A stretch of DNA of 64,000 nucleotides, taken from assembly GCA_964520345.1 (NCBI GenBank), contig CAZFMY010000027.1:1589-65588 (forward strand), in the 5' to 3' direction. Source of the DNA: an uncultured Gemmatimonadaceae bacterium. GTDB lineage: Bacteria > Latescibacterota > UBA2968 > UBA8231. A program made the position numbers and the translations under genes. The notes under the pieces are model-generated. The model saw nothing but the letters and a program-made list of their open reading frames with translations, was not told where the DNA came from and searched no databases. Within the stretch, counting starts at the first letter, position 1. Every line of letters begins with the position of its first letter. Positions 1 through 64,000 of this stretch are shown one piece after another.

Positions 1-113
1 AGAGATAGGCACCGTATACGAAGCAGAGCAGGACAAAGGGCAGCGGTGCGGTACGCGCCTCCGTCAGAGCATTTGCCAGCTGCTGCGAAAACGTATTTGG
101 CGCTGTTCCGGAT

Positions 114-1487
114 TCAGGCAAAAAACTGCGGATAGGGTTTGCCTTCCGCCTCGCGTTTAACCAGGCACATCAGCTCCATGGTATGGTAGTCGCCCCACAT
201 TGCCGACTCGCCGCAGGGGATCTTGCGTCCCCTGGGGATATAGTCCCAGCCATTGGGGCGGTGATAGATCGCGTGGAGGGTGATGCCCTGGTGTTTGGGG
301 TCGGTTGACATATAGGGCTCGGCCAGGAGTGCGCGGGCGATAGTGAAGGCCGCGGCGCGGTAGCGGTTGCCTCTGGCCTTGTCGCCTTTGGCCAGGAAGT
401 AATTGCCCAGGCGCAGGTAGCCCTGGCCGGAGATGGCGGCGGCCGAGCTGTCGAGTGGTTCTATATCGTTGTAGGGGTCGGAGGGTTTGCTGGTTATTTT
501 GCCGAATGAGGCCACTCCAGGTGCACCGGTGTCCCAGAAGGGGATGCCATCGGCGAAGCTCTCGGCGATGTGGAATTCGGCGGTGGCGATGGCTGCCTTT
601 TCCATCATCTTGATCAGTGTGCGCTTAGAGCCGAAGGGTTTGAGCTCGGAGTCTTTGAGCACGGTGAAGTACTCGAGTTGTTCGGCGTAGCCTGTGAGCA
701 CCCAGGACAGGCCGCGGGTCCAGGTCGAGAACGGGGTATAGCCCTGTTGGGTGCTGGGGCAGCGGTACTGGCCGTCGTGGGTATTGAAAATCGATTCGTG
801 GACTACGCGTCCAGGGACGTCCCAGACGTCGCGCCCCTCGCCGTAATAGACGTTGAAACGGGCGTTGGTGATGGCGTGTTCGACCAGGCGGCCGAGAAGA
901 CTGATGGCCTTGTCGCCCTCGCCCATCAGCACATGACCGAGTTGGTGCGCGGTGCCCAGGATCCGCAGCGAGCGCATGGTGTCGGAGAAGAGCGAATGCG
1001 GGCCGTTGAAAGAGTGAATGAAACCGGTGCCATAGGCGGTTTCGGTCCAGCGGGCAGCCTGTACCGCGCCCGAGAGCTTGATGGCCAGTTCGTAGAACTC
1101 GAGTTCGCGCTGGTCGTGGGGGATCCGGCCTTCGAGGATCAGGCGGCGCAGATTGCCGTAGGTGGAGAGGTTGTTGAAGCCGTGATCGTGGACGCCGACG
1201 TGCGAGACATGCGGAGCCATCTGGGCGATGGTGCGCTCGCGGCCCAGTTCGAGGAAACGCTGGTCATCGGTCATGTCGTATTGCAAGATCGCAGAGCCGT
1301 ATTGGAAGCCCTGTGTCCACTCGGTCCAGCCGCGGGTGGTATAACGGCCTTTCTGTGTGAAGACCGGGGTGCCGTGGTCGGGATTCCATTTCTTGTCGAG
1401 GTCGAGGATTTTGGCGGCGGTGAGATCGAGGAACTTGTCTATGGCGGGAAGAAGTTTCTTGGCCTTGAGGTGCCGGTCTGGTTTCAC
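114..1487 (-). CDS. GH88/GH105-like unsaturated uronyl hydrolase, leaderless
   Basis: 457-aa ORF. By-eye matches to Bacillus UGL (GH88) blocks: W-T..GF, HDHGF, STWTRG, DSSAAAI, and C-terminal MWGDYH..EL. No N-terminal signal peptide. Confidence 0.75.
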   Translation of the reverse strand: MKPDRHLKAKKLLPAIDKFLDLTAAKILDLDKKWNPDHGTPVFTQKGRYTTRGWTEWTQGFQYGSAILQYDMTDDQRFLELGRERTIAQMAPHVSHVGVHDHGFNNLSTYGNLRRLILEGRIPHDQRELEFYELAIKLSGAVQAARWTETAYGTGFIHSFNGPHSLFSDTMRSLRILGTAHQLGHVLMGEGDKAISLLGRLVEHAITNARFNVYYGEGRDVWDVPGRVVHESIFNTHDGQYRCPSTQQGYTPFSTWTRGLSWVLTGYAEQLEYFTVLKDSELKPFGSKRTLIKMMEKAAIATAEFHIAESFADGIPFWDTGAPGVASFGKITSKPSDPYNDIEPLDSSAAAISGQGYLRLGNYFLAKGDKARGNRYRAAAFTIARALLAEPYMSTDPKHQGITLHAIYHRPNGWDYIPRGRKIPCGESAMWGDYHTMELMCLVKREAEGKPYPQFFA

Positions 1488-1756
1488 TTGTTTGCTCCTT
1501 TGTCAATAGTGCGGAAAGATAGGATGGGTAATGGTTGAGGTCAATAATGGATCTAATAGTGGTTAGTGGTGAGATGGTTTGTTAGTTTTTGCAGCGAATC
1601 TGGCGATTGGTGTCTACCAGGGTCTATCCCCGGCGCTTACTACTGCCTTCGCCTCATATTCTCTGAAGGTCTTGAGTGAAATCATGGAAATTGAGAGTGG
1701 TTCGTGGGATAGTCCTGGCGGACCTCAGGTCTTGGAAAAACCAAAGGTGATATCGC

Positions 1757-4282
1757 ATGAGTATAGTGGAAGAGGGCATCGAGATCAGATTGAAAGAGGA
1801 AGAAGGCATCGGACGTGTGGCTTGGCCGTTGACCAGAGGTGTGCCGCTGGCACAAGGAGCCGTGATGGATGTCTCGGGTCTGTGGCTGGCGGACGGTGAA
1901 GGGAAGGTAAAGGCGGCCCAATTTAAGGTGCTGGGACGCTGGCCGGATGGGAGTGTTAAATGGGTCCTGGTGGATTTTCAGGGAGATGTGGAAGCGGGCG
2001 GAGAGGCGGTCTACAGGTTGAGATACGATGTCGGTAAAGAGTCTTTGGAGTTCAGCGGCGTGAAGGTCTCAGAGGATGGGGATCGCATCGAGGTGTGCAC
2101 GGGACCGCTGCGTTTTGGCATTGGCAAAAGGACCTTTGCACTTTTCGATGGAGCAGAGTTGGGCCAGCGAGACCAGGGGCGGTTTGTCCCCGAGGTGGAG
2201 GTTGTGGCTCGGGGCGGCGGAGATGCCTGGGCGCGAGTTTCGGAGTCGGAATTTCTCGGCGGGACCCAGCGTCGTATCTACGGAATGGGGGGGGAGTGTC
2301 TGGCTTCCGCAGGGGTGGAGGAATATGCAGTGGAGGTAGAGGAGGCTGGACCGCTCAAGGTTGTGGTCTGCTGTCGGGGAGCGTATGAATCGACAGCGCC
2401 GATGCACCACTATGCGGGCTATCGGCCGCTGCGCTTTAGAACCCGGATCTACGCTTATGCCGGAAAATCGCAGGTGCGGGTGGTGCATACAGTGATTGTC
2501 AGTTCCAATCCGCGTGAAACCGAAGTGGAGGAATTGGGACTGAGGGTGCCGCTGGTGACGGAGGACGAAGGACGTTGTCTGCTGCAGGCGGGGCGGGTGA
2601 TGGAAGGGGCGTTGACACCGGGCCGCTACGCACTGCTTTCGCAGCGATTGGATAATCATTTCTGCTTGGAGGAGTACGAGGGAGTCGAGCGCGTGGTGCG
2701 CGCGGAGGGGGAGCGGGCCGGCGGATGGATTTGCGCGGAGAATGGCCGTGCTGGGGTTGGGGTGGCTTTGCGCTATATGGCCGAAGAGTATCCCAAGGCG
2801 CTGGGTGTGGGGGCTAAGGGGATCGATATCTATCTGTGGCGCGATCCGCACGGCGAGCGGTTGAGCATGAAGCGCTATGCGGAGGAAGTGGCCTGGCACG
2901 AAGGCGAGGGAGTCTATGCCGATGGCACTGGAACGGCCAAGAGCAGTGAGTTTTTCGTCGATTTCTTTCACGCGGGCAAGGCCGATGGGGAGCAATTGCA
3001 GGCGCTTTTGCACCAACCCCAGATCAGTGTAGACCCGGCCTGGGTGGCGCAAAGCAGAGCGGTCGGTGAGTTGGCGACTGACGCGAGTTTCCCCAAGTCA
3101 GATCGCATGCTGAGGGGCTTTGTGGCGTGGATGAAGGGGCATATAGAACGCTATCGCTGGAATGGCTTCTTCGATTGGGGCGATGTGATGGCCACCTGGG
3201 AAGAAGCGGCCGGCGGGTGGCGCTTCAAGGGGCGCTGGGGCTGGTGCAATAGCGAATGGGATCCTCGGCACGGCGTGTGGTTGCAGTATCTGCGCACTGG
3301 TGCGGGGCACTACTACGACCTTGGCGAGGCGATGACTCGCCATTCGCTGGATGTCGATACCTGCCATTATCATCCGTTCAGACCCTATATGGTCGGCGGC
3401 TCTTTTCGCCATAGCATGGATCACTTCGGAGACGAGCCCTGTGCTTCTCACACCTTCATCGATAACTGGGTAGACTATTACTATCTGAGCGGAGATGAGC
3501 GAGCATTCGAAGTGCTGCGCGAAGCGGGGGAGTTTTTTCTGCGCTATCGCTGGAGCGAAGACCCGCGCTATAGTTTCAGTCTTCGCTCGATCGGCAATGT
3601 GCTGCGGGGCCTGATCTATCTCTACGAACTGACGGCGGAGGATCGCTTCATCCGCCGCGCCGAGGAGGTCTACGACGCTATCGCTCGCGGTCAAAGTGAG
3701 GACGGCAGTTGGCATAAGCGTTTTCAGATAAGCACGGAGGACAAACTGCCCGATCAGGGTCCCTACGGCATGGCCACCGAAGGCACGACGACGGCGGTGG
3801 AGATGGGTACTGCGGCCCCGTTTAGCGACGAAGAGTATATGGCGCTGGGCGGTAGTTTCGGTCAGCTGAAGCGGATTTTGCCCTACGAAGAGCAAAAGGG
3901 CTACCAGACGCATTATTTGATGATAGGATTGGAGCGATTGCATCGGTTGACCGGGCGAGAGGACGTGGCCGAAGTTTATCTGCGAGCAGTCGATTGGTTT
4001 TGTGGTGGCAAGGGGGTTTTCGATGCGGACTTCGCTTGTGCGCAGAGCTATCATGGAGTGCTCTGCGGCGAGTTGGCCTACGCCTGGCGACTGACAGGAG
4101 AACGGAATTATCTCGAGGTGGGCCAGAAAGTCCTGGCTAATCTGATCGAACGCCAGAATTGGAGCGACAATCCCGACTACCGCGGTGCGGTGGATATGCA
4201 TCCCACTGCGCTGAGTCTGATTTTCTTTGGCGTTCCCTTCTTGTTGGGAGCGTTGGAAGAGGCTGGGCTGGGGGAGGAATAA
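1757..4282 (+). CDS. Large leaderless polysaccharide lyase/hydrolase-like protein, possibly PcRGLX/YetA (PL26)-like
   Basis: 841-aa ORF. The N-terminal pattern WPLTRGVP..G....L.....G....Q......WPDGSVKWVLVDF and the central W/D/H-rich block (RWNGFFDWGD..NSEWD) recall exo-rhamnogalacturonan-lyase-like proteins. The CDS is secure; the family assignment is from memory only. No signal peptide. Confidence 0.5.
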   Translation: MSIVEEGIEIRLKEEEGIGRVAWPLTRGVPLAQGAVMDVSGLWLADGEGKVKAAQFKVLGRWPDGSVKWVLVDFQGDVEAGGEAVYRLRYDVGKESLEFSGVKVSEDGDRIEVCTGPLRFGIGKRTFALFDGAELGQRDQGRFVPEVEVVARGGGDAWARVSESEFLGGTQRRIYGMGGECLASAGVEEYAVEVEEAGPLKVVVCCRGAYESTAPMHHYAGYRPLRFRTRIYAYAGKSQVRVVHTVIVSSNPRETEVEELGLRVPLVTEDEGRCLLQAGRVMEGALTPGRYALLSQRLDNHFCLEEYEGVERVVRAEGERAGGWICAENGRAGVGVALRYMAEEYPKALGVGAKGIDIYLWRDPHGERLSMKRYAEEVAWHEGEGVYADGTGTAKSSEFFVDFFHAGKADGEQLQALLHQPQISVDPAWVAQSRAVGELATDASFPKSDRMLRGFVAWMKGHIERYRWNGFFDWGDVMATWEEAAGGWRFKGRWGWCNSEWDPRHGVWLQYLRTGAGHYYDLGEAMTRHSLDVDTCHYHPFRPYMVGGSFRHSMDHFGDEPCASHTFIDNWVDYYYLSGDERAFEVLREAGEFFLRYRWSEDPRYSFSLRSIGNVLRGLIYLYELTAEDRFIRRAEEVYDAIARGQSEDGSWHKRFQISTEDKLPDQGPYGMATEGTTTAVEMGTAAPFSDEEYMALGGSFGQLKRILPYEEQKGYQTHYLMIGLERLHRLTGREDVAEVYLRAVDWFCGGKGVFDADFACAQSYHGVLCGELAYAWRLTGERNYLEVGQKVLANLIERQNWSDNPDYRGAVDMHPTALSLIFFGVPFLLGALEEAGLGEE

Positions 4283-4283
4283 G

Positions 4284-5783
4284 ATGGCCGAGCGTCCGAA
4301 TATCGTGCTGATAATGACCGATCAGCAGCGCTTTGATACCATCGGCGCCTGGGGTTATGACCATATGACGACTCCGGCCCTAGATCGTTTGGTGGGGGAA
4401 GGACTCTCCTTTCGCCGCGCTTTTTGTCCCGGGGCGACCTGCGTGGCCTCGCGTGCGGCTATTTTCACCGGTATGTATCCGCACAACACCGGCGTTTACA
4501 GTTTTGATCACTGGGCCGATCACCGCAACTGGGTGCAGGATCTCAACGACGCTGGTTATCATTGCGTCAATATGGGCAAGATGCACTTTAGCCCGCGCGA
4601 TGTGGCCGGAGGTTTCCACGAGCGGGTCATCGTCGAGAATCCGACTTCCAAGCATCTCGACCTCGGTGGAGCCGACGACGATTGGGGTCGTTTCTTGCGG
4701 ATTCACGATCAGCAACGGCCCAATGATCGCAACAAGACCGATCCTGCGTGGCTGGAAAAATATCAGGGCGTGCCCTGGCATCTGGAAGAGCGTTTCCACT
4801 CGGATGTCTTTATCGGCGATTCGGCGCTGAGCTGGATCCGCGATTATCGCGGTCGGGGACCGTTCTTTCTGCAGGTGGGTTTCACCGGTCCACACGAGCC
4901 CTGGGATCCATTGCCCAGGCACCTGGATCTCTACGAGGGGCGGGAGATGCCGCCACGGATTTTCCGCGACGGGGAGTTGGAGGACAAGCCCCCTCAGCAC
5001 GCGGCTCATAAGGAGATGCATGCGACGACCGGACACGAGTCAGTGATCGATATGTACTCGCCGAGCGAAGAGGATATCGCTCGGATGCGGCGGCACTACT
5101 ATGCCAAGATCACCACCGTAGATGAGCAGCTGGGGCAGATCGTCGAGGCACTGGAAGAACGGGGTTTACTCGAAAATAGCCTGCTGATTTTCTGCTCCGA
5201 TCACGGCGAGTTGTTGGGAGATCATACGCTGGCCTACAAGTGGCTGATGTACGATCCGATCGTGCATATTCCACTGATCGTGCGCGATAGCCGCCATGAG
5301 GATTCAGCTGGCCAGGAAGTGCAAGATCTGGTTTCGCTGATGGACCTGGGGCCGACGATCCTGGCGGCGGCGGGAATCGAGGCGCCGAGTTATCTGGAGG
5401 GACGTTCATTGATGCCCTATCTAGAAGGTGCGGACGCGAGTGTTGCGCCACGGGAGTGGGTGTTTTGCGAGGATAACTATCAGGTGATGATGCGCGGTGA
5501 ACGGTACAAGCTCGTCTACTATATCGGTCAGGAAGCGGGCGAATTGTACGATTTAGAGCGCGATCCCCACGAGTTATGGAATCTCTGGGATAGCTCTGAA
5601 GATCTGGAATTGAAGAATCGGCTAGTGGCCTGCCTGCTGCGCTGGTTGGCATCCAGTACCTACTACAATGCCGGCTACCGCCGCCAGCGCACTCGCCAGT
5701 ATGGAATGCGCTGGCCGAGCCCGGAGGATGCCTTTCTGCACGGGGGACGGGGTCGGCCAGGACCCCGCTCTTTCGATCTTTAA
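4284..5783 (+). CDS. Sulfatase (formylglycine type), leaderless, CxAxR variant
   Basis: Start chosen at ATG 4284 (GGGGAGGA Shine-Dalgarno (SD) sequence upstream), 1 nt after the previous stop. N-terminus is MAERPNIVLIMTDQQR. Active-site box is C-V-A-S-R-AAIFTG, with ELYDLERDPHE near the C-terminus. Confidence 0.85.
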   Translation: MAERPNIVLIMTDQQRFDTIGAWGYDHMTTPALDRLVGEGLSFRRAFCPGATCVASRAAIFTGMYPHNTGVYSFDHWADHRNWVQDLNDAGYHCVNMGKMHFSPRDVAGGFHERVIVENPTSKHLDLGGADDDWGRFLRIHDQQRPNDRNKTDPAWLEKYQGVPWHLEERFHSDVFIGDSALSWIRDYRGRGPFFLQVGFTGPHEPWDPLPRHLDLYEGREMPPRIFRDGELEDKPPQHAAHKEMHATTGHESVIDMYSPSEEDIARMRRHYYAKITTVDEQLGQIVEALEERGLLENSLLIFCSDHGELLGDHTLAYKWLMYDPIVHIPLIVRDSRHEDSAGQEVQDLVSLMDLGPTILAAAGIEAPSYLEGRSLMPYLEGADASVAPREWVFCEDNYQVMMRGERYKLVYYIGQEAGELYDLERDPHELWNLWDSSEDLELKNRLVACLLRWLASSTYYNAGYRRQRTRQYGMRWPSPEDAFLHGGRGRPGPRSFDL

Positions 5784-5789
5784 AATGCG

Positions 5790-8219
5790 ATGAACACGGG
5801 TGTGTTGTATCGAGTGGCGATAGTACTCTGTCTGCTGTTCGGGGTGGGGTTGCGCTTTATCGGGTTGACGCGGGGGGCGAGCGATTTTGCCCCGCATACC
5901 GGAACTGAATATTACCATTTCCATCCCGACGAGGGGACGCTGGTTCGGACTGCCAGTGTTGTGGTCGATCCTTTCGATCCGCCCTTTACGGCCTATGGAC
6001 TCCTGCCGGTATACGTTTTGCGCGGAGCACTATGGGTGCAAGGTCTGGAGGCTCCGGATCTCGGGCGGGTGGAAGAGCGGCAACGCGTTTTTGTGACAGC
6101 CCGCTTTCTCTCCGCGCTACTCTCAAGCCTGGTTCTGGTAGCGACCTGTTTGCTGGGGGCGAGGTCCGCACTTGCGCTCGGGCGCGGGCCGACGCTCTTG
6201 GGGTTGGCCTTTATATCTTTCGCGCCGGGTGCTATCCAGCAGGGACATTTCTTCATCGTCGATGGAGTGTTCACGACTCTGTCGCTGGGCATACTGCTGC
6301 TGATCGCACAGGTGGTGCGGACCGGTGCGCTGCGTTGGTATTTGCTTGCTGGGTTGTTGATCGGTTTGTTGGGGGCGGTGCGTTATAATGGTCTGGCGCT
6401 GGGGTTGGTGCTTGCGGTGGGTCATTTTATCAGATCGGGAGAGGGATTCTACGAGCGCTTGCGCAGACCGGGACTCTGGCTGGCGGGGGGCTTGGCGCTG
6501 GTCACGGTTGTGGCGTTGCAGCCCTACCTCCTGGTCCATCCTGCGATTCTCACACGTGCTGAAACCAATGCCGACTTTGCGCTATCGCTCTCCTTTGCAC
6601 GCCTAGAAATCTTGCAGCCCTGGACGCTCGTAGATTTCCACGCGGTGCGCTATTGGGATCATTGGTTCGGGCTCTGGCCCTGGATTTGTGGTTGGCCACT
6701 GACGCTGGCGATGATTGCGGGTGCGGGCTATATGGTGTGGTTTGGCACCGGCCTGCAGCGCTTGGTACTTCTGTGGTGCGGATTGTACTTCCTCATCGTT
6801 GGAGCGGTGCCGGTCAAGGCGGTGCGGTATATGGTGCCGATCCTGCCGGTCCTAGGTCTGTACACCGGTGTGTTCTGTGCGGCGTTGTGGCGGCGTTGGC
6901 GTTTGGTGGGGGTCTCGACGGCGGTGGGGCTTGTGGTGTATGGGGCGGTATATGGTCTGGCTTTTGCCCGCGTATATATAGATGAGGATAGTCGGATCCA
7001 GGCCGGTCGCTGGATCGCAGCCCAGGTGCCGGCAGGCCGTCGGGTCGGTCTGGAGGCAGGCGCTTTTAGTCTGCGGGATCTGGTCGATTCGCAGGTGCAC
7101 CCGCACAGCTTTCTCAATATCTCCGGATTATTTTATGGCTCAAACTATATGCTATGCGGTCAGCAGGTCGATTATATCGGCGATCGCTTGGAAGAGATGG
7201 ACTGGTTAGCGCTGGTGGAGGAAAATCGTGCGGTACAGTTTCGCTCAGTGCCCGAACTCTTCCCGGTAGTGGAAGATTTTTACGCCCGATTGTTGGCGGG
7301 AAATCTGGGTTTCGAGCCAGTGCAGCGTTTTGCGGTGGAGGTTGAGGTAGGGGGATTTAGATTCCCTGGCAGGCTCGCCGAGCCTTCGTTTCTGGCCTAC
7401 GACCATCCGTCGGTGCGGATTTTCAAACGACGCGAGGAGGTAGTGTTGCAGGAGGCCTTGGCGGCCTGGCGGTCCGAAATAGCCGGAGTTAAGGCTTGTC
7501 CCGATCGCTTGCTGAAGCAGATGGCTCAAGTGCTTGAAAGTGGAGCGCCCAGCGAAGCGCTGGGAATAGCTGAGCAGATTCAGACGCGTTATCCGCGCTC
7601 GGCTTTGGTGCATTTGCTGGCGGCAGAGGCCCACCGGCACTTGGGGGATGAGATCGGCGCAAAAGCAGCTTATGGGCGCTATTTACCTGAGGCGAGCGAG
7701 GGACATGTGCAGTATTCGCCTTTTGCTCACTACGTTCCCGGCGATGCGGCGCTGGCTTGTGCCGAGTTGGGTTTGGAGTCTCTGGCTCTGAGCGTGCTAC
7801 GGCGTGGTGTAGAAGAGATCAGCCCCCGGGGAGTGAATGGGCCACAGGAGGTGGCAGAGTCGTACTTGAAAGTCGGGCGCTGGTTGGTGGAGCACGGGCA
7901 TCTCGGACTCATGGAAGAGGCATGCGAACTCTCGCTGAATATTCATCCGCACAAAGCGGCGTACAATGTGCTGGCGGAACTAGCCTACGAGCGCGGGGAA
8001 TACGAGCGTGCGATTGCGCGATTGAAACGATCTCTGACGCTCGACGAGGCACAGGGCTATGCGCACGCAACACTCGGCAAGGCGCTTCTGGACCACCGTG
8101 CGGACCCGGAAATAGCGCTGGGGCATCTAGCGCGTGCCGTGGAGTTGGATCCGGCCCAGAGAGTCGAGTTCGAAAGGTGGATCGCAATGGCGCGTGCCCG
8201 GCTTAGTACGGAGCGTTGA
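5790..8219 (+). CDS. GT-C fold (GT39/PMT_2-like) membrane glycosyltransferase with C-terminal TPR domain, paralog 1
   Basis: 809 aa. Polytopic N-terminal half with an acidic first-loop motif (FHPDE) and IQQGHFFIVDG. The C-terminal roughly 250 aa has TPR-like repeats. About 40% identical by eye to the next gene. Confidence 0.7.
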   Translation: MNTGVLYRVAIVLCLLFGVGLRFIGLTRGASDFAPHTGTEYYHFHPDEGTLVRTASVVVDPFDPPFTAYGLLPVYVLRGALWVQGLEAPDLGRVEERQRVFVTARFLSALLSSLVLVATCLLGARSALALGRGPTLLGLAFISFAPGAIQQGHFFIVDGVFTTLSLGILLLIAQVVRTGALRWYLLAGLLIGLLGAVRYNGLALGLVLAVGHFIRSGEGFYERLRRPGLWLAGGLALVTVVALQPYLLVHPAILTRAETNADFALSLSFARLEILQPWTLVDFHAVRYWDHWFGLWPWICGWPLTLAMIAGAGYMVWFGTGLQRLVLLWCGLYFLIVGAVPVKAVRYMVPILPVLGLYTGVFCAALWRRWRLVGVSTAVGLVVYGAVYGLAFARVYIDEDSRIQAGRWIAAQVPAGRRVGLEAGAFSLRDLVDSQVHPHSFLNISGLFYGSNYMLCGQQVDYIGDRLEEMDWLALVEENRAVQFRSVPELFPVVEDFYARLLAGNLGFEPVQRFAVEVEVGGFRFPGRLAEPSFLAYDHPSVRIFKRREEVVLQEALAAWRSEIAGVKACPDRLLKQMAQVLESGAPSEALGIAEQIQTRYPRSALVHLLAAEAHRHLGDEIGAKAAYGRYLPEASEGHVQYSPFAHYVPGDAALACAELGLESLALSVLRRGVEEISPRGVNGPQEVAESYLKVGRWLVEHGHLGLMEEACELSLNIHPHKAAYNVLAELAYERGEYERAIARLKRSLTLDEAQGYAHATLGKALLDHRADPEIALGHLARAVELDPAQRVEFERWIAMARARLSTER

Positions 8220-8220
8220 G

Positions 8221-10782
8221 ATGTTTTTGCCGGATCGTCGGATCGAGATTGTGCTGGTTGTTGCAATTGCGCTGATCGCGGGGTGGGTGCGTTTCGTCGG
8301 ACTGACGCGGGGGACCAGCGATTTTGTTCTGTCCGAGGCAAGCAACGGGGGGGTGAATTCTGCATTTTACACGTTTCATCCCGACGAGCAGACACTGATC
8401 AATGCGGCGCTGGCCCTGGATTGGCGCAGCCCTATTGATCCACCGCTAACCGCCTACGGTCTGCTCTCGCTTTATATGGCCCGCGCGGCTCTGTATGGAG
8501 AACGGACGCTTGATACAGAGCCGGCAGCGCGGTCGAGAATCTACCTGCGGGTACGCCTGCTGGCAGCGTTGCTATCGTGCGCTTTGCCGGCTATGGTGTT
8601 CTGGTTGGGCCGGAGGGTCATGGGCATGGGGCCGGCGCTTCTGGCTGCAAGTTTTACGGCCTTTACTCCGCTGGCCATACAGCAGGCGCATTTCTTCACA
8701 GTCGATGGAATATTCGCTTTTTTCGCACTGGCATTTTTCTGTGCGTTGAGTTGGGCGCTGGAGCGGCCAACCCGCGTTCGTTATCTGCTGGTTGGCCTGA
8801 TCATCGGCGCGGCGGCGGCGGTGCGGTTGAATGGAGTACTGCTGGGGCTGATGCTGGTGGTGGGGCATTGCTCCATGGATTGGCGGCAAGTACCGACGCG
8901 GTTGAGAGATCCCAGACTCTGGTTAGCGGTGGGCGGGGCGCTCGGCGTGCTTTTGCTCCTGCAGCCCTATCTGCTGCTGGATCCGGGTCGTCTCACGCGC
9001 GTGCATACGACCAATGACTTCGCGTATTCTTTGCAGGTGGCACAGGGAGAAGTACTGCGGCCCTGGTCTCTGGTGGATCTGCACACTGTGCCCTATGCGC
9101 ACTATTGGACCCACCTGTGGCCGCAGAGTGCGGGTTGGCCGCTGACGTGTTTCTTCGCCGGGGGATTGCTTCTGGCGCTATGGCGTCGCCGGGCTGATCC
9201 GATGCTGGTCTGGTGCTTGGTGTATTTTGCGCTGGTGGGCGGTTTGCACACTAAACACGTTCGCTACCTATTGCCTTTGTTGCCCTTCTTGAGTCTCTTT
9301 GCCGCGGACCTGTGTCGGGTACTGTGGAGTCGGCAGCGTCTGGTTGGAGGGGTGGGTGTGGCACTGCTGGTAGGGTACACGGTGTATTTCGGTTTGGCCT
9401 TTAGCGCCATCTATCGGGACGAGGACAGCCGGATCCAGGCCGGACGCTGGATCGCGGCAGAAATTCAGGCCGGATCGCGAATTGGGGTGGAGGCAGGAGG
9501 TTTTTCAATGCAGTCGCTTATCTCGGCGCGAGAGTTTACTCGTACTGGCCTCAATATGGGTACGCTCTTTGCCACTCGGGGTTATTTAGGCTGTGCGGCT
9601 GCAGCGAATTTCCTCGCCGAACGCGTGCTGACGATGGATTATATCGCCGCCGTAGATGTGAATCGCTATAGACAGTTCAGAGACGCACCTGGAGTCTCGC
9701 CGGTGGCCAGTGCGTTCTATCGCCGACTCTGGGATGGGACGCTCGGCTTTGAGCGAGTCCAGCGCTTCAAGGTCTATCCGCATTTTTTGGGGGTGCGTTT
9801 TGCAGATGATGCGGCCGAGCCTTCGTTTCTGGGCTACGACCATCCGGCGGTGTCGGTTTTCCGTCGACGTGAAGATGCGGTCGCAGTCTGGGCGGATTGG
9901 CAGCGGGAGGTGGTGCGGGATCCGCGCTGTGCCGATGCGGCGCTTGGGGCAGTGGGCGATCTTTTTCACACTGGTGATTGGCCAGAGGTACTGGCGGCAA
10001 TCCGCAATCTGTGCCAACAATATCCGGACCAGTACAGCCTTCATTTTATCGAAGCTATGGTATGCCACCATCTGGGTGATGTCGATGGGGAGCGGCAGGC
10101 GATGGGTCGCTATTTAGAACGAGTTCAGCAGGTTCCCGATCTCTTTCCCTGGGCGACGAGCACAACGCTGCTAGTCGCCGGATTGCCCGATGTGTCGCTG
10201 GCTGTATTGCGTCATGGAGCCCAATGGGCTGCGAAACTCGAACCGGGGTTGCGGCATCAGATGGCGAACTCCTTTGTGCTGGTTGGCGGCCAGATGCAGG
10301 ATCTGGGCTATCTGTCTCATGCGGCTACGGCGTATCGTCTGGCAGTCGATCTCGCACCGGGTGCTGCGACCTACATTGCGCTGGGAATGGTAGAGCATCT
10401 GCAAGGACGTGTCGAGGAATCTTCCCAAGCCTATCAGCGGGCGATCGAGTTGGATTCTGCCAATGCAATTGCACGGACGAACTATGGTTGGACTCTCTAC
10501 CTCAAGGGACGTCCTGCCCAGGCGGAAGAACAATTTCGCCAAGCTTTGGCGCTCGGATCGCAGAGTGCTGCGGCGTTTAATTTGGGTTTGGTGCTATTGG
10601 CACAAGGACGGGAAGAGGAAGCGCTGAAGGCGTACGGACAGGCGGTGGTAGCGCACGGCGCAGAAGAGGCGGTGCGGTTGGGGGCGGTAGAAGAGTTGCG
10701 CGCAGAGGTGGAACGTGGAGGAGGGGTGGGACGAACCATTTTGCAGCGCTACTGGGATGCGGGGCCCGATTCGTATCGCTGA
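8221..10782 (+). CDS. GT-C fold (GT39/PMT_2-like) membrane glycosyltransferase with C-terminal TPR domain, paralog 2
   Basis: Start set at ATG 8221 (MFLPDRRIEIVLV...), which aligns with the paralog 1 N-terminus and lies 1 nt after its stop. Shared blocks: FHPDE, DPP.TAYGLL, IQQ.HFF.VDG, DEDSRIQAGRWIAA, AEPSFL.YDHP. TPR repeats at the C-terminus. Confidence 0.7.
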   Translation: MFLPDRRIEIVLVVAIALIAGWVRFVGLTRGTSDFVLSEASNGGVNSAFYTFHPDEQTLINAALALDWRSPIDPPLTAYGLLSLYMARAALYGERTLDTEPAARSRIYLRVRLLAALLSCALPAMVFWLGRRVMGMGPALLAASFTAFTPLAIQQAHFFTVDGIFAFFALAFFCALSWALERPTRVRYLLVGLIIGAAAAVRLNGVLLGLMLVVGHCSMDWRQVPTRLRDPRLWLAVGGALGVLLLLQPYLLLDPGRLTRVHTTNDFAYSLQVAQGEVLRPWSLVDLHTVPYAHYWTHLWPQSAGWPLTCFFAGGLLLALWRRRADPMLVWCLVYFALVGGLHTKHVRYLLPLLPFLSLFAADLCRVLWSRQRLVGGVGVALLVGYTVYFGLAFSAIYRDEDSRIQAGRWIAAEIQAGSRIGVEAGGFSMQSLISAREFTRTGLNMGTLFATRGYLGCAAAANFLAERVLTMDYIAAVDVNRYRQFRDAPGVSPVASAFYRRLWDGTLGFERVQRFKVYPHFLGVRFADDAAEPSFLGYDHPAVSVFRRREDAVAVWADWQREVVRDPRCADAALGAVGDLFHTGDWPEVLAAIRNLCQQYPDQYSLHFIEAMVCHHLGDVDGERQAMGRYLERVQQVPDLFPWATSTTLLVAGLPDVSLAVLRHGAQWAAKLEPGLRHQMANSFVLVGGQMQDLGYLSHAATAYRLAVDLAPGAATYIALGMVEHLQGRVEESSQAYQRAIELDSANAIARTNYGWTLYLKGRPAQAEEQFRQALALGSQSAAAFNLGLVLLAQGREEEALKAYGQAVVAHGAEEAVRLGAVEELRAEVERGGGVGRTILQRYWDAGPDSYR

Positions 10783-11046
10783 TCTTATTGTGCACTTGAC
10801 ACGATTGGGCCTCTGCGGCTTTTTGTGCGAAGGACCGGAGGTTGATATGATCATTTCAAAAGGGTGTTTGGCAATACCGGTGCCGGAATTTCGGCTCTCG
10901 AGTTGGGCGTTGTATGTGTTGGAATCTGGTGGACGAGGACCAGGGGGCCGTAGAGATAGAGGAAGAAGTGCCGCGCGCGCCCGATCTGGTGTCCAGGATT
11001 CGCAAGGATCGGTGGTGGCTGCGATAAGAGCGGATCGCCTGTTGAG

Positions 11047-12702
11047 ATGAACGGGGCCGATCTTTTTGCTCAAGGCCTCAAAGTCCGGGGAGTGGAGTGG
11101 GTCAGTACCCTCTGTGGTCATGGTCTCAACGAGATTTATGCTGCCTGTTTAAGGGCGGGTTTGCGACTTGTTGATGTGCGTAACGAGCAGACGGCGGCCT
11201 ATATGGCTGAGTGTGCTGGCCGACTCACTGGTAGGGTTGGGGTTTGTGCCATAAGCAGCGGTGTAGCGCACGCTAATGCGCTGACCGGTGTGCTCAATGC
11301 TCACTTCGATGGGGCGCCGATCCTGCTTTTGACCGGGTGCGGCCCTCTGGCGACGGCCGGGATGGGGCATTTCCAGGACTTCGACCAGGTGGAACTGGCA
11401 GCGCCGATTTGCAAATACGCCCGGACCCTGAGTGCGCCCGAAAGAATTCTCGATGATCTGCACGCAGCCTGGGAGGCTGCGCTGATGGGGCGGCCAGGTC
11501 CGGTGCATCTGAGTTTTCCCATGGATCTGCAGACGGCTGAGGTAGATGAACGTCTGGGGCCGCCCGGTCTCGATAATCCGTCGCTCGTTCCTTGTACCAG
11601 AGGTTGTGCTGCACCGCTGCCCACTCTTGTGGACCTGAGGCGGGCAGCCGAATTACTGGCGGCGTCTGAGCGCCCCCTGATCGTGGCGGGGAGTGGTGTG
11701 TTTTACGCGGGCGGCGAAGAGCACTTGGCCGAATTTGCCGCAGCCTTTGCCGTACCGGTCTGTGTGCCTATCTGGGATCGGGGAGCGGTTCCGGGGCCGA
11801 TGGACGAATATCTTGGGGTCGTTGGTGCGGCTAGTGGAGGACCAGATTTTTTGCGCGATGCGGATCTGCTGATCGTATTGGGTGCGGCGGCGGATTATCG
11901 CGTGGGGTATTTGCAGGGTGAGGCCCGAGTTATACGAGTGGATCTGGACCCGGGGCGCCGGACTCAGTTACGGCGGGTGGATTTGGAGGTTGCGGCCGAT
12001 CCGGGACTTTTTCTGGCGCACTTGGAGGATGCGTGTATCGCAGCGCAGTTGCGCGGTTTCGAGGCCTGGCTCGACGAGGCGAAGCGGCGGCGGGACGAGT
12101 TTTGCGCGCTGATGTGGAAAGAGCCCAGTTCCGAACAAGAGGACGGACTGCACGCATTGGATATCATCCGTGCTCTGGATGCGATTCTCGATCCGGAGGA
12201 CGTCGTGGTTGTCGATGGCGGCAATATTGGCCAGTGGTTTCATCAGACGCTAGCGCGACGACGTTACCCAGGCCACTGGTTGAGTTGTGGTGCCAGCGGC
12301 GTAGTTGGCTACGGTATCGGTGGTGCTATGGCTGCGCGCTTGCTCTATCCCCGGCGGAGAGTGGTGCTGCTAAGTGGAGACGGGTCTGCGACTTTTAACT
12401 TGACCGATTTGGAATGCGCTGCTCGGCAGGAGTTGCCCTTTTTGATGATCGTTGCCGACGACCAGAGCTGGGGTATTACCGAGGTTGGTCACCGAGAGCG
12501 CTATGGTCAGGTGATGAGCAGTACGTTGGGGCCGGTGGAATTTGCCGAGGTCGCGCGTGGGCTTGGTGCTGTGGGCACCCGAGTGGAGCGGGCTGACGAA
12601 CTCGAAGAGATATTGCGCCGAGGTTTGACTGAGCGGGTTCCGGCTCTGGTGCACGTACCGGTAGTTGGTGGTATGCCCACAGCTGGAGATACGTTGAAAT
12701 AG
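11047..12702 (+). CDS. Thiamine-diphosphate-dependent enzyme (acetolactate synthase / oxalyl-CoA decarboxylase superfamily)
   Basis: 551 aa. N-terminal PYR domain with the catalytic Glu context VRNEQTAAYMAE, and RPGPVHLSFPMD. The C-terminal ThDP motif is GDG-x24-DD (12376..12462), with DD in place of the usual NN. Confidence 0.85.
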   Translation: MNGADLFAQGLKVRGVEWVSTLCGHGLNEIYAACLRAGLRLVDVRNEQTAAYMAECAGRLTGRVGVCAISSGVAHANALTGVLNAHFDGAPILLLTGCGPLATAGMGHFQDFDQVELAAPICKYARTLSAPERILDDLHAAWEAALMGRPGPVHLSFPMDLQTAEVDERLGPPGLDNPSLVPCTRGCAAPLPTLVDLRRAAELLAASERPLIVAGSGVFYAGGEEHLAEFAAAFAVPVCVPIWDRGAVPGPMDEYLGVVGAASGGPDFLRDADLLIVLGAAADYRVGYLQGEARVIRVDLDPGRRTQLRRVDLEVAADPGLFLAHLEDACIAAQLRGFEAWLDEAKRRRDEFCALMWKEPSSEQEDGLHALDIIRALDAILDPEDVVVVDGGNIGQWFHQTLARRRYPGHWLSCGASGVVGYGIGGAMAARLLYPRRRVVLLSGDGSATFNLTDLECAARQELPFLMIVADDQSWGITEVGHRERYGQVMSSTLGPVEFAEVARGLGAVGTRVERADELEEILRRGLTERVPALVHVPVVGGMPTAGDTLK

Positions 12703-12796
12703 AGGGTGGGAAGGCGCACCGTTAGTACGCGCTTAGTGCTCGAGGGTTTGGGGTTGCATCATTTATAGCGGTGGGGCCTGGTTCTTATGCGCGGGC

Positions 12797-13480
12797 TTAT
12801 CCTTCGTCGCGTACGAGGTTGACGAGGAGTTTGACTGCAGCTTCCGGGTCTACTTTTTCCGTATTAATCGTCAGGTCGTAGAGCAGAGGATCGTCCCAGT
12901 CGACCTGATGAAAATTGCGCAGATAGTTTTGTCGCCACTGGTCGTGTTGCTCGACCAGTTTTTGCGCCTGCTCGGTACTGACGTCGCGGTGTTGGATTAC
13001 CTCTTTGACCCGCATCTCGAGCGGAGCGACAATCTTGATATGACAAGCATCCGGATGATCGGCGAGAATGATCTGGCTGGCCCGACCGACCAGAACCGCC
13101 TTGCCGGTCTGGCCGAAGTCCTGCACCAGAGTGGTGATGAGCAATTGGTACGTGCCGCGATCGAGATAGGTGTTGCTGCTGCTGTCGTTTTCGCGCACAT
13201 AGGAGAACTCGAGTCCGAATTCGGGCGCATAGGCTGCTGCCGAAAGAGGGAAGGTCCCCGGTGCGACTTCGGGAACCAATAGTCTTTTGAGGAAGAATTT
13301 TAGTCGTCCTTCGCCCTTCTCGTCGTAGTGCTCGACTTCTTCGACCGAGGTATCGGTAATACTGGCGATTTCTTCGATTAGGTGACGGTCGACCAGTTCG
13401 TAGCCGAGCTCAGAGGCGGCTCGTTCGGCGATCCAGTCGCCGCGGCTGCCGATTTGGCGGGCAACAGTGATGACTGTCAT
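12797..13480 (-). CDS. Cytidylate kinase-like family protein (PF13189-like)
   Basis: 227 aa. The N-terminus ITVARQIGSRGDWIAERAASELGYELVDR is typical of the Cytidylate_kin2 family. Function unknown. Confidence 0.6.
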   Translation of the reverse strand: MTVITVARQIGSRGDWIAERAASELGYELVDRHLIEEIASITDTSVEEVEHYDEKGEGRLKFFLKRLLVPEVAPGTFPLSAAAYAPEFGLEFSYVRENDSSSNTYLDRGTYQLLITTLVQDFGQTGKAVLVGRASQIILADHPDACHIKIVAPLEMRVKEVIQHRDVSTEQAQKLVEQHDQWRQNYLRNFHQVDWDDPLLYDLTINTEKVDPEAAVKLLVNLVRDEG

Positions 13481-13621
13481 AAGCGTATCCTCAGCTTGGA
13501 GATAGAGGTCTGATCCAGGTACGGATTACATATTATAAGAGTCAGAGGCCGGGTATGTCAATATTGTCTATCGGGCTCTGTCCCGGTTTGCATCGGGCAG
13601 ACATAGTGGGTTGAGTATTGC

Positions 13622-14701
13622 TTATTGCACTTCTGGCCCAATGCGAATCGAATGAGTTTTGATGAGGCAGTAGACCGGATCGCCTGGTTTTAGTTCCAAT
13701 TCTTCGATTGCTTCAAGAGTGGTCTTGGCTGCTAGTCGTCGCCCGACGTCTATATAGACCAGCTCTTTCCCTCCCACATCAGTGATTTCGCTGATCGTTC
13801 CTTTCAAAGCGTTGCGGACGCTGAGGCCCACTGGGCGCTGGCGGGCGAGAATGATATCGTCGGCGCGGATGCCGATGAAGAGGCGGCTACCGGCGGGTTG
13901 GTTGCAGTAAGGGATTTTCAGCTCTTGGCCCTGGCAGCGGACCTGAGAGATGCCGCGTTGGGGGTCGGATAAAACGATTTCAACCGCCAGGACGTTTTCG
14001 AAACCGTGTTCTTCGACCAGGGGCAGGACTTCGGCGTTGGTCGCGATTTTGAAGAAGTCGCCGTGGGCGACGACTCGGCCTTTGTCAACGACGATGACTT
14101 GGCCAGTTAACTCCAGTATCTCGGCGACCGAGTGGCTGACGTAGATAATGGGGATCTCCAACTCGTCGCGAATGTGGCGCAGATAGGGGATGATTCGACT
14201 CTTGAGGCCCTGATCGAGCGAGGCCAGGGGCTCGTCCATCAGCAAAAGGCGTGGTGAGGAGAGCAGGGCACGGCCGAGTGAAACGCGCTGGCGCTCACCA
14301 CCGGATAGATGAGTTGGTCGGCGTTTGAGTAGTGCGCCAATTTCGAGCAGATCGACAATTTGGTTCAGTTCGAAGCGGCGCTCAAGTGCGGGAACCAGGT
14401 CGCGGCCGTAGCAGAGGTTTTCTTCGGTGCTCAAGTGGGGAAAGAGCAGATCGTCTTGGAATACGTAACCGATACCGCGTTTGTCGGGAGCAAGGTCGAT
14501 GTGCTGGGTCGATGAGTAGACGAGTTCGCCGTCTATTTCGATGGTGCCGAAATCTGGCTGGAAGAGGCCGGCGATCATATCGAGCAACGTGGTTTTTCCG
14601 GCGCCCGAGGGGCCGTAGATAGCAGTGACCGGATAACGGCATTCGATGTCGACGTCGAGTGCGAAGTGGGCGAGTTGATGTCGCAGGCGAAGGCTCAGCA
14701 T
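13622..14701 (-). CDS. modC: Molybdate ABC transporter ATP-binding protein
   Basis: Walker A GPSGAGKTT, signature LSGGERQRV, Walker B LLLMDEPL, and a C-terminal TOBE-like domain. Sits downstream of modA and modB. Confidence 0.9.
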   Translation of the reverse strand: MLSLRLRHQLAHFALDVDIECRYPVTAIYGPSGAGKTTLLDMIAGLFQPDFGTIEIDGELVYSSTQHIDLAPDKRGIGYVFQDDLLFPHLSTEENLCYGRDLVPALERRFELNQIVDLLEIGALLKRRPTHLSGGERQRVSLGRALLSSPRLLLMDEPLASLDQGLKSRIIPYLRHIRDELEIPIIYVSHSVAEILELTGQVIVVDKGRVVAHGDFFKIATNAEVLPLVEEHGFENVLAVEIVLSDPQRGISQVRCQGQELKIPYCNQPAGSRLFIGIRADDIILARQRPVGLSVRNALKGTISEITDVGGKELVYIDVGRRLAAKTTLEAIEELELKPGDPVYCLIKTHSIRIGPEVQ

Positions 14702-14702
14702 A

Positions 14703-15377
14703 TCAGCTCTGGTGCAGGCGTCGGGCGGACCACTCGCTGGCGATAAGGGCCAGGAGCGAGAGCGCGATGGAAATCAGCACCAGGCCTAGGGCGCGATCTT
14801 CGCCGCCGGGTTGGTTGAGATAGGTATAGATGGCCGAGGGAATCGTGCGGGTCTGGCCGGCGATATTGGCGGCAAAGGTAATCGTGGCGCCAAATTCGCC
14901 CAAAGAGCGGGCGAAGGTCAGCAGTGAGCCGACCAGGATTCCAGGCAGGGCCAGGCGCAGGGTTATCGTAAGAAATGTGTGCAAAGGGCCGGCACCAAGG
15001 GTGCGAGCGACGCGTTCGAGGCGAGGATCGACGTTTTCGATTCCTAGGCGCACTGCGCGCAGCATCAGCGGAAAGCCGACGACGGCCGAGGCCAGGGCTG
15101 CTCCCTTCCAGTCGAAGGCCAACTCGAGACCGATCGCGTCGAGCAAGGGGCCGAAAGTCCCGCGGCGGCCGAAGAGCAAGAGTAGCAGGTAACCCGTGAT
15201 GACGGGAGGTAATACCAGGGGTAGGTGGCAAAGACCGTCGAGCGCTATTTTGAGTGGGAATTCTTTTCGGGCCAGCAACCAGCCGAGGAGTATGGAGGGA
15301 GCGAGGCTCAATAGTACCGCACAAAAGGCCACGCGCAGCGAAAGCCAGAGAATTTGCCACTCCTCAGCGGTAAGCAC
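14703..15377 (-). CDS. modB: Molybdate ABC transporter permease
   Basis: The ORF is open to 15635. However, the ModB-like sequence begins at GTG 15377 (V-LTAEEWQILWLSLRVA), which overlaps the modA stop by 14 nt. EAA-loop-like ARSLGEFGATITFAANI. Confidence 0.85.
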   Translation of the reverse strand: MLTAEEWQILWLSLRVAFCAVLLSLAPSILLGWLLARKEFPLKIALDGLCHLPLVLPPVITGYLLLLLFGRRGTFGPLLDAIGLELAFDWKGAALASAVVGFPLMLRAVRLGIENVDPRLERVARTLGAGPLHTFLTITLRLALPGILVGSLLTFARSLGEFGATITFAANIAGQTRTIPSAIYTYLNQPGGEDRALGLVLISIALSLLALIASEWSARRLHQS

Positions 15378-16248
15378 GTTTTGTCTCGGATATAGTGAAG
15401 CCGTGTTTGCGGTAGAGATCGGTGGCCAGATCCGAACGCAGGAATTCGAGCAGACGGCGGGTTGCAGGGGTGGTGCGGCCTTTGACGATGGCCATCGGGT
15501 AGGTGATAGGCCGGTGCAACGAGTCGGGTATGGTCGCCATAATTTCGCTCCGGGTGCTCTGGGCGGCGTCGGTGGCATAGACCAGGCCAACTGCGCACTC
15601 GCCGCGTTCGACATAGACCAGTGCCGCGCGGACATCTGGAGCGGCGGCGATCCGACTTTTGAGCGCCGGCCACCAGCCCAGGTGTTCCAGGGCTTCGCGG
15701 GCGTAGAGGCCGGCTGGGACGTGGTCGGGGTCGCCCAGAGCTAAACGGCCGGAAAAGGAGGTGGGGAAGGCGAAACTCTTCTCGATGCGAATGGGGAAGG
15801 TTGCTCCTCGGGAGGCGATGACGACCAGCGCATTGCCGAGCAGGTCGGTGCGACTACCGCTTTCGATGTGGCCCCGTGTCTGAAGGTAGTCCATCCACTC
15901 GGCATTGGCGGCGAAGTAAATATCGGCCGGAGCTCCGGCTTCGATTTGTTTGGCCAAGATCGACGAACCAGCAAAGGAAAGGCTCATGCTTGGATAGTGA
16001 GGGGCCAATTCAGTGAGCGCCGAGCCCAAGCTGGCGGCGGCGAATACGGTTTGGGCTGGAGCTGTCCTGGTCCAGAGCACAAGCAGCAATGCGCTCAGCA
16101 TTATAAGTATAAATGCAGATCTAAAGTATTGGTCGGAGTTCGTACTCGTTTTGCAGATGCGGATTGGGGTTATTTGCAGGTTGGTCGACCTCGCCTGCGG
16201 CATGTACGCCCGGGTATCCATACCGAGTATGCGATCGTAGTTAGCCAT
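15364..16248 (-). CDS. modA: Molybdate-binding periplasmic protein (start uncertain)
   Basis: The mature part TVFAAASLGSALTELAP is typical of ModA, with a hydrophobic signal segment MLSALLLVLWTRTAPAQ. Candidate starts are at 16248, 16203 and 16101. The first overlaps the helicase stop by 8 nt. Confidence 0.8.
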   Translation of the reverse strand: MANYDRILGMDTRAYMPQARSTNLQITPIRICKTSTNSDQYFRSAFILIMLSALLLVLWTRTAPAQTVFAAASLGSALTELAPHYPSMSLSFAGSSILAKQIEAGAPADIYFAANAEWMDYLQTRGHIESGSRTDLLGNALVVIASRGATFPIRIEKSFAFPTSFSGRLALGDPDHVPAGLYAREALEHLGWWPALKSRIAAAPDVRAALVYVERGECAVGLVYATDAAQSTRSEIMATIPDSLHRPITYPMAIVKGRTTPATRRLLEFLRSDLATDLYRKHGFTISETKRAYR

Positions 16249-18598
16249 TGGTCCAAAAGCCCTCGAGCGATTCGGCGATGTGGGCGGTATCGCTCACCCG
16301 GTGTACGGTGCGCCAATGCGGGGGAAAGAGCTTGCGGTAGCGGCTCTGGCCGAAGCGCCGGTCTACGAGCAGTATCGCCCCGTGGTCGGTAGCGGTGCGG
16401 ATAACGCGGCCGGCCGCTTGCAGGACGCGATTCATGCCGGGGTAGGTGTAGGCGTATTCGAAACCAGGTATTTCGCGCTGGTCGAAGTAGTGGCGGATCA
16501 GGTCGCGTTCAAGGCAGATTTGTGGCAGTCCGACGCCCACAACCACGGCACCGACTAGGCGCTCGCCGACCAAGTCTATGCCTTCGCCGAAGATGCCGCC
16601 CATCACGGCAAAGCCCACGGTGGTATCGGGATTATCCTCGTTGAAGACGGCGAGAAAAGCCTCTCTTTCTCGCTCGGACATACCGCTTTCCTGGGTCAGG
16701 GTTGCGATTGCGGGATTTGCTTCGACAAAGCGTTCGACTACTTCATCCATATAGCGGTAGGAGGGAAAGAAGGCCAGGTAGTTGCCCGGGCGCTGGTGGA
16801 TGAGGTCGGCGATCAATTCGGCGATATCGCTGTACGTTTCGCTGCGTTTTTTGTAGGTCGTTTCGATGTGGTCTGCCAGGAGCAGGCGCAAGTTGTCGGG
16901 TGGGAAAGGTGAGGGCAGTTGCAGCATTCCATCTCCTTCTTCGCCACCGAGCAGGTCGCGGAAATAGTCGAGGGGCGAGAGGGTGGCCGAGAAGAATACA
17001 GCGGCACTGCCGCGTTCGAGGGCCCGGCGGATATTTTTGGATGGATCGAGGCAGAAGAGCCGGAAGTATACCTCCTTGTTTTCTTTCTCGGCATAGGTGG
17101 TATAATGTTCGTCGAAGAGTTCGGCGATCCGTTCGAAGCCCAAGGCCCGGAAATAGAATTCGATCAAGTGGTCCCAGAACGGGAGAGCGCTTCCTTGTGC
17201 GAGGACTTTTTCCGCAGCTTTTAACGCGTTGTGTACCAGCGCTATCAGGTCGGTGGAGAGTTTTGGGTCAATCCAGGATGAACCATCCCCTTCCTTCTCG
17301 ACCTTTTTGCCGAGTTTGACGAAATAGCGATTGAGTGCGTCGAGCTTCTTGCCGAGGTCGGGGTGGGTCTTGCCGACCTGGCGTTTGAGTCCCAGGATTT
17401 CGCTCTTGTAAAGTGTGGCTGAGAACATTTCGCGCGCCCGATCGACGAGGTTGTGCGCTTCGTCGATGAGCAAGGCGTATTCACCTTTCGCATCCTGGAA
17501 GAAACGCTTGAGGAAGGCTCGTGGATCGAAGACATAGTTGTAGTCGCAGGTAATGATATCGGACCAGAGTGAGAGATCGAGCGAGAATTCGAAGGGACAG
17601 ACCTTGTGTTTTTGCGCGTGTTCCTCGATGCGTAGCCGGGTAAAGGCATCGTGGGTGAAGATATCTTCCAGGGCATCGTTGATACGGTCGTAGTAGCCCT
17701 GGGCGAACTCGCATTGCTCGGGGTCGCAAGAACTGCCTCCGTTGGGTTTGAAGCAGATCTTGTCGCGGGCCGTCAGGGTTAGATTCTTGATGCGTGCCCC
17801 TCTTGCTCGGATTTCATCGATCGTTTTTTCGACGACGGTACGGCCCACGGTTTTGGCCGTCAGGTAGAAGATCTTTTCGGCATGACCCAACGCAAGGGCT
17901 TTTAAAGCCGGAAATAGGGTCGAGACCGTCTTGCCGATTCCAGTGGGAGCCTGGATGAAGGCGCGTCCCTGGTTCTCGATGGCGCGGTAAGTGGTTACGG
18001 CGAGATCGCGCTGGCCTGGTCGGTACTCGGCGAAAGGGAAGTCGAGAGCTTGAAGCGAGCGATCGCGCTCAACGCACCACTGGTGGTAGATTCGCGCCCA
18101 GTGCAGGTAGCGCTCGACGAGGTCGGAAAAGAACGCGGCGAGTTCATCGAGCGAGAAAGAGCGGCGATCTTCGTATAGCTGCCAGGTTTCGAGCTGCAGG
18201 TAGGTGAGCTGGACATCGATGCAGTCGAGGCCACTTTGTTCGGAGACGATAAAGGCGTAGACCTTGGCCTGAGCCCAGTGTGCGGGGTTTGCGGGAGGGA
18301 GTTCTTCGAACTCGGCTTCGGTGGTCTTGATTTCCTCGATGAGGACGGTATCGCCTTCGGCGAGCAGTCCGTCTATGCGACCGCTTATTTCGAGGGTGAT
18401 CGCCTCGGTGTCGACGAGGTAGGAGACAGGGACTTCCGACTGGTAGCCGGCGGGTCGAGCCCGCTGGACCTTCTGATGTCCGCGAGTGCCTTCGATCATG
18501 CGATCGGGTTGGGCGAAGCCTCCAGAGACCAGATCGCCTGAGCGCAGCACGAAACCGATGAGTTCGCGGACCGAGGTTTTGAGCAGGCGTGGGGGCAT
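16241..18598 (-). CDS. PD-(D/E)XK nuclease domain fused to XPD/DinG-family Fe-S DNA helicase
   Basis: 785 aa. N-terminal motifs are D..(GRIDGL), EEIK and QAKVY (RecB/Cas4-like). Helicase motifs are Walker A APTGIGKT and DEAH (LIDEAHNL). Four Cys (KIC, SSC, EQC, KVC) lie between motifs I and II, as in XPD/DinG. C-terminal Helicase_C_2-like block. Confidence 0.85.
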   Translation of the reverse strand: MPPRLLKTSVRELIGFVLRSGDLVSGGFAQPDRMIEGTRGHQKVQRARPAGYQSEVPVSYLVDTEAITLEISGRIDGLLAEGDTVLIEEIKTTEAEFEELPPANPAHWAQAKVYAFIVSEQSGLDCIDVQLTYLQLETWQLYEDRRSFSLDELAAFFSDLVERYLHWARIYHQWCVERDRSLQALDFPFAEYRPGQRDLAVTTYRAIENQGRAFIQAPTGIGKTVSTLFPALKALALGHAEKIFYLTAKTVGRTVVEKTIDEIRARGARIKNLTLTARDKICFKPNGGSSCDPEQCEFAQGYYDRINDALEDIFTHDAFTRLRIEEHAQKHKVCPFEFSLDLSLWSDIITCDYNYVFDPRAFLKRFFQDAKGEYALLIDEAHNLVDRAREMFSATLYKSEILGLKRQVGKTHPDLGKKLDALNRYFVKLGKKVEKEGDGSSWIDPKLSTDLIALVHNALKAAEKVLAQGSALPFWDHLIEFYFRALGFERIAELFDEHYTTYAEKENKEVYFRLFCLDPSKNIRRALERGSAAVFFSATLSPLDYFRDLLGGEEGDGMLQLPSPFPPDNLRLLLADHIETTYKKRSETYSDIAELIADLIHQRPGNYLAFFPSYRYMDEVVERFVEANPAIATLTQESGMSEREREAFLAVFNEDNPDTTVGFAVMGGIFGEGIDLVGERLVGAVVVGVGLPQICLERDLIRHYFDQREIPGFEYAYTYPGMNRVLQAAGRVIRTATDHGAILLVDRRFGQSRYRKLFPPHWRTVHRVSDTAHIAESLEGFWTNG

Positions 18599-18626
18599 GG
18601 TAGACTCTAAGAAAGATATGATATAT

Positions 18627-18649
18627 TTTAAGCGGCGCCATCGCTTAAA
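18627..18649. promoter_or_regulatory. Perfect 8-bp inverted repeat TTTAAGCG-N7-CGCTTAAA in the divergent helicase/mtnP intergenic region
   Basis: Read directly: tttaagcg (18627..18634), gcgccat, cgcttaaa (18642..18649). It lies 29-51 nt upstream of the helicase start. The same 8-mer recurs at 33445 and twice at 36147/36162. Confidence 0.4.
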
Positions 18650-18849
18650 TTTGCGTTTGAATATGGGACGAGAGGATTTTTCCAGTCCATATTTGGTAAT
18701 TCGGTGATGATAACCGATGTACTATTTTTCAGGGTGATACGGATTGAAATTCGTTCGGTAGTTTTTTTCGATCCTGGGAGCGACTGAGCTCTCGTTGGCG
18801 ATGATCTCCCCTAATTTCTACAAAGCTCAAGTCGTGCGAAAGGTATCTC

Positions 18850-19722
18850 ATGAGTGAATCCGTGGTCTTAGGTATCATCGGTGGTTCGGGTTTGTACCAG
18901 ATGGAGGGGGCTGAGACAGTTGCAGAACACGTTCTGGACACGCCCTTTGGCAAGCCCTCCGATGCCATCGTCGAGGCGCGAGTCAGTGGTCGCACGGCTT
19001 ATTTTTTGCCGCGTCACGGCAAGGGGCATCGGCTATTGCCTGCCGAAGTGCCCGCCCGGGCCAATATCCATGCCCTCAAGCAACTAGGCGTGACTCACGT
19101 GCTGGCGGTGAGCGCTTGCGGGATTATGCGCGAGGAGATCGAACCCGGAGATATGGTCGTGCCCGACCAGATCTTTGATCGCACTCGGGGTTCGCGTCCG
19201 TCGACCTTCTTTGGTGAGGGGATTGTTGGCCATCTGCCCTTTGCCGATCCTTTTTGCGCGGAGTTGCGCGAGATCGTCATCGACTCGGCGCAGGGAGCGG
19301 ATGCCAGGGTTCATGCGGGCGGTACTTATATCTGTATGGAAGGGCCGCTTTTTTCCACTCGGGCCGAGTCTCATTTCTATCGCAAGACCGTTGACGCAGC
19401 AGTGATCGGCATGACGGCTTTGCCCGAGGCCAAGCTGGCGCGCGAGGCGGAGCTGTGCTACGCGATGCTGGCGATGGGCACCGATTATGACTGCTGGCAC
19501 GAGGAGGAGGAGGACGTGACGATCGATCAGATCATCGCGGTGATGAAGGCGAATGGCGCGTTGGCCAACCAGATCGTTGCTGAGGTGGTCGCGCGTTTGC
19601 CCGAGCGATCGGATTGCGCCTGTCTGAGCGCTGCCCAATACGCGATTGTCACTGATCGGGCGATGATTTCGGCCGAGGCGAAGGAGCGGTTGAGAGTACT
19701 CTACGGGAAATATCTGGACTGA
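18850..19722 (+). CDS. mtnP: S-methyl-5'-thioadenosine phosphorylase
   Basis: 290 aa with GIIGGSGLY, TPFGKPSD and YFLPRHGKGHR motifs of MTAP / purine nucleoside phosphorylase family 2. Confidence 0.85.
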   Translation: MSESVVLGIIGGSGLYQMEGAETVAEHVLDTPFGKPSDAIVEARVSGRTAYFLPRHGKGHRLLPAEVPARANIHALKQLGVTHVLAVSACGIMREEIEPGDMVVPDQIFDRTRGSRPSTFFGEGIVGHLPFADPFCAELREIVIDSAQGADARVHAGGTYICMEGPLFSTRAESHFYRKTVDAAVIGMTALPEAKLAREAELCYAMLAMGTDYDCWHEEEEDVTIDQIIAVMKANGALANQIVAEVVARLPERSDCACLSAAQYAIVTDRAMISAEAKERLRVLYGKYLD

Positions 19723-19723
19723 G

Positions 19724-20818
19724 ATGGCCGATCTTTTCAGAATAGCACTCATAGGCGTGGGGCGGATCGGGATCTTTCACGCTCGGCATGTGCAGGAATT
19801 GGCGCGCGAGCGCGGAGATTGCGTGTTGGCAGCTCTAGTCGATGAATACGGCGATTTGGCGGCCGAAGCGGCGAGCGAATTAGAAGCGGATCAGGATACG
19901 CCGATCGACGGATTCAAGGACGTGGAGGAATTGGTTGCGGCCGATGCGGCTGACGGCGCCTTTATTGCCTCGCGCACGGAGAGTCATTATCGGGACGCCC
20001 GGACGCTAATCGATGCGGGATGGCGGGTGCTGCTGGAAAAACCGCTGACCCATTCTTTAGAGACGGCGCGGAAATTGGTCGCGCACCTGGACGCGGACGA
20101 ATTTCGCAGCACGGCGTTGATGCAGGCTTTTATGCGTCGCTTCGACGCACCTTTACTCCACGCCAAAGCGCTGCTGGATCAGGGGGCGATCGGTCAGCCA
20201 TTCAAGATCGTCTCGATCCTCGAAGACCCGGTTCCTCCCCCGACAGGGTATAAGAGCTCGGGTCTGCTTTCGGACATGGCGGTCCATAATATCGATGAAA
20301 TGCTCTGGTTAGGCGGGCGGTTGCCCGAGCGGGTGGCAGGTTTCGGCAATCTGCTCTACAACCAGCAGATTAGCTCGGTCAAAGAAGATTTCGACGATGC
20401 TTCGCTGCAGATCTATTTTCCCGAGGCACTGGTCGGTCAGGTGACGGTGAGCCGCAACCACGTCGCCGGCTATCGCAACGAGACTTGGATTTACGGACCT
20501 GAAGGGGTGGTACACGTGGGAGCTTTCAGTGCCGATCCGCTGATGGTTGCCGTCGAGGCGTTGGGGCGGCGGGGTATGATCGACCAGCGGGAATTCGCTT
20601 TGCGCGACTACGGGCCCGAAGTGCCCGTTTTTATTGAGCGCTTTGGGCCGGCGTACAAGGCCGAATTGTCCTATTACATCGACCAGTGTCGTGCCGGGGC
20701 GCCTTTTGCTGTCGATCATCGAGACGGGCTCAGGGCGTTGGAGATCGCGGTGGTGGGAAGTGGCGCTCTGTTCGAATCCGGGCAGGGTACTGAACTAAAT
20801 CTCAGCGGATGTGATTGA
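19724..20818 (+). CDS. Gfo/Idh/MocA family oxidoreductase
   Basis: 364 aa. N-terminal Rossmann motif IALIGVGRIGIFHA and an EKPL motif (LLEKPLTHS). Starts 1 nt after the mtnP stop. Confidence 0.8.
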   Translation: MADLFRIALIGVGRIGIFHARHVQELARERGDCVLAALVDEYGDLAAEAASELEADQDTPIDGFKDVEELVAADAADGAFIASRTESHYRDARTLIDAGWRVLLEKPLTHSLETARKLVAHLDADEFRSTALMQAFMRRFDAPLLHAKALLDQGAIGQPFKIVSILEDPVPPPTGYKSSGLLSDMAVHNIDEMLWLGGRLPERVAGFGNLLYNQQISSVKEDFDDASLQIYFPEALVGQVTVSRNHVAGYRNETWIYGPEGVVHVGAFSADPLMVAVEALGRRGMIDQREFALRDYGPEVPVFIERFGPAYKAELSYYIDQCRAGAPFAVDHRDGLRALEIAVVGSGALFESGQGTELNLSGCD

Positions 20819-20887
20819 GATCACGTTCTCGATTGGCAGCGCGCTGCACCTTGACGGATGCCCATTATGGGCACACGCATGAGGAGG

Positions 20888-20930
20888 CCCCGTCACACTG
20901 CTCCGGCAGTGTGACGGGGTTTTATTTTTT
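20888..20930 (+). terminator. Rho-independent terminator
   Basis: 13-bp perfect stem ccccgtcacactg / cagtgtgacgggg with loop ctccgg, followed by ttttatttttt. Located between convergent genes. Confidence 0.8.
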
Positions 20931-20964
20931 AATGCCGAAGAGGGCCGCTAGGCCTATGATCGCG

Positions 20965-22245
20965 TTAGCGTCTTTTGCCGCGTGGACTCCTGGTTTTCTC
21001 AATTCTTCTCAGGGTTTGGCTGTCTTGGACGGCATCGTAGATTTTGGCAAACGCCTGAGTGCCGTCGTCTGCGACCGGTACGCACTCGGAGCCGCTTTCG
21101 CAGATGGGCATGGCGTCGCGGGGATAGTCGTTGTGGAGGGCTTGTTTGGAGCAGCCGTAGTAGGTGACTTCGCCGTTGGCACGGGCGTAGCGATAGACGT
21201 GGCGTGGCGGATCGACCCAGCTGTAGTCGACCTGGTATTTTTTCAAGGCCTTCTGATCGACCTCGATGCCCAGGCCGGGCTCTTCCGGCACCCGGTAGTA
21301 ACCGCCGCGTAGCTGGATCGGATCGGTGAGAAGCTGGTGCTTCCAGATATTCATGCAGGTGATGGCCGGCCATTTGGCCTGGGGACAGACCGCTCCCAGG
21401 TGAGCTGCCCAGGTCGTGGTGATGCCCGTGCCGACGAGTTGTAGCCAGAAAGGTTTATTGGCGACATCAGTGACGGCCGATTGCCTGGAGATATTGTAGG
21501 CTCCAGCGCAGACTACGAAGCCGTCGGCAACGTCTTCGTGTAGGGTGGTGAGGATCGGCGGTGATCCGTAGTGCATGGCCACGGGGCGGCGGATTTGATT
21601 GCGAATTTGGGCATTGCCGGCGACGTCGGATTGGGGTATGGGCGTTTCGAGCATGGCTACCTGCTCGTATTGTTCCAGGGTTGCTAGAAATTCGACGGCA
21701 CTGGCGGCATTGCCGAGCGTACCGTTGAAGTCGAGGTCGAGTTTGAACTGTGGCGGCACGGCCTTGATGATGGTGCGGATAGAGTCGTGCAGGTCGTACC
21801 AGGTTCGGGCCTTTAGTTTGGCGGTCATATACCCCTGTTTGACAGCGTCCGCGCACTGGCGGGCCCAGTCTCTGGCCGGCATGTCCATTGCCCACCACGA
21901 GAGCGGGCACCATTCGCGCACTTTGGTACCGAGGAGGCGATAAGCCGGGGTCCCCAGGGCCTTGCCGACTGCGTCGAAGAGGGCCTGCTGGACCCCGGCA
22001 CCCAGGTGGTCTTCCCAGAGTAGGTCACCGGCGGAGCGGCCGACGATGCGTTCTTCAATATCTTCGGGGACCTTGGCCCAAGTGTAGTTGGGGATCGTTT
22101 CACCCCAGCCGATCGTGCCATTGGTGAGGGTGATTTTGCAGAGTTGGACGATGCGCCAATGCGGCAGCCAGTACTGCATGTGCTGGTTGGTGTGGTTGGT
22201 GAAGGGTACGTCCAGGTGAATGAGTTCTACGGATTTGATCTGCAT
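20965..22245 (-). CDS. Enolase-superfamily (mandelate racemase/muconate lactonizing enzyme-like) protein, divergent
   Basis: 426 aa. Capping-domain N-terminus, a KxK motif (AKLKAR), DLDFNG and MLETP metal-ligand contexts. Later catalytic positions are not obviously conserved. About 70 aa of C-terminal extension. Confidence 0.7.
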   Translation of the reverse strand: MQIKSVELIHLDVPFTNHTNQHMQYWLPHWRIVQLCKITLTNGTIGWGETIPNYTWAKVPEDIEERIVGRSAGDLLWEDHLGAGVQQALFDAVGKALGTPAYRLLGTKVREWCPLSWWAMDMPARDWARQCADAVKQGYMTAKLKARTWYDLHDSIRTIIKAVPPQFKLDLDFNGTLGNAASAVEFLATLEQYEQVAMLETPIPQSDVAGNAQIRNQIRRPVAMHYGSPPILTTLHEDVADGFVVCAGAYNISRQSAVTDVANKPFWLQLVGTGITTTWAAHLGAVCPQAKWPAITCMNIWKHQLLTDPIQLRGGYYRVPEEPGLGIEVDQKALKKYQVDYSWVDPPRHVYRYARANGEVTYYGCSKQALHNDYPRDAMPICESGSECVPVADDGTQAFAKIYDAVQDSQTLRRIEKTRSPRGKRR

Positions 22246-22334
22246 CGAAAAAACCTTTCGCCAGAGGTGGGGTGGGCTATATACGGCAAGGGCAGCGCGG
22301 TGTCAAGCGGGGTGAAGCCTTATATTCTCTCACT

Positions 22335-24458
22335 ATGGAAATTCGCCAATTTGCCGAGCGGGTGCTCTTCGGCACGCGCTGGGACGACAAACTCGTTGCG
22401 CTGGATCGCTACGAGGATCAGGCGCCGGGCCTGGGGATCGAAACTCCGCAAGCACCGGGTCGTCCGGTGGGGCTGGGCCTGGACGAGTGGCGCGGGCGGG
22501 ACAAACTCAAGTTCGGTGATGTGCGCAATCTCCACACTGAGAAGGAACGCGGGTTGGTGCTGCACTTTTTCGCCAATCACGAGTTGCTGGCGCTGGAGTT
22601 GATGGCGTTGGCGTTGCTCAAGTTCCCGCAGGCACCGGAGCGGTTTCGCCGCGGATTGGTACAGACCCTCAAAGACGAACAGCAGCACCTGCAGCTCTAC
22701 CTGCGGCGGATGGAAGAGGTCGGAGTAGAGTTTGGCGAGATACCCGTCAGCGATTTTTTCTGGCAGGCGATCGGGCCGATGCAGAGCCCGAAGGAGTACG
22801 TCACCGGCTTGAGTTTGACGCTGGAGCAGGCCAATCTCGACTATGCAGTGCACTACGCCGAAGTGTATCGAAAACTGGACGATCTCAAGACGGCGGCGAT
22901 TCTGGACCGGGTCTATCGCGACGAGATCGGGCATGTCAAATACGGGTTGGTGTGGTTCAATCGCTGGCGAGAGGCAGAATTAAGCGAATGGGAGGCTTAT
23001 CGAAGGGGGTTGCGTCCACCCTTGGGTCCTGCGCGGGCCAAGGGAATCGGTTTCAATCGCCCTGGTCGCTTAGAGGCCGGGCTTTCTCCCGACTATATTG
23101 CCGAGTTGGAGCTCTTCTCGCAGTCCAAGGGGCGTTGTCCAGCCGTCTACTGGTTCAACGGCAACTGCGAGGGACAGGTGGCGCTGGGGCGTCCGGGTTT
23201 TACGCCGTCGCGGCTGGCGGCTGATTTGGAGGACGACTTCCAGGCTCTGCCGATGCTTTGCTCTGCTCGTGACGATGCGGTGCTCTTGCGGCGGAAGCCG
23301 TCGGCGGATTTTCTGCGCCGTTTGCAGGAGTTGGGATTTACAATTCCCGAATTTTTCGAGTATAGTGCGAGCGGTCTGGAGGGTTTTGCCTCGCGCAAGG
23401 TCAATGCGCTCAAGCCCTGGGGTTGGAGTCCGGACAGCGCCCGGTTTCTGGCGCCTTTAGAAGAAGGTTTGCCGTCTGGTGGGGAAGGGTTGTGCTGGAG
23501 CGGAACCATTCGACAGCTATACTCTAAGTCCTGGAGTGCTGATCGTTTAAGTGATTTTCTGGCGGTGCCGGACGAAGATTTTTTCTGTGGTTCGGAGGTG
23601 GTGGGCCTGGGGTGTGCGACCGTCGATGAGGTGCTCTTGGCTCTGGAGCATTTTCGCGCTGCGGGTTTCGGCGAAATAGTCATCAAGGCGATATACGGCT
23701 CAGCAGGTCGAGATCAAATCCACGCTCGCGAAGGCCAGTTGCGCGAGGGGCAGCGCGGCTGGTTGGAGAAGATCTGTCGGCGGCAGGGCCAGGTTGTCGT
23801 CGAGCCGTGGCTCGACAAGGTGGCCGATCTTTCGTTGCACTTCGATATAGAGGCAACGGGGGAAGCTCAGGTGATGGGCTGGACGCGCTTTTTGACCGAT
23901 GATCGCGGTCAGTATCGCGGTGCGTTCGTCCACCAATTCCTCGCTGGTCTCGATATAGAGGTGAAGAGGTTTCTCTATGGCGATGGGCGCGATCCCCGTC
24001 GTTTGAAGCGGTTGGGTGAGCGCTTGGCCGAATTCCTGGCTGGCGAAGTGGCTGCTGCGGGGTATCGGGGTCCGGTCGGCGTCGATGCGCTGGTCTACCG
24101 CGATGGTGGCACGCTGCGCTTGAAACCAATTGTGGAAATCAACCCGCGCACGACGATGGGGCGGATGGCGCTCGGACTCCGGCCAGCAGTTAATTCGGCG
24201 CGTACGGCGCTGTGGCTGGTGCTCTCTCAGCGCGAGGTAGCGCTAGCGGGTTTTGCCGATATTGCGGCGTGTGCCGATCGGTTGGAGGAGCAGTATCCGG
24301 CGCGGCTTTTTTCCAGCGGCAAAGAACTGAGCGAGGGGGTAATCTTTACTACCGATCCCGCTCAGGCCCGCTCTTTCGCCACAGTTTTGCTGGTCGGCGA
24401 GTCGCTGGAAGCGTGCAGGGACTACCTGGCTGCGGTGGGGCTGGTGTTGGTGCGCTAG
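22335..24458 (+). CDS. Fusion protein: N-terminal DUF455 ferritin-like di-iron domain and C-terminal ATP-grasp domain
   Basis: The DUF455 block is HFFANHELLALELMALALLKFP..DEQQH..LEQANLD..DEIGH (two E...ExxH pairs). The C-terminal half has IVIKAIYGSAGR, VVVEPWLD, GVDALVY and VEINPRTTMG, typical of ATP-grasp. An alternative GTG start at 22272 follows GAGGTGG. Confidence 0.65.
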   Translation: MEIRQFAERVLFGTRWDDKLVALDRYEDQAPGLGIETPQAPGRPVGLGLDEWRGRDKLKFGDVRNLHTEKERGLVLHFFANHELLALELMALALLKFPQAPERFRRGLVQTLKDEQQHLQLYLRRMEEVGVEFGEIPVSDFFWQAIGPMQSPKEYVTGLSLTLEQANLDYAVHYAEVYRKLDDLKTAAILDRVYRDEIGHVKYGLVWFNRWREAELSEWEAYRRGLRPPLGPARAKGIGFNRPGRLEAGLSPDYIAELELFSQSKGRCPAVYWFNGNCEGQVALGRPGFTPSRLAADLEDDFQALPMLCSARDDAVLLRRKPSADFLRRLQELGFTIPEFFEYSASGLEGFASRKVNALKPWGWSPDSARFLAPLEEGLPSGGEGLCWSGTIRQLYSKSWSADRLSDFLAVPDEDFFCGSEVVGLGCATVDEVLLALEHFRAAGFGEIVIKAIYGSAGRDQIHAREGQLREGQRGWLEKICRRQGQVVVEPWLDKVADLSLHFDIEATGEAQVMGWTRFLTDDRGQYRGAFVHQFLAGLDIEVKRFLYGDGRDPRRLKRLGERLAEFLAGEVAAAGYRGPVGVDALVYRDGGTLRLKPIVEINPRTTMGRMALGLRPAVNSARTALWLVLSQREVALAGFADIAACADRLEEQYPARLFSSGKELSEGVIFTTDPAQARSFATVLLVGESLEACRDYLAAVGLVLVR

Positions 24459-24865
24459 CGGGTGTATAAGAGCGCCTTTAGTTCCGGTGGCAAGCCGGGT
24501 CGGCCGTTGTGGTTGAGACTGGTGCCGATGAGGCGGCCGTGCAGTACGTGCACCCCGTCGGGTTCTTTGTAGATATCCTGGACAAAGCAGAACCGCAGGC
24601 GACTTTCCGCTACTACGCTCAATCTGACGGTAAAGCGGTCGCCGCTGACTAGGGGGGCTTTGTAGTCGATCTCGACGCGGGTGAGTACGAGGTCGTGGCC
24701 CGCCTCGTGGAAGCGGGCAAAGCTGAGGCCGAGACTGGCCAGATACTGGTGGCGAGCGTGTTCGAGGTAATTCTGATAAACCGCGTTGTTGACAAGGCCC
24801 TGGAGATCGCATTCGTAGTCGCGGACGTCCAGAGTGAGTTCGAAATCGCAGGGTTCGGCGGGCAT
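24455..24865 (-). CDS. Hotdog-fold acyl-CoA thioesterase (YbgC/4HBT family)
   Basis: 136 aa. DVRDYECDLQGLVNNAVYQNYLEHAR is typical of the 4HBT class. Its stop shares a CTAG tetranucleotide with the convergent upstream gene. Confidence 0.8.
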   Translation of the reverse strand: MPAEPCDFELTLDVRDYECDLQGLVNNAVYQNYLEHARHQYLASLGLSFARFHEAGHDLVLTRVEIDYKAPLVSGDRFTVRLSVVAESRLRFCFVQDIYKEPDGVHVLHGRLIGTSLNHNGRPGLPPELKALLYTR

Positions 24866-24945
24866 GTTTTCCTGTGTCTCAAGACCTGATGGTAGCTTCG
24901 GATCGGCTGATTGGACAATAAACGAGCAGTTTTAATCTAGTCACT

Positions 24946-25848
24946 TTAATCCGAGAGGAAAATCCCCAGGACGTAGAATGCACTGGTGGTGATGGTCAGC
25001 GCGACGAAGGCCAGGGTGTGATTGCGGGAAGATCGGCAGGTTGTTGCGCTCTGGTTGTGGGACGGGATTCTGGGCAGGAGTACGAGTGCTGCGAGGAGGG
25101 GCAGGGTGGGGAGATTCAAGGGAGAGAGAAAGAAGTTGTGAGGATGAATCAGAAAGAGGGAAAATTGGGCCAGGACGCCGCAGCAGACGGCCAGCGCACC
25201 GGCCCGCTTTGGACCGATTACGGCGGCGAAGGTTCGTTTTTTCGCTGCCTGATCGGCCGCCGAGTCGGGAAGGGCGAAGGCGATGGCGACGGCGAGCTGG
25301 TGACCGCAATAGGGCAAGATGAAGCCGAACTCGGCGGATGTGTCAGCCTGAACGTAGCAGCCTACTACGGGTAGGACTAAACCCATGCCAAGAGCTTGGA
25401 GGAATTCGCCACCACCGCGGTAGTTGAGGCGTAGTGGGGGGAGGCTATAGGCCCAGAGCAGCAGGGTGCCCAGGGCGAAGAGCAGCAGGGTCCAGGGGCG
25501 GTTGAGGTAAAGGGTGAAGAGGAAGCCCAGAGCGAAGACCAGCACGGCGGCGAGCGCACCGGCGACAAAGAGTGCGCGCGGGGTGAGCAGACCTTGCTGC
25601 AGGACGCGGGAGCCGCCGGAAAACGGGGAGGGCGTTTCGTTGTGGCCGTCGGCACCACGATCGGCCCAGTCGTTCCAGAAGACGATGTAGAGATGCATGG
25701 TCAGACTATAGCTGGCGAGGAGCAAGGCGGTGGTCCAGGAAAAGATCCCACTTTGTTTAAAGGCGAGGAACTGGCCGAAGATCAACGGCAGCGCCAGGTT
25801 GATTTGAGCGGGTGGGCGGGCCGCCTGGACCCAGCTGGAGAATTTCAT
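24946..25848 (-). CDS. UbiA-family aromatic prenyltransferase
   Basis: 300 aa, polytopic, with an Asp-rich motif NDWADRGAD after TM2. Confidence 0.75.
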   Translation of the reverse strand: MKFSSWVQAARPPAQINLALPLIFGQFLAFKQSGIFSWTTALLLASYSLTMHLYIVFWNDWADRGADGHNETPSPFSGGSRVLQQGLLTPRALFVAGALAAVLVFALGFLFTLYLNRPWTLLLFALGTLLLWAYSLPPLRLNYRGGGEFLQALGMGLVLPVVGCYVQADTSAEFGFILPYCGHQLAVAIAFALPDSAADQAAKKRTFAAVIGPKRAGALAVCCGVLAQFSLFLIHPHNFFLSPLNLPTLPLLAALVLLPRIPSHNQSATTCRSSRNHTLAFVALTITTSAFYVLGIFLSD

Positions 25849-25926
25849 AGTTGCTCACAAGATAAGGCGTCTTGTTGAGTCTGGGGAACTTAGCTATTTT
25901 GTGGCTCCGCAAAAAAGGAGGATGAT

Positions 25927-26889
25927 ATGTTCAAAATCTCGGTGTGGCATGGAGATCTTTCGGAATCGTATCTGCGTTATGTGACCCAGCTCGGGGTCGA
26001 TTGTCTGGACTTCGGATCGGGGGACTACTTTCCCGGTGTCAAGGAGCAGGGCTATCCCGATCTCGATGAAGTGCTCAAGATCAAAAAGAAAATCCGTTCC
26101 TGGGGTTTGGATATCAATCGCGTGACACTGCCGGATATGACCGAGCGATTCATGCTGGGAGAGGAAGGTGGTGAGGTGGAGTTGGAGAATGCCGTCAATG
26201 CGCTGAAGGTTTTTGCCGAGGCGAAGTTGCCGATTGCTCGCCAGCGTTTCCATGGCGATACCTTCCAGTGGATGCTCAAGCGCTGGAATTCGCCTCGGCG
26301 CGGCGGCTACGGCTACCGGGCCGAGAGTATCGGTCGAGCCGATCAAAACGAAGGCCCCCCTTCGCACGAGGAATTGAATGCCTGGTGGGAGCGTTTTTGC
26401 CAGGTTTATCAGGCACTGGTGCCCATCGCTGAAGACGGCGATATCAAGCTGGCGATCCACCCCTCTGATTCGCCATTGCCGGATACGCCGCTGGGTGGAT
26501 TGGGATTTCACAAGGTCATCGATGCGTTTCCCAGTCGCCAGGTGGGGTATCTCTACTGCTGCGGCACCCGCGCCGAGGCCGGGGGATTGCCGCTGGTGCT
26601 CGATGAGGTGCATAATTATGGGCGAAAAGGGCGTATTTTCATGGTGCATCTGCGCAATGTACGGGGAAGCTTCGCCACTGCCGGAGGTTTTGAAGAGACT
26701 CTGCTCGACGATGGCGATATGAATATGGCGAAGATTTTATTGGAGCTGGATCGGGTGGGGTTTGATGGGTGCATCAACCCGGATCATATTCCTGCGCTGG
26801 AAGGGGATGAGGGGGTGCTGACGCGGGGCTTGGCGTATTCGGTCGGATATATAAAGGCGCTCTTTGCAATGTTGGCGGCGGTCAGGTAA
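25927..26889 (+). CDS. Mannonate dehydratase (UxuA)-like TIM-barrel protein, paralog 1
   Basis: 320 aa. The C-terminal block VHLRNVRG...F.E..LDDGDMNM..IL..L..VGFDGCINPDHIP matches the UxuA family signature region. AAGGAGG SD sequence upstream. Confidence 0.65.
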   Translation: MFKISVWHGDLSESYLRYVTQLGVDCLDFGSGDYFPGVKEQGYPDLDEVLKIKKKIRSWGLDINRVTLPDMTERFMLGEEGGEVELENAVNALKVFAEAKLPIARQRFHGDTFQWMLKRWNSPRRGGYGYRAESIGRADQNEGPPSHEELNAWWERFCQVYQALVPIAEDGDIKLAIHPSDSPLPDTPLGGLGFHKVIDAFPSRQVGYLYCCGTRAEAGGLPLVLDEVHNYGRKGRIFMVHLRNVRGSFATAGGFEETLLDDGDMNMAKILLELDRVGFDGCINPDHIPALEGDEGVLTRGLAYSVGYIKALFAMLAAVR

Positions 26890-27015
26890 AATCGAAGGTA
26901 TTATTTATCAGTTGTTTCAGCGCATTGCCGACCCTCGGGCTCGAGGAGCGGAAATAATCCCTGCTCCGCTTGAGGTGGCTGAGCGCTTGGACTATGCCTA
27001 TTAAGGGGCAATAGA

Positions 27016-28209
27016 ATGGTCGATACGATGAAGATTGCGGCGATAATCAGTGAATATCGGCCCGGATCGCATGCGGATGTGATCGTCGGCAAGTTTTTAA
27101 GAGGCTTTCCGACCGATGAGGGCTTTTTTGCACCGCGAGTCGAGCTGGCGTCGATGTATATCGATTTGTTCCCCGACAACGATATGAGCCGGGATATGGC
27201 CGAGGAGTTCGAGGTGCCGATCTACAATAGCATTCCGTCGGCGCTCTGCCTGGGAGGCAAGGAACTGGCGGTGGATGGGGTGCTCTTGATCGGAGAGCAC
27301 GGAGATTATGCCTGGAACGAAAAAGATCAACAGCTCTATCCGCGCCGTCATTTTATGGAGCAGATCTGTGGAGTGATGGCGACTTCGGGCAGGGCGGTGC
27401 CGGTGTTTAACGACAAGCATTTGTCGTATAACTGGACCGATGCTAAGTGGATGTACGATCGAGCCCGGGAATTGGGAGCGGCGTTCATGGCTGGATCGTC
27501 GCTGCCAGTGAGCTGGCGCAAACCGTGGGTCGAGCATCCGTTGGAAGCACCTTTGGAAGAGGCAGTGGCGATTGGATTTTCGGGCTTGGATATCTATGGA
27601 TTTCATACCCTGGAAGTGCTCCAGTGCATGGTGGAGCGGCGCCAGGGGGGTGAGACCGGGGTGGAGGCTGTGACGTGTTTGGAAGGAGCTGCGGTATGGC
27701 AGGCGGCGGGTGAACTATGGTCGCGGGAGTTGGCGGAGGCGGCCTGTGCAGAGATCGTAGAGAAGCCCGAGGGGAGTATGGAGGAGCACTGTGAGAATCC
27801 CGCGCTTTTTGCGGTAGAGTATAAAGATGGGTTGAAGGGAGCGGTGCTGATGCTGAATGGCTATGTCCACGATCTAGCTTATGCGGCTCGGGTGGGTGGG
27901 CAGGTACAGGCCTGCGAGTTTCATGCGCAAGGGCATGGTGGACCCATAGGCGCCTATGCCCATTTCAGCTATCTCTCGCTCAATGTCGAGGAGATGTTCC
28001 TGAGTGGTGTGGCGCAGTATCCGGTCGAGCGCACTTTGCTGGTCAGCGGGGTGCTTGAGGCGGCATTGACCTCTCGCTATGAGGGCTATACCCGCCTGGA
28101 GACGTCGTGGCTGGATGTGGCGTATCGCTCGTACGATGATTTTAAGTGGCGTCCGCGAGGTCCTCGCCCGACCGGGGCTTGTTTGGATCCGTGGCCGCCG
28201 CAAAAATGA
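27016..28209 (+). CDS. Hypothetical protein, possibly a degenerate Gfo/Idh/MocA-like fold
   Basis: 397 aa. Motif spacing resembles Gfo/Idh/MocA, but GxGxxG is replaced by IISEYRPGSH and EKP by NDKH. Assignment is weak. Confidence 0.4.
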   Translation: MVDTMKIAAIISEYRPGSHADVIVGKFLRGFPTDEGFFAPRVELASMYIDLFPDNDMSRDMAEEFEVPIYNSIPSALCLGGKELAVDGVLLIGEHGDYAWNEKDQQLYPRRHFMEQICGVMATSGRAVPVFNDKHLSYNWTDAKWMYDRARELGAAFMAGSSLPVSWRKPWVEHPLEAPLEEAVAIGFSGLDIYGFHTLEVLQCMVERRQGGETGVEAVTCLEGAAVWQAAGELWSRELAEAACAEIVEKPEGSMEEHCENPALFAVEYKDGLKGAVLMLNGYVHDLAYAARVGGQVQACEFHAQGHGGPIGAYAHFSYLSLNVEEMFLSGVAQYPVERTLLVSGVLEAALTSRYEGYTRLETSWLDVAYRSYDDFKWRPRGPRPTGACLDPWPPQK

Positions 28210-28218
28210 GGAGGGAAA

Positions 28219-29043
28219 ATGATTAAGATCTCGGGTTTTGCCGACGAGATCGCGGCGGATGCCGATGTGCAGATCGGGACATTGCAGGAGGCCGGACTCG
28301 CCCATCTGGAATTGCGCGCTGTCGGTGGCACGGGCGTGCTGGATATGAGGGCGGAAGATGTGGAGTCGTTTAAAGAGCGGTTGGCGGCGGCGGGAATCGC
28401 GGTTTCGTCCATTGGCTCGCCGATCGGCAAGGTACAGATCCGCTCGGACCTGGAGGAGCACTTTGCACGCTTCGAGATCGCGTTGGCTAGGGCACGGGAA
28501 TTTGCCACCCCCTTTATCCGCGTCTTCTCATTTTACCACCAAGGCGAAGAGCCAGAGGATTGTCGCGACGAAGTGCTGGCGTTTTTTGCTCGGATGGTCG
28601 ATCGTGCGGAGGCCGAGGGGCGGGTGCTCTTACACGAGAACGAGAGCCATATTTATGGCGACGTGCCTGCGCGTTGTGCCGATTTGCTCCGAACCATTGA
28701 TAGCCCCCATCTGCGTGCGGCCTTCGATCCGGCTAACTTCATTGCCTGTGGGGCGGATCCGCTGGCCGAAGCCTGGCCGCTGCTGGATCAGTTCGTTGAT
28801 TATTTTCACATCAAGGATAAAATAGCCGACTCGGGCCGGGTGGTCCCGGCCGGGTGCGGCGATGGGGGCTTACCCGAGATTTTGACTCGGGCGGTAGCTC
28901 GCGGTTTTGCGGGTTTTCTCTCTATAGAGCCGCATCTCAAAGCCGATGATCCCGAGTATGGTGGCGACGGTCCCGAGCGCTTTCTCAAGGCTGTTGCCGG
29001 GTTGCGGCAAGTGCTGGACGGGGCGAGTATCCAAGAGGGCTGA
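28219..29043 (+). CDS. Sugar phosphate isomerase/epimerase (xylose isomerase-like TIM barrel)
   Basis: 274 aa. MIKISGFADEI... at the N-terminus, then LHENE and SIEPH metal-ligand contexts typical of the AP_endonuc_2 family. Confidence 0.8.
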   Translation: MIKISGFADEIAADADVQIGTLQEAGLAHLELRAVGGTGVLDMRAEDVESFKERLAAAGIAVSSIGSPIGKVQIRSDLEEHFARFEIALARAREFATPFIRVFSFYHQGEEPEDCRDEVLAFFARMVDRAEAEGRVLLHENESHIYGDVPARCADLLRTIDSPHLRAAFDPANFIACGADPLAEAWPLLDQFVDYFHIKDKIADSGRVVPAGCGDGGLPEILTRAVARGFAGFLSIEPHLKADDPEYGGDGPERFLKAVAGLRQVLDGASIQEG

Positions 29044-29248
29044 ATGGTGCGGGGGGATGAGGGCTTCCCAATCCCCGGTTCATAGCAGGTCTCCAGTTAT
29101 TAGATACAATACCGATGCTCGCCGATATGTGGCGGAAGTTCTCTGTTGGCACTCAGGTTGACAGGTCGTAGTATTGGATTTGGTTTGCACCGGACCATTG
29201 CGTATCTTGCCCCAGACACAGGTTTTCTACCAAGGAGGATTAAACGCT

Positions 29249-30277
29249 ATGAAAGGTCTCTTCAGCCTCGCGCTGGCCCTTGTGGCCAGTGCCGTCTTCG
29301 CCCAGGCCCCATCGGGTGATCCGTCGATCATCGCCAAAGGTGCCGAGCTAGAAGTGCTCTTTGACGACGCCTTTTTCACTGAGGGGCCGGCGGTGGCTCC
29401 AGACGGCTCGGTTTATTTCAGCGATATCACTTTTACATCTGGATCAGTGATGCAGGCTGGTTATATCTGGCGCTACGATCCCGAGACCGGCGAGACCAAG
29501 ATCTATCGATCGCCGAGTGGTATGTCAAACGGTCTCAAATTTGATGCTATGGGTCGCTTGATTGCTGCCGAGGGTGCCGACTTCGGAGGCCGGAGACTGA
29601 CGCGTACGGACTTGAGCACTGGAAAGGCCGAAATCATTGCAGGGCTTTACGAAGGCAAACCCTTCAATGCGCCCAACGATATTTCTATAGATGAGCAAGG
29701 CCGGATCTACTTCAGCGATCCGCGCTATCTCGGTCATGAGCCGATTTATCAGCCGGTGTTCGGGGTTTACCGCATCGATCCCGACGGTTCGATTGAGCGG
29801 ATCATAACCGATGCCGGCAAGCCCAATGGCGTTTGCGTTTCGCCCGACCAGCAGTCGTTCTACGTGGTTAGCAACGACAACGGCAATACCGATACCTTCA
29901 GCGGTGTGCCCGTACACAAAGGTCGGATGGCGCTTTTGGCTTACGATCTCCACGCTGACGGCACGGCGACCTTCCGAGAAGTGCTGGTCGATTATGCTCC
30001 GCAAGATGGTCCGGACGGTTTGGTAGCGGATGTAGATGGAAACCTCTACGTGGCAGTGCGGGATGTGACGCGGCCCGGTATTGTGGTCTATTCGCCTAAG
30101 GGAGAAGAGCTGGCCTATATCCCCACGCCGGAAGTTCCGACCAATGTAGCGTTTGGTCACGGGGAAGACAGCAAGATTCTCTATGTCACCTACGGTGGTG
30201 GCGCGCCACCCGAAAACCCAGGGGTACTGGCCAAGATCAAGGTCGAGAAGGATGGGTACCACCTGCCGGCCAAATAA
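29249..30277 (+). CDS. Secreted SMP-30/gluconolactonase/LRE-like beta-propeller
   Basis: Start at ATG 29249 after AAGGAGGA. Signal peptide MKGLFSLALALVASAVFAQA|P. Family blocks FTEGPAV, SNGL, PNDI and PDGL. Confidence 0.8.
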   Translation: MKGLFSLALALVASAVFAQAPSGDPSIIAKGAELEVLFDDAFFTEGPAVAPDGSVYFSDITFTSGSVMQAGYIWRYDPETGETKIYRSPSGMSNGLKFDAMGRLIAAEGADFGGRRLTRTDLSTGKAEIIAGLYEGKPFNAPNDISIDEQGRIYFSDPRYLGHEPIYQPVFGVYRIDPDGSIERIITDAGKPNGVCVSPDQQSFYVVSNDNGNTDTFSGVPVHKGRMALLAYDLHADGTATFREVLVDYAPQDGPDGLVADVDGNLYVAVRDVTRPGIVVYSPKGEELAYIPTPEVPTNVAFGHGEDSKILYVTYGGGAPPENPGVLAKIKVEKDGYHLPAK

Positions 30278-30280
30278 TAA

Positions 30281-31990
30281 ATGACCGCACTCGACTGGGC
30301 CGTAGTCCTGGTCCTCAACGGCGGCATCGTCGCCTATAGCCTGTTCACCTTCCGCAATAAGGGAGCGAGCTTCGACTGGTACTTAGCGGCTAAGTCGATG
30401 CCCTGGTGGGTGATCGGGCTATCGGCATTTGGCACCGCCGTCGATAGCGGCGACTACGTCGGCATTGTTGGTGGCTCTTATAAGATGGGCCTTTCGCAAC
30501 TGGCGCAGTGGTGGCTGGGTATCGCCGTGGGGTGGGCGGTGCTCAGTTTCTTCGTCATCGTGCCGATGTATCGGTCCGGGGTTTTCACCAATGCCGAGTG
30601 GCTGGAGTTTCGTTTCGGTCCGGCCGCCCGGCTCCTGGCAGTTCTGATCAATATCCAATCGCGGACCAATGTACTGGGCAATATCTTCTTTTCGATGTAT
30701 CTGGTGCTCAATGTCGTTGCCGGGATCGAGGAGAAGACCTGCTGGCTGGTAGTGGTCGGCGTGGCGATCACTTCGGTGCTCTATATCGTGCGCGGTGGCT
30801 TGCGCGCTGGAGTGCTGACCGACGCGTTGCAGAGCATTACGATGATCGTTGCTTCGTTCGTGCTCTGGGGTTTCGTTTATTCGGGTTTGGGGGGATGGGA
30901 CGGGGTGAGAGAGCGGTTGGAAGTGGTAGAGGAGGGGTTGTCCGATACGCTTTTGCACGTGGGTGGTTATTCGCCCGAGGGCGTGCCTGCGTTGTTGGTG
31001 ATCTTCGGTTTTCTGGTGGTCCTGACGACCTATGCGGTGATTAACCAGTACGAGGCCATTCGTTTTTTGGGAGCCCGTTCGGAGTGGGATTTCAAAATGG
31101 CGGCGTTGGTGGCTAGTATTGCCACGGCGATCTGTCTCTTCTTCAATGTCAGTCTGGGGCCGATGGCACGGGCCCAGTTTCCGGGGCTGGAGTTGGTCGA
31201 TCAGGCCTATCCGCTGATGATCAAGGAGTATTTGCCCGCCGGGCTGGTCGGGCTGGTGGTCGCGGGCCTGGTGGCGGCGGGCTATTCGACGTTCGATTCG
31301 ATCGGCATCGGCATTTCCTCGCTTTTTGTTCGCGATGTCTACGCGCGATTTATCGTCAAAAACGGAGACGATGCGCACTACACCAGAGTCGGCCGCATCT
31401 CGGTACCGTTCATCCTGGCGCTGGGCTTTCTCTATGTGCCCTTTCTCGGTGAGAAGGGGATGCTGCTCTTTTATTTGCGATTGGCCGGGGCGATCGCGGT
31501 GCCGCTGATGACGGTGATTCTTATGGGGGTGTTCACGCGAGTGCATCGCGGGACCGGGATCATTGGTCTGCTGGTGGGACTCGGTTACGGGATCTCGGCG
31601 ATCCTGGCCGATTTCAACGAGTGGCCGCTGCCGGTTTGGTATCAGAACACGTGGTGGACCTATTTGTGGAATATAGTGCTGCCAGCAGCTTCGATGCTGC
31701 TGGCATCGAAGCTGATCGATTTGCAGCGCGGACCGGCTTCCGATGAGGAATTACGCGGGCTGGTCTATGCGCGACACGAAGATCCGGTGGCGCTGCGCGC
31801 ATTGATGGGGGGTCGGCTCAAGGCGCTGAAGGGGACCTGGATAGAGCAGACGCTGATCAAGGCGGAGGTGCGGCCGGAGTATCCGTTTGAAGTCGGCCCG
31901 GAGGGCCCGCAGTGGTATTTGCGCCCGGGGTTGTGGATGGGAGTCTATCTGGCGTTAGCGAGCTTTCTGCTCTTTGTGGTCTTGTGGTAA
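30281..31990 (+). CDS. Sodium:solute symporter family (SSF) transporter
   Basis: 569 aa, about 13-14 TM. N-terminus FDWYLAAKSMPWWVIGLSAFGTAVDSGDY is typical of SSF. Confidence 0.85.
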   Translation: MTALDWAVVLVLNGGIVAYSLFTFRNKGASFDWYLAAKSMPWWVIGLSAFGTAVDSGDYVGIVGGSYKMGLSQLAQWWLGIAVGWAVLSFFVIVPMYRSGVFTNAEWLEFRFGPAARLLAVLINIQSRTNVLGNIFFSMYLVLNVVAGIEEKTCWLVVVGVAITSVLYIVRGGLRAGVLTDALQSITMIVASFVLWGFVYSGLGGWDGVRERLEVVEEGLSDTLLHVGGYSPEGVPALLVIFGFLVVLTTYAVINQYEAIRFLGARSEWDFKMAALVASIATAICLFFNVSLGPMARAQFPGLELVDQAYPLMIKEYLPAGLVGLVVAGLVAAGYSTFDSIGIGISSLFVRDVYARFIVKNGDDAHYTRVGRISVPFILALGFLYVPFLGEKGMLLFYLRLAGAIAVPLMTVILMGVFTRVHRGTGIIGLLVGLGYGISAILADFNEWPLPVWYQNTWWTYLWNIVLPAASMLLASKLIDLQRGPASDEELRGLVYARHEDPVALRALMGGRLKALKGTWIEQTLIKAEVRPEYPFEVGPEGPQWYLRPGLWMGVYLALASFLLFVVLW

Positions 31991-32067
31991 TCGCTTCCGA
32001 GGGACCGGCTGCTAATATTCGTTAGTGTGATCGTGTTCTCCCGGCGGTATCTACTGAATATATACCT

Positions 32068-33252
32068 CTATCCCCCTCTCCGGATTACCTCCAACGTTTC
32101 ATAACAAGCGGCCAGCGGATGGTAGTCTGTTTTCGAAGGCGGGCTTTTCAAGTCATCGTATTTTTGATTGGCCGCGTTGAGAATTCGATACCAGGCGCCG
32201 TATTGGTGATCGACGAAATACCGGTCCGAAAATTCCCATGCCCTGTCGTACCAATCCCAGTAGGTATCGTCCCCCGTTCTCAGGGCCAGAGCGGCGGCGG
32301 CGGCAAAGGTCTCGGAGAGTACCCAGTAGTAGCGGTCGTTGTCTAGGATCTGCCCGTCGGGCGCGAAAGTATAGTGCATGCCTTCCCGCTCTCGGTCCCA
32401 GCTTTTGTCCAGCGCGGTATCGAAAAGGTGCCGGGCTCGGTCGAGGATCCAGGGTGCGGGGCGGTAGCGCTCGAGGATCAGCAACAGCTTAGCCCATTCG
32501 GCGAAGTGACCGGGCAGGTAGCCATAGGGTTTGAAGAGGTTTTTGGGGTCGTCTCGGTTGTAGTCCCAGTCGTGGGTCCAGTCGCTGCGGTAGTGTTCCC
32601 AGATCAGTCCGTCCGATCGATCGGCGAGGTCGATGCAGATACGCTGTGCCAGCAGCTCTGCGCGGTCGAGATACTGGTCTTCCTCGGTGGCTTCATAGGC
32701 GGCCAACATGGCTTCGCACATATGCATATTGGCGTTCTGACCGCGATAGGATGCGATGGCACTCCAATCGCCAGCGGCGATTTCGTCGACATAGAGCTGG
32801 GCGTCTTGTTCCCAAAAGCGTTTTTCCAGCATTTCGTAGAGTTCCGCGGCCAGGGCTGTGGCGCCGTCGATTCCGGCTTTGGCTGCGCCGGCAGCGGCCA
32901 AGAGGACGAAGGCGTGGCCGTAGCAGTGCCGGGTGCCATCTTCTAGTGCGCGGCCTTTTAAAATCCAGGCGAAGCCGCCGTCGGGCTGGCGATGGACGTC
33001 CTGGAGAAAATGGAGTCCGTGGGCGGCGGCCTGGCGATAGTCTGGCTCGTCGAGGGTGATGGTGGCCAGCGCGTAGTTATAGACGAAGCGGCAGGTGCCA
33101 ACGAGGTGTTTGGTCGTCCGGTCATAGATCGAGCCGTCGTCGCGGAGCTGGTTGATATAGCCGCCCAGCTCGTCGTCAATGCAGGTCGGGTGGTAGAAGG
33201 CCATGATGCTAGCGATATGGGCGCGGAGAAAATCGGGGTCGCGGTAGGCCAT
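32068..33252 (-). CDS. AGE-family (N-acylglucosamine 2-epimerase / YihS-like aldose-ketose isomerase) protein
   Basis: 394 aa alpha/alpha-toroid type. Contains HCYGHAFVLLA, NANMHMCEAMLAAYE, WEHY and PGHFAEWAKLL blocks. Confidence 0.8.
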   Translation of the reverse strand: MAYRDPDFLRAHIASIMAFYHPTCIDDELGGYINQLRDDGSIYDRTTKHLVGTCRFVYNYALATITLDEPDYRQAAAHGLHFLQDVHRQPDGGFAWILKGRALEDGTRHCYGHAFVLLAAAGAAKAGIDGATALAAELYEMLEKRFWEQDAQLYVDEIAAGDWSAIASYRGQNANMHMCEAMLAAYEATEEDQYLDRAELLAQRICIDLADRSDGLIWEHYRSDWTHDWDYNRDDPKNLFKPYGYLPGHFAEWAKLLLILERYRPAPWILDRARHLFDTALDKSWDREREGMHYTFAPDGQILDNDRYYWVLSETFAAAAALALRTGDDTYWDWYDRAWEFSDRYFVDHQYGAWYRILNAANQKYDDLKSPPSKTDYHPLAACYETLEVIRRGG

Positions 33253-33469
33253 GTTTACCTCAGTTCTTTCGCTCTTTGGCGATGGTCTTAGCCCGGTAGT
33301 CTGTGTGCTGCCGTTCGTTGATGGGATTTGTCGAGCGCAACGGCTGTCTTTGGCGAACCAGATGGCGGTGGCGCGTTTTGTCGCTAATCCAGTACATAAT
33401 ATTCAAGCGTTGAACGAAATCTATACTGCTATCCGGTGGTTTGGTTTAAGCGAGTCGTGAGCATAGCTC

Positions 33470-34828
33470 TTATCCGGCAAAGCGCAAATATAGTACGTAC
33501 GCGGCCAATCCCAGGATCGAGAGGAAGGAGGCCCAGAGCAACCCGTCTGTTTTTGCTCCGGGCGCGAGTCGGGGGTCCGTGTGCCGATAGCGCAGATAAA
33601 CGATTCCACCGGCGATGATCGGTGCTAGAGAAGCGAGGAAGATCCCGCCGATGGTCAGCAACCATACCGGATTTTGCACCACAAAATAACACAAGGTCAT
33701 CACCGTTGGTGAAACTACGGTGAAGATTCGCATAACGCGGAGGCGGGCGCGGTAGTCATCCTTGGGTATTGCGCCCAGGACCACCATGCTGTCGGCGAAT
33801 ATCCGGGCGCTGCCGCCCAGGCCCGAAACCAGCGTCGAGAAGAGGACGAAGAACGCACCGGCCATAAAGAGCCAGAACGCCCATTCACCGAGCGTTTTGG
33901 TATACATATTGGACAGGATCGCGATGGTTTCCAGGCCATCGGGTTTTTGTCCCAGGCGGTGCAGAACGCCGGCGCCGAGCATATAGAAGGGCACGGTGGC
34001 CAGAGTCAATACGACCAGGGTGAGCCAGACATCGGTTTGCAGAACGCGGATCCAGCCTCTGGCTCGCTGAACCCAGGCATCGCTGGAGTCGGCGGGTCCG
34101 GCGAAACGCGCATAGCCTTTTTCGGTGCACCAGTAGGTATAGGCGATATTTTCGTTGGCGGTTACGCCTGTGGCGCCAAAGGCCGCCAATGCCATGGCGA
34201 TGGCGAAAGAGGGGAAGTCAAAGCTCAGCCCGGCGCGAAGATTGTCCCAGCTGAGGGCGTACTCGGTGAATTGCAAGAGCACCGCGCAACTCAAGGTGAT
34301 CAACGTGAAACTCACCACCATGAGGGTCAGCAGTTTTTCGATCAAGCGATAGGTACCGGTAAGTACGATACCGACGCCCAGGGCGGCCAGAAGCAGAGTC
34401 CACCATTTCGACTCGATGGCGGGTACGGCCTGGTGCACAGCCTGACCGATGCCGCCGTAGATACCGCCGCCACTCAGGTGGCTCGGGATCAGAATCAAGA
34501 GCCAGAAGAGAACGATCCAGGAGACGCCGCCTATTTTGCCCGGCACGTGGTTGAGGGCTTTGAGTCCGGTGTCGCCCGAGGAGATGACACAGCGGCCCAA
34601 CTCGGCCTGGAGTACGCTTTTGCTCCAGCAGGAAAAGAGAATCCACCACAACATCGAAAAGCCGACAGCGGCGCCAAGAGTCGTGGTGAGGATGATTTCT
34701 CCGGAACCGACTACCGAGCCAGCGACGATCAGACCGGGGCCGAGAAATTTCAGCGTTGGACCCAGGCCGCTGGGCGGTTCGCGCGCATCGTCGGGTCGGC
34801 GGGTATAGGGGTCTGGTGTATATTCCAT
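33470..34828 (-). CDS. Nramp-fold (LeuT-like) transporter lacking canonical metal-binding motifs
   Basis: 452 aa. LKFLGPGLIVAGSVVGSGEI aligns to Nramp TM1 (GPG...DPGN), but it reads GSGE where DPGN is expected. No MPH motif in the TM6-equivalent segment. Confidence 0.65.
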   Translation of the reverse strand: MEYTPDPYTRRPDDAREPPSGLGPTLKFLGPGLIVAGSVVGSGEIILTTTLGAAVGFSMLWWILFSCWSKSVLQAELGRCVISSGDTGLKALNHVPGKIGGVSWIVLFWLLILIPSHLSGGGIYGGIGQAVHQAVPAIESKWWTLLLAALGVGIVLTGTYRLIEKLLTLMVVSFTLITLSCAVLLQFTEYALSWDNLRAGLSFDFPSFAIAMALAAFGATGVTANENIAYTYWCTEKGYARFAGPADSSDAWVQRARGWIRVLQTDVWLTLVVLTLATVPFYMLGAGVLHRLGQKPDGLETIAILSNMYTKTLGEWAFWLFMAGAFFVLFSTLVSGLGGSARIFADSMVVLGAIPKDDYRARLRVMRIFTVVSPTVMTLCYFVVQNPVWLLTIGGIFLASLAPIIAGGIVYLRYRHTDPRLAPGAKTDGLLWASFLSILGLAAYVLYLRFAG

Positions 34829-34857
34829 GAGTTTATAAGATGCAAAGGAGAGCGAAG

Positions 34858-35868
34858 ATGCTCAAGATCAGCAAGGGGTTGGGCAATTTAGCACCGGAGA
34901 CACTGCGCTTCTACCGACAGATCGGAGTCGAGGAGGTCCAGGTGCCGGCGCGTTTCAATACTCGTATCAATCTACGGCCTTTGGTGCCGCCAACGCAAAG
35001 CCAGGCCTTCGGGCCGATGCCGCCAGCCTGGGATGAAGACGAATTGCGGCGGATTTGTGATCATGTGCGCGACTTTGATCTGGAACCGACGACGATCGCC
35101 CTGCCTCTCTCGGGGCGGATTCTGATGGGCGAGGAGGGACGGGATGAGGATCTGGACGACGTGGCCGAGCGGGTGGGGATGGCGGGGAGGGTGGGCCTGG
35201 AGGTATTGACCTGGAATTTTACCGCCTTGCGTGCTTCCGAAGGTTATGCGGCGCAGGGGAAGGCGGGCCGGGGTGGTGCGGATTTGCGCGATTTCGACTA
35301 TGCGCGGATTCGCAATCTGCCGCCTTTAGAAGAACTGGGGTCGTACGGTATGGACGAGATGTGGGAAAGGCTTGAATACTGCTTGCGTCGCATCGTGCCG
35401 GTGGCCGAGTCGGCCGGGGTGCAACTGGCGATGCATCCCAATGATCCGCCGGTGCCCGAATACCGCGGAGTGGCGCAACCACTTTGGGACCTCGATGCGA
35501 TGAAGCGACTGGTCGAGGTCGTCGACAGTCCGTCCAACACCATTTTTTTCGATACGGGAGTAACGACCGAATATGGTGAGGATGCGGTTTCGGCAATCCG
35601 ATATTTCGGGTCGCGGAATCGGATTGGTCTGGTTCATTTCCGCAACGTGCGGGTTGCGGAACCCTATTACAGGTACACCGAAACCTTTATCGACGAGGGT
35701 GAGTGCGATATCGTTGCTTGTATGCGGGCTTTTGCCGCAGTGGGCTACGAGGGCGGAGTTGATCCAGACCACACTCCGGGGATCAGCGGCGATAGCGAAG
35801 AGACTCAGATCGGTTGGGCCTATGCGGTGGGGCAGTTGCGCGCCTTGCGCTTGGCGGCCTACGCCTAA
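34858..35868 (+). CDS. Mannonate dehydratase (UxuA)-like TIM-barrel protein, paralog 2
   Basis: Start at ATG 34858 after AAGGAG. The C-terminal block VHFRNVR....Y.ETFIDEGECDIVACMRAFAAVGYEGGVDPDHTP parallels paralog 1. Confidence 0.65.
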   Translation: MLKISKGLGNLAPETLRFYRQIGVEEVQVPARFNTRINLRPLVPPTQSQAFGPMPPAWDEDELRRICDHVRDFDLEPTTIALPLSGRILMGEEGRDEDLDDVAERVGMAGRVGLEVLTWNFTALRASEGYAAQGKAGRGGADLRDFDYARIRNLPPLEELGSYGMDEMWERLEYCLRRIVPVAESAGVQLAMHPNDPPVPEYRGVAQPLWDLDAMKRLVEVVDSPSNTIFFDTGVTTEYGEDAVSAIRYFGSRNRIGLVHFRNVRVAEPYYRYTETFIDEGECDIVACMRAFAAVGYEGGVDPDHTPGISGDSEETQIGWAYAVGQLRALRLAAYA

Positions 35869-36144
35869 GCTTCTTTGCCACCTATGCGGTCAAGTTGTTG
35901 AAGGAAAGGAGTTTTTTGGTCGAAGGCCTGATCTCGGACCAACTACTTGTTGGTCTGGACCTGCGTGCGGCGATCTAAGCCAGGATCTAAGATCCTTTAC
36001 ATTGCTTGCTCGGATTAATACATTATCGTGCGATTAGCTCTTCGTCGCACTGGTTTCGCAAAGATGACCGAATTGAGCGCTGCTGAATTACGAGTGCTGT
36101 AGAAACAATGAGTTGTGAGTTTTGAGAGTAAGGGCGGGTAGCTC

Positions 36145-36172
36145 TTTTTAAGCGAAGATTTTTTAAGCGAAG
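36145..36172 (+). repeat. Tandem direct repeat 2 x TTTTTAAGCGAAG (15-bp period) upstream of nagB
   Basis: Read directly: 36145..36157 and 36160..36172 are identical 13-mers, 20-47 nt upstream of the nagB ATG. Confidence 0.6.
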
Positions 36173-36191
36173 TCTATTCACTTAGGGAATT

Positions 36192-36932
36192 ATGGCCGGC
36201 GGAATCAAGGTGCGCATCCTCGACGACGAGCAGGCCGTGGCCGGTTTTGCAGCTAAGTTCGTCGTTGAGTTGTTGCGTCGTCGTCCCGATGCCGTGTTGG
36301 GCTTAGCTACTGGTTCTACGCCGGAGCCGACCTACGACGAGTTAGTTCGCTTGCACTGCGAGGAAGGGCTCAGTTTCTCCAAGGTGCGCACTGTCAACCT
36401 CGACGAGTATCTCGGTCTCGATGGGGATCATGAACAGAGCTTTCGCTTCTTTATGCAAAAGCACCTTTTCGGGCATCTGGATATTCGTCCCTGGAATACG
36501 TTTATCTTCGACGGGATGGCTCGAGAACCCGAACAAGAGTGTCTGGCTTTTGAGGCTAAGATTCGCGGGTTGGGAGGGGTTGATCTGTGGCTTTTGGGAC
36601 TGGGTGGCAATGGCCACATCGCTTTTAATGAACCGGGCAGTGCTGCCGGGAGTCGTTCGCGAGTTGTGACACCCAATCCGGAGACCGTTGAGGCCAATAG
36701 CCGCCACTTCGCCGATCCCCGTGAAGTGCCGCGTCGGGGTTTGACCGTGGGAGTGGGGACCATTCTCGACGGGCGCAGTGTCGTGCTTCTAGCTACCGGC
36801 GCCCACAAGGCCGAGGCGGTGGTGCGGGCCGTCGAGGGCCCCCGTTCTGCGGATTGTCCGGCCAGTCTGCTTCAAGACCATCCCGATTGCTTCTTTCTGC
36901 TCGATCGTCCAGCCGCTGCACGGCTATCTTGA
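36192..36932 (+). CDS. nagB: Glucosamine-6-phosphate deaminase
   Basis: 246 aa with LGLATGSTP, NLDEYLGL and LGLGGNGHIAFNEPGS motifs. Confidence 0.9.
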   Translation: MAGGIKVRILDDEQAVAGFAAKFVVELLRRRPDAVLGLATGSTPEPTYDELVRLHCEEGLSFSKVRTVNLDEYLGLDGDHEQSFRFFMQKHLFGHLDIRPWNTFIFDGMAREPEQECLAFEAKIRGLGGVDLWLLGLGGNGHIAFNEPGSAAGSRSRVVTPNPETVEANSRHFADPREVPRRGLTVGVGTILDGRSVVLLATGAHKAEAVVRAVEGPRSADCPASLLQDHPDCFFLLDRPAAARLS

Positions 36933-36942
36933 GGGATCTATC

Positions 36943-38124
36943 GTGATTCTGGTACTCAATTGTGGCTCCTCCTCGCTCAAGTTCAGCCTCTTTGACAAAG
37001 AAGAGCGAACGCGTCTATCCGGTCTGATTGAACGGATCGGCGCAGACGAATCCGAACTGGTGCTTATTCGAGGTGGGGAAGAAGAACGGCGCGGTGTCCG
37101 GGCCGTCGATCATGCCGAGGCCATGGATCGGATGCACGAGGTGTTTTGCGAGATTTACCAGGATGCGAGTGCGATCGAAGCGATCGGTCATCGGATCGTC
37201 CACGGTGGCGAGCGATTTGTCGAGGCTACGCTAATCACTCCTGAGGTTGAAGAGGGCATCGCCGCTTGTGCCGCACTGGCGCCGCTGCACAATCCGGCAC
37301 ATTTGGCCGGGATTCGCGCTGCCCGCGAGTACTTTGCTGCCCTGCCCCATATTGCCGTCTTCGACACTGCCTTTCACCAGACTCTGCCCGAGCAGGCCTA
37401 TCTTTATGCGCTGCCCTACGAACTCTACGAGCAAGACGGTATCCGTCGCTACGGTTTTCATGGGACTTCGCATCGCTACGTGGCTCAGCGGGCGGCCGTG
37501 CTTCTGCAAGTCGAATCCTTTACCGGTATCACCTGTCATTTGGGCAACGGGGCTTCTTTGGCCGCGATCAGCAAAGGTCGGTCGGTCGATACCTCGATGG
37601 GATTGACGCCGTTGGAGGGCGTTGCGATGGGCACGCGCTCGGGAGATGTGGATCCGGCTGTGGTTTTTCATTTGGCGCGGCAGCGTGGTATGGAGATAGA
37701 TGAGATCGAGCAGCTGCTCAATAATGAGAGCGGTTTACTCGGGCTCTCGGGCTCTTCGCAGGACATGCGAGAGATCGAAGAGGCTGCCCTTGGAGGTGAC
37801 CAGAGATCGCGGCTGGCGCTGGAAGTTTTCTCTTACCGGGTACGCAAATACATCGGGGCTTATTTCGCGGTGCTGGGTCGGATTGACGCTTTGGTCTTCA
37901 CTGGTGGTATCGGCGAGAAAAGCGCTTCGGTCCGCCGTTGGGTCGTCCAGGGCTTGGAGGGGCTGGGTCTCGAATTGGACCGGGCTCGCAATCGCGCAGT
38001 CTCTGGTGGAGAGGGCGAGATCTCCGCTTTCGATTCGAGAGTGAGAGTGCTGGTGGTGCCGACCAATGAGGAGTTGGTTATTGCTCAAGAAGTTCGGGAG
38101 GTCATCTCTGACGGGGGGCAGTGA
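36943..38124 (+). CDS. ackA: Acetate kinase
   Basis: 393 aa, GTG start. Motifs: ILVLNCGSSSLKFSLFD, GHRIVHGG, AFHQT, RRYGFHGTSH and FTGGIGE. Confidence 0.9.
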   Translation: MILVLNCGSSSLKFSLFDKEERTRLSGLIERIGADESELVLIRGGEEERRGVRAVDHAEAMDRMHEVFCEIYQDASAIEAIGHRIVHGGERFVEATLITPEVEEGIAACAALAPLHNPAHLAGIRAAREYFAALPHIAVFDTAFHQTLPEQAYLYALPYELYEQDGIRRYGFHGTSHRYVAQRAAVLLQVESFTGITCHLGNGASLAAISKGRSVDTSMGLTPLEGVAMGTRSGDVDPAVVFHLARQRGMEIDEIEQLLNNESGLLGLSGSSQDMREIEEAALGGDQRSRLALEVFSYRVRKYIGAYFAVLGRIDALVFTGGIGEKSASVRRWVVQGLEGLGLELDRARNRAVSGGEGEISAFDSRVRVLVVPTNEELVIAQEVREVISDGGQ

Positions 38125-38128
38125 GGCT

Positions 38129-40468
38129 ATGACGGATCGAGGTGCGCTGACGAGTGTTGAACGCAGGGCTGTAAAGGCTTCGCCCTTTGCCGAACTCTAT
38201 CCTCCGGCCGAAAGAATCAAGACCATCGTAGTCAAGAATTTTCCGGCTTTGGGAAAATTGGCGGCGATGCGTTTTGTCGAATGGGTACAGGATCATCCCG
38301 GGGGTGTGGTCTCGCTGCCCACGGGCAAGACTCCGGAGCATTTCATCCGCTGGGTCCAACGATTGACGCAAAATTGGGACCAAGCCGAAGTTCGCAATGA
38401 ACTTGAGCTTGCGGGTATTGACCCGGGGCGCAAGCCGGATCTGCGCACTTTGCATTTTGTGCAGATCGACGAGTTCTACCCGATCGAACCTCGCCAGGAC
38501 AATAGCTTTTACGCGTATGTCAACCGTTTCTACGTGGATGGTTTCGGGTTAGACCCAGCCAAGGCCTCGTTAATCAACTGCACCGAGATCGGTTTGGCGG
38601 CTGGTCAGACGCTGAATGAGGTCTGGCCGAGTGGCGAGGTAGATCTTTCGCTGCGCTACCGCGCAGCCCGCACTGCGCTCGAGCAGACGCAGCAAGATCT
38701 GTTGGAGAGAATCGATCAGTGGTGTCAGGAATACGAAGAGCACATCCGCGCGCTGGGTGGTATCGGCTTTTTTTTAGGGGGGATTGGCCCCGATGGGCAT
38801 ATCGGATTCAACGTCCGGGGCTCGGACCATTTTTCGACGACGCGGCTGACGGAGGTAAACTACGAGACCCAGGCTGCTGCTGCTGCCGATCTGGGTGGGA
38901 TCGAAGTCGCGCGCAAGCGGCTGGTCATCACCATCGGCCTGGGCACGATTACCAGCAATCCCGATAGCTGTGCCCTAATTATCGCTGCTGGCGAAGCCAA
39001 AGCAGGCATCGTCGCTGCTGCGGTTGAGGAGGCCGCCGATATTCGCCATCCGGCTTCGGTGTTGCACCGCTTGCCCGGGGCTCGCTTCTATGTCACCCAG
39101 GGTGCGGCCAAGTTGCTGAAGGAGCGAGAGCGGGTGCTCTTTGCGCAGCAGAAAGAAATCGCTGACGCAAGCGTGGAAAAAATCCTTGTCGATCTGGCCT
39201 TTCGCTTGGGCAAGAGGGTGATTGACCTGAGCGAGGTGGATTTTGCGCAGGATGACTTTGCGACGGAATTGCTGCAGCGACGGCCAGAAAAGATCGATGC
39301 CCTGGTGGGACTGGTGCGGGATCGACTGATGAACAAGATCGGGCGCGGAACCCAGACTTTGTCGGGAACGCGCTTTTTGCATACCGAGCCTCATCACGAC
39401 GATCTGATGTTGGGATATCTTCCCTATATCGTCCGTCACGTTCGCGATGCGACTAACGTTCATTATTTCGTTTGCTTCACGGGCGGTTTTACTGCGGTGA
39501 CAAATGATTTCATTCTCGCCCATCTCGATCGGTTGAAGCAGTTTCTCAAGACTGCTGAGTGTGCCGAACTGCTGGCGGAGGGTTATTTCGATCCCGGTTA
39601 TGAAATCGGCCGCAACCGCGATATCTGGCAGTACCTCGACGGGGTCGCTGCCAACGACCAGCAACTGCGCGACGAGGGGATGGCGCGGCGCTTCTTACGC
39701 AATCTCATCGAGCTATTCGGCAAGGAGGGGGTCGAAGTAAATACCGGGGAGCTGGAGTCTTATTTTACGCAGCATTACCCTGGACAGAAAGACGCCCCGG
39801 AGGTGCAGGCGCTCAAGAGTATGTGCCGCGAGTTTGAAGCGGAATGTATCTGGGGATACTTTGGCTGGGACTGCGCCAATGTCAAGCACCTGCGTCTCGG
39901 CTTTTACACCGGTGATATCTTCACCGGGGAACCGACGGTAGAAGACGATGTGCTGCCGGTGGTGAACTTGCTCGAACGAATCCAGCCCGATGTGGTCAGT
40001 GTTGCACTCGATCCGGAGGCCAGTGGTCCAGATACTCATTACAAGGTGTTACAGGCGGTCACTGAGGCCCTGCGCCGCTACGAGCGGCAGAGCGGTCGTT
40101 CCGATCTGAAGATCTGGGGGTATCGCAATGTTTGGTTCCGCTTCGAGCCGAGCGAGGCCGATATCTTCGTGCCGGTTTCACTCAATATGCTTTCGGTGAT
40201 GCACAGCGCCTTTATGAATACATTCATTTCCCAGCGCGATGCCTCCTTCCCGTCTTACGAGTACGATGGTCCTTTTTCCGAATTGGCTCGACAGGTGCAG
40301 GTAGATCAGTACCAGAAGATCAAAACCTGCCTGGGGCGCGAGTGGTTTCAGGAGCATTCCAGCCCGCTGATCCGCGCTACTCGAGGCCTGGTTTTTCTCA
40401 AAGAGATGGATCTCAGTGAGTTCTACGAGCACAGCCGGGTGCTTAGACAAACCTTTGAAAACAGCTGA
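38129..40468 (+). CDS. Bidomain protein: NagB/6-phosphogluconolactonase-like sugar isomerase domain and LmbE/PIG-L-like deacetylase domain
   Basis: Start at ATG 38129. The N-terminal domain has SLPTGKTPE and GIGPDGHIGFNVRGS. The C-terminal domain has the PIG-L zinc motif PHHDD and a later DPEASGPDTH. Confidence 0.75.
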   Translation: MTDRGALTSVERRAVKASPFAELYPPAERIKTIVVKNFPALGKLAAMRFVEWVQDHPGGVVSLPTGKTPEHFIRWVQRLTQNWDQAEVRNELELAGIDPGRKPDLRTLHFVQIDEFYPIEPRQDNSFYAYVNRFYVDGFGLDPAKASLINCTEIGLAAGQTLNEVWPSGEVDLSLRYRAARTALEQTQQDLLERIDQWCQEYEEHIRALGGIGFFLGGIGPDGHIGFNVRGSDHFSTTRLTEVNYETQAAAAADLGGIEVARKRLVITIGLGTITSNPDSCALIIAAGEAKAGIVAAAVEEAADIRHPASVLHRLPGARFYVTQGAAKLLKERERVLFAQQKEIADASVEKILVDLAFRLGKRVIDLSEVDFAQDDFATELLQRRPEKIDALVGLVRDRLMNKIGRGTQTLSGTRFLHTEPHHDDLMLGYLPYIVRHVRDATNVHYFVCFTGGFTAVTNDFILAHLDRLKQFLKTAECAELLAEGYFDPGYEIGRNRDIWQYLDGVAANDQQLRDEGMARRFLRNLIELFGKEGVEVNTGELESYFTQHYPGQKDAPEVQALKSMCREFEAECIWGYFGWDCANVKHLRLGFYTGDIFTGEPTVEDDVLPVVNLLERIQPDVVSVALDPEASGPDTHYKVLQAVTEALRRYERQSGRSDLKIWGYRNVWFRFEPSEADIFVPVSLNMLSVMHSAFMNTFISQRDASFPSYEYDGPFSELARQVQVDQYQKIKTCLGREWFQEHSSPLIRATRGLVFLKEMDLSEFYEHSRVLRQTFENS

Positions 40469-40686
40469 AATGAGAGGGACCGAGGTGCAGTGTGGAGTGT
40501 GCGTCCCATAACCCGTGTAATTCCAATTTATAATCAGCGTCTGCATATCTATCGTTGTAAGCTCACCGCCTTTACGCAGTGGTTGTTTCGATGAATCGGC
40601 GCAGAGGATGGCCAGAGTTAGTGATAGGGGATCTAGCCTCCAGCGTCGTTCCGGGTTGGTTTTTGACTTGTCATTGTGGGATTAAA

Positions 40687-41526
40687 ATGAGAATCGCCGT
40701 TACCGGTAGCAGCGGCCGTATTGGCCGTTATATAGTACGCGAATTGGTTGCTGCAGGTCACGAGGTCATTGGACTCGATCTCCGATCCCAGGCGGGGAGC
40801 CTGCAGGTGGACCTGACCGAAAGCGGCCAGGTTTATGAGGGGTTAGCGGGTTCTCAGGCTGTCGTCCATATGGGTGCCTGGGCCAATTCCGGACTCGTAC
40901 CCGATACGCGCACGTACTCCGATAATGTCGCCGGCACGTTCAATGTTTTCCAGGCCGCCGCCGACCTGGGCATCCGCCGAGTCGTCTCGGCGTCGAGCAA
41001 TCAGGTATATGGTTTTGCCGGTGCACCGCCCCTCTACGTCCCGGTCGACGAGGACCACCCCTGTCGTCCACTTAATTGCTACGCGCTTTCGAAGATGGCC
41101 GGCGAGCAGGCAGCTGACTATTTCTCCGCGAATAAAAGGTTGGAAATTCTCTCGTTTAGGATTCTCGGCACCCGTACTCCGGCAGAGATCCCTGGTGATA
41201 TGGCCAGGATTGCCGCCGACCCGGCGAGTGGCTGCAAATTGTTGTGGACACGGACTGATGCGCGCGATGTGGCCGTGGCTTGCCGACTGGCTGTGGAGGC
41301 GGATCGGGTGGAATCGGGTCCGTACAATATTGCCGGACCGCGCGTGGTACTGGAAACCCCTGTGCTGGATCTGGTCGCAGAGCATTTTGGGGACCACACC
41401 GAGATTCGCGGTATTCTTGAGACGGTTGATTCGCCGTTGAGTTGTGCGAAGGCCCAGCGAGTTTTTGGTTATCGGCCGCGTTATGCCTGGTCGTTGGGTG
41501 TTGAGCATCCAGAGGAGTTGGAGTGA
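40687..41526 (+). CDS. NAD-dependent epimerase/dehydratase (SDR)
   Basis: Start at ATG 40687 (MRIAVTGSSGRIGRYIV). Contains YALSK (YxxxK). Confidence 0.8.
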   Translation: MRIAVTGSSGRIGRYIVRELVAAGHEVIGLDLRSQAGSLQVDLTESGQVYEGLAGSQAVVHMGAWANSGLVPDTRTYSDNVAGTFNVFQAAADLGIRRVVSASSNQVYGFAGAPPLYVPVDEDHPCRPLNCYALSKMAGEQAADYFSANKRLEILSFRILGTRTPAEIPGDMARIAADPASGCKLLWTRTDARDVAVACRLAVEADRVESGPYNIAGPRVVLETPVLDLVAEHFGDHTEIRGILETVDSPLSCAKAQRVFGYRPRYAWSLGVEHPEELE

Positions 41527-43100
41527 AAGAAGTACGAACCGATATTCTCGTCGCTGGCGGCGGGGTTGGTGGGGTAGCAGCCGCTCTGGCAGCTGTGTCG
41601 CTGGGCAGACGGGTGGTGCTCACCGAGGAGACCGACTGGCTCGGCGGACAATTGACGTCGCAGGCAGTACCTCCCGATGAACATCGGTGGATCGAGTCAT
41701 TCGGATGCACGGCGCGATACAGGAAATTCCGCCAAGGGGTGCGTCAGTATTATCGGGATCACTATCCCCTCAATTTCTCGGCGCAACGCGATCCGCATTT
41801 AAATCCTGGTGCCGGCAGTGTTTCGAAACTCTGTTGCGAGCCGCGAGTGGCACTGGCGGCTCTGGAGTCGATGCTGACGGCTGAACTCGCGCGGGGTCGG
41901 GTAGAGATCTGGCGCAAGTGCAAGCCGACTGGTGCCGAGACCAAAGGAGACCGGATCGTGGCGGTGCGCGTTCTCGATCTGGAAACCGGAGCGCAGATAT
42001 GGGTTCGGGCCGATTACGTGCTGGATGCGACCGAACTGGGAGATGTGCTGGCCCTGGCTGGAGTGGACTATGTTTCGGGTGCTGAGTCGAGTGCGGAGAC
42101 GGGCGAGTTGCACGCACCGGATTCGGCCGATCCAGAAAACGTGCAGGCACTGACCTGGTGCTTTGCGGTCGGCTACGATCCGGACGGAAATCATACGATC
42201 GATCGGCCCAACTATTATGCCCAGTGGCGCGATTACGATCCCGGACTCAGTCCCGCCTGGCCTGGTAAAATGCTGAGCTGGACCTATACCCAGCCGATTA
42301 CCCGCGAGCCGATCACCGCGACCTTCGATCCCGCTAATGGCGAGGGCAGCTTCTGGCGCTATCGGCGGCTCATTGGTCGTCAGCACTGGGCGTCAGGCCA
42401 TGAGCCGCACGAGGTTTCGCTCTGCAACTGGCCACAGAACGACTATTTCGAAGGAAATATTATCGACAAGGACGAGCAAGAGGTTGAGCGGTGTCTGGCG
42501 GCGGCACGCGAACTCTCGCTGAGCCTGTTCTACTGGCTGCAGACCGAGGCGCCACGCCCGGATGGCGGCAGCGGTTTTCCGGGGTTGTATCTGCGGCCGG
42601 ATATCACCGGCACGGCCGATGGCTTGGCCAAAGCACCTTATATTCGCGAGTCGCGACGGATTCGCGCGCTCTTCACGGTGACCGAAAATCACATTGGTCG
42701 CGAGTCGCGGGGGGTAGATCAGGCCGCTTTCTTTGCCGACAGTGTCGGGGTGGGGTGTTATCGGATCGATTTACATCCCTCAACGGGCAGAGACAATTAT
42801 ATCGATATCAGTTCGTTGCCGTTCCAGATCCCACTGGGAGCGCTGGTGCCGATTCGGGTCGAGAACGTGCTGCCCGCCTGCAAGAATCTCGGGACCACCC
42901 ATATCAGCAATGGTTGCTATCGATTGCACCCGGTGGAGTGGAATATCGGTGAGGCGGCCGGATTGCTGGCAGCTTTTTGTCTGGAGCGAGATTATACGCC
43001 GCAGCAGATATGTGGGCGCGAGAAGTTGGTTGAGGAATTCCAGGTGCTTTTGCGCGCTCAAGGCGTCGAACTCGAGTGGCCGACAACTCATCCCGTATAG
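41523..43100 (+). CDS. FAD-dependent oxidoreductase (PF12831-like)
   Basis: GTG start overlapping the upstream stop (GTGA). Dinucleotide motif DILVAGGGVGGVAAALAA. Confidence 0.75.
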   Translation: MKEVRTDILVAGGGVGGVAAALAAVSLGRRVVLTEETDWLGGQLTSQAVPPDEHRWIESFGCTARYRKFRQGVRQYYRDHYPLNFSAQRDPHLNPGAGSVSKLCCEPRVALAALESMLTAELARGRVEIWRKCKPTGAETKGDRIVAVRVLDLETGAQIWVRADYVLDATELGDVLALAGVDYVSGAESSAETGELHAPDSADPENVQALTWCFAVGYDPDGNHTIDRPNYYAQWRDYDPGLSPAWPGKMLSWTYTQPITREPITATFDPANGEGSFWRYRRLIGRQHWASGHEPHEVSLCNWPQNDYFEGNIIDKDEQEVERCLAAARELSLSLFYWLQTEAPRPDGGSGFPGLYLRPDITGTADGLAKAPYIRESRRIRALFTVTENHIGRESRGVDQAAFFADSVGVGCYRIDLHPSTGRDNYIDISSLPFQIPLGALVPIRVENVLPACKNLGTTHISNGCYRLHPVEWNIGEAAGLLAAFCLERDYTPQQICGREKLVEEFQVLLRAQGVELEWPTTHPV

Positions 43101-43108
43101 GAGACTCA

Positions 43109-44107
43109 ATGGCCAAAGTGAAATTCGGTATCATTGGTTGCGGCGCGATTGCCGCCAATTCATTCGCTCCGAGCCTGCTCGCCTCCGAAGAGGCCGAGTT
43201 GGTAGCTGTTTGTCGCCGCGACCGCGAAAAGGCTCAGGCATTTGCCAGAGAATTTGGGGGCTGTGCTCATTACGGTACGGCTGAGGAACTTTTGGATGAT
43301 GAGAATGTCGAGGCGGTAGTGGTGGCGACCCCAACTGATTCCCATTGTGAATACGTGCTCTTGGCAGCGGAGCGCGGTCGGTCCGTACTCTGCGAAAAAC
43401 CGATGGCGCGTGATGCGGCTGAGTGTCGACGGATGATCGAGGCCTGCCGCGACGCGGGAGTCAAACTGGGTGTGGCCTATAGGCGACGACTCTTCCCGCA
43501 GGTCCTCAAGGCCAAAGAGTTGGTGGCCGAAGGGCGGATCGGTCGGGTCGTCTGTGTGCGGACTCACTACAGTGGCTGGACTTCGGTTGGCCCCGACGAG
43601 TGGCGGGTGGATCCTGGTATCGGAGGTGCGATGATGGAGATGGCGGTACATCGTTTAGAGGTTCTACTCAACTTCGCTGCTGCACCGGTGGAGGTCAGCG
43701 CGCTGGTGGAGACGGTGCACCACGAGTGGCCGGTGGACGATACCGACGCGATTTTGTTAAAATTTGCCGACGGGACCATTGGCGTACATTCGACGGTACT
43801 CTGTTCGAATCCCCGCCGCGATATTGCTCATATAGACGGTACTGAGGGACGGATTATGATCGATTCGCTGGAGTTTGGTTCGGAGATCCTGCGTTTGGAG
43901 ACGTCGGCCGGAGTCGAGGAGATCGGTGTTGAGCCGTTGCAAAACCCCTATTTCGACCGGCCGATGCTGGATGATTTCGCTCTTGCGGTACGCGAGGACC
44001 GCCAACCGCTCTGCGACGGAGAGACGGGTTTTGTGGTTCAGGCGGTGGTCGATGCGGCTTTTAGTTCGGCACGGGAGCAGCGAGCTATCAAGGTCGAGCG
44101 GTTATAA
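43109..44107 (+). CDS. Gfo/Idh/MocA family oxidoreductase
   Basis: Start at ATG 43109 after AGGAG. Contains KFGIIGCGAIA and CEKPMA. Confidence 0.85.
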   Translation: MAKVKFGIIGCGAIAANSFAPSLLASEEAELVAVCRRDREKAQAFAREFGGCAHYGTAEELLDDENVEAVVVATPTDSHCEYVLLAAERGRSVLCEKPMARDAAECRRMIEACRDAGVKLGVAYRRRLFPQVLKAKELVAEGRIGRVVCVRTHYSGWTSVGPDEWRVDPGIGGAMMEMAVHRLEVLLNFAAAPVEVSALVETVHHEWPVDDTDAILLKFADGTIGVHSTVLCSNPRRDIAHIDGTEGRIMIDSLEFGSEILRLETSAGVEEIGVEPLQNPYFDRPMLDDFALAVREDRQPLCDGETGFVVQAVVDAAFSSAREQRAIKVERL

Positions 44108-44269
44108 CGAGGCGTATCGACTATTGCTCCGGGTGTGCCGGAATCGGCCGAGGTGCATTTTCGCTAGCTTCGAAGCGGCTTCCCGAACGGTGCAATACCG
44201 CCTCGCTATGGAGCGGCCCGCAGAGTTGGTGGATGTGCGGAGGTTGATGCCAGGTAAAAGGAGATCGCA

Positions 44270-44998
44270 ATGGAAGTGGCGTTAGAAAGAGTTCCTCTTC
44301 AGATCGAAGCGCTCTTCCTCTGTACGGTATTGGTGGTGCTGGGGCTTTTTGTTCTGGCCGTTCGTTTCGCCGCCCAGAGTACGGGTCGGAAAGATGTCGG
44401 GTTGTGGACCGTTCGAGCTGCTTCGGGAGCGGCGATCTGGCTGGCGGCGACCGGTCTGCTGACCCTTACAGGTGTCCTGCGTGACTTCTCGCTGCCGCCC
44501 AATATTCTGGGACTCTTTCTGGTATCGCTCGCCCTGACCGCCTGCGTGGCCTTTTCGCGGGTGGGTACGGCGTTGGTGATAGGTATAGGACCGGTCGGGC
44601 TGATCGGGTTCCAACTCTTCCGCGTGCCGGTGGAGGTTTTCTTGCACGGGATGTATCAGGTGGGTCAGACACCGGTACAAATGACCTACACGGGGCTCAA
44701 TTTCGACATCTTTTCCGGCTTGACTGCGCCGGCGATGGCCTGGTTGGTCTGGCGCGGGCAGGTCGGTCGCTACAGCATCTGGTTGTGGAATGTGTTTGGC
44801 TTGACGCTCTTGCTCGCCATCGTTGCGATCGGAGTGTTCTCTATGCCGACGGAGTTCCGCGTTTTTACGGTCGAGCCGGCCAATACCTTCGTGGCCTATG
44901 TGCCCTATGTTTGGCTGCCGACGGTCTTGGTGCAGGCGGCGCTTTTGGGACACTTGCTGGTTTTCCGCTGGTTGTGGGCGAACCGAGTGAGAAAATGA
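44270..44998 (+). CDS. Polytopic membrane protein of unknown function (about 6 TM)
   Basis: 242 aa hydrophobic ORF with an AAGGAG SD sequence 7 nt upstream. No recognisable family. Confidence 0.5.
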   Translation: MEVALERVPLQIEALFLCTVLVVLGLFVLAVRFAAQSTGRKDVGLWTVRAASGAAIWLAATGLLTLTGVLRDFSLPPNILGLFLVSLALTACVAFSRVGTALVIGIGPVGLIGFQLFRVPVEVFLHGMYQVGQTPVQMTYTGLNFDIFSGLTAPAMAWLVWRGQVGRYSIWLWNVFGLTLLLAIVAIGVFSMPTEFRVFTVEPANTFVAYVPYVWLPTVLVQAALLGHLLVFRWLWANRVRK

Positions 44999-45050
44999 AC
45001 GAATAATTTCACGGATAGAACAGGTTAGATAAAAGAAGTGGAGATAGATC

Positions 45051-46445
45051 GTGCACACGCGACCCAATATTGTCTTCATCCTCAGCGACGACCAGGGGCC
45101 CTGGGCGGCTGGTTGTTATGGCAACGAGGAGATTTGCACTCCTGCTATAGACCGCATCGCCCGGACGGGAATGCGCTTCGACAATTTTTTCGTCGCCACT
45201 CCGGTTTGCTCGCCGAGCCGCGCAACCTTTTTGACCGGGCGAATTGCCTCGCAACACGGGGTGCATGATTGGATTCGCGAAGGCAATATGGGCCAGAATG
45301 TTGCCGCTTATCTCGAGGGGGAGATAGCCTATACTGATATTCTCGCCGAACACGGCTGGATTTGCGGCTTGAGCGGCAAGTGGCATCTGGGCCACAGTCA
45401 GCTCGTACAACACGGTTTTTCGCATTGGTACACTCACCAGCATGGAGGTGGGCCCTACAACGACGCGCCGATGGTGCGCGACGGAGAGCCGGTGACGGAG
45501 CCGGGCTATGTGACGACGGCGATCACGGATGATGCGCTTGCCTTTATCGATCGCCATGCCGGTTGCGATGTCCCCTTTTACTTGAGTGTGCACTATACCG
45601 CGCCACACAGTCCGTGGACCGGGCATCCGCAGGATATTGTCGATGGGTATGACGAGTGCGCATTCGCTTCCTGCCCGCAGGAGGAGATCCATCCGTGGGC
45701 AGTGGGACACCAGCTGAGCGAGAGTTGTCTGGGCAAGCGCGAGATGCTCAAAGGCTATTTCGCGGCGGTGACGGCGATGGATAGGGATATTGGGCGGATA
45801 CTGGATAAGCTGGAGGAGAAGGGCCTGCGCGAGGATACGCTGGTGGTCTTCGTCAGCGATAATGGCTTCAGCTGTGGCCACCACGGTTTCTGGGGCAAGG
45901 GCAATGGCACCTATCCACCGAATATGTACGAGAACTCGATCAAGGTGCCCTTTGTGATCAGCCAGCCCGGGCGGGTGCCTGCAGGGAATGTGGAAGGTGC
46001 AATGGTCAGCGCCTACGACTTTATGCCGACCCTGCTGGACTATCTCGGGTTGCCGCTGCCCGCAGGGATCAACCTGCCCGGAGAGAGCGTGCTGCCACTC
46101 TGGTTAGGGCAGGGAGATACCGGTCGGGATGAGGTGGTGATTTACGACGAGTACGGCTCGACGCGGATGGTGCGCACCGAGGAGTGGAAATATGTGCATC
46201 GCTATCCAGACGGGCCTTGTGAGCTCTACGATTTGGTCAACGACCCGGACGAGCGTGTGAATCTGGCGGGTGATCCAGAGCAGCGTGTGCGGATCAATGA
46301 GTTGTACGCGCGCTTGGAAGAGTGGTTTGAGCGCTTTGTAGTACAAGGTCGTGATGGTCGCGATTTTGCCGTTACGGGTAAAGGACAACTCAGGCCCGTG
46401 GGTGGGAAGTGGGAAGGGAATGATCCATCTTTTGCAGAGGACTAG
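45051..46445 (+). CDS. Sulfatase (formylglycine type), leaderless
   Basis: GTG start. N-terminus MHTRPNIVFILSDDQG, active-site box C-S-P-S-R-ATFLTGR, and ELYDLVNDPDE. Confidence 0.85.
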   Translation: MHTRPNIVFILSDDQGPWAAGCYGNEEICTPAIDRIARTGMRFDNFFVATPVCSPSRATFLTGRIASQHGVHDWIREGNMGQNVAAYLEGEIAYTDILAEHGWICGLSGKWHLGHSQLVQHGFSHWYTHQHGGGPYNDAPMVRDGEPVTEPGYVTTAITDDALAFIDRHAGCDVPFYLSVHYTAPHSPWTGHPQDIVDGYDECAFASCPQEEIHPWAVGHQLSESCLGKREMLKGYFAAVTAMDRDIGRILDKLEEKGLREDTLVVFVSDNGFSCGHHGFWGKGNGTYPPNMYENSIKVPFVISQPGRVPAGNVEGAMVSAYDFMPTLLDYLGLPLPAGINLPGESVLPLWLGQGDTGRDEVVIYDEYGSTRMVRTEEWKYVHRYPDGPCELYDLVNDPDERVNLAGDPEQRVRINELYARLEEWFERFVVQGRDGRDFAVTGKGQLRPVGGKWEGNDPSFAED

Positions 46446-46450
46446 GACAG

Positions 46451-47278
46451 ATGAATTATATCGACGCGCATGTGCATGTGTGGACCGACGATTTTGAAAA
46501 ATATCCGCTGGCCGAGGGTTATCGCGCCGAGGATATGAAACCGCCGACGTTTTTCCCCGAGGAGATCATCGGTCACGGTGCGGCGTCGGGTGTGGATCGC
46601 ATCGTATTGGTGCAGATGAGCTACTATCGTTTCGACAATCGCTACATGCTCAATGTAATGCGCGAGTACGAGGGGGTGTTCTCCGGGATTGCAATAATAG
46701 ATCCCAAGGCCGAACGGCCCGACGATGAGATGCGGCGCTTGGCCAAAGAGGGAGTGCGCGGTTACCGCGTCTACGAGGGAGAACCGGTTGAAAGCTGGAT
46801 GGATGGGGCGGGTTACGAGCGGATGCTGGCCTGCGCAGCGGACGAGAATCTGGCGGTGTGTCCGTTGATAACCTCGCGGGCTTTGCCCGCACTGGCCCGG
46901 CGTTGTGAGCAGTTCCCGGACGCGCCGATTATTATCGACCATCTCTGTCTGATCGGGGAGAACGAACCGATCTGCGCCGATCAGATCACCGCCCTCTGCG
47001 AAATGGCGCAGTATCCACGGGTGATGGTCAAGGTTTCGGCCTTCTATGCGCTGGGGGAGAAAAAGGCCCCGTACATGGACCTGGAGGATATGATCGATCA
47101 GGTGTACAGGGCTTTTGGTGCGGAGCGATTGATGTGGGCCAGCGACTGTCCCTACCAGGTCCAGGGCGGTCACACCTATGCTTCAAGTGTCGAGCTGATA
47201 GAGAAACGCCTGGATTTTATCGCGGAGGAAGACAGGGGTCAGATTCTCCGCGATACGGCGGCGGACTTTTTCTTTTGA
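46451..47278 (+). CDS. Amidohydrolase_2 family metal-dependent hydrolase (lactonase/decarboxylase type)
   Basis: 275 aa. MNYIDAHVHVW HxH motif and a C-terminal WASDCPY block. Confidence 0.8.
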   Translation: MNYIDAHVHVWTDDFEKYPLAEGYRAEDMKPPTFFPEEIIGHGAASGVDRIVLVQMSYYRFDNRYMLNVMREYEGVFSGIAIIDPKAERPDDEMRRLAKEGVRGYRVYEGEPVESWMDGAGYERMLACAADENLAVCPLITSRALPALARRCEQFPDAPIIIDHLCLIGENEPICADQITALCEMAQYPRVMVKVSAFYALGEKKAPYMDLEDMIDQVYRAFGAERLMWASDCPYQVQGGHTYASSVELIEKRLDFIAEEDRGQILRDTAADFFF

Positions 47279-47392
47279 GCGATCCGAGCCTTCGGTTTCA
47301 GTCTGCTAAAGGCTTGGAATACTGCTTCACAGGGATGTTGGAGCGCTGTCTCTCTCTATCGAAGTTCCTGACATAGACCTGTAGCGCAAAAC

Positions 47393-47426
47393 GATCTGAG
47401 CGGAAGCAGGTGCCATCGCTCAGATC
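47393..47426 (-). terminator. Hairpin overlapping the sulfatase stop codon; possible terminator
   Basis: 10-bp perfect inverted repeat gatctgagcg / cgctcagatc with a 14-nt loop. On the minus strand it is followed by GTTTTG, so the T-tract is weak. Confidence 0.35.
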
Positions 47427-48925
47427 TGGTCTTCGTCCAGGTAGTCCATCTCCGGCTTCAGGTTCCAGCGGATCGAGTCCGGTGGTTGCACATTGCGGCC
47501 CCATTCGGCGAGGATCGGTCGCTCGGCGCGCAGCTGGGCCATGCGTTCGCAGATTTGCGCGGGGTCCCAGCCTTCGAGAACTTCGGCTTTGAGCTTTTCA
47601 ACGGTGCCCTGGTGTGCTGGATCGGCGGCGAGGTCATTGAGCTCACGTGGATCGGCGGCGAGGTCAAAGAGCTGGCAGGGCTGTCCGTGGTAGTAGTTGA
47701 GCTTGAAGTTGTCGCGGCGGACCATGCGCTGGAAGATGCCTTCATCGGGGAAGGGACCGCCGGCGCCGGCGGCGTCCTGGCAGAACTCGGAGAAGGCGAC
47801 ATTGTCCCATTCGGTATTTTGCGGGTCGGTCAAGAGCGACAGCAGGCTGCGCCCCCGCGAGTGGGGCAGAGCCGGGCAGCCGAGGGCGTCGATCATCGTG
47901 GCATTGAGATCGAGCGAAGATATGACCTTGTCGCAACGGGTGCCTTCGGGCAGGTGGCCGGGCCAGGCGAGGATCGCTGGAACTTTGGCCGAGTCTTCAT
48001 AAAAGGTCTGCTTCCACCACAGTCCGTGCTCGCCGACCTGCTCACCGTGGTCGGACGAATAGACGATAAGGGTGTTTTCCTCGAGTCCGTTCTCGCGCAA
48101 CGCGGTGAATATCTGACCGATCATCACGTCCATGCGATAGACCAATGCCCAGTAGGCGGCGCGGGCGCGACGGATCTCCTCCTCGCTGACCTCCTCTATT
48201 TCGCAGGCGGTGCGCCAGAGTTGGATATGTGGGTGCAAGTGGTCGCCGAAGGATTCGTGGTTTTTCGGCGGGGTGATTTTTTCGTAGTAGCGACGGTAGT
48301 CTTCGAGTCGGGCGACGAAGGGCTGGTGTGGAAGCATGAAACCGACCGAGAGCGAGAAGGGGTCGGTCGATTCTCCGGCGCGCCTCTGGACCCCGAGGCG
48401 ATTGAGATAGTTGAGAGTAGCGGCGGTGACGTCTTCGTCGTGGACCTGGTAGGCGCTCTGGCCGTGGCCAGAGAGGCGCAGGCTGACCCTCCCCGGGCCG
48501 GCGGTGCCCGAGAGCTGGCCGTGGTTGACACCGGAGCCGCCCATTTGATTGGGGCCGTGGTCGCCAACCAGGCGCTCGGCATAACCGTGCAGCTGATCGG
48601 GGCCTACCGAGTGCATACGGCCGATCAGCGCGGGTCGGTAGCCGCCAGCGCCCATGGCATGGGCGAAAGTGGGAATTCCCGAATCGAGGATATGGGAGTT
48701 GGTCCAAACTTCATTTTCGCAGGGGTAGCGGCCCGAGAGCATCGACATCCGCGAGGGTACGCAGATTGGTGAGGGGCAGTATGTGTTGTCGAGGACTACC
48801 CCGCTTGCGGCCAGAGCATCGAGGTGGGGGGTCTCAACCAGGGGATCGCCGTAACAACCAGTGACGAAGGGGTTGTGCTGGTCGGAGTGGATATAGAGCA
48901 GGTTGGGACGGGTGTTTTTGCTCAT
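47420..48925 (-). CDS. Sulfatase (formylglycine type), leaderless
   Basis: 501 aa. N-terminus MSKNTRPNLLYIHSDQHN, active-site box C-V-P-S-R-MSMLSGR, and LFDLAADPRELNDLAADP. Confidence 0.85.
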   Translation of the reverse strand: MSKNTRPNLLYIHSDQHNPFVTGCYGDPLVETPHLDALAASGVVLDNTYCPSPICVPSRMSMLSGRYPCENEVWTNSHILDSGIPTFAHAMGAGGYRPALIGRMHSVGPDQLHGYAERLVGDHGPNQMGGSGVNHGQLSGTAGPGRVSLRLSGHGQSAYQVHDEDVTAATLNYLNRLGVQRRAGESTDPFSLSVGFMLPHQPFVARLEDYRRYYEKITPPKNHESFGDHLHPHIQLWRTACEIEEVSEEEIRRARAAYWALVYRMDVMIGQIFTALRENGLEENTLIVYSSDHGEQVGEHGLWWKQTFYEDSAKVPAILAWPGHLPEGTRCDKVISSLDLNATMIDALGCPALPHSRGRSLLSLLTDPQNTEWDNVAFSEFCQDAAGAGGPFPDEGIFQRMVRRDNFKLNYYHGQPCQLFDLAADPRELNDLAADPAHQGTVEKLKAEVLEGWDPAQICERMAQLRAERPILAEWGRNVQPPDSIRWNLKPEMDYLDEDQI

Positions 48926-49006
48926 GATTTAACCTTGGAACGAGGTACAGTAAATGAGCCGCAAAAGTAGGAGTCCAATCGGACCCGGTCAAGACTGGGG
49001 TGCGAC

Positions 49007-49023
49007 TTGCCAGCCATTGGCAA
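49007..49023. promoter_or_regulatory. Palindrome TTGCCA-N5-TGGCAA in the divergent sulfatase/SDR intergenic region
   Basis: Read directly: ttgcca gccat tggcaa. Candidate operator only. Confidence 0.3.
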
Positions 49024-49142
49024 TCTCACCATGCTTTATAGCCATCTCGATTGTACTTGCTTGATTTTCGGGGATACTAATCGCAAAAACTTTGTAGGAG
49101 CACCCGGGCTATTGCGGCCTGTGTGACCATAAAGGAGTCTAT

Positions 49143-49919
49143 ATGCGTTCAATCAAAAAAGTGGGTCTTACCGGTGCCAATGGCACGATCGGTCGGGTAT
49201 TGATGGAGGGGTTGGCCAACGAGTACGAGGTTATGGCTTTTACGCGGCGCGAGGTCGATTTTGCCTCGGCGATCGTCAATTTTGAAAATGCCGATGAGGT
49301 CGAGGGTTCGTTCGCGGGATTGGACGCGGTCATTCACCTGGCTGCCGACCCAAGTCCGCTGGCGCCGTGGGAGGCGGTGCGTGAGCACAATATCGAGGCG
49401 ATGTACCAGGTATTGGAGGAGTGCCGACGCGCCAGAGTCAGGCGTCTGGTCTTCGCCTCGACGAATCACACTCAGCATGGCAACACCATTCTCACGACGC
49501 CGGAGACCTTGGATCCAGAGAAGAAACTGAGGATGAAACTGGACGATCTGCCAAATCCCGATTCGCTCTACGCTGTATCCAAACTATTCGGTGAACATTT
49601 GGGTAAACTCTACAGTGAGCGCTTTAATCTCGAATTTGTCGGATTGAGGATCGGTTGGATCGTTGTCGAGAACGATCCAACCATTATGCGCGGTACTGCG
49701 GCCGAGGATTATCTGCGCGCGATGTTTTTGAGTCATAGGGACTGCATTGCGGCACACAAATGTGCCCTTGAGGTGGACACCCGTTATGCGCTGGCCTACG
49801 TGGTTAGCAATAACGGTCGTCGCGTTTTTGATCTGGAGGAGACGCGGGCCGTGCTCGGCTATGAGCCGCAGGACGATGCCGAGACGTATTTCGCTAGTCG
49901 ACTTGGGCTTGACCGCTGA
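49143..49919 (+). CDS. NAD-dependent epimerase/dehydratase-like SDR (uronate dehydrogenase-like size)
   Basis: 258 aa with GLTGANGTIGR, YAVSK (YxxxK), and an AAGGAG SD sequence. Confidence 0.75.
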   Translation: MRSIKKVGLTGANGTIGRVLMEGLANEYEVMAFTRREVDFASAIVNFENADEVEGSFAGLDAVIHLAADPSPLAPWEAVREHNIEAMYQVLEECRRARVRRLVFASTNHTQHGNTILTTPETLDPEKKLRMKLDDLPNPDSLYAVSKLFGEHLGKLYSERFNLEFVGLRIGWIVVENDPTIMRGTAAEDYLRAMFLSHRDCIAAHKCALEVDTRYALAYVVSNNGRRVFDLEETRAVLGYEPQDDAETYFASRLGLDR

Positions 49920-49945
49920 TCTCTTTGGCCCTTCATTTGCCCTTT

Positions 49946-51589
49946 ATGAAAGAGCGGCACCGCAAGGGCAAAAAGCAAGCAAAACCCCCAATCAGTTCTT
50001 CTACTGAGGGCACTCCGCTTGCTCGTTTTTACCACTATGCCGATGGCTCACGCGGACGTCTGATACTACCGGCTCTCGTCGCAATCTCGACGCTATTTCT
50101 CGGCATCTGGACTTTCGATCCCAAGCTTTCTTTGAGCGGCGATAACACCGAATTCATCATTCTGGCGCGCAGTTTGGCTCAGGGCGAGGGATTGGTGCAT
50201 ATCAACTCGCCCGATCCTCAACCGGCAACCAAGTATCCGTTCGGATTGCCGCTCCTGTTGGCACCACTAGCGTGGTTTTTTCCGGGTGATTGGGTGCCGA
50301 TGAAGGCCTGGGTGCTGGTGATTTTTTCATTGGGGATGGGGATCTTGTACCAGTTGGTCAAGGAGCGGGCGGGAGCTTTACCAGCCTTGGCGACGGTAGC
50401 GCTGAGTCTGACGGTGGGTAAGAGCTATCTCACCCACGGGCCAGACGATATCGTCTATGGTCCCCTGTTATTGCACTATGCGCACCAGGTGATGTCCGAG
50501 GCTCCCTATCTGACCTTTTCGCTTTTGGCCTTGTGGCTTATCGAACGAGGTGTCGGGCGCGAGGGGGTTAGGGACAACTGGTGGCTGATTGCTGGATTTG
50601 TTTGCACCATGTGGGCCTATTATATCCGCACCGTCGGTATTGCGCTGGTGGCGGCGGTGCTGGCGTACCTGCTTCTGCGTCGCGATTTTCGGCGTGGGTT
50701 GATGTTTGCAGTGGCGGCTTTTACCTGCTGGTTGCCCTGGACTCTGCGCAATAGAGCGGTGGGTGGCGACAGCGTCTATATAAAGCAGTTGTTTATGGTC
50801 AATCCCTACCATCCGGACCGCGGTCTGCTCGACTTCGGGGGTTTTGTCGAGCGCTTTTTCGCCCACGTCCAGCTCTACCTGACGCGGGAATTGCCCAATA
50901 CACTGGTACCCTATTTCACTGGCGCTGAAACGCTTTTGCACCCTGCTGCGCTCTTGCTGGTCGGCCTCGCGGTCGCTGCGACAACGCTCTGCGTCAAGCG
51001 CGGGGAAAATTTGCTGCTCTTGCTCTATGCCGGTTTCTTCATCGGGGTAGTGCTGCTCTGGCCCTGGCCGGGTGATCGTTTCCTGATGCCGATCGTGCCG
51101 ATATTGATCTTTCTGGCCGTATGGGTTGTATTGTGGGTCCGCGATAGAGTGGCGGTGCACAATGCGGGAGCTGGTCGTTTCTTGGTGTGGGGAATCTTCC
51201 TGGTGTTTTTTTCCGCTACGCTCGGTGGCGTCAAACGTCTGGCCGACTATAGCGAAGCCGATTATCCGCCCCAATGGAGCCGCTATTACCAGGCTGGCCA
51301 GTGGCTCAAAACCCATACGCCGGAAGATGCTATTGTGCTTTGTCGCAAGGGCTACTGGATGTCTGTAGTCTCGGGTCGGCGCTGCATCGGCTTCCCGTTC
51401 AAGGAGCCCCCAATAGTGCTCGAGCATATGGAGCGAGAAGCGGTCGACTATGTCGTGCTCGAGAGTTTGGGTTTTCCGCAGACCGTGCAGTATCTGGTCC
51501 CGACCGTCAATGCGTACCGGGACCGCTTCGAGGTTCAGTGGCAGGACCAGGCGCTGCCGACTTATGTCCTGCGGTTCTTGAGCAAATAG
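49946..51589 (+). CDS. GT-C fold (ArnT/PMT_2-like) polytopic glycosyltransferase
   Basis: Polytopic membrane protein with an acidic first-loop motif LSGDNTEFIILARSL, typical of GT39/GT83-like enzymes. An alternative TTG start lies at 49925. Confidence 0.65.
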   Translation: MKERHRKGKKQAKPPISSSTEGTPLARFYHYADGSRGRLILPALVAISTLFLGIWTFDPKLSLSGDNTEFIILARSLAQGEGLVHINSPDPQPATKYPFGLPLLLAPLAWFFPGDWVPMKAWVLVIFSLGMGILYQLVKERAGALPALATVALSLTVGKSYLTHGPDDIVYGPLLLHYAHQVMSEAPYLTFSLLALWLIERGVGREGVRDNWWLIAGFVCTMWAYYIRTVGIALVAAVLAYLLLRRDFRRGLMFAVAAFTCWLPWTLRNRAVGGDSVYIKQLFMVNPYHPDRGLLDFGGFVERFFAHVQLYLTRELPNTLVPYFTGAETLLHPAALLLVGLAVAATTLCVKRGENLLLLLYAGFFIGVVLLWPWPGDRFLMPIVPILIFLAVWVVLWVRDRVAVHNAGAGRFLVWGIFLVFFSATLGGVKRLADYSEADYPPQWSRYYQAGQWLKTHTPEDAIVLCRKGYWMSVVSGRRCIGFPFKEPPIVLEHMEREAVDYVVLESLGFPQTVQYLVPTVNAYRDRFEVQWQDQALPTYVLRFLSK

Positions 51590-51623
51590 ACCGCTTGCCT
51601 CTTCCAGCGTCCAGTATCTATAC

Positions 51624-53561
51624 TTGGGATGCCCTGAATTTTCCCTCCAGTTGCCGTCGGTGCCCGTGATTCGACATTCCTCGCTGCTTGTATTCTCCTC
51701 CTATCTGGTTGTTAGTCTCATCTTCACCTATCCGCTGGTGCTGCATTTGACGACCCACGTGCCCGGTGAGGTGGCGGGTGATGTGCCGGTCTATATCTGG
51801 AATCTGTGGTGGATGCAGCAGGCGTTATCGACGGGGATCTCGCCGCTCTTTTGCGATTATATTTTCGCTCCTTATGGTGTGTCGTTGGCTTTTCACGCTT
51901 TCGTTTTTCTCAAGGCCTTCGTCGCAATTCTCCTTCAGTATTTTTTCACCGCCTGGACTGCCTACAATATTCTGATCCTGGTGACCTTTGCGCTCTCTGG
52001 TTGGACAATGTTTCTGCTGGCGCGCCATCTCAGTGGCGATGCTCGGGCGGCGTGGCTGGCGGGGTTGGTCTACGCTTTCAGTCCCTATATGCTGACCCGC
52101 GGGACAGGCCATCTCAATTATCTCAGCGGCGAGTGGATGCCGCTCTATGCGCTCTGCCTGATCCGCCTTTTGCAAACGCGCGAGAAGCGTTGGGCTTGGG
52201 GCGGCGGACTCTGTCTATTGCTAACGGCGTACTGCGAATACTACTATCTTATCTACCTGACATTATTCACCGTTTTTTATCTGGGATGGCGATTTCGATG
52301 CGATCGGCAAGAGCTCTTGAACTCGACCTTTCTCATTCGTTTCGCACTGATGGGCGCTGGTGCTGTGGTGGGTTTTGCACCGATCCTGTGGGTGCTCTTT
52401 GGTACGGCGCAGAGCAGCTACATATATGGTGGGTGGGGGGCTTCGGCCAAACTGGGGGCGGATCTATTAGCTTTTTTCTCGCCCCCGCCGGGAAGCCTGC
52501 TCTACGGCGATATCAGCGCGGGGCTTTATGAGACGTTCTCTGGTGGAAATGCGGTAGAGGGCACGGTCTTCACTGGCTATGTCGTGCTCGGTTTGAGCGC
52601 AATCTGCATCTGGCGTTTGCGGGGCGATGAGTCGGTGCGGCTCTGGTTGTGGTTGACACTGGTGTTTTTCCTGCTTTCACTTGGGCCCTTGCTGCACGTT
52701 GGCGGAGACTTCGTCTTCGGGATCGGCCCTGTGCGATTCGTCGTGCCATTGCCCTATGTGGTCGTGCGCTATTTGCCGCTGATCAAGGGAGCTCGAGTGC
52801 CGGCGCGTTTCGATATTATGGTCGTTATGGGATTGGCGGTGCTCAGTGCCTACGGGGTGCGCTATTGGCTCGGTCGGGTTGAATACCCCGCACGTTGGAT
52901 AGCGGCAATTGTCCTTCTGGTTGCCTTGGAGTATCTTAGGATGCCCTATCCGGTCGCTGCGGTGGAAATCCCCGGTGCCTATCGGACCATTGCCGGTGAA
53001 AGCGGTGACCGAGTGGTGATGGACGTGCCCCTGGGTTGGCGTACTGGCTGGGGCAGTACCGGGCGCAGTCTCGACCACCAGCAGCTCTTTCAAATCGTTC
53101 ATGGCAAGCGTTTGCTCGGTGGCTTTGCCTCGCGTATTCCCGAAGACGAATTGCGGCGGATGGCCGCTCTGCCGGGCATTGGTCGGCTTCTGGATCTGCA
53201 GGAGCAACTGCCTGCAACTCCTGCGCCGACAGCGGCCCGCAGGCCCTTTATCAGGGCTCAGCTAACAGAGCTTTTAGATCACTTGCCTGTTTTTTTGCGC
53301 CAGCGGTTGATGCGCGAAGGTGCGGTGCGCGACTTCCTCGCCAATACCTCGGCCGAGCGGCGGATTGCAGAGCAGGCTCCGCGCTCGCGTTCCCTGCGCC
53401 AGTTGGTGGATGTGGTGGAGTTGGGATATGTCGTTGTGCATCCGCCCTATAGCGGGTACGCGCCGATTCGGCGCTATCTTGAAACGGGTTTGCCGCTGGA
53501 GAAGTTCTACGATCAAGGTGGTGTGATAGGCTATCGGATCGTCGATGGTATGGATCATTAG
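51624..53561 (+). CDS. YfhO/DUF6311-like polytopic membrane protein (putative GT-C transferase), start uncertain
   Basis: 645 aa. The N-terminus YPLVLHLTTHVPGE..GDVPVYIWNLWW resembles YfhO-type proteins. TTG 51624 or GTG 51666 start, neither with an SD sequence. Confidence 0.6.
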   Translation: MGCPEFSLQLPSVPVIRHSSLLVFSSYLVVSLIFTYPLVLHLTTHVPGEVAGDVPVYIWNLWWMQQALSTGISPLFCDYIFAPYGVSLAFHAFVFLKAFVAILLQYFFTAWTAYNILILVTFALSGWTMFLLARHLSGDARAAWLAGLVYAFSPYMLTRGTGHLNYLSGEWMPLYALCLIRLLQTREKRWAWGGGLCLLLTAYCEYYYLIYLTLFTVFYLGWRFRCDRQELLNSTFLIRFALMGAGAVVGFAPILWVLFGTAQSSYIYGGWGASAKLGADLLAFFSPPPGSLLYGDISAGLYETFSGGNAVEGTVFTGYVVLGLSAICIWRLRGDESVRLWLWLTLVFFLLSLGPLLHVGGDFVFGIGPVRFVVPLPYVVVRYLPLIKGARVPARFDIMVVMGLAVLSAYGVRYWLGRVEYPARWIAAIVLLVALEYLRMPYPVAAVEIPGAYRTIAGESGDRVVMDVPLGWRTGWGSTGRSLDHQQLFQIVHGKRLLGGFASRIPEDELRRMAALPGIGRLLDLQEQLPATPAPTAARRPFIRAQLTELLDHLPVFLRQRLMREGAVRDFLANTSAERRIAEQAPRSRSLRQLVDVVELGYVVVHPPYSGYAPIRRYLETGLPLEKFYDQGGVIGYRIVDGMDH

Positions 53562-53595
53562 GCAGATCAATCGGCATTAGAAAAGGCGGCAAATT

Positions 53596-54324
53596 TTGGA
53601 CTCGACAACGGGTGAGCTACCGACTCTCTTTATCGTTATTCCAGCGCTCAACGAGGAAGAGAATATCGGGCAGACACTCGAGTGCCTTGAGGACCAGGTC
53701 GACCTGCCCTGCGAAGTGATCGTGGTCGATGATCACTCGACCGACGCGACCGGGGAGGTGGTGCGCCGTTTTGCTGAGGAGCACTCCAATGTGCGCCTGG
53801 TGAAGAACGAGGGTCCGCGTGGCTTCAGCAATGCGTTGAAAGTGGGTTATGAAGCCGCTGGCTCCGGTGTGATCGTTACGATGATGGCCGATCTTTGCGA
53901 CGATCCGCAGACGTTGGCCCCGATGTACGAGAAGATTCTCGAGGGCTACGATGTGGTCTGTGGATCGCGTTATATGCCGGGGGGTGGCAAGCGCAACGAG
54001 GATAGCGAGGTCAAGGGTATGTTCTCCCGCTTTGTCGGGCTTTCGCTCCGTCGTTTGGTGGGCGTGCCGACCCACGACGCGACCAACGCCTTCAAGATGT
54101 ACCGCAGTGAGGTGATTAAGAATATCCCTATCGAGGAGGCGGGTTTCGCCTCTTCGATGGAGATTACGGTGAAGGCTTTTTTACGCGGGGCGAAGATTGC
54201 AGAAGTACCGACGGTATGGCGGGGGCGCACGGCGGGTAAGTCTAAGTTCAGCATATTGAAAGGTGGGAAGGACTACCTGCGTTGGTATGTGTGGGCAGTT
54301 CTACTGCGCAAGCACAAATTCTGA
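53596..54324 (+). CDS. GT2 polyprenyl-phosphate sugar synthase (Dpm1/GtrB/ArnC-like)
   Basis: 242 aa, TTG start. Blocks: IVIPALNEEENI, VIVVDDHSTDAT, MMADLCDDP. No C-terminal TM helices. Confidence 0.8.
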   Translation: MDSTTGELPTLFIVIPALNEEENIGQTLECLEDQVDLPCEVIVVDDHSTDATGEVVRRFAEEHSNVRLVKNEGPRGFSNALKVGYEAAGSGVIVTMMADLCDDPQTLAPMYEKILEGYDVVCGSRYMPGGGKRNEDSEVKGMFSRFVGLSLRRLVGVPTHDATNAFKMYRSEVIKNIPIEEAGFASSMEITVKAFLRGAKIAEVPTVWRGRTAGKSKFSILKGGKDYLRWYVWAVLLRKHKF

Positions 54325-54476
54325 AAAAAGACAGAGCGGTTCCGCACTTGTGCTGACTCCGCGGATTTGTGGTACGTGCTCTCGCTGTGTTCGTGTTCGG
54401 TGGCACACTCGCTAGCCGGTTCGTCCATGACGGACGCAGGTTTCTATAGCTAATGGTCAAGGAGTTGCCGGAAATT

Positions 54477-55544
54477 CTAAGCTTCCTCTCGTTCCCTGGT
54501 CGTCTCGACCATCTCCTCTAATGTCCGCTCTATATCGTATGAGTATTCCCACTCGGGGTAGTGCGCCTGGAATTTGCGCACGTCGCTGATCCACCATATA
54601 TGGTCGCCGACTCGGGCCTCATCCGCAAGGGTATAGTCGAGTTCTCTGCCCGAGAGGCGTTGTGCGATCTCGATGGCTTCGAGCATTGAGATATTGGCAT
54701 GGCGTCCGCCGCCGATATTGTAGACTTCTCCTGCGCGGGGATTCTGGTAGAAGTGCCAGAAGGCGGAAACCAGGTCGTGGCTGTGGATATTGTCGCGGAC
54801 CTGTTTGCCCTGGTAGCCGAAGATGGTATACGACCGGCCGCTGACCACGCATTTGACCAGATAGCCCAAAAAACCGTGTAGTTCGGCAGCCGAATGCGCT
54901 GGCCCGGTGAGGCAGCCGCCGCGGAAGGCGGCGGTGTTGAGGTCGAAGTAGCGACCGTATTCCTGCACCAGTATGTCGCCGGCGACCTTGGAAGCACCAA
55001 AGAGGCTGTGTTTGCACTGGTCGATGCGCAAACTCTCGTCGATGCCGAACTCGTAATAGGGATGCATCTGGTCGATCTCCCAGCGAGTCTCGTGTTCTAC
55101 CAGAGGCAATTCGTTGGGGGCGTCGCCATAGACCTTATTGGTGCTGGTAAAGATGAAGGCTGCGTCGGGGCAGAAACGGCGCACGGCCTCGAGGAGGTTG
55201 AGCGTGCCATTGGCATTGACGGTGAAATCGGTAATCGGCTCACGCGCGGCCCAATCGTGAGAGGGCTGGGCCGCGGTGTGGATGACGAGTGCGATCTGCT
55301 TTCCGTACTCCGCAAAGAGTGCGTCGATGGCTCGATTGTCGCGGATATCGATATCGCGGTGTTGGTACTTGGGCAGCCCTGCCTCGAGTTGCTCGCGATT
55401 CCAGGTTGTGGACCCGTCTGCGCCGAAGAAGTACTGACGCATATTATTGTCGATCCCGACAATGTCGAAGCCCTGCTGGTGGAAGAAGCGGGTCGCTTCG
55501 CTGCCTATGAGACCGGCCGAGCCAGTTATAAGGACGACGCTCAA
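54477..55544 (-). CDS. RfbE (CDP-paratose 2-epimerase)-like extended SDR with FxxxK in place of YxxxK
   Basis: 355 aa, TTG start after AAAGAGG. Blocks: [24 protein letters not shown]. The catalytic box reads HSLFGASK. I checked the TTT codon at 54999..55001 on the DNA. Confidence 0.8.
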
Positions 55545-55556
55545 CGGATTACCTCT

Positions 55557-56624
55557 TTAGGTGAAGACGGTGCGGACCAGTTCGTGGTTTTCTGCCAGCC
55601 AGGCATGAATGTCGAAGACGATGTTCCGCACGGATTTTTGTGGTGTCCAACCGAAGGTTGTATTTGTCTTGGTGTTATCGGTGACATAGTAGGGAATGTC
55701 CACTGCTCGAGTCTCCGCGACCGTACCCACTTCGATGGTTCGCCCCGTGGCTTCAGCACAGAGCTGGGTATACTCCACCAGCGAAGTCGAACCCGCGAGT
55801 CCTCCTCCCGCGTTGTAGACCTCGCCGGTCCAGCGCTCGGGTTGATCTTTTTGCTTCTGCAGCAGTTCGAAAAGGTCGTCGGGGTGGAGCAGATCGCGCA
55901 CCTGTTTGCCCTGGCCGCCGAATCCCATATAGCTGAGACTTAATTCGAAGTAGTGATGGGCGACCCACAGGGTGTAGACACCCTGATCGACCTTGCCCCA
56001 CTGGCCCGGCCCGGCGATGACGCCGCAGCGGTTGATCAAGGCCTTCATACCGTAGGTGGCGCAGTATTCCTGGACGAAGAGTTCGGAAGCCAACTTGGTT
56101 GCGCCGTAGAGTGAGCGGTGGCGAGAGGTGTCGAAAGTTTCACCGAACCCCGCTGCGCTAAGGCCTGTGGGCAGGGGGTGGTCTAAGTCGATGCTGAAAC
56201 GGGTTTCTTCCTCGTGCAGGGGTAGCTCGCGCAAAGCGGGTAGTGCATAAACTCGCGATGTAGAGAGGAAGAGAAAGGCGGCAGCGCGTCTGCGCGCCCA
56301 CTCAAGGCAGTTGAGCGTGCCCTTGAGATTGGTGTCGATGAGATAGTCCGGTGTACCGTCGGAGCCGGCGTGGGCGGAGGGCTCGGCCGAGGCATCGATG
56401 AGCAAGTCGAAGTCGCCCTCCAGTGCTTCGAGATCTGCCGCATTGCGCACGTCGCCATGGGTGAATTCGATATTCAGTTCTTTGAAATCCGCCAGATTGA
56501 GTTCCGATCCCCGGCGTTTGAGGTTGTCGAAGGCGACAATGCGGAGTTCGGGATCGTGGCGGCGGTAGCGGCGCGCCAGGCTCGAGCCGACGAATCCGGC
56601 GCCGCCGGTGATGCATAGGCTCAT
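55557..56624 (-). CDS. RfbE (CDP-paratose 2-epimerase)-like extended SDR, canonical YxxxK
   Basis: 355 aa. Blocks: ITGGAGFVGS, RSLYGATK, GKQVRD. The ATG overlaps the upstream AKR stop (ATGA). Confidence 0.8.
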   Translation of the reverse strand: MSLCITGGAGFVGSSLARRYRRHDPELRIVAFDNLKRRGSELNLADFKELNIEFTHGDVRNAADLEALEGDFDLLIDASAEPSAHAGSDGTPDYLIDTNLKGTLNCLEWARRRAAAFLFLSTSRVYALPALRELPLHEEETRFSIDLDHPLPTGLSAAGFGETFDTSRHRSLYGATKLASELFVQEYCATYGMKALINRCGVIAGPGQWGKVDQGVYTLWVAHHYFELSLSYMGFGGQGKQVRDLLHPDDLFELLQKQKDQPERWTGEVYNAGGGLAGSTSLVEYTQLCAEATGRTIEVGTVAETRAVDIPYYVTDNTKTNTTFGWTPQKSVRNIVFDIHAWLAENHELVRTVFT

Positions 56625-57607
56625 GGCAGCGGAGCGTCTGCGCGGATCAGGTTTTCGTTGCGGAGTTCGTCCCAGAACTCAGTGGGAATGTCCTCTTTGA
56701 GCAAATTGAAATTCTCACTGACGCGATCCGGTTGACGCGTACCCGGGATGATACAGGTGATGGCCGGGTGGGCAAAGACGAACTGAGAGGCTGCTGCTTT
56801 GAGATCGACCTGGTGGCGCAGGGCAGCTTCTTCGAGGCCTTTGGCCTTGGCCATGATCTCGGGCGGGGCTTCGCTGTAATTGTAGGTGGCTCCGGGTTGG
56901 GCACCTTTGGCGAGGATACCGCTGTTGTAGGTGCCGCCGGCCATGATGCCGATATTCTTTTCCACGCAGAGCGGTAGTAATTCGTCCAGTGAACTTTGGT
57001 CGAGCAGGCTGTAGCGTCCGGCGAGCAGGAAGCTGTCGAAGTCGCCTGCGCGAGCGAAGCGAGCGAGCATTTCCCATTGATTCATGCCAGCGCTAATAGC
57101 GCTGATGACGCCTTCGCTGCGCAGCCGTTCGAGCGCCGGGTAGGCGCCGGAAATGGCTTCCTCCCAGTGATCGTCCGGGTCGTGGATATGGAGAATATCG
57201 ATCCGATCGACGCCGAGGCGTTCGAGACTTTCCTCGAACGATCGGATAACGCCGTCGTAGCTGAAGTCGAAGACGGGTTTGAAAGGTGGAGGATTGTCGA
57301 AAATCCCTTGTTCGGTATTTTCGCCATCGGTCGGAACCAGGATACGACCGACCTTGGAAGCCAGCACATAGTTTTCGCGGGGTACTCCTTTCAGAGCGAG
57401 GCCCAGGCGATTTTCGCTTTTGCCCGCTCCGTAGAGCGGTGCGGTATCTAATAGGTTGAGGCCGAGGTCAAAGGCGCGGTGGACCACCTGGACGGCCTGC
57501 TCGTCGGGTATGTCGCCATAGAGACCACCCAGGGCGGCGCAGCCTAATCCGAGGCGGGTGACTTCGAGCCCGCTAGTGCCGAGGACGACTTTTTCGAGTG
57601 GATCCAT
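56621..57607 (-). CDS. Aldo/keto reductase
   Basis: 328 aa. Blocks: LGLGCAALGG, LLDTAPLYG, and a C-terminal IPGTRQPDRV. Confidence 0.85.
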   Translation of the reverse strand: MDPLEKVVLGTSGLEVTRLGLGCAALGGLYGDIPDEQAVQVVHRAFDLGLNLLDTAPLYGAGKSENRLGLALKGVPRENYVLASKVGRILVPTDGENTEQGIFDNPPPFKPVFDFSYDGVIRSFEESLERLGVDRIDILHIHDPDDHWEEAISGAYPALERLRSEGVISAISAGMNQWEMLARFARAGDFDSFLLAGRYSLLDQSSLDELLPLCVEKNIGIMAGGTYNSGILAKGAQPGATYNYSEAPPEIMAKAKGLEEAALRHQVDLKAAASQFVFAHPAITCIIPGTRQPDRVSENFNLLKEDIPTEFWDELRNENLIRADAPLP

Positions 57608-57612
57608 GTTTT

Positions 57613-57634
57613 TCCGATACTCCTCCGATACTCC
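57613..57634. repeat. Tandem 11-bp duplication TCCGATACTCC x2 in the AKR 5' UTR
   Basis: Read directly. On the minus strand it gives GGAGTATCGGA GGAGTATCGGA AAAAC ATG, which duplicates an SD-like GGAG. Confidence 0.6.
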
Positions 57635-57710
57635 GTGAAGGGTGTTGAGAAAAGTGAATATAAGCTAAGTTTTAGGACGGAGAAAGCTTGTGCATTCACC
57701 GGCGGGATGC

Positions 57711-57739
57711 TTGACGCTATGAGCGGTATTACTTAGATT
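57711..57739 (+). promoter_or_regulatory. Candidate sigma70-type promoter (TTGACG-17-TAGATT)
   Basis: Hexamers read directly with a 17-nt spacer, 88 nt upstream of ATG 57827. Consensus match only. Confidence 0.3.
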
Positions 57740-57826
57740 AAATCGCCTTTTTTTAACAGGATCGGAAGCGGTTGAATTTAAAAGAGATGCGATTGTTTTT
57801 TGCACTCTTTGGCCGGGGTGGCGACG

Positions 57827-59347
57827 ATGAACTTACTGCTCTTAACATTGCTGATTGGATGCACCCCCGCAGAAGAGGTCCCGCGTTTGGTGGAGGTGGC
57901 AGATACTGCGCCGGACGCAAAGAGGTGGGTTTGGACCGATAGAGAGATGGGTTGGAGATCCTGGAGCCAGGATCTCTTTGAAGAGGCTGGACGTGAGGAT
58001 CGGCCTGTTTTGGTCTATTTGGCGGCCCCTGGGTGCGAGGGGCTGTTCCCGGCGCCGACTCCCGGATTGCGGCGATTGGTAGCGGATGGTTTTATCAGCA
58101 CAAGGGTCGATCCATTCAAACGCCCGGATATCGCAAATTATTACGATACCGGTGGTTGGCCCGCTCTGGCTATAGCGCTGCCGAATGGACGGATTTTCGC
58201 TAGAGCCGTCGATATTCCGCCGACCAATATCGAATCCTATCTCCGTCGATTGCGGCTGGCCTATGATGAACAGCGCGCAGTTCTCATTGATAAGGTCCAG
58301 CAGGCTGGGAAGGTGCAAGACGCGCGGATGCCCTTTGAAGTTGTGGCGGTCTACCGGGCATGTGCAGTGGCTTTCGACTCGCTGCACGGTGGTTTCGGTG
58401 GACCGGCCAAGTTTCTTGAAGCGTCGGTTTTGCGCTTTTTGCTGGCCTATGGCGAAGCGAAAGACGAAGAGCGGGCAATGCAGATGGCTCTGACGAGTCT
58501 GGACGCCGTGCTTGATTCGCCGCTTAGCGATGGTGGTGGTTTCCTGGCCTACTCGTACGCGCCGAACTGGCGCGCTCCTGCGGGCGAGATGGATGGCTTG
58601 GATCAGGCGGCGATGCTACACCTCTTGCTCGAAGCCGGTCAGCCCCGTTATACGGTGGCAGCCAGGGCTTTGCTCGACTTTGTCGAACGCGAGTTCTTTG
58701 ATCCAATCGAGGGCGTGTTTTGGGGACGCCAGGTAGCTCTGCCTCCTTATGAGGATGAGGCTCCTGGTCGGAGAGATAGCTCCAGGGGGTGGTGGACCGA
58801 CCCGACGCTCTACGCCGATCGTCAGGCGGCTCTGATCCGGGCCTGTCTCGCGGCGGCAACTGTGCTCGAGGACGATCGCGCTGCCCGCTTGGCGACTCGA
58901 GCGGGCGACGCATTGATTGCGCGCTGTATTGACGATCGTGGTGGAGTGCGACACGTTTGTGGGGTCGGAGAGGAGAGCATCTCAGGGCTTCTGGTCGACC
59001 AGGCTTTGGTGGCGCTGGCGCTTCGTGATCTGCTCGAGTGGAGCGGGGAAGCGCGCTTTGGGATTGCAGCTAAGCGGGTCGTGCGTTTTATGGAGCAGGA
59101 ACTCGGAGGTCGAACCGCTTTTTATAATCGCGCCGTCGGTCCGTTGCCGCGGTTTTTCGCGCACTGCGATGATGATCGACCCGCTGGAAATGCTCTGGCT
59201 CTTGAATTCTATGGAGAGCAAGGGGATGCCGCGCAATCGGCCAGGCTGATGGAAGGACTTCACCTGGTAACGGAGCCGGACCGGGCGTATAGCTCTTGGG
59301 CGCGTGGCGTTTTGCGCTATGGCGCGATGGCGAAAACATCTCTATGA
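57827..59347 (+). CDS. YyaL/SSP411 (DUF255 thioredoxin-like + alpha/alpha toroid)-like lipoprotein with a degenerate redox motif
   Basis: Start at ATG 57827 gives MNLLLLTLLIGC with a lipobox L-I-G-C. DUF255-like blocks: RPVLVYL....RVDPFKRPDI, GGFGGPAKF. The CHWC box is replaced by CEGL. Confidence 0.7.
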   Translation: MNLLLLTLLIGCTPAEEVPRLVEVADTAPDAKRWVWTDREMGWRSWSQDLFEEAGREDRPVLVYLAAPGCEGLFPAPTPGLRRLVADGFISTRVDPFKRPDIANYYDTGGWPALAIALPNGRIFARAVDIPPTNIESYLRRLRLAYDEQRAVLIDKVQQAGKVQDARMPFEVVAVYRACAVAFDSLHGGFGGPAKFLEASVLRFLLAYGEAKDEERAMQMALTSLDAVLDSPLSDGGGFLAYSYAPNWRAPAGEMDGLDQAAMLHLLLEAGQPRYTVAARALLDFVEREFFDPIEGVFWGRQVALPPYEDEAPGRRDSSRGWWTDPTLYADRQAALIRACLAAATVLEDDRAARLATRAGDALIARCIDDRGGVRHVCGVGEESISGLLVDQALVALALRDLLEWSGEARFGIAAKRVVRFMEQELGGRTAFYNRAVGPLPRFFAHCDDDRPAGNALALEFYGEQGDAAQSARLMEGLHLVTEPDRAYSSWARGVLRYGAMAKTSL

Positions 59348-60243
59348 AGATACTGGTGACAGGAGCGAATGGTTTTTTGGGCCGCAGTCTGCTCACCCTG
59401 GATGGAGAGGTGGAATGGATCGGCTGCGGGCGCCGGAGTGCTGTGGGCGGGATTCCCTATCGCCAAGCTGAATTGGCCGACCGGGACTCAATGGCTGCGC
59501 TGGTTGCCGAAGTGGAACCGGATTGGGTGATTAATACGGCAGCAATGACCAATGTCGATCGATGCGAAAAAGATGCTCGGGAGGCGCGGCAAGCCAATGT
59601 CGAGATTGTCGAGACCCTGGCGGAGGTCTGTGGTGTCACAGGCGTCGGTCTGGTGCAGATTTCGACCGATTATGTCTTCGACGGCAAGGAGGGGCCCTAT
59701 GCCGAAGGAGATAGGACGACACCTTTGTCTCGCTATGGCCAACTCAAACTGGAAAGCGAGCGCGTGCTGGATAAATTGGACCGGACTATGGTGGTGCGGA
59801 CCTTGTGGCTTTACGGCTACGTCCCCCAGGCGGGGTCCAATTTCATCACCTGGTTGCTGAATGCGCTTCCCTGCGGTGAGCCGTTGCGGGTTTTTGCCGA
59901 CCAATGGGGTAATCCGACCTATGCTAATGACCTGGCCCGCGCGCTTGTAGCACTCTGTCGTCAAGAGGCTCGGGGGCTTTTCCACATGGGAGGTACTACC
60001 TTTATGACGCGTTACGAGTTGGCACTCGAAGTGGCGCGTTTCTTTGATCTCGACGGCGAGTTGATTCAACCGGTGCCGACTCAGGAGGCCGGACTTTCGG
60101 CTGTGCGGCCTCTGCGCTCGGGGCTTTGCACCGATGCTTTGGAAGCAGAACTGGGTTATCGGCCGCTGAGTTTTGCCGAGGGGTTGCAGGACCTGGCCAG
60201 CGATCCTCGTTTCCGCCGCGACTTTCCCCGGTTTGCCCTCTAA
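59344..60243 (+). CDS. RmlD/RfbD-like (dTDP-4-dehydrorhamnose reductase family) SDR
   Basis: MKILVTGANGFLG, STDYVFDG and YGQLK (YxxxK). The ATG overlaps the upstream stop (ATGA). Confidence 0.8.
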   Translation: MKILVTGANGFLGRSLLTLDGEVEWIGCGRRSAVGGIPYRQAELADRDSMAALVAEVEPDWVINTAAMTNVDRCEKDAREARQANVEIVETLAEVCGVTGVGLVQISTDYVFDGKEGPYAEGDRTTPLSRYGQLKLESERVLDKLDRTMVVRTLWLYGYVPQAGSNFITWLLNALPCGEPLRVFADQWGNPTYANDLARALVALCRQEARGLFHMGGTTFMTRYELALEVARFFDLDGELIQPVPTQEAGLSAVRPLRSGLCTDALEAELGYRPLSFAEGLQDLASDPRFRRDFPRFAL

Positions 60244-60253
60244 AGAGCCACTC

Positions 60254-60973
60254 ATGGACCCAATGCGGATTTCGCTGATCACACCGACCTACAACGAGCG
60301 AGAGAACCTGACGCTCTTGGCCGAGGAGATCTTTGCCATTGTCGGCGCCGAACCCGATATAGATTTGGAACTGATCGTCGTCGATGACGGATCGCCTGAT
60401 GGCACCGGAGAGGTGGCGGAGGAACTGAAAGCCAGCTATCCCCTGCAAGTGGTGCACCGGGCCGCCAAGCTAGGTCTGGGGTCGGCGGTGATGGCGGGTT
60501 TCGCCCTCTCCGACCGGCCTTATCTCGGCGTGATCGACGCCGATTTGAGTCACGATCCAGCGATATTACCTGAATTGGTCCATAGTCTGCGCGAATACGA
60601 TATCGCCATGGGTAGTCGCTTTGGGGAAACCAGTCGGGTCGAAAAATGGGCCTGGCATCGCAAGTTGACCTCGCAGGTTGGCGTGGGTTCGGCCCGGCTG
60701 CTGACCGGGGCCGAAGATCCGCTCTCTGGTTATTTCTGCCTGCGTCGCGAAGTCCTGGAGGGCTTCGAGTTGACTTCTTCCGGCTACAAGATCCTGCTTG
60801 AGATTCTGGTAAAGGGACGCTACGAAAGGCATCGTTCAGTGCCCTTTGTCTTCCGCAATCGCCAGTTCAGCTCTAGCAAGCTCAATCTACGCGAATACCT
60901 GCTTTTCACTAAACAGATCCTCTACTTCAGTGGCTACAAGCTTTTGCGCCGATCCAAAGGCGGTGGGTCATGA
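60254..60973 (+). CDS. Polyprenol-monophosphate mannose/sugar synthase (Dpm1/Ppm1-like GT2)
   Basis: ISLITPTYNERENL, LIVVDDGSPDGT, KLGLGSAVMAGF and IDADLSHDP, the classical DPM1 family blocks. Confidence 0.85.
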   Translation: MDPMRISLITPTYNERENLTLLAEEIFAIVGAEPDIDLELIVVDDGSPDGTGEVAEELKASYPLQVVHRAAKLGLGSAVMAGFALSDRPYLGVIDADLSHDPAILPELVHSLREYDIAMGSRFGETSRVEKWAWHRKLTSQVGVGSARLLTGAEDPLSGYFCLRREVLEGFELTSSGYKILLEILVKGRYERHRSVPFVFRNRQFSSSKLNLREYLLFTKQILYFSGYKLLRRSKGGGS

Positions 60974-62652
60974 GACTGAGCGTCGTTTTCCTCAGCTATA
61001 ATACGCGTGACTTGACCAAGCAGGCTCTGAGCTCAGTGCTCGATGCAGCCGAATGCATGGAAGTGGAGGTCCTCGTTGTTGACAACGCCTCTGTAGATGG
61101 CAGCGCCGATATGGTAGAGGAAGAATTTCCCCAGGTGAAACTAATTCGCAACGAGGACAATGTCGGTTTTGCGGCTGGCAACAATGTGGCTCTGCGGCAG
61201 GTGGTTGGAGAATATGTGCTCTTGATCAATACCGATACTATTGTGCGGCGGGATGCGTTGCTCACGATGGTGGATTTTTTGGACGCACACCCGGAGGCCG
61301 GAGCTTGCGGGTGCAAAATTCTCGATCCCGATGGCACCTTGCAACTCGACAGCCGCCGAGGTTTCCCAACACCAGTGGCCGCTTTCTGCAAGATGTCGGG
61401 ACTGAGTCGTCTCTTTCCCAATCACCCGGTTATTTCTCGCTATTATATGACCTATCTAGACCCCGAGCAGATGGCGGAAGTCGAAGTCCTTTCCGGGTCT
61501 TGTATGATGGTGCGCAAAACGGTGATAGACCAGGTCGGATTGTTAGATGAAGACTACTTCATGTACGGTGAGGATATTGATTGGTGCTACCGGATCTACC
61601 AGGCCGGCTGGAAAATATACTATGTACCGGATACGGAGATTATTCACTTCCGTGGCGAGAGTGGCAAAGGGGCGCCGCTGAGGATTCTTTATCGCAAGAG
61701 TAAAGCGATGTCGATCTTTGTCAATAAGCATATGGCGCGGCGCTTTCGCTTTTTTCCGCTCTGGCTGCTGCAGGTGGGCATTGCTCTGCACGGAGGTTTT
61801 CGATTCTTCGTCAAGACTGGCCGCACCCTGTCCCTGCCTCTGGTCGATGCGGCGCTGGTGCTCAGCGGATTGAAGTTGGCCCTGGCTGTCCGCTATCACC
61901 AGGATCTTGTGCCTTTTATCTACCCCATCGAGCGGATTGGCAATCTTTTCGGCCTTGATGCCCAGCCGACTCGCTGGCTGACTCCGCCTCCCTATTCGGA
62001 TTTGCAGTGGATCGTAGTCTATGGTGTCGCGACTCTGGTCTGGTTAGTGGCATTCTATGTGTCGGGCCTGTACGATCGTCGTCGCTATTCGGTGCCTTGG
62101 TCGGTGGTGGGAGTTGCACTAGGCTCGGCTTTTATCGTGACTCTGGCGTTCTTCTTCAAGGACTACAACTTTTCACGGCTGGCGACTGCTGCGGCTTTTG
62201 TCTGTAATGCGGTGCTGATTGCCAGCTGGCGTTTTGCCGCGCGTTGGGTATTGCACCAGCGCGGTCGTTCAGGACGATTGCGCACTTTGTTGGTGGGCAA
62301 CGATCAAGCAGCAGTGGACTTTATCGAGTATATCCAACGGACGGGCAGTTCCATCTATGATTTGATCGGCGTGGTCGGCCAGCGACCCGAAGACCAGGAT
62401 CGTCCGCTGGCCGGTCGACCTGTGATCGGTCTGGTCGGTGAATTTGAGGCCCTGATCCGAGATTACGCGATCGACCAGGTGGTGTTTACGCCGAGCACAA
62501 TGTCCGTGCTCTTGGAGCAGATGGGGCAGTCTTGGGATGCGCAGGATCTACGGATCAGCATGGTTCCGATCTCATTTGCGAAGATGGTTGCAAATCGGAG
62601 TGCCAACGAGACCGAACAGCTGCCTCTGGTCAGGATCGGGGTGGGTAGATGA
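60970..62652 (+). CDS. Fusion: N-terminal GT2 glycosyltransferase and WbaP-type N-terminal module (TM helices + CoA_binding_3-like domain) without the phosphoglycosyltransferase domain
   Basis: GT2 blocks: LSVVFLSYNT, LVVDNASVDGS, NVGFAAGNN, LLINTDT. These are followed by about 4 TM helices and RTLLVGNDQAAVDFIEY...DLIGVVG...GRPVIGLVGEFEALIRDYAIDQVVF. The protein ends at LPLVRIGVGR, where WbaP-type enzymes begin their catalytic domain. Confidence 0.7.
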   Translation: MRLSVVFLSYNTRDLTKQALSSVLDAAECMEVEVLVVDNASVDGSADMVEEEFPQVKLIRNEDNVGFAAGNNVALRQVVGEYVLLINTDTIVRRDALLTMVDFLDAHPEAGACGCKILDPDGTLQLDSRRGFPTPVAAFCKMSGLSRLFPNHPVISRYYMTYLDPEQMAEVEVLSGSCMMVRKTVIDQVGLLDEDYFMYGEDIDWCYRIYQAGWKIYYVPDTEIIHFRGESGKGAPLRILYRKSKAMSIFVNKHMARRFRFFPLWLLQVGIALHGGFRFFVKTGRTLSLPLVDAALVLSGLKLALAVRYHQDLVPFIYPIERIGNLFGLDAQPTRWLTPPPYSDLQWIVVYGVATLVWLVAFYVSGLYDRRRYSVPWSVVGVALGSAFIVTLAFFFKDYNFSRLATAAAFVCNAVLIASWRFAARWVLHQRGRSGRLRTLLVGNDQAAVDFIEYIQRTGSSIYDLIGVVGQRPEDQDRPLAGRPVIGLVGEFEALIRDYAIDQVVFTPSTMSVLLEQMGQSWDAQDLRISMVPISFAKMVANRSANETEQLPLVRIGVGR

Positions 62653-64000
62653 GCGGTGTCGGTCGAGTCGGGACACTGTTTTTATGCGTCCTCTGCGTCA
62701 TCTGGGTACTAAAAGCTGGTACCGCACCTGCGCGGGAATCAGGTTTGCAATTGGTGCTGGAAGTACGCGACAATATACATCGAGAGTATGTCGACGAACT
62801 CGACAGTATGCGCATCATCGATGCGGGGCTCGATGGTCTGGTCGCGGGACTGGATGCGGGCGAAAATCTCTACCGCAGCCCAAGGGACCTCGGTGCTGAA
62901 CGAGTAGCGTTGGATGACCGTCGCCAGGTCGATCTGCTGCACGAGGCATTGGAGAAAGTGCAGGTGCAGTATCTAGAATCGGTTCCGTCCGATTCGCTGG
63001 CTCGAGATCTGGTTCGGGGAATGTTGACAGCTCTGGATCCGCACTCGAGTTATTTGGAGGCTGCCGAGTACGCAGAGATGGTCGAGACTTACCGCGGCGA
63101 TTTCGAGGGTATCGGTATCTACTTCGAAGTCCGGCAGGGCCGGCTCCTGGTTATTGCGCCGATCGTTGGTTCGCCCTCTTACGGCAAATTGCGGGCTGGT
63201 GACCATATCGTCGAGATCGAGGGGGTGCCCACTGACGGGATCACGACCGAGCAGGTGATGGAGAAGTTGAGAGGACCTCGTGGTTCGGAGGTACGGGTGG
63301 GCGTCCATCGCCAGGGCCGGGATGCGCTTCTCGAATTTGAAATTCGCCGCGACCGAATCGAGTTGAAAAGCGTACCTTACCGCTTTATGCTTGCAGAGGG
63401 CACGGGCTATGTGCGGATCGTGCGCTTTGCCGAGACGACTGGCGAGGAATTGGGTCAGGCTCTGGATTTTTTGCACCGAGAGGGAATGGAGCGGTTGCTG
63501 CTCGATTTGCGCGATAATGGTGGCGGACTTCTGGAACAGGCAGTAGAGGTAGCGGACTATTTTGTCGACGCCGGATCGCTGGTTGTCTACACCGAAGGGC
63601 GCGAGGCCGATTCAAGGCACGAGTATCGGGCTCGCCGTCCGCTGCGCGACCCGATGGCGTTGGTGGTATTGATCGATCACGGTAGTGCTTCGGCTTCCGA
63701 GATCGTCGCCGGCGCAGTGCAGGATCTCGACCTGGGGTTGGTTGCGGGTCAGACCAGCTTCGGCAAGGGATTGGTCCAGGGGCAGTTTCCGCTCAGGAAC
63801 AACGGCGGACTGCTGCTCTTGACGGTGGCTCGTTACTATACGCCTCTTGGTCGACTGATACAGCGACCCTATTCCGGCGATATCCAGGCCTATATCCAGG
63901 CGGGGATCGACGATGTGGATCCCAACAGCATTGATAGCCTACGGGTTCGCAAGGAAATCTTTTACACCGCTTCGGGTCGTTCAGTTTATGGCGGTGGTGG
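62649..64000 (+). CDS. S41 family C-terminal processing peptidase (partial, runs off the window; not in the supplied ORF track)
   Basis: My own translation from ATG 62649 (ATGA overlap with the upstream stop) is open to the window end. It starts MSGVGRVGTLFLCVLCVIWVL (TM anchor). A PDZ region follows (GIGIYFEV..GSPSYGKLRAGDHIVEIEG), then LLLDLRDNGGG, catalytic GSASASEI and TSFGKGLVQ. Confidence 0.85.
   Translation, partial: MSGVGRVGTLFLCVLCVIWVLKAGTAPARESGLQLVLEVRDNIHREYVDELDSMRIIDAGLDGLVAGLDAGENLYRSPRDLGAERVALDDRRQVDLLHEALEKVQVQYLESVPSDSLARDLVRGMLTALDPHSSYLEAAEYAEMVETYRGDFEGIGIYFEVRQGRLLVIAPIVGSPSYGKLRAGDHIVEIEGVPTDGITTEQVMEKLRGPRGSEVRVGVHRQGRDALLEFEIRRDRIELKSVPYRFMLAEGTGYVRIVRFAETTGEELGQALDFLHREGMERLLLDLRDNGGGLLEQAVEVADYFVDAGSLVVYTEGREADSRHEYRARRPLRDPMALVVLIDHGSASASEIVAGAVQDLDLGLVAGQTSFGKGLVQGQFPLRNNGGLLLLTVARYYTPLGRLIQRPYSGDIQAYIQAGIDDVDPNSIDSLRVRKEIFYTASGRSVYGGG

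Follow-up and report, generated by a model that had tools for sequence, protein, structure and literature searches.

A GT2 glycosyltransferase joined to the membrane module of large phosphoglycosyltransferases, in a family whose phosphoglycosyltransferase domain is degenerate or missing

The window analysed here, a stretch of 64,000 nucleotides (64 kb), encodes a family 2 glycosyltransferase (GT2) joined to the membrane bundle and cytoplasmic DUF of large phosphoglycosyltransferases (Lg-PGTs), in a protein that ends before any phosphoglycosyltransferase (PGT) domain. This is probably an active membrane-anchored GT2 that uses the PGT-derived module, without PGT catalysis, as an anchor, a dimerisation unit and possibly a nucleotide sensor, and that descends by tail loss from an FCB-group family; we give this reading a probability of roughly 0.6. 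Full-length matches (query residues 3–556) to other members, at 35–53% identity and E-values from 1e-80 to 1e-186, identify the protein as a member of that large family, which we define here by the order GT2, four transmembrane helices (4TM), DUF and, optionally, a PGT remnant. The family occurs in Gemmatimonadota, Latescibacterota, Ignavibacteriota, Bacteroidota, Calditrichota, Neomarinimicrobiota and other phyla, and 70 loci were classified for it. Judged by its motifs, the window protein is without PGT chemistry and is unable to start a glycan by transferring a phospho-sugar. An earlier sequence-only reading had suggested a non-initiating enzyme that keeps the accessory module; with the catalytic residues of the GT2 intact, this is still the best description.

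Pfam searches matched PF00535 to residues 4–189 (1.1e-23, 84.4 bits against a cut-off of 23.3), PF13641 to residues 3–231 (68.5 bits, cut-off 27) and PF13727, CoA_binding_3, to residues 366–507 (1e-9, 39.1 bits, cut-off 25). No match to PF02397 (Bac_transf) was found in the 560-residue protein even at E ≤ 1, and none to PF02719 or an SDR domain. The search for PF00535, PF13727 and PF02397 that the sequence-only reading had proposed thus finds the first two and not the third. Hydropathy and the AF2 model place TM helices at residues 288–309, 344–364, 375–395 and 403–~424. GT2 blocks in residues 1 to about 230, about four TM helices in the C-terminal half and a Rossmann-like segment from about position 62278 had all been noticed from the sequence, and all stand; the first DUF strand begins at residue 437, nucleotide ~62278. 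With four TM helices between the two, both GT-A domain and DUF would face the cytoplasm.

Table 1. Features of the fusion gene and of its neighbours (window coordinates)
Feature	Position	Strand	Basis and remarks
rmlD (dTDP-4-dehydrorhamnose reductase)	59344..60243	+	TIGR01214, 230 bits against a cut-off of 224; just upstream
DPM1/AglJ/ArnC-like GT2 (polyprenyl-phosphate sugar synthase type)	60254..60973	+	239 aa, TM-less; stop overlaps the ATG of the fusion gene (ATGA)
Fusion gene, whole ORF: GT2, 4 TM and CoA_binding_3 (DUF), without Bac_transf	60970..62652	+	560 aa, ATG start, ends LPLVRIGVGR*
GT2 (GT-A fold) catalytic domain, residues 1–~233	60970..61668	+	PF00535/PF13641, invariant columns, AF2 pLDDT >90, Foldseek GT-A matches
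Juxtamembrane helices (residues 236–254, 262–~285, 311–326) and TM1 (residues ~288–309)	61675..61947	+	AF2 secondary structure, hydropathy
TM2–TM4 (residues 344–364, 375–395, 403–~432), with FSR (401–403) and WR (420–421)	61999..62265	+	Hydropathy, AF2, profile alignment to WbaP structures
Rossmann-like DUF / CoA_binding_3, residues ~436–535	62275..62574	+	β1 'TLLVGND'; PF13727, AF2 of residues 335–560, Foldseek 3NKL/8T53
C-terminal segment, residues 536–560	62575..62649	+	Ends 'LPLVRIGVGR'; long-form tail alignment, WbaP alignment, conserved L.L
S41 C-terminal-processing peptidase with PDZ domain, not a PGT	62649..64000	+	Downstream; runs off the window

The GT2 domain of the window protein appears catalytically intact. 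Asp38, Asn39, Asp43, the Asn87-x-Asp89 motif (Asn87-Thr-Asp89 in the window protein), Glu201-Asp202 and His226 are invariant across 48 diverse members, the window protein included. The fold model is confident (AF2 pLDDT >90 over residues 1–220), and a Foldseek search with the full-length model returned GT-A enzymes as all of its top matches (E ~1e-11 to 1e-12), with none for the C-terminal module. The best named similarity of this domain is to the WbbL-type rhamnosyltransferases of TIGR01556, which use polyprenyl-PP-linked acceptors (3.6e-18, residues 30–231), a weak match whose 65.7 bits fall far under the cut-off of 200; the rmlD gene adjacent to the fusion gene is a second point of likeness to these enzymes. 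To our knowledge, WbbL enzymes have no 4TM-DUF module and are either soluble or peripheral.

The C-terminal half is related to the non-catalytic part of Lg-PGTs. Besides PF13727, residues 348–556 match TIGR03025 (EPS_sugtrans, NCBIfam) at positions 30–245 of 445 (1.2e-20), a match that, as aligned, stays within the half of an Lg-PGT that is N-terminal and non-catalytic; the protein also matches TIGR03023 (WcaJ, 2e-16). These matches bear out the description of the module as WbaP-type. With a single sequence, phmmer of the C-terminal 230 residues against the PDB gave nothing relevant, and WbaP was reached only with a family profile of the module, whose matches to WbaP chains (2e-11) and to 8T53 (7e-10) span TM2–4 and the start of the DUF. 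The window module alone, used as query, recovers genuine Lg-PGT N-termini in loci L009 and L011. The AF2 model of residues 335–560 (pLDDT 87) shows a DUF of five strands and three helices, and its top Foldseek matches are 3NKL (8.7e-5) and 8T53 (1.2e-3). In the suggested comparison with the WbaP structure, fold matches thus support the homology, as the profile matches do. Both the window protein and the Lg-PGTs (WbaP, CpsE, WcaJ; PDB 8T53) have a four-helix TM bundle followed by a cytoplasmic PF13727 DUF, and they share FSR, GWR and IVG motifs. FSR and WR in the TM region are conserved in the family as in WbaP, and Ser402 and Arg403 are invariant. Unlike an Lg-PGT, the window protein has no Bac_transf domain, re-entrant helix or Asp-Glu dyad, and its module lies C-terminal to the GT2, whereas that of Lg-PGTs lies N-terminal to the PGT domain.

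The module had been described as typical of large PGTs. The homology to the WbaP module supports this, but the module is not exclusive to them: 4TM plus PF13727 is also present in PglF/WbpM-like dehydratases, a presence that has been called 'puzzling' (PMC10942596). In these membrane NDP-sugar 4,6-dehydratases (PglF/WbpM/CapD) the module is likewise fused to a non-PGT catalytic domain, and 3NKL, our best fold match, is their N-terminal domain; theirs is an SDR dehydratase C-terminal to the module, whereas ours is a GT-A domain N-terminal to it. We considered and rejected a PglF-type origin for the module. PGT profiles score far better, the similarity by profile being nearer to PGT modules (2e-11) than to PglF-type modules (1e-3), and relatives of the window protein keep Bac_transf remnants. 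To judge from these remnants, the module here is of PGT origin. The family is a third class with the 4TM-DUF module, across the whole superphylum.

The proposed search for the architecture and its taxonomic spread found GT2 plus module widespread in the FCB group, but most representatives carry more than the window protein does. The usual form has ~650–720 residues and adds to GT2, 4TM and DUF a shrunken Bac_transf remnant: 82 of 106 representatives (50%-identity clusters with the GT2, TM and DUF core) have an extra Bac_transf-derived tail of 101–220 residues, and such tails were also found in 55 genome or metagenome loci. A long form is present, for instance, in the complete genome CP070758.1. 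The tail profile matches PglC (1.6e-25) and WbaP (3.5e-23), and the remnant retains the re-entrant helix and C-terminal motifs. The Asp-Glu dyad (DELPQ) together with the GPRP motif is found in none of 137 tails, the count being restricted to ORFs with a GT2 domain as well, and both are present in all 13 adjacent genuine Lg-PGTs. Both are also missing from the window protein. On this motif evidence, the PGT domain of the long relatives is already catalytically degenerate, and the whole family is a GT2 with a PGT-like scaffold rather than a bifunctional GT/PGT.

Bi-PGTs, in which a PGT core is fused to a glycosyltransferase or acetyltransferase, as in N. gonorrhoeae PglB (PMC11257628, PMC12776464), likewise hold a glycan-pathway enzyme and PGT-family parts in one polypeptide, and by domain search the long relatives would score as Bi-PGTs. 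In contrast to Bi-PGTs, the PGT core is degenerate in the long relatives and absent from the window protein, and the family would be monofunctional at most. Domain-based annotation will therefore assign a bifunctional GT/PGT initiating role to the long relatives, which have no dyad. UniProt A0A7Y3BPP4 ('Myxococcales bacterium GT1', PMC12776464) may be a protein of comparable architecture that has already been expressed. A literature search found no paper on PGT pseudoenzymes and no Bi-PGT paper that describes the present variant.

The missing PGT domain could reflect a damaged gene or a faulty sequence. The gene would then be a pseudogene cut short, or an Lg-PGT fusion disrupted by a frameshift or a misassembly, and its C-terminal module a functionless relic. 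Two observations lean that way: the family history is one of stepwise loss of C-terminal parts, and conservation is lower in the DUF than in the GT2. Among close homologues the GT2 is the best conserved region (91% pairwise identity), followed by the TM region (87%) and by the DUF (76.5%), the lowest of all. However, of the 120 homologue clusters listed, 119 are 550–565 residues long with the same Pfam architecture (74–80% identity, Gemmatimonadota), and a length of 557–561 residues is given for at least 119 clusters; several of the same-length homologues sit on multi-Mb contigs, such as those of P0030, P0043 and P0282, some contigs being complete, and the identical protein was found on 14 independent contigs. 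The TGA of the fusion gene overlaps the ATG of the peptidase gene (position 62649) in a clean 4-bp ATGA. Translation in all three frames after the stop gave nothing PGT-like, the only open frame being that of the S41/PDZ peptidase, and a scan of the window and of all loci with a PglC sequence revealed no missed domain, no PglC-like ORF lying anywhere in the 64 kb. A frameshift or a missed Bac_transf domain was therefore rejected, and the PGT domain, as the sequence-only reading had it, is truly absent, with no frameshift near 62650. The TM and DUF regions also carry invariant motifs. Taken together, these results effectively refute a pseudogene or artefact.

The module is retained in at least 119 homologue clusters that have no PGT domain, and LLVG.D, LIG, AGRP, VFT.S and SMVP are invariant in it. 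By this measure, it is under constraint although the PGT domain is missing. With no PGT active site in cis, its role here cannot be the regulation of a cis PGT. The DUF, as the least conserved region in close homologues, may have a mainly structural role.

It had been supposed that the accessory module was recombined by itself with a GT2. The long relatives, the position of the stop and the tree do not favour this, and the short form is probably no fresh graft of the module alone. More likely, a three-part GT2::Lg-PGT-like protein has lost its C-terminal part: tails are the rule among the representatives, the window protein stops at the linker and its clade is nested in long forms. The window protein ends at the boundary of DUF and remnant: 'LPLVRIG' corresponds to the family linker 'xPLxxIxY', just before the KRxFD re-entrant helix of the tails. 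In neighbour-joining (NJ) trees the window clade falls within the long forms, beside P0125 (from Gemmatimonadota) and P0122. In the bootstrap tree (NJ, 46 taxa, 100 replicates) it has a support of 100/100 with long forms as sisters, and no replicate (0/100) joined the two short clades in a group free of long forms; the extended short clade was free of long forms in just 57/100. This topology suggests that short forms arose at least twice. A Gemmatimonadota/Latescibacterota clade would thus have deleted, entirely and at a domain boundary, a PGT remnant that was already without its core. The reverse order, a short ancestral form to which a PGT piece was fused later, is less likely. The family offers a natural experiment, in that the PGT domain lacks its dyad and has apparently disappeared altogether on at least two occasions, and still module and GT2 are conserved.

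Gene neighbourhoods suggest how the protein might act. Beside the fusion gene, the family neighbourhood holds a DPM1-like GT2, a YfhO or DUF2079 GT-C and rmlD. The DPM1-like GT2 is the most conserved neighbour: in 24 non-self loci, which come from several phyla, it lies directly upstream. rmlD holds the equivalent position in seven other loci, a linkage confined to some lineages. A YfhO-type GT-C is often a neighbour, and the order YfhO, rmlD-like, DPM1-like, fusion is found in L010, L085 and L087. By gene context alone, this is like three-component periplasmic glycosylation (CsbB/GtrB-type Und-P-sugar synthase, flippase and YfhO/GT-C; GacI-GacJ-GacL). We know of no such system in which a GT2 shares a polypeptide with a module derived from a PGT.

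What we propose for donor, acceptor and oligomeric state is inferred, for this as for any family member. On the inner side of the membrane, the enzyme would use a nucleotide sugar as donor and extend a glycan carried on polyprenyl-(pyro)phosphate. Our first guess at the sugar is L-rhamnose, donated by dTDP-Rha, because rmlD is adjacent and the GT2 resembles WbbL-type rhamnosyltransferases. The partners of the enzyme may be the DPM1-like polyprenyl-P-sugar synthase, which is TM-less and translationally coupled to it, and a GT-C of the YfhO/DUF2079 type. In WbaP, the DUF is a domain-swapped dimer interface and binds UMP, UDP and UTP (PMC10942596). In a published structural model, the response regulator EpsW sits on the cytoplasmic portion of another Lg-PGT, EpsZ, and restores a DUF–DUF dimer interface there (PMC12802240). 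Here the PGT-derived module would, like the DUF of WbaP, serve membrane placement and dimerisation, and it may add sensing of uridine or thymidine nucleotides, or docking to a genuine Lg-PGT.

Genuine PGT genes do lie nearby in some lineages. In Ignavibacteriota and Kryptonia one is found 0.7–3 kb upstream in the same operon, and Lg-PGT, DPM1-like and fusion genes are consecutive in L046 and about 12 other loci, an order seen in Ignavibacteriota. In L046, the Lg-PGT and the long form are encoded at 7868–9271 and 9992–11980. This proximity could mean that the Lg-PGT has been split, with a separate small PglC-like PGT docking on the 4TM-DUF, so that an initiating enzyme would be reconstituted in trans and bear the GT2 as an attachment; the module is, after all, the usual N-terminal partner of a PGT catalytic domain. 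We consider such a split improbable. The neighbouring PGTs are not small PGTs but complete Lg-PGTs with their own TM-DUF module, the 64 kb of the window and the ±10 kb of the Gemmatimonadota, Latescibacterota and Bacteroidota loci contain no PglC-like ORF, and the long relatives show the domain degenerating in place, not relocating.

The same gene order is also what one would expect if the module mainly recruited a genuine Lg-PGT (through a DUF or hairpin heterodimer), the DPM1-like synthase or both, with the GT2 activity secondary. The analogy is with GacJ-GacI, DPM3-DPM1 and Ppm2-Ppm1. For the DPM1-like enzyme, the lack of TM helices, the ATGA coupling and the constancy of its position fit this role, as do, for the Lg-PGT, the consecutive genes and the use of the DUF as a dimer interface in WbaP (PMC10942596). 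However, the catalytic residues of the GT2 are the best conserved, which argues against a merely secondary enzyme role, and Bacteroidota members have neither the DPM1-like nor the Lg-PGT gene nearby. We regard this alternative as unlikely, and prefer an active GT2 with its own module as anchor. A wider proposal, tentative and on the doubtful side, is that the 4TM-DUF is an autonomous unit, a lipid-carrier/nucleotide-sensing or oligomerisation platform, kept by selection without PGT chemistry. Through a DUF–DUF heterodimer with a genuine Lg-PGT paralogue, it would hold a second-step GT2, and perhaps also the DPM1-like synthase, in a membrane glycan-assembly complex. If so, the forms with a dead PGT and those with none would be separation-of-function variants supplied by nature, from which the role of the module could be read.

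The last 25 residues of the protein, 536–560, occupy the position of the DUF-to-PGT linker or β-hairpin region of Lg-PGTs, with an L.L motif conserved in close homologues, and may be equivalent to the Lg-PGT β-hairpin. The WbaP alignment at this segment reads 'LLRIQNNLAKRSSRFLKRTFD'. The AF2 monomer model gives a helix at residues 536–541 and no clear β-hairpin, and pLDDT is lower at the C-terminus. The 560-residue protein, or residues 436–560, would be simple constructs for studying nucleotide binding, dimerisation and partner recruitment.

The fusion gene product joins a GT2 domain to the non-catalytic module of the large monotopic phosphoglycosyl transferases (Lg-PGTs; WbaP/CpsE class), that is, four TM helices and a PF13727 domain (DUF). 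As the sequence-only reading had proposed, Pfam detected PF00535 and PF13727 and gave no match to the catalytic Bac_transf domain (PF02397) anywhere in the protein. TIGR03025 (EPS polyprenyl glycosylphosphotransferase; NCBIfam, 1.2e-20) matched residues 348–556 through profile positions 30–245 of 445, precisely the non-catalytic N-terminal half of an Lg-PGT. The domain layout was taken from hydropathy and an AlphaFold2 model (mean pLDDT 89.4), which bears out the Rossmann-like segment predicted from about nt 62278, after about four TM helices. Because these helices separate them, the GT2 domain and the DUF are probably both cytoplasmic, and the topology of WbaP agrees with this placement (PMC10942596). 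The protein has every GT2 feature that could be tested and its active site is, judged by its residues, intact, which counts against the alternative that it is a pure assembly platform. PGT chemistry is impossible for it.

Features of the fusion protein, its neighbours and other genes discussed
Feature	Position	Strand	Remarks
Fusion ORF	60970-62652	+	560 aa, ATG start, C-terminus LPLVRIGVGR
PF00535	residues 4-189		Pfam, 1.1e-23
PF13641	residues 3-231		Pfam
GT-A domain	residues 1-~233		AlphaFold2; juxtamembrane helices next
Four TM helices	residues 288-309, 344-364, 375-395, 403-~424		hydropathy + AlphaFold2
PF13727 CoA_binding_3	residues 366-507		Pfam, 39.1 bits vs gathering 25
Rossmann domain	from residue 437 (nt ~62278)		AlphaFold2; five strands, three helices
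DPM1/AglJ/ArnC-like GT2	directly 5' of fusion gene		239 aa, no TM segment
rmlD	upstream of DPM1-like gene		TIGR01214, 230 bits vs cut-off 224
S41/PDZ C-terminal processing peptidase	directly 3' of fusion gene		start overlaps fusion-gene stop
accA (acetyl-CoA carboxylase carboxyltransferase alpha)	homologue loci L085 10160-11149, L087 8602-9591, L046 11983-12933		directly 3' of long-form fusion gene
800-aa ORF	38066-40468	+	no Pfam match
Sulfatase (PF00884 + SGSH_C)	45051-46445	+	one side of amidohydrolase_2 gene
Sulfatase (PF00884 + SGSH_C)	47420-48925	-	other side of amidohydrolase_2 gene
Polytopic membrane protein, 554 aa	49925-51589	+	about 8-10 hydrophobic segments
GT-C-like membrane protein, 645 aa	51624-53561	+	weak DUF2079/DUF6311 matches
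Second TM-less Dol-P-hexose-transferase-like GT2	53596-54324		beside GT-C-like protein, about 7 kb upstream
515-aa protein	57800-59347	+	N-terminal signal or anchor; sub-threshold thioredoxin-like DUF255 match only

The missing catalytic domain is not explained by a frameshift near 62650, which had been named as a possible refutation. The stop codon cleanly overlaps the ATG of the peptidase gene (GTAGATGAGC), the remaining two frames are closed past the stop, and 119 of the 120 best homologue clusters share the length (550–565 aa) and Pfam architecture, some on multi-Mb contigs. These clusters, named 'glycosyltransferase [Gemmatimonadota]', are 74–80% identical to the window protein, and the identical protein is present on 14 contigs. 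A split PGT is another account; a search with the PglC sequence taken from a PDB alignment found no PglC-like ORF in the 64-kb window. As to a decaying gene, pairwise identity among the close homologues is 91% for GT2, 87% for the TM region and 76.5% for the DUF, in which the motifs LLVG.D, LIG, AGRP, VFT.S and SMVP are invariant. On these alignments the module is under constraint, but weaker than that on the GT2 domain.

The 4TM+DUF module is PGT-derived. A profile of residues 335–560, built from 21 family members, matched WbaP chains at 2e-11 (8T53 at 7e-10) over TM2–TM4 and the beginning of the DUF, with FSR, GWR and IVG as common motifs, and 3NKL (annotated UDP-D-quinovosamine 4-dehydrogenase, WbpM/PglF-like) at 1e-3. 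Foldseek with an AlphaFold2 model of this segment (pLDDT 87.3) ranked 3NKL best (8.7e-5, TM 0.69 on target) and 8T53 second (1.2e-3), followed by NAD(H)-sensing Rex proteins; the full-length model retrieved GT-A enzymes only. The suspected WbaP likeness of the C-terminal half is thus upheld by profile and structure. PglF-like dehydratases carry the same module, and the WbaP DUF mediates domain-swapped dimerisation and also binds UMP, UDP and UTP (PMC10942596). According to structural modelling, the response regulator EpsW would dock on the cytoplasmic part of the Lg-PGT EpsZ and restore a DUF–DUF dimer interface (PMC12802240).

When 1.84 billion cluster representatives were searched exhaustively with HMMER, many full-length relatives at 30–53% identity were found. 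Among the best 150, the module lies C-terminal to GT2 in 106; 23 of these end at most 25 aa past it, like the window protein (short forms), and 82 continue for 101–220 aa (long forms). PF02397 matches in long forms are weak or partial, mostly at profile positions ~78–179, and a profile of 14 tails matches PglC (8E37, 1.6e-25) and WbaP (8T53, 3.5e-23). PglC 'SLDELPQL...GPRP' aligns with a non-conserved 'rrlieklpl...Gse', and the ~25–70 residues before it have been deleted, the KF(K/R)TM-type motif region among them. In 137 tails (the 82 representatives plus 55 of the loci listed), none has the catalytic Asp-Glu dyad plus GPRP; 111 retain KRxxD, with which the re-entrant helix starts, and 98 retain GxxSxVG. 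The tails have a median of 124 aa, versus roughly 180–200 aa for complete catalytic domains of neighbouring genuine Lg-PGTs. As an internal control, 13 of the Ignavibacteriota/Kryptonia loci listed encode a genuine Lg-PGT 0.7–3 kb upstream with DE[ILVF]PQ and GPRP 17 residues apart, while both motifs are absent from the fusion protein of the same loci. By sequence, long forms are therefore GT2 enzymes on an Lg-PGT-like scaffold without the PGT catalytic core. Bacteroidota loci (e.g. L026–L084) carry uniform 'mini' remnants, with tails of 111–123 aa and GxxSxVG almost directly after the re-entrant helix; they lack the DPM1-like and rmlD neighbours found in other phyla.

In the tail alignment the window protein stops at the family linker 'xPLxxIxY', directly before KRxFD, and so is truncated exactly at a domain boundary. 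The proposed recombination of an accessory module with a GT2 therefore holds for the fusion itself and probably not for its origin, given this boundary and the PGT-derived tail in most relatives. A scan of GTDB species genomes gave at least 80 loci; those listed belong to Gemmatimonadota, Latescibacterota, Ignavibacteriota, Kryptonia, many Bacteroidota orders, Neomarinimicrobiota, Calditrichota, TA06 and KSB1. The short form was seen in Gemmatimonadota and Latescibacterota (L005, L006, L010, P0121 and others), at L065 and among Calditrichota/KSB1 (L041, L059, P0128 and others); located on long contigs, these proteins are not fragments. In neighbour-joining trees the window clade (100/100 support) groups with other short forms beside the long forms P0125 (Gemmatimonadota genome, CP070758.1) and P0122. 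None of 100 replicates united the two short clades without also including long forms, which is suggestive, with weak rooting and method, of at least two independent tail losses. One contig labelled as a 'Bifidobacterium breve' MAG (L036, CALQEU020000011.1) has a Bacteroidota-type long form that clusters with Bacteroidales loci and is probably mis-binned.

The window gene order is rmlD, DPM1-like GT2, fusion gene and S41 peptidase, the fusion gene overlapping its neighbour on either side by ATGA. A DPM1-like gene lies directly 5' of the fusion gene in 24 non-self loci listed, across several phyla and both forms, and rmlD lies upstream in 7. L010 has YfhO-like-rmlD-DPM1-like-short form, and the closest long forms lie in YfhO(GT-C)-RmlD-like-...-DPM1-like-fusion-accA blocks. 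We infer a membrane-anchored, probably dimeric GT2 that would lengthen a polyprenyl-(pyro)phosphate-linked glycan on the cytoplasmic side, perhaps with dTDP-rhamnose as donor, in partnership with a GT-C and the DPM1-like synthase. The module would position the enzyme and let it oligomerise; it might also sense nucleotides or dock onto a genuine Lg-PGT.

The Ignavibacteriota order is epimerase-GT4-GT2-DAO-LgPGT-DPM1-like-fusion-accA...Wzx. Across Ignavibacteriota/Kryptonia (L009, L011, L014, L017, L018, L019, L021, L023, L027, L029, L045, L046, L074) the genuine Lg-PGT shares the operon with the fusion, the DPM1-like gene alone between them. These Lg-PGTs have about 470–490 aa with DE.PQ and GPRP intact (for example L046, 7868–9271, paired with 9992–11980). 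Such pairing with a dyad-less paralogue suggests that the two heterodimerise. The accA-linked loci include Gemmatimonadota and Ignavibacteriota; in L087, Trm112, mreCD, PBP2 and rodA follow accA, placing the long-form block among housekeeping envelope genes and not in a variable O-antigen island.

Without the Bac_transf domain and dyad that define Lg-PGTs, or the PGT catalytic domain and dyad of bifunctional monoPGTs, the window protein belongs to neither class, nor is it a PglF-type dehydratase. GT–PGT fusions are known as a class (PMC11257628), and family members are named merely 'glycosyltransferase' or 'O-antigen biosynthesis protein' in databases. A limited literature search found no published description of a PGT-fusion family with a lost dyad or of PGT-less derivatives. 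'Myxococcales bacterium GT1' (UniProt A0A7Y3BPP4), listed as a transmembrane 'bifunctional monoPGT'/glycosyltransferase purified in lipid nanoparticles (PMC12776464), may be of related architecture. The GT2::4TM::DUF family is real and widespread and informs on the unexplained 4TM–DUF module; the function given for it here is putative.

Elsewhere in the window, the 554-aa membrane protein, which has no Pfam or NCBIfam match, may form a periplasmic glycosylation set with the GT-C-like protein and the second TM-less GT2. The 515-aa protein gene lies directly 5' of rmlD, the position of YfhO in L010, L085 and L087. The 800-aa ORF has an acetate kinase gene on one side and, on the other, a cluster of epimerase, FAD-oxidoreductase and GFO-type oxidoreductase genes. 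The sulfatase and amidohydrolase_2 genes resemble a sulfated-glycan utilisation patch near the glycan-synthesis genes.
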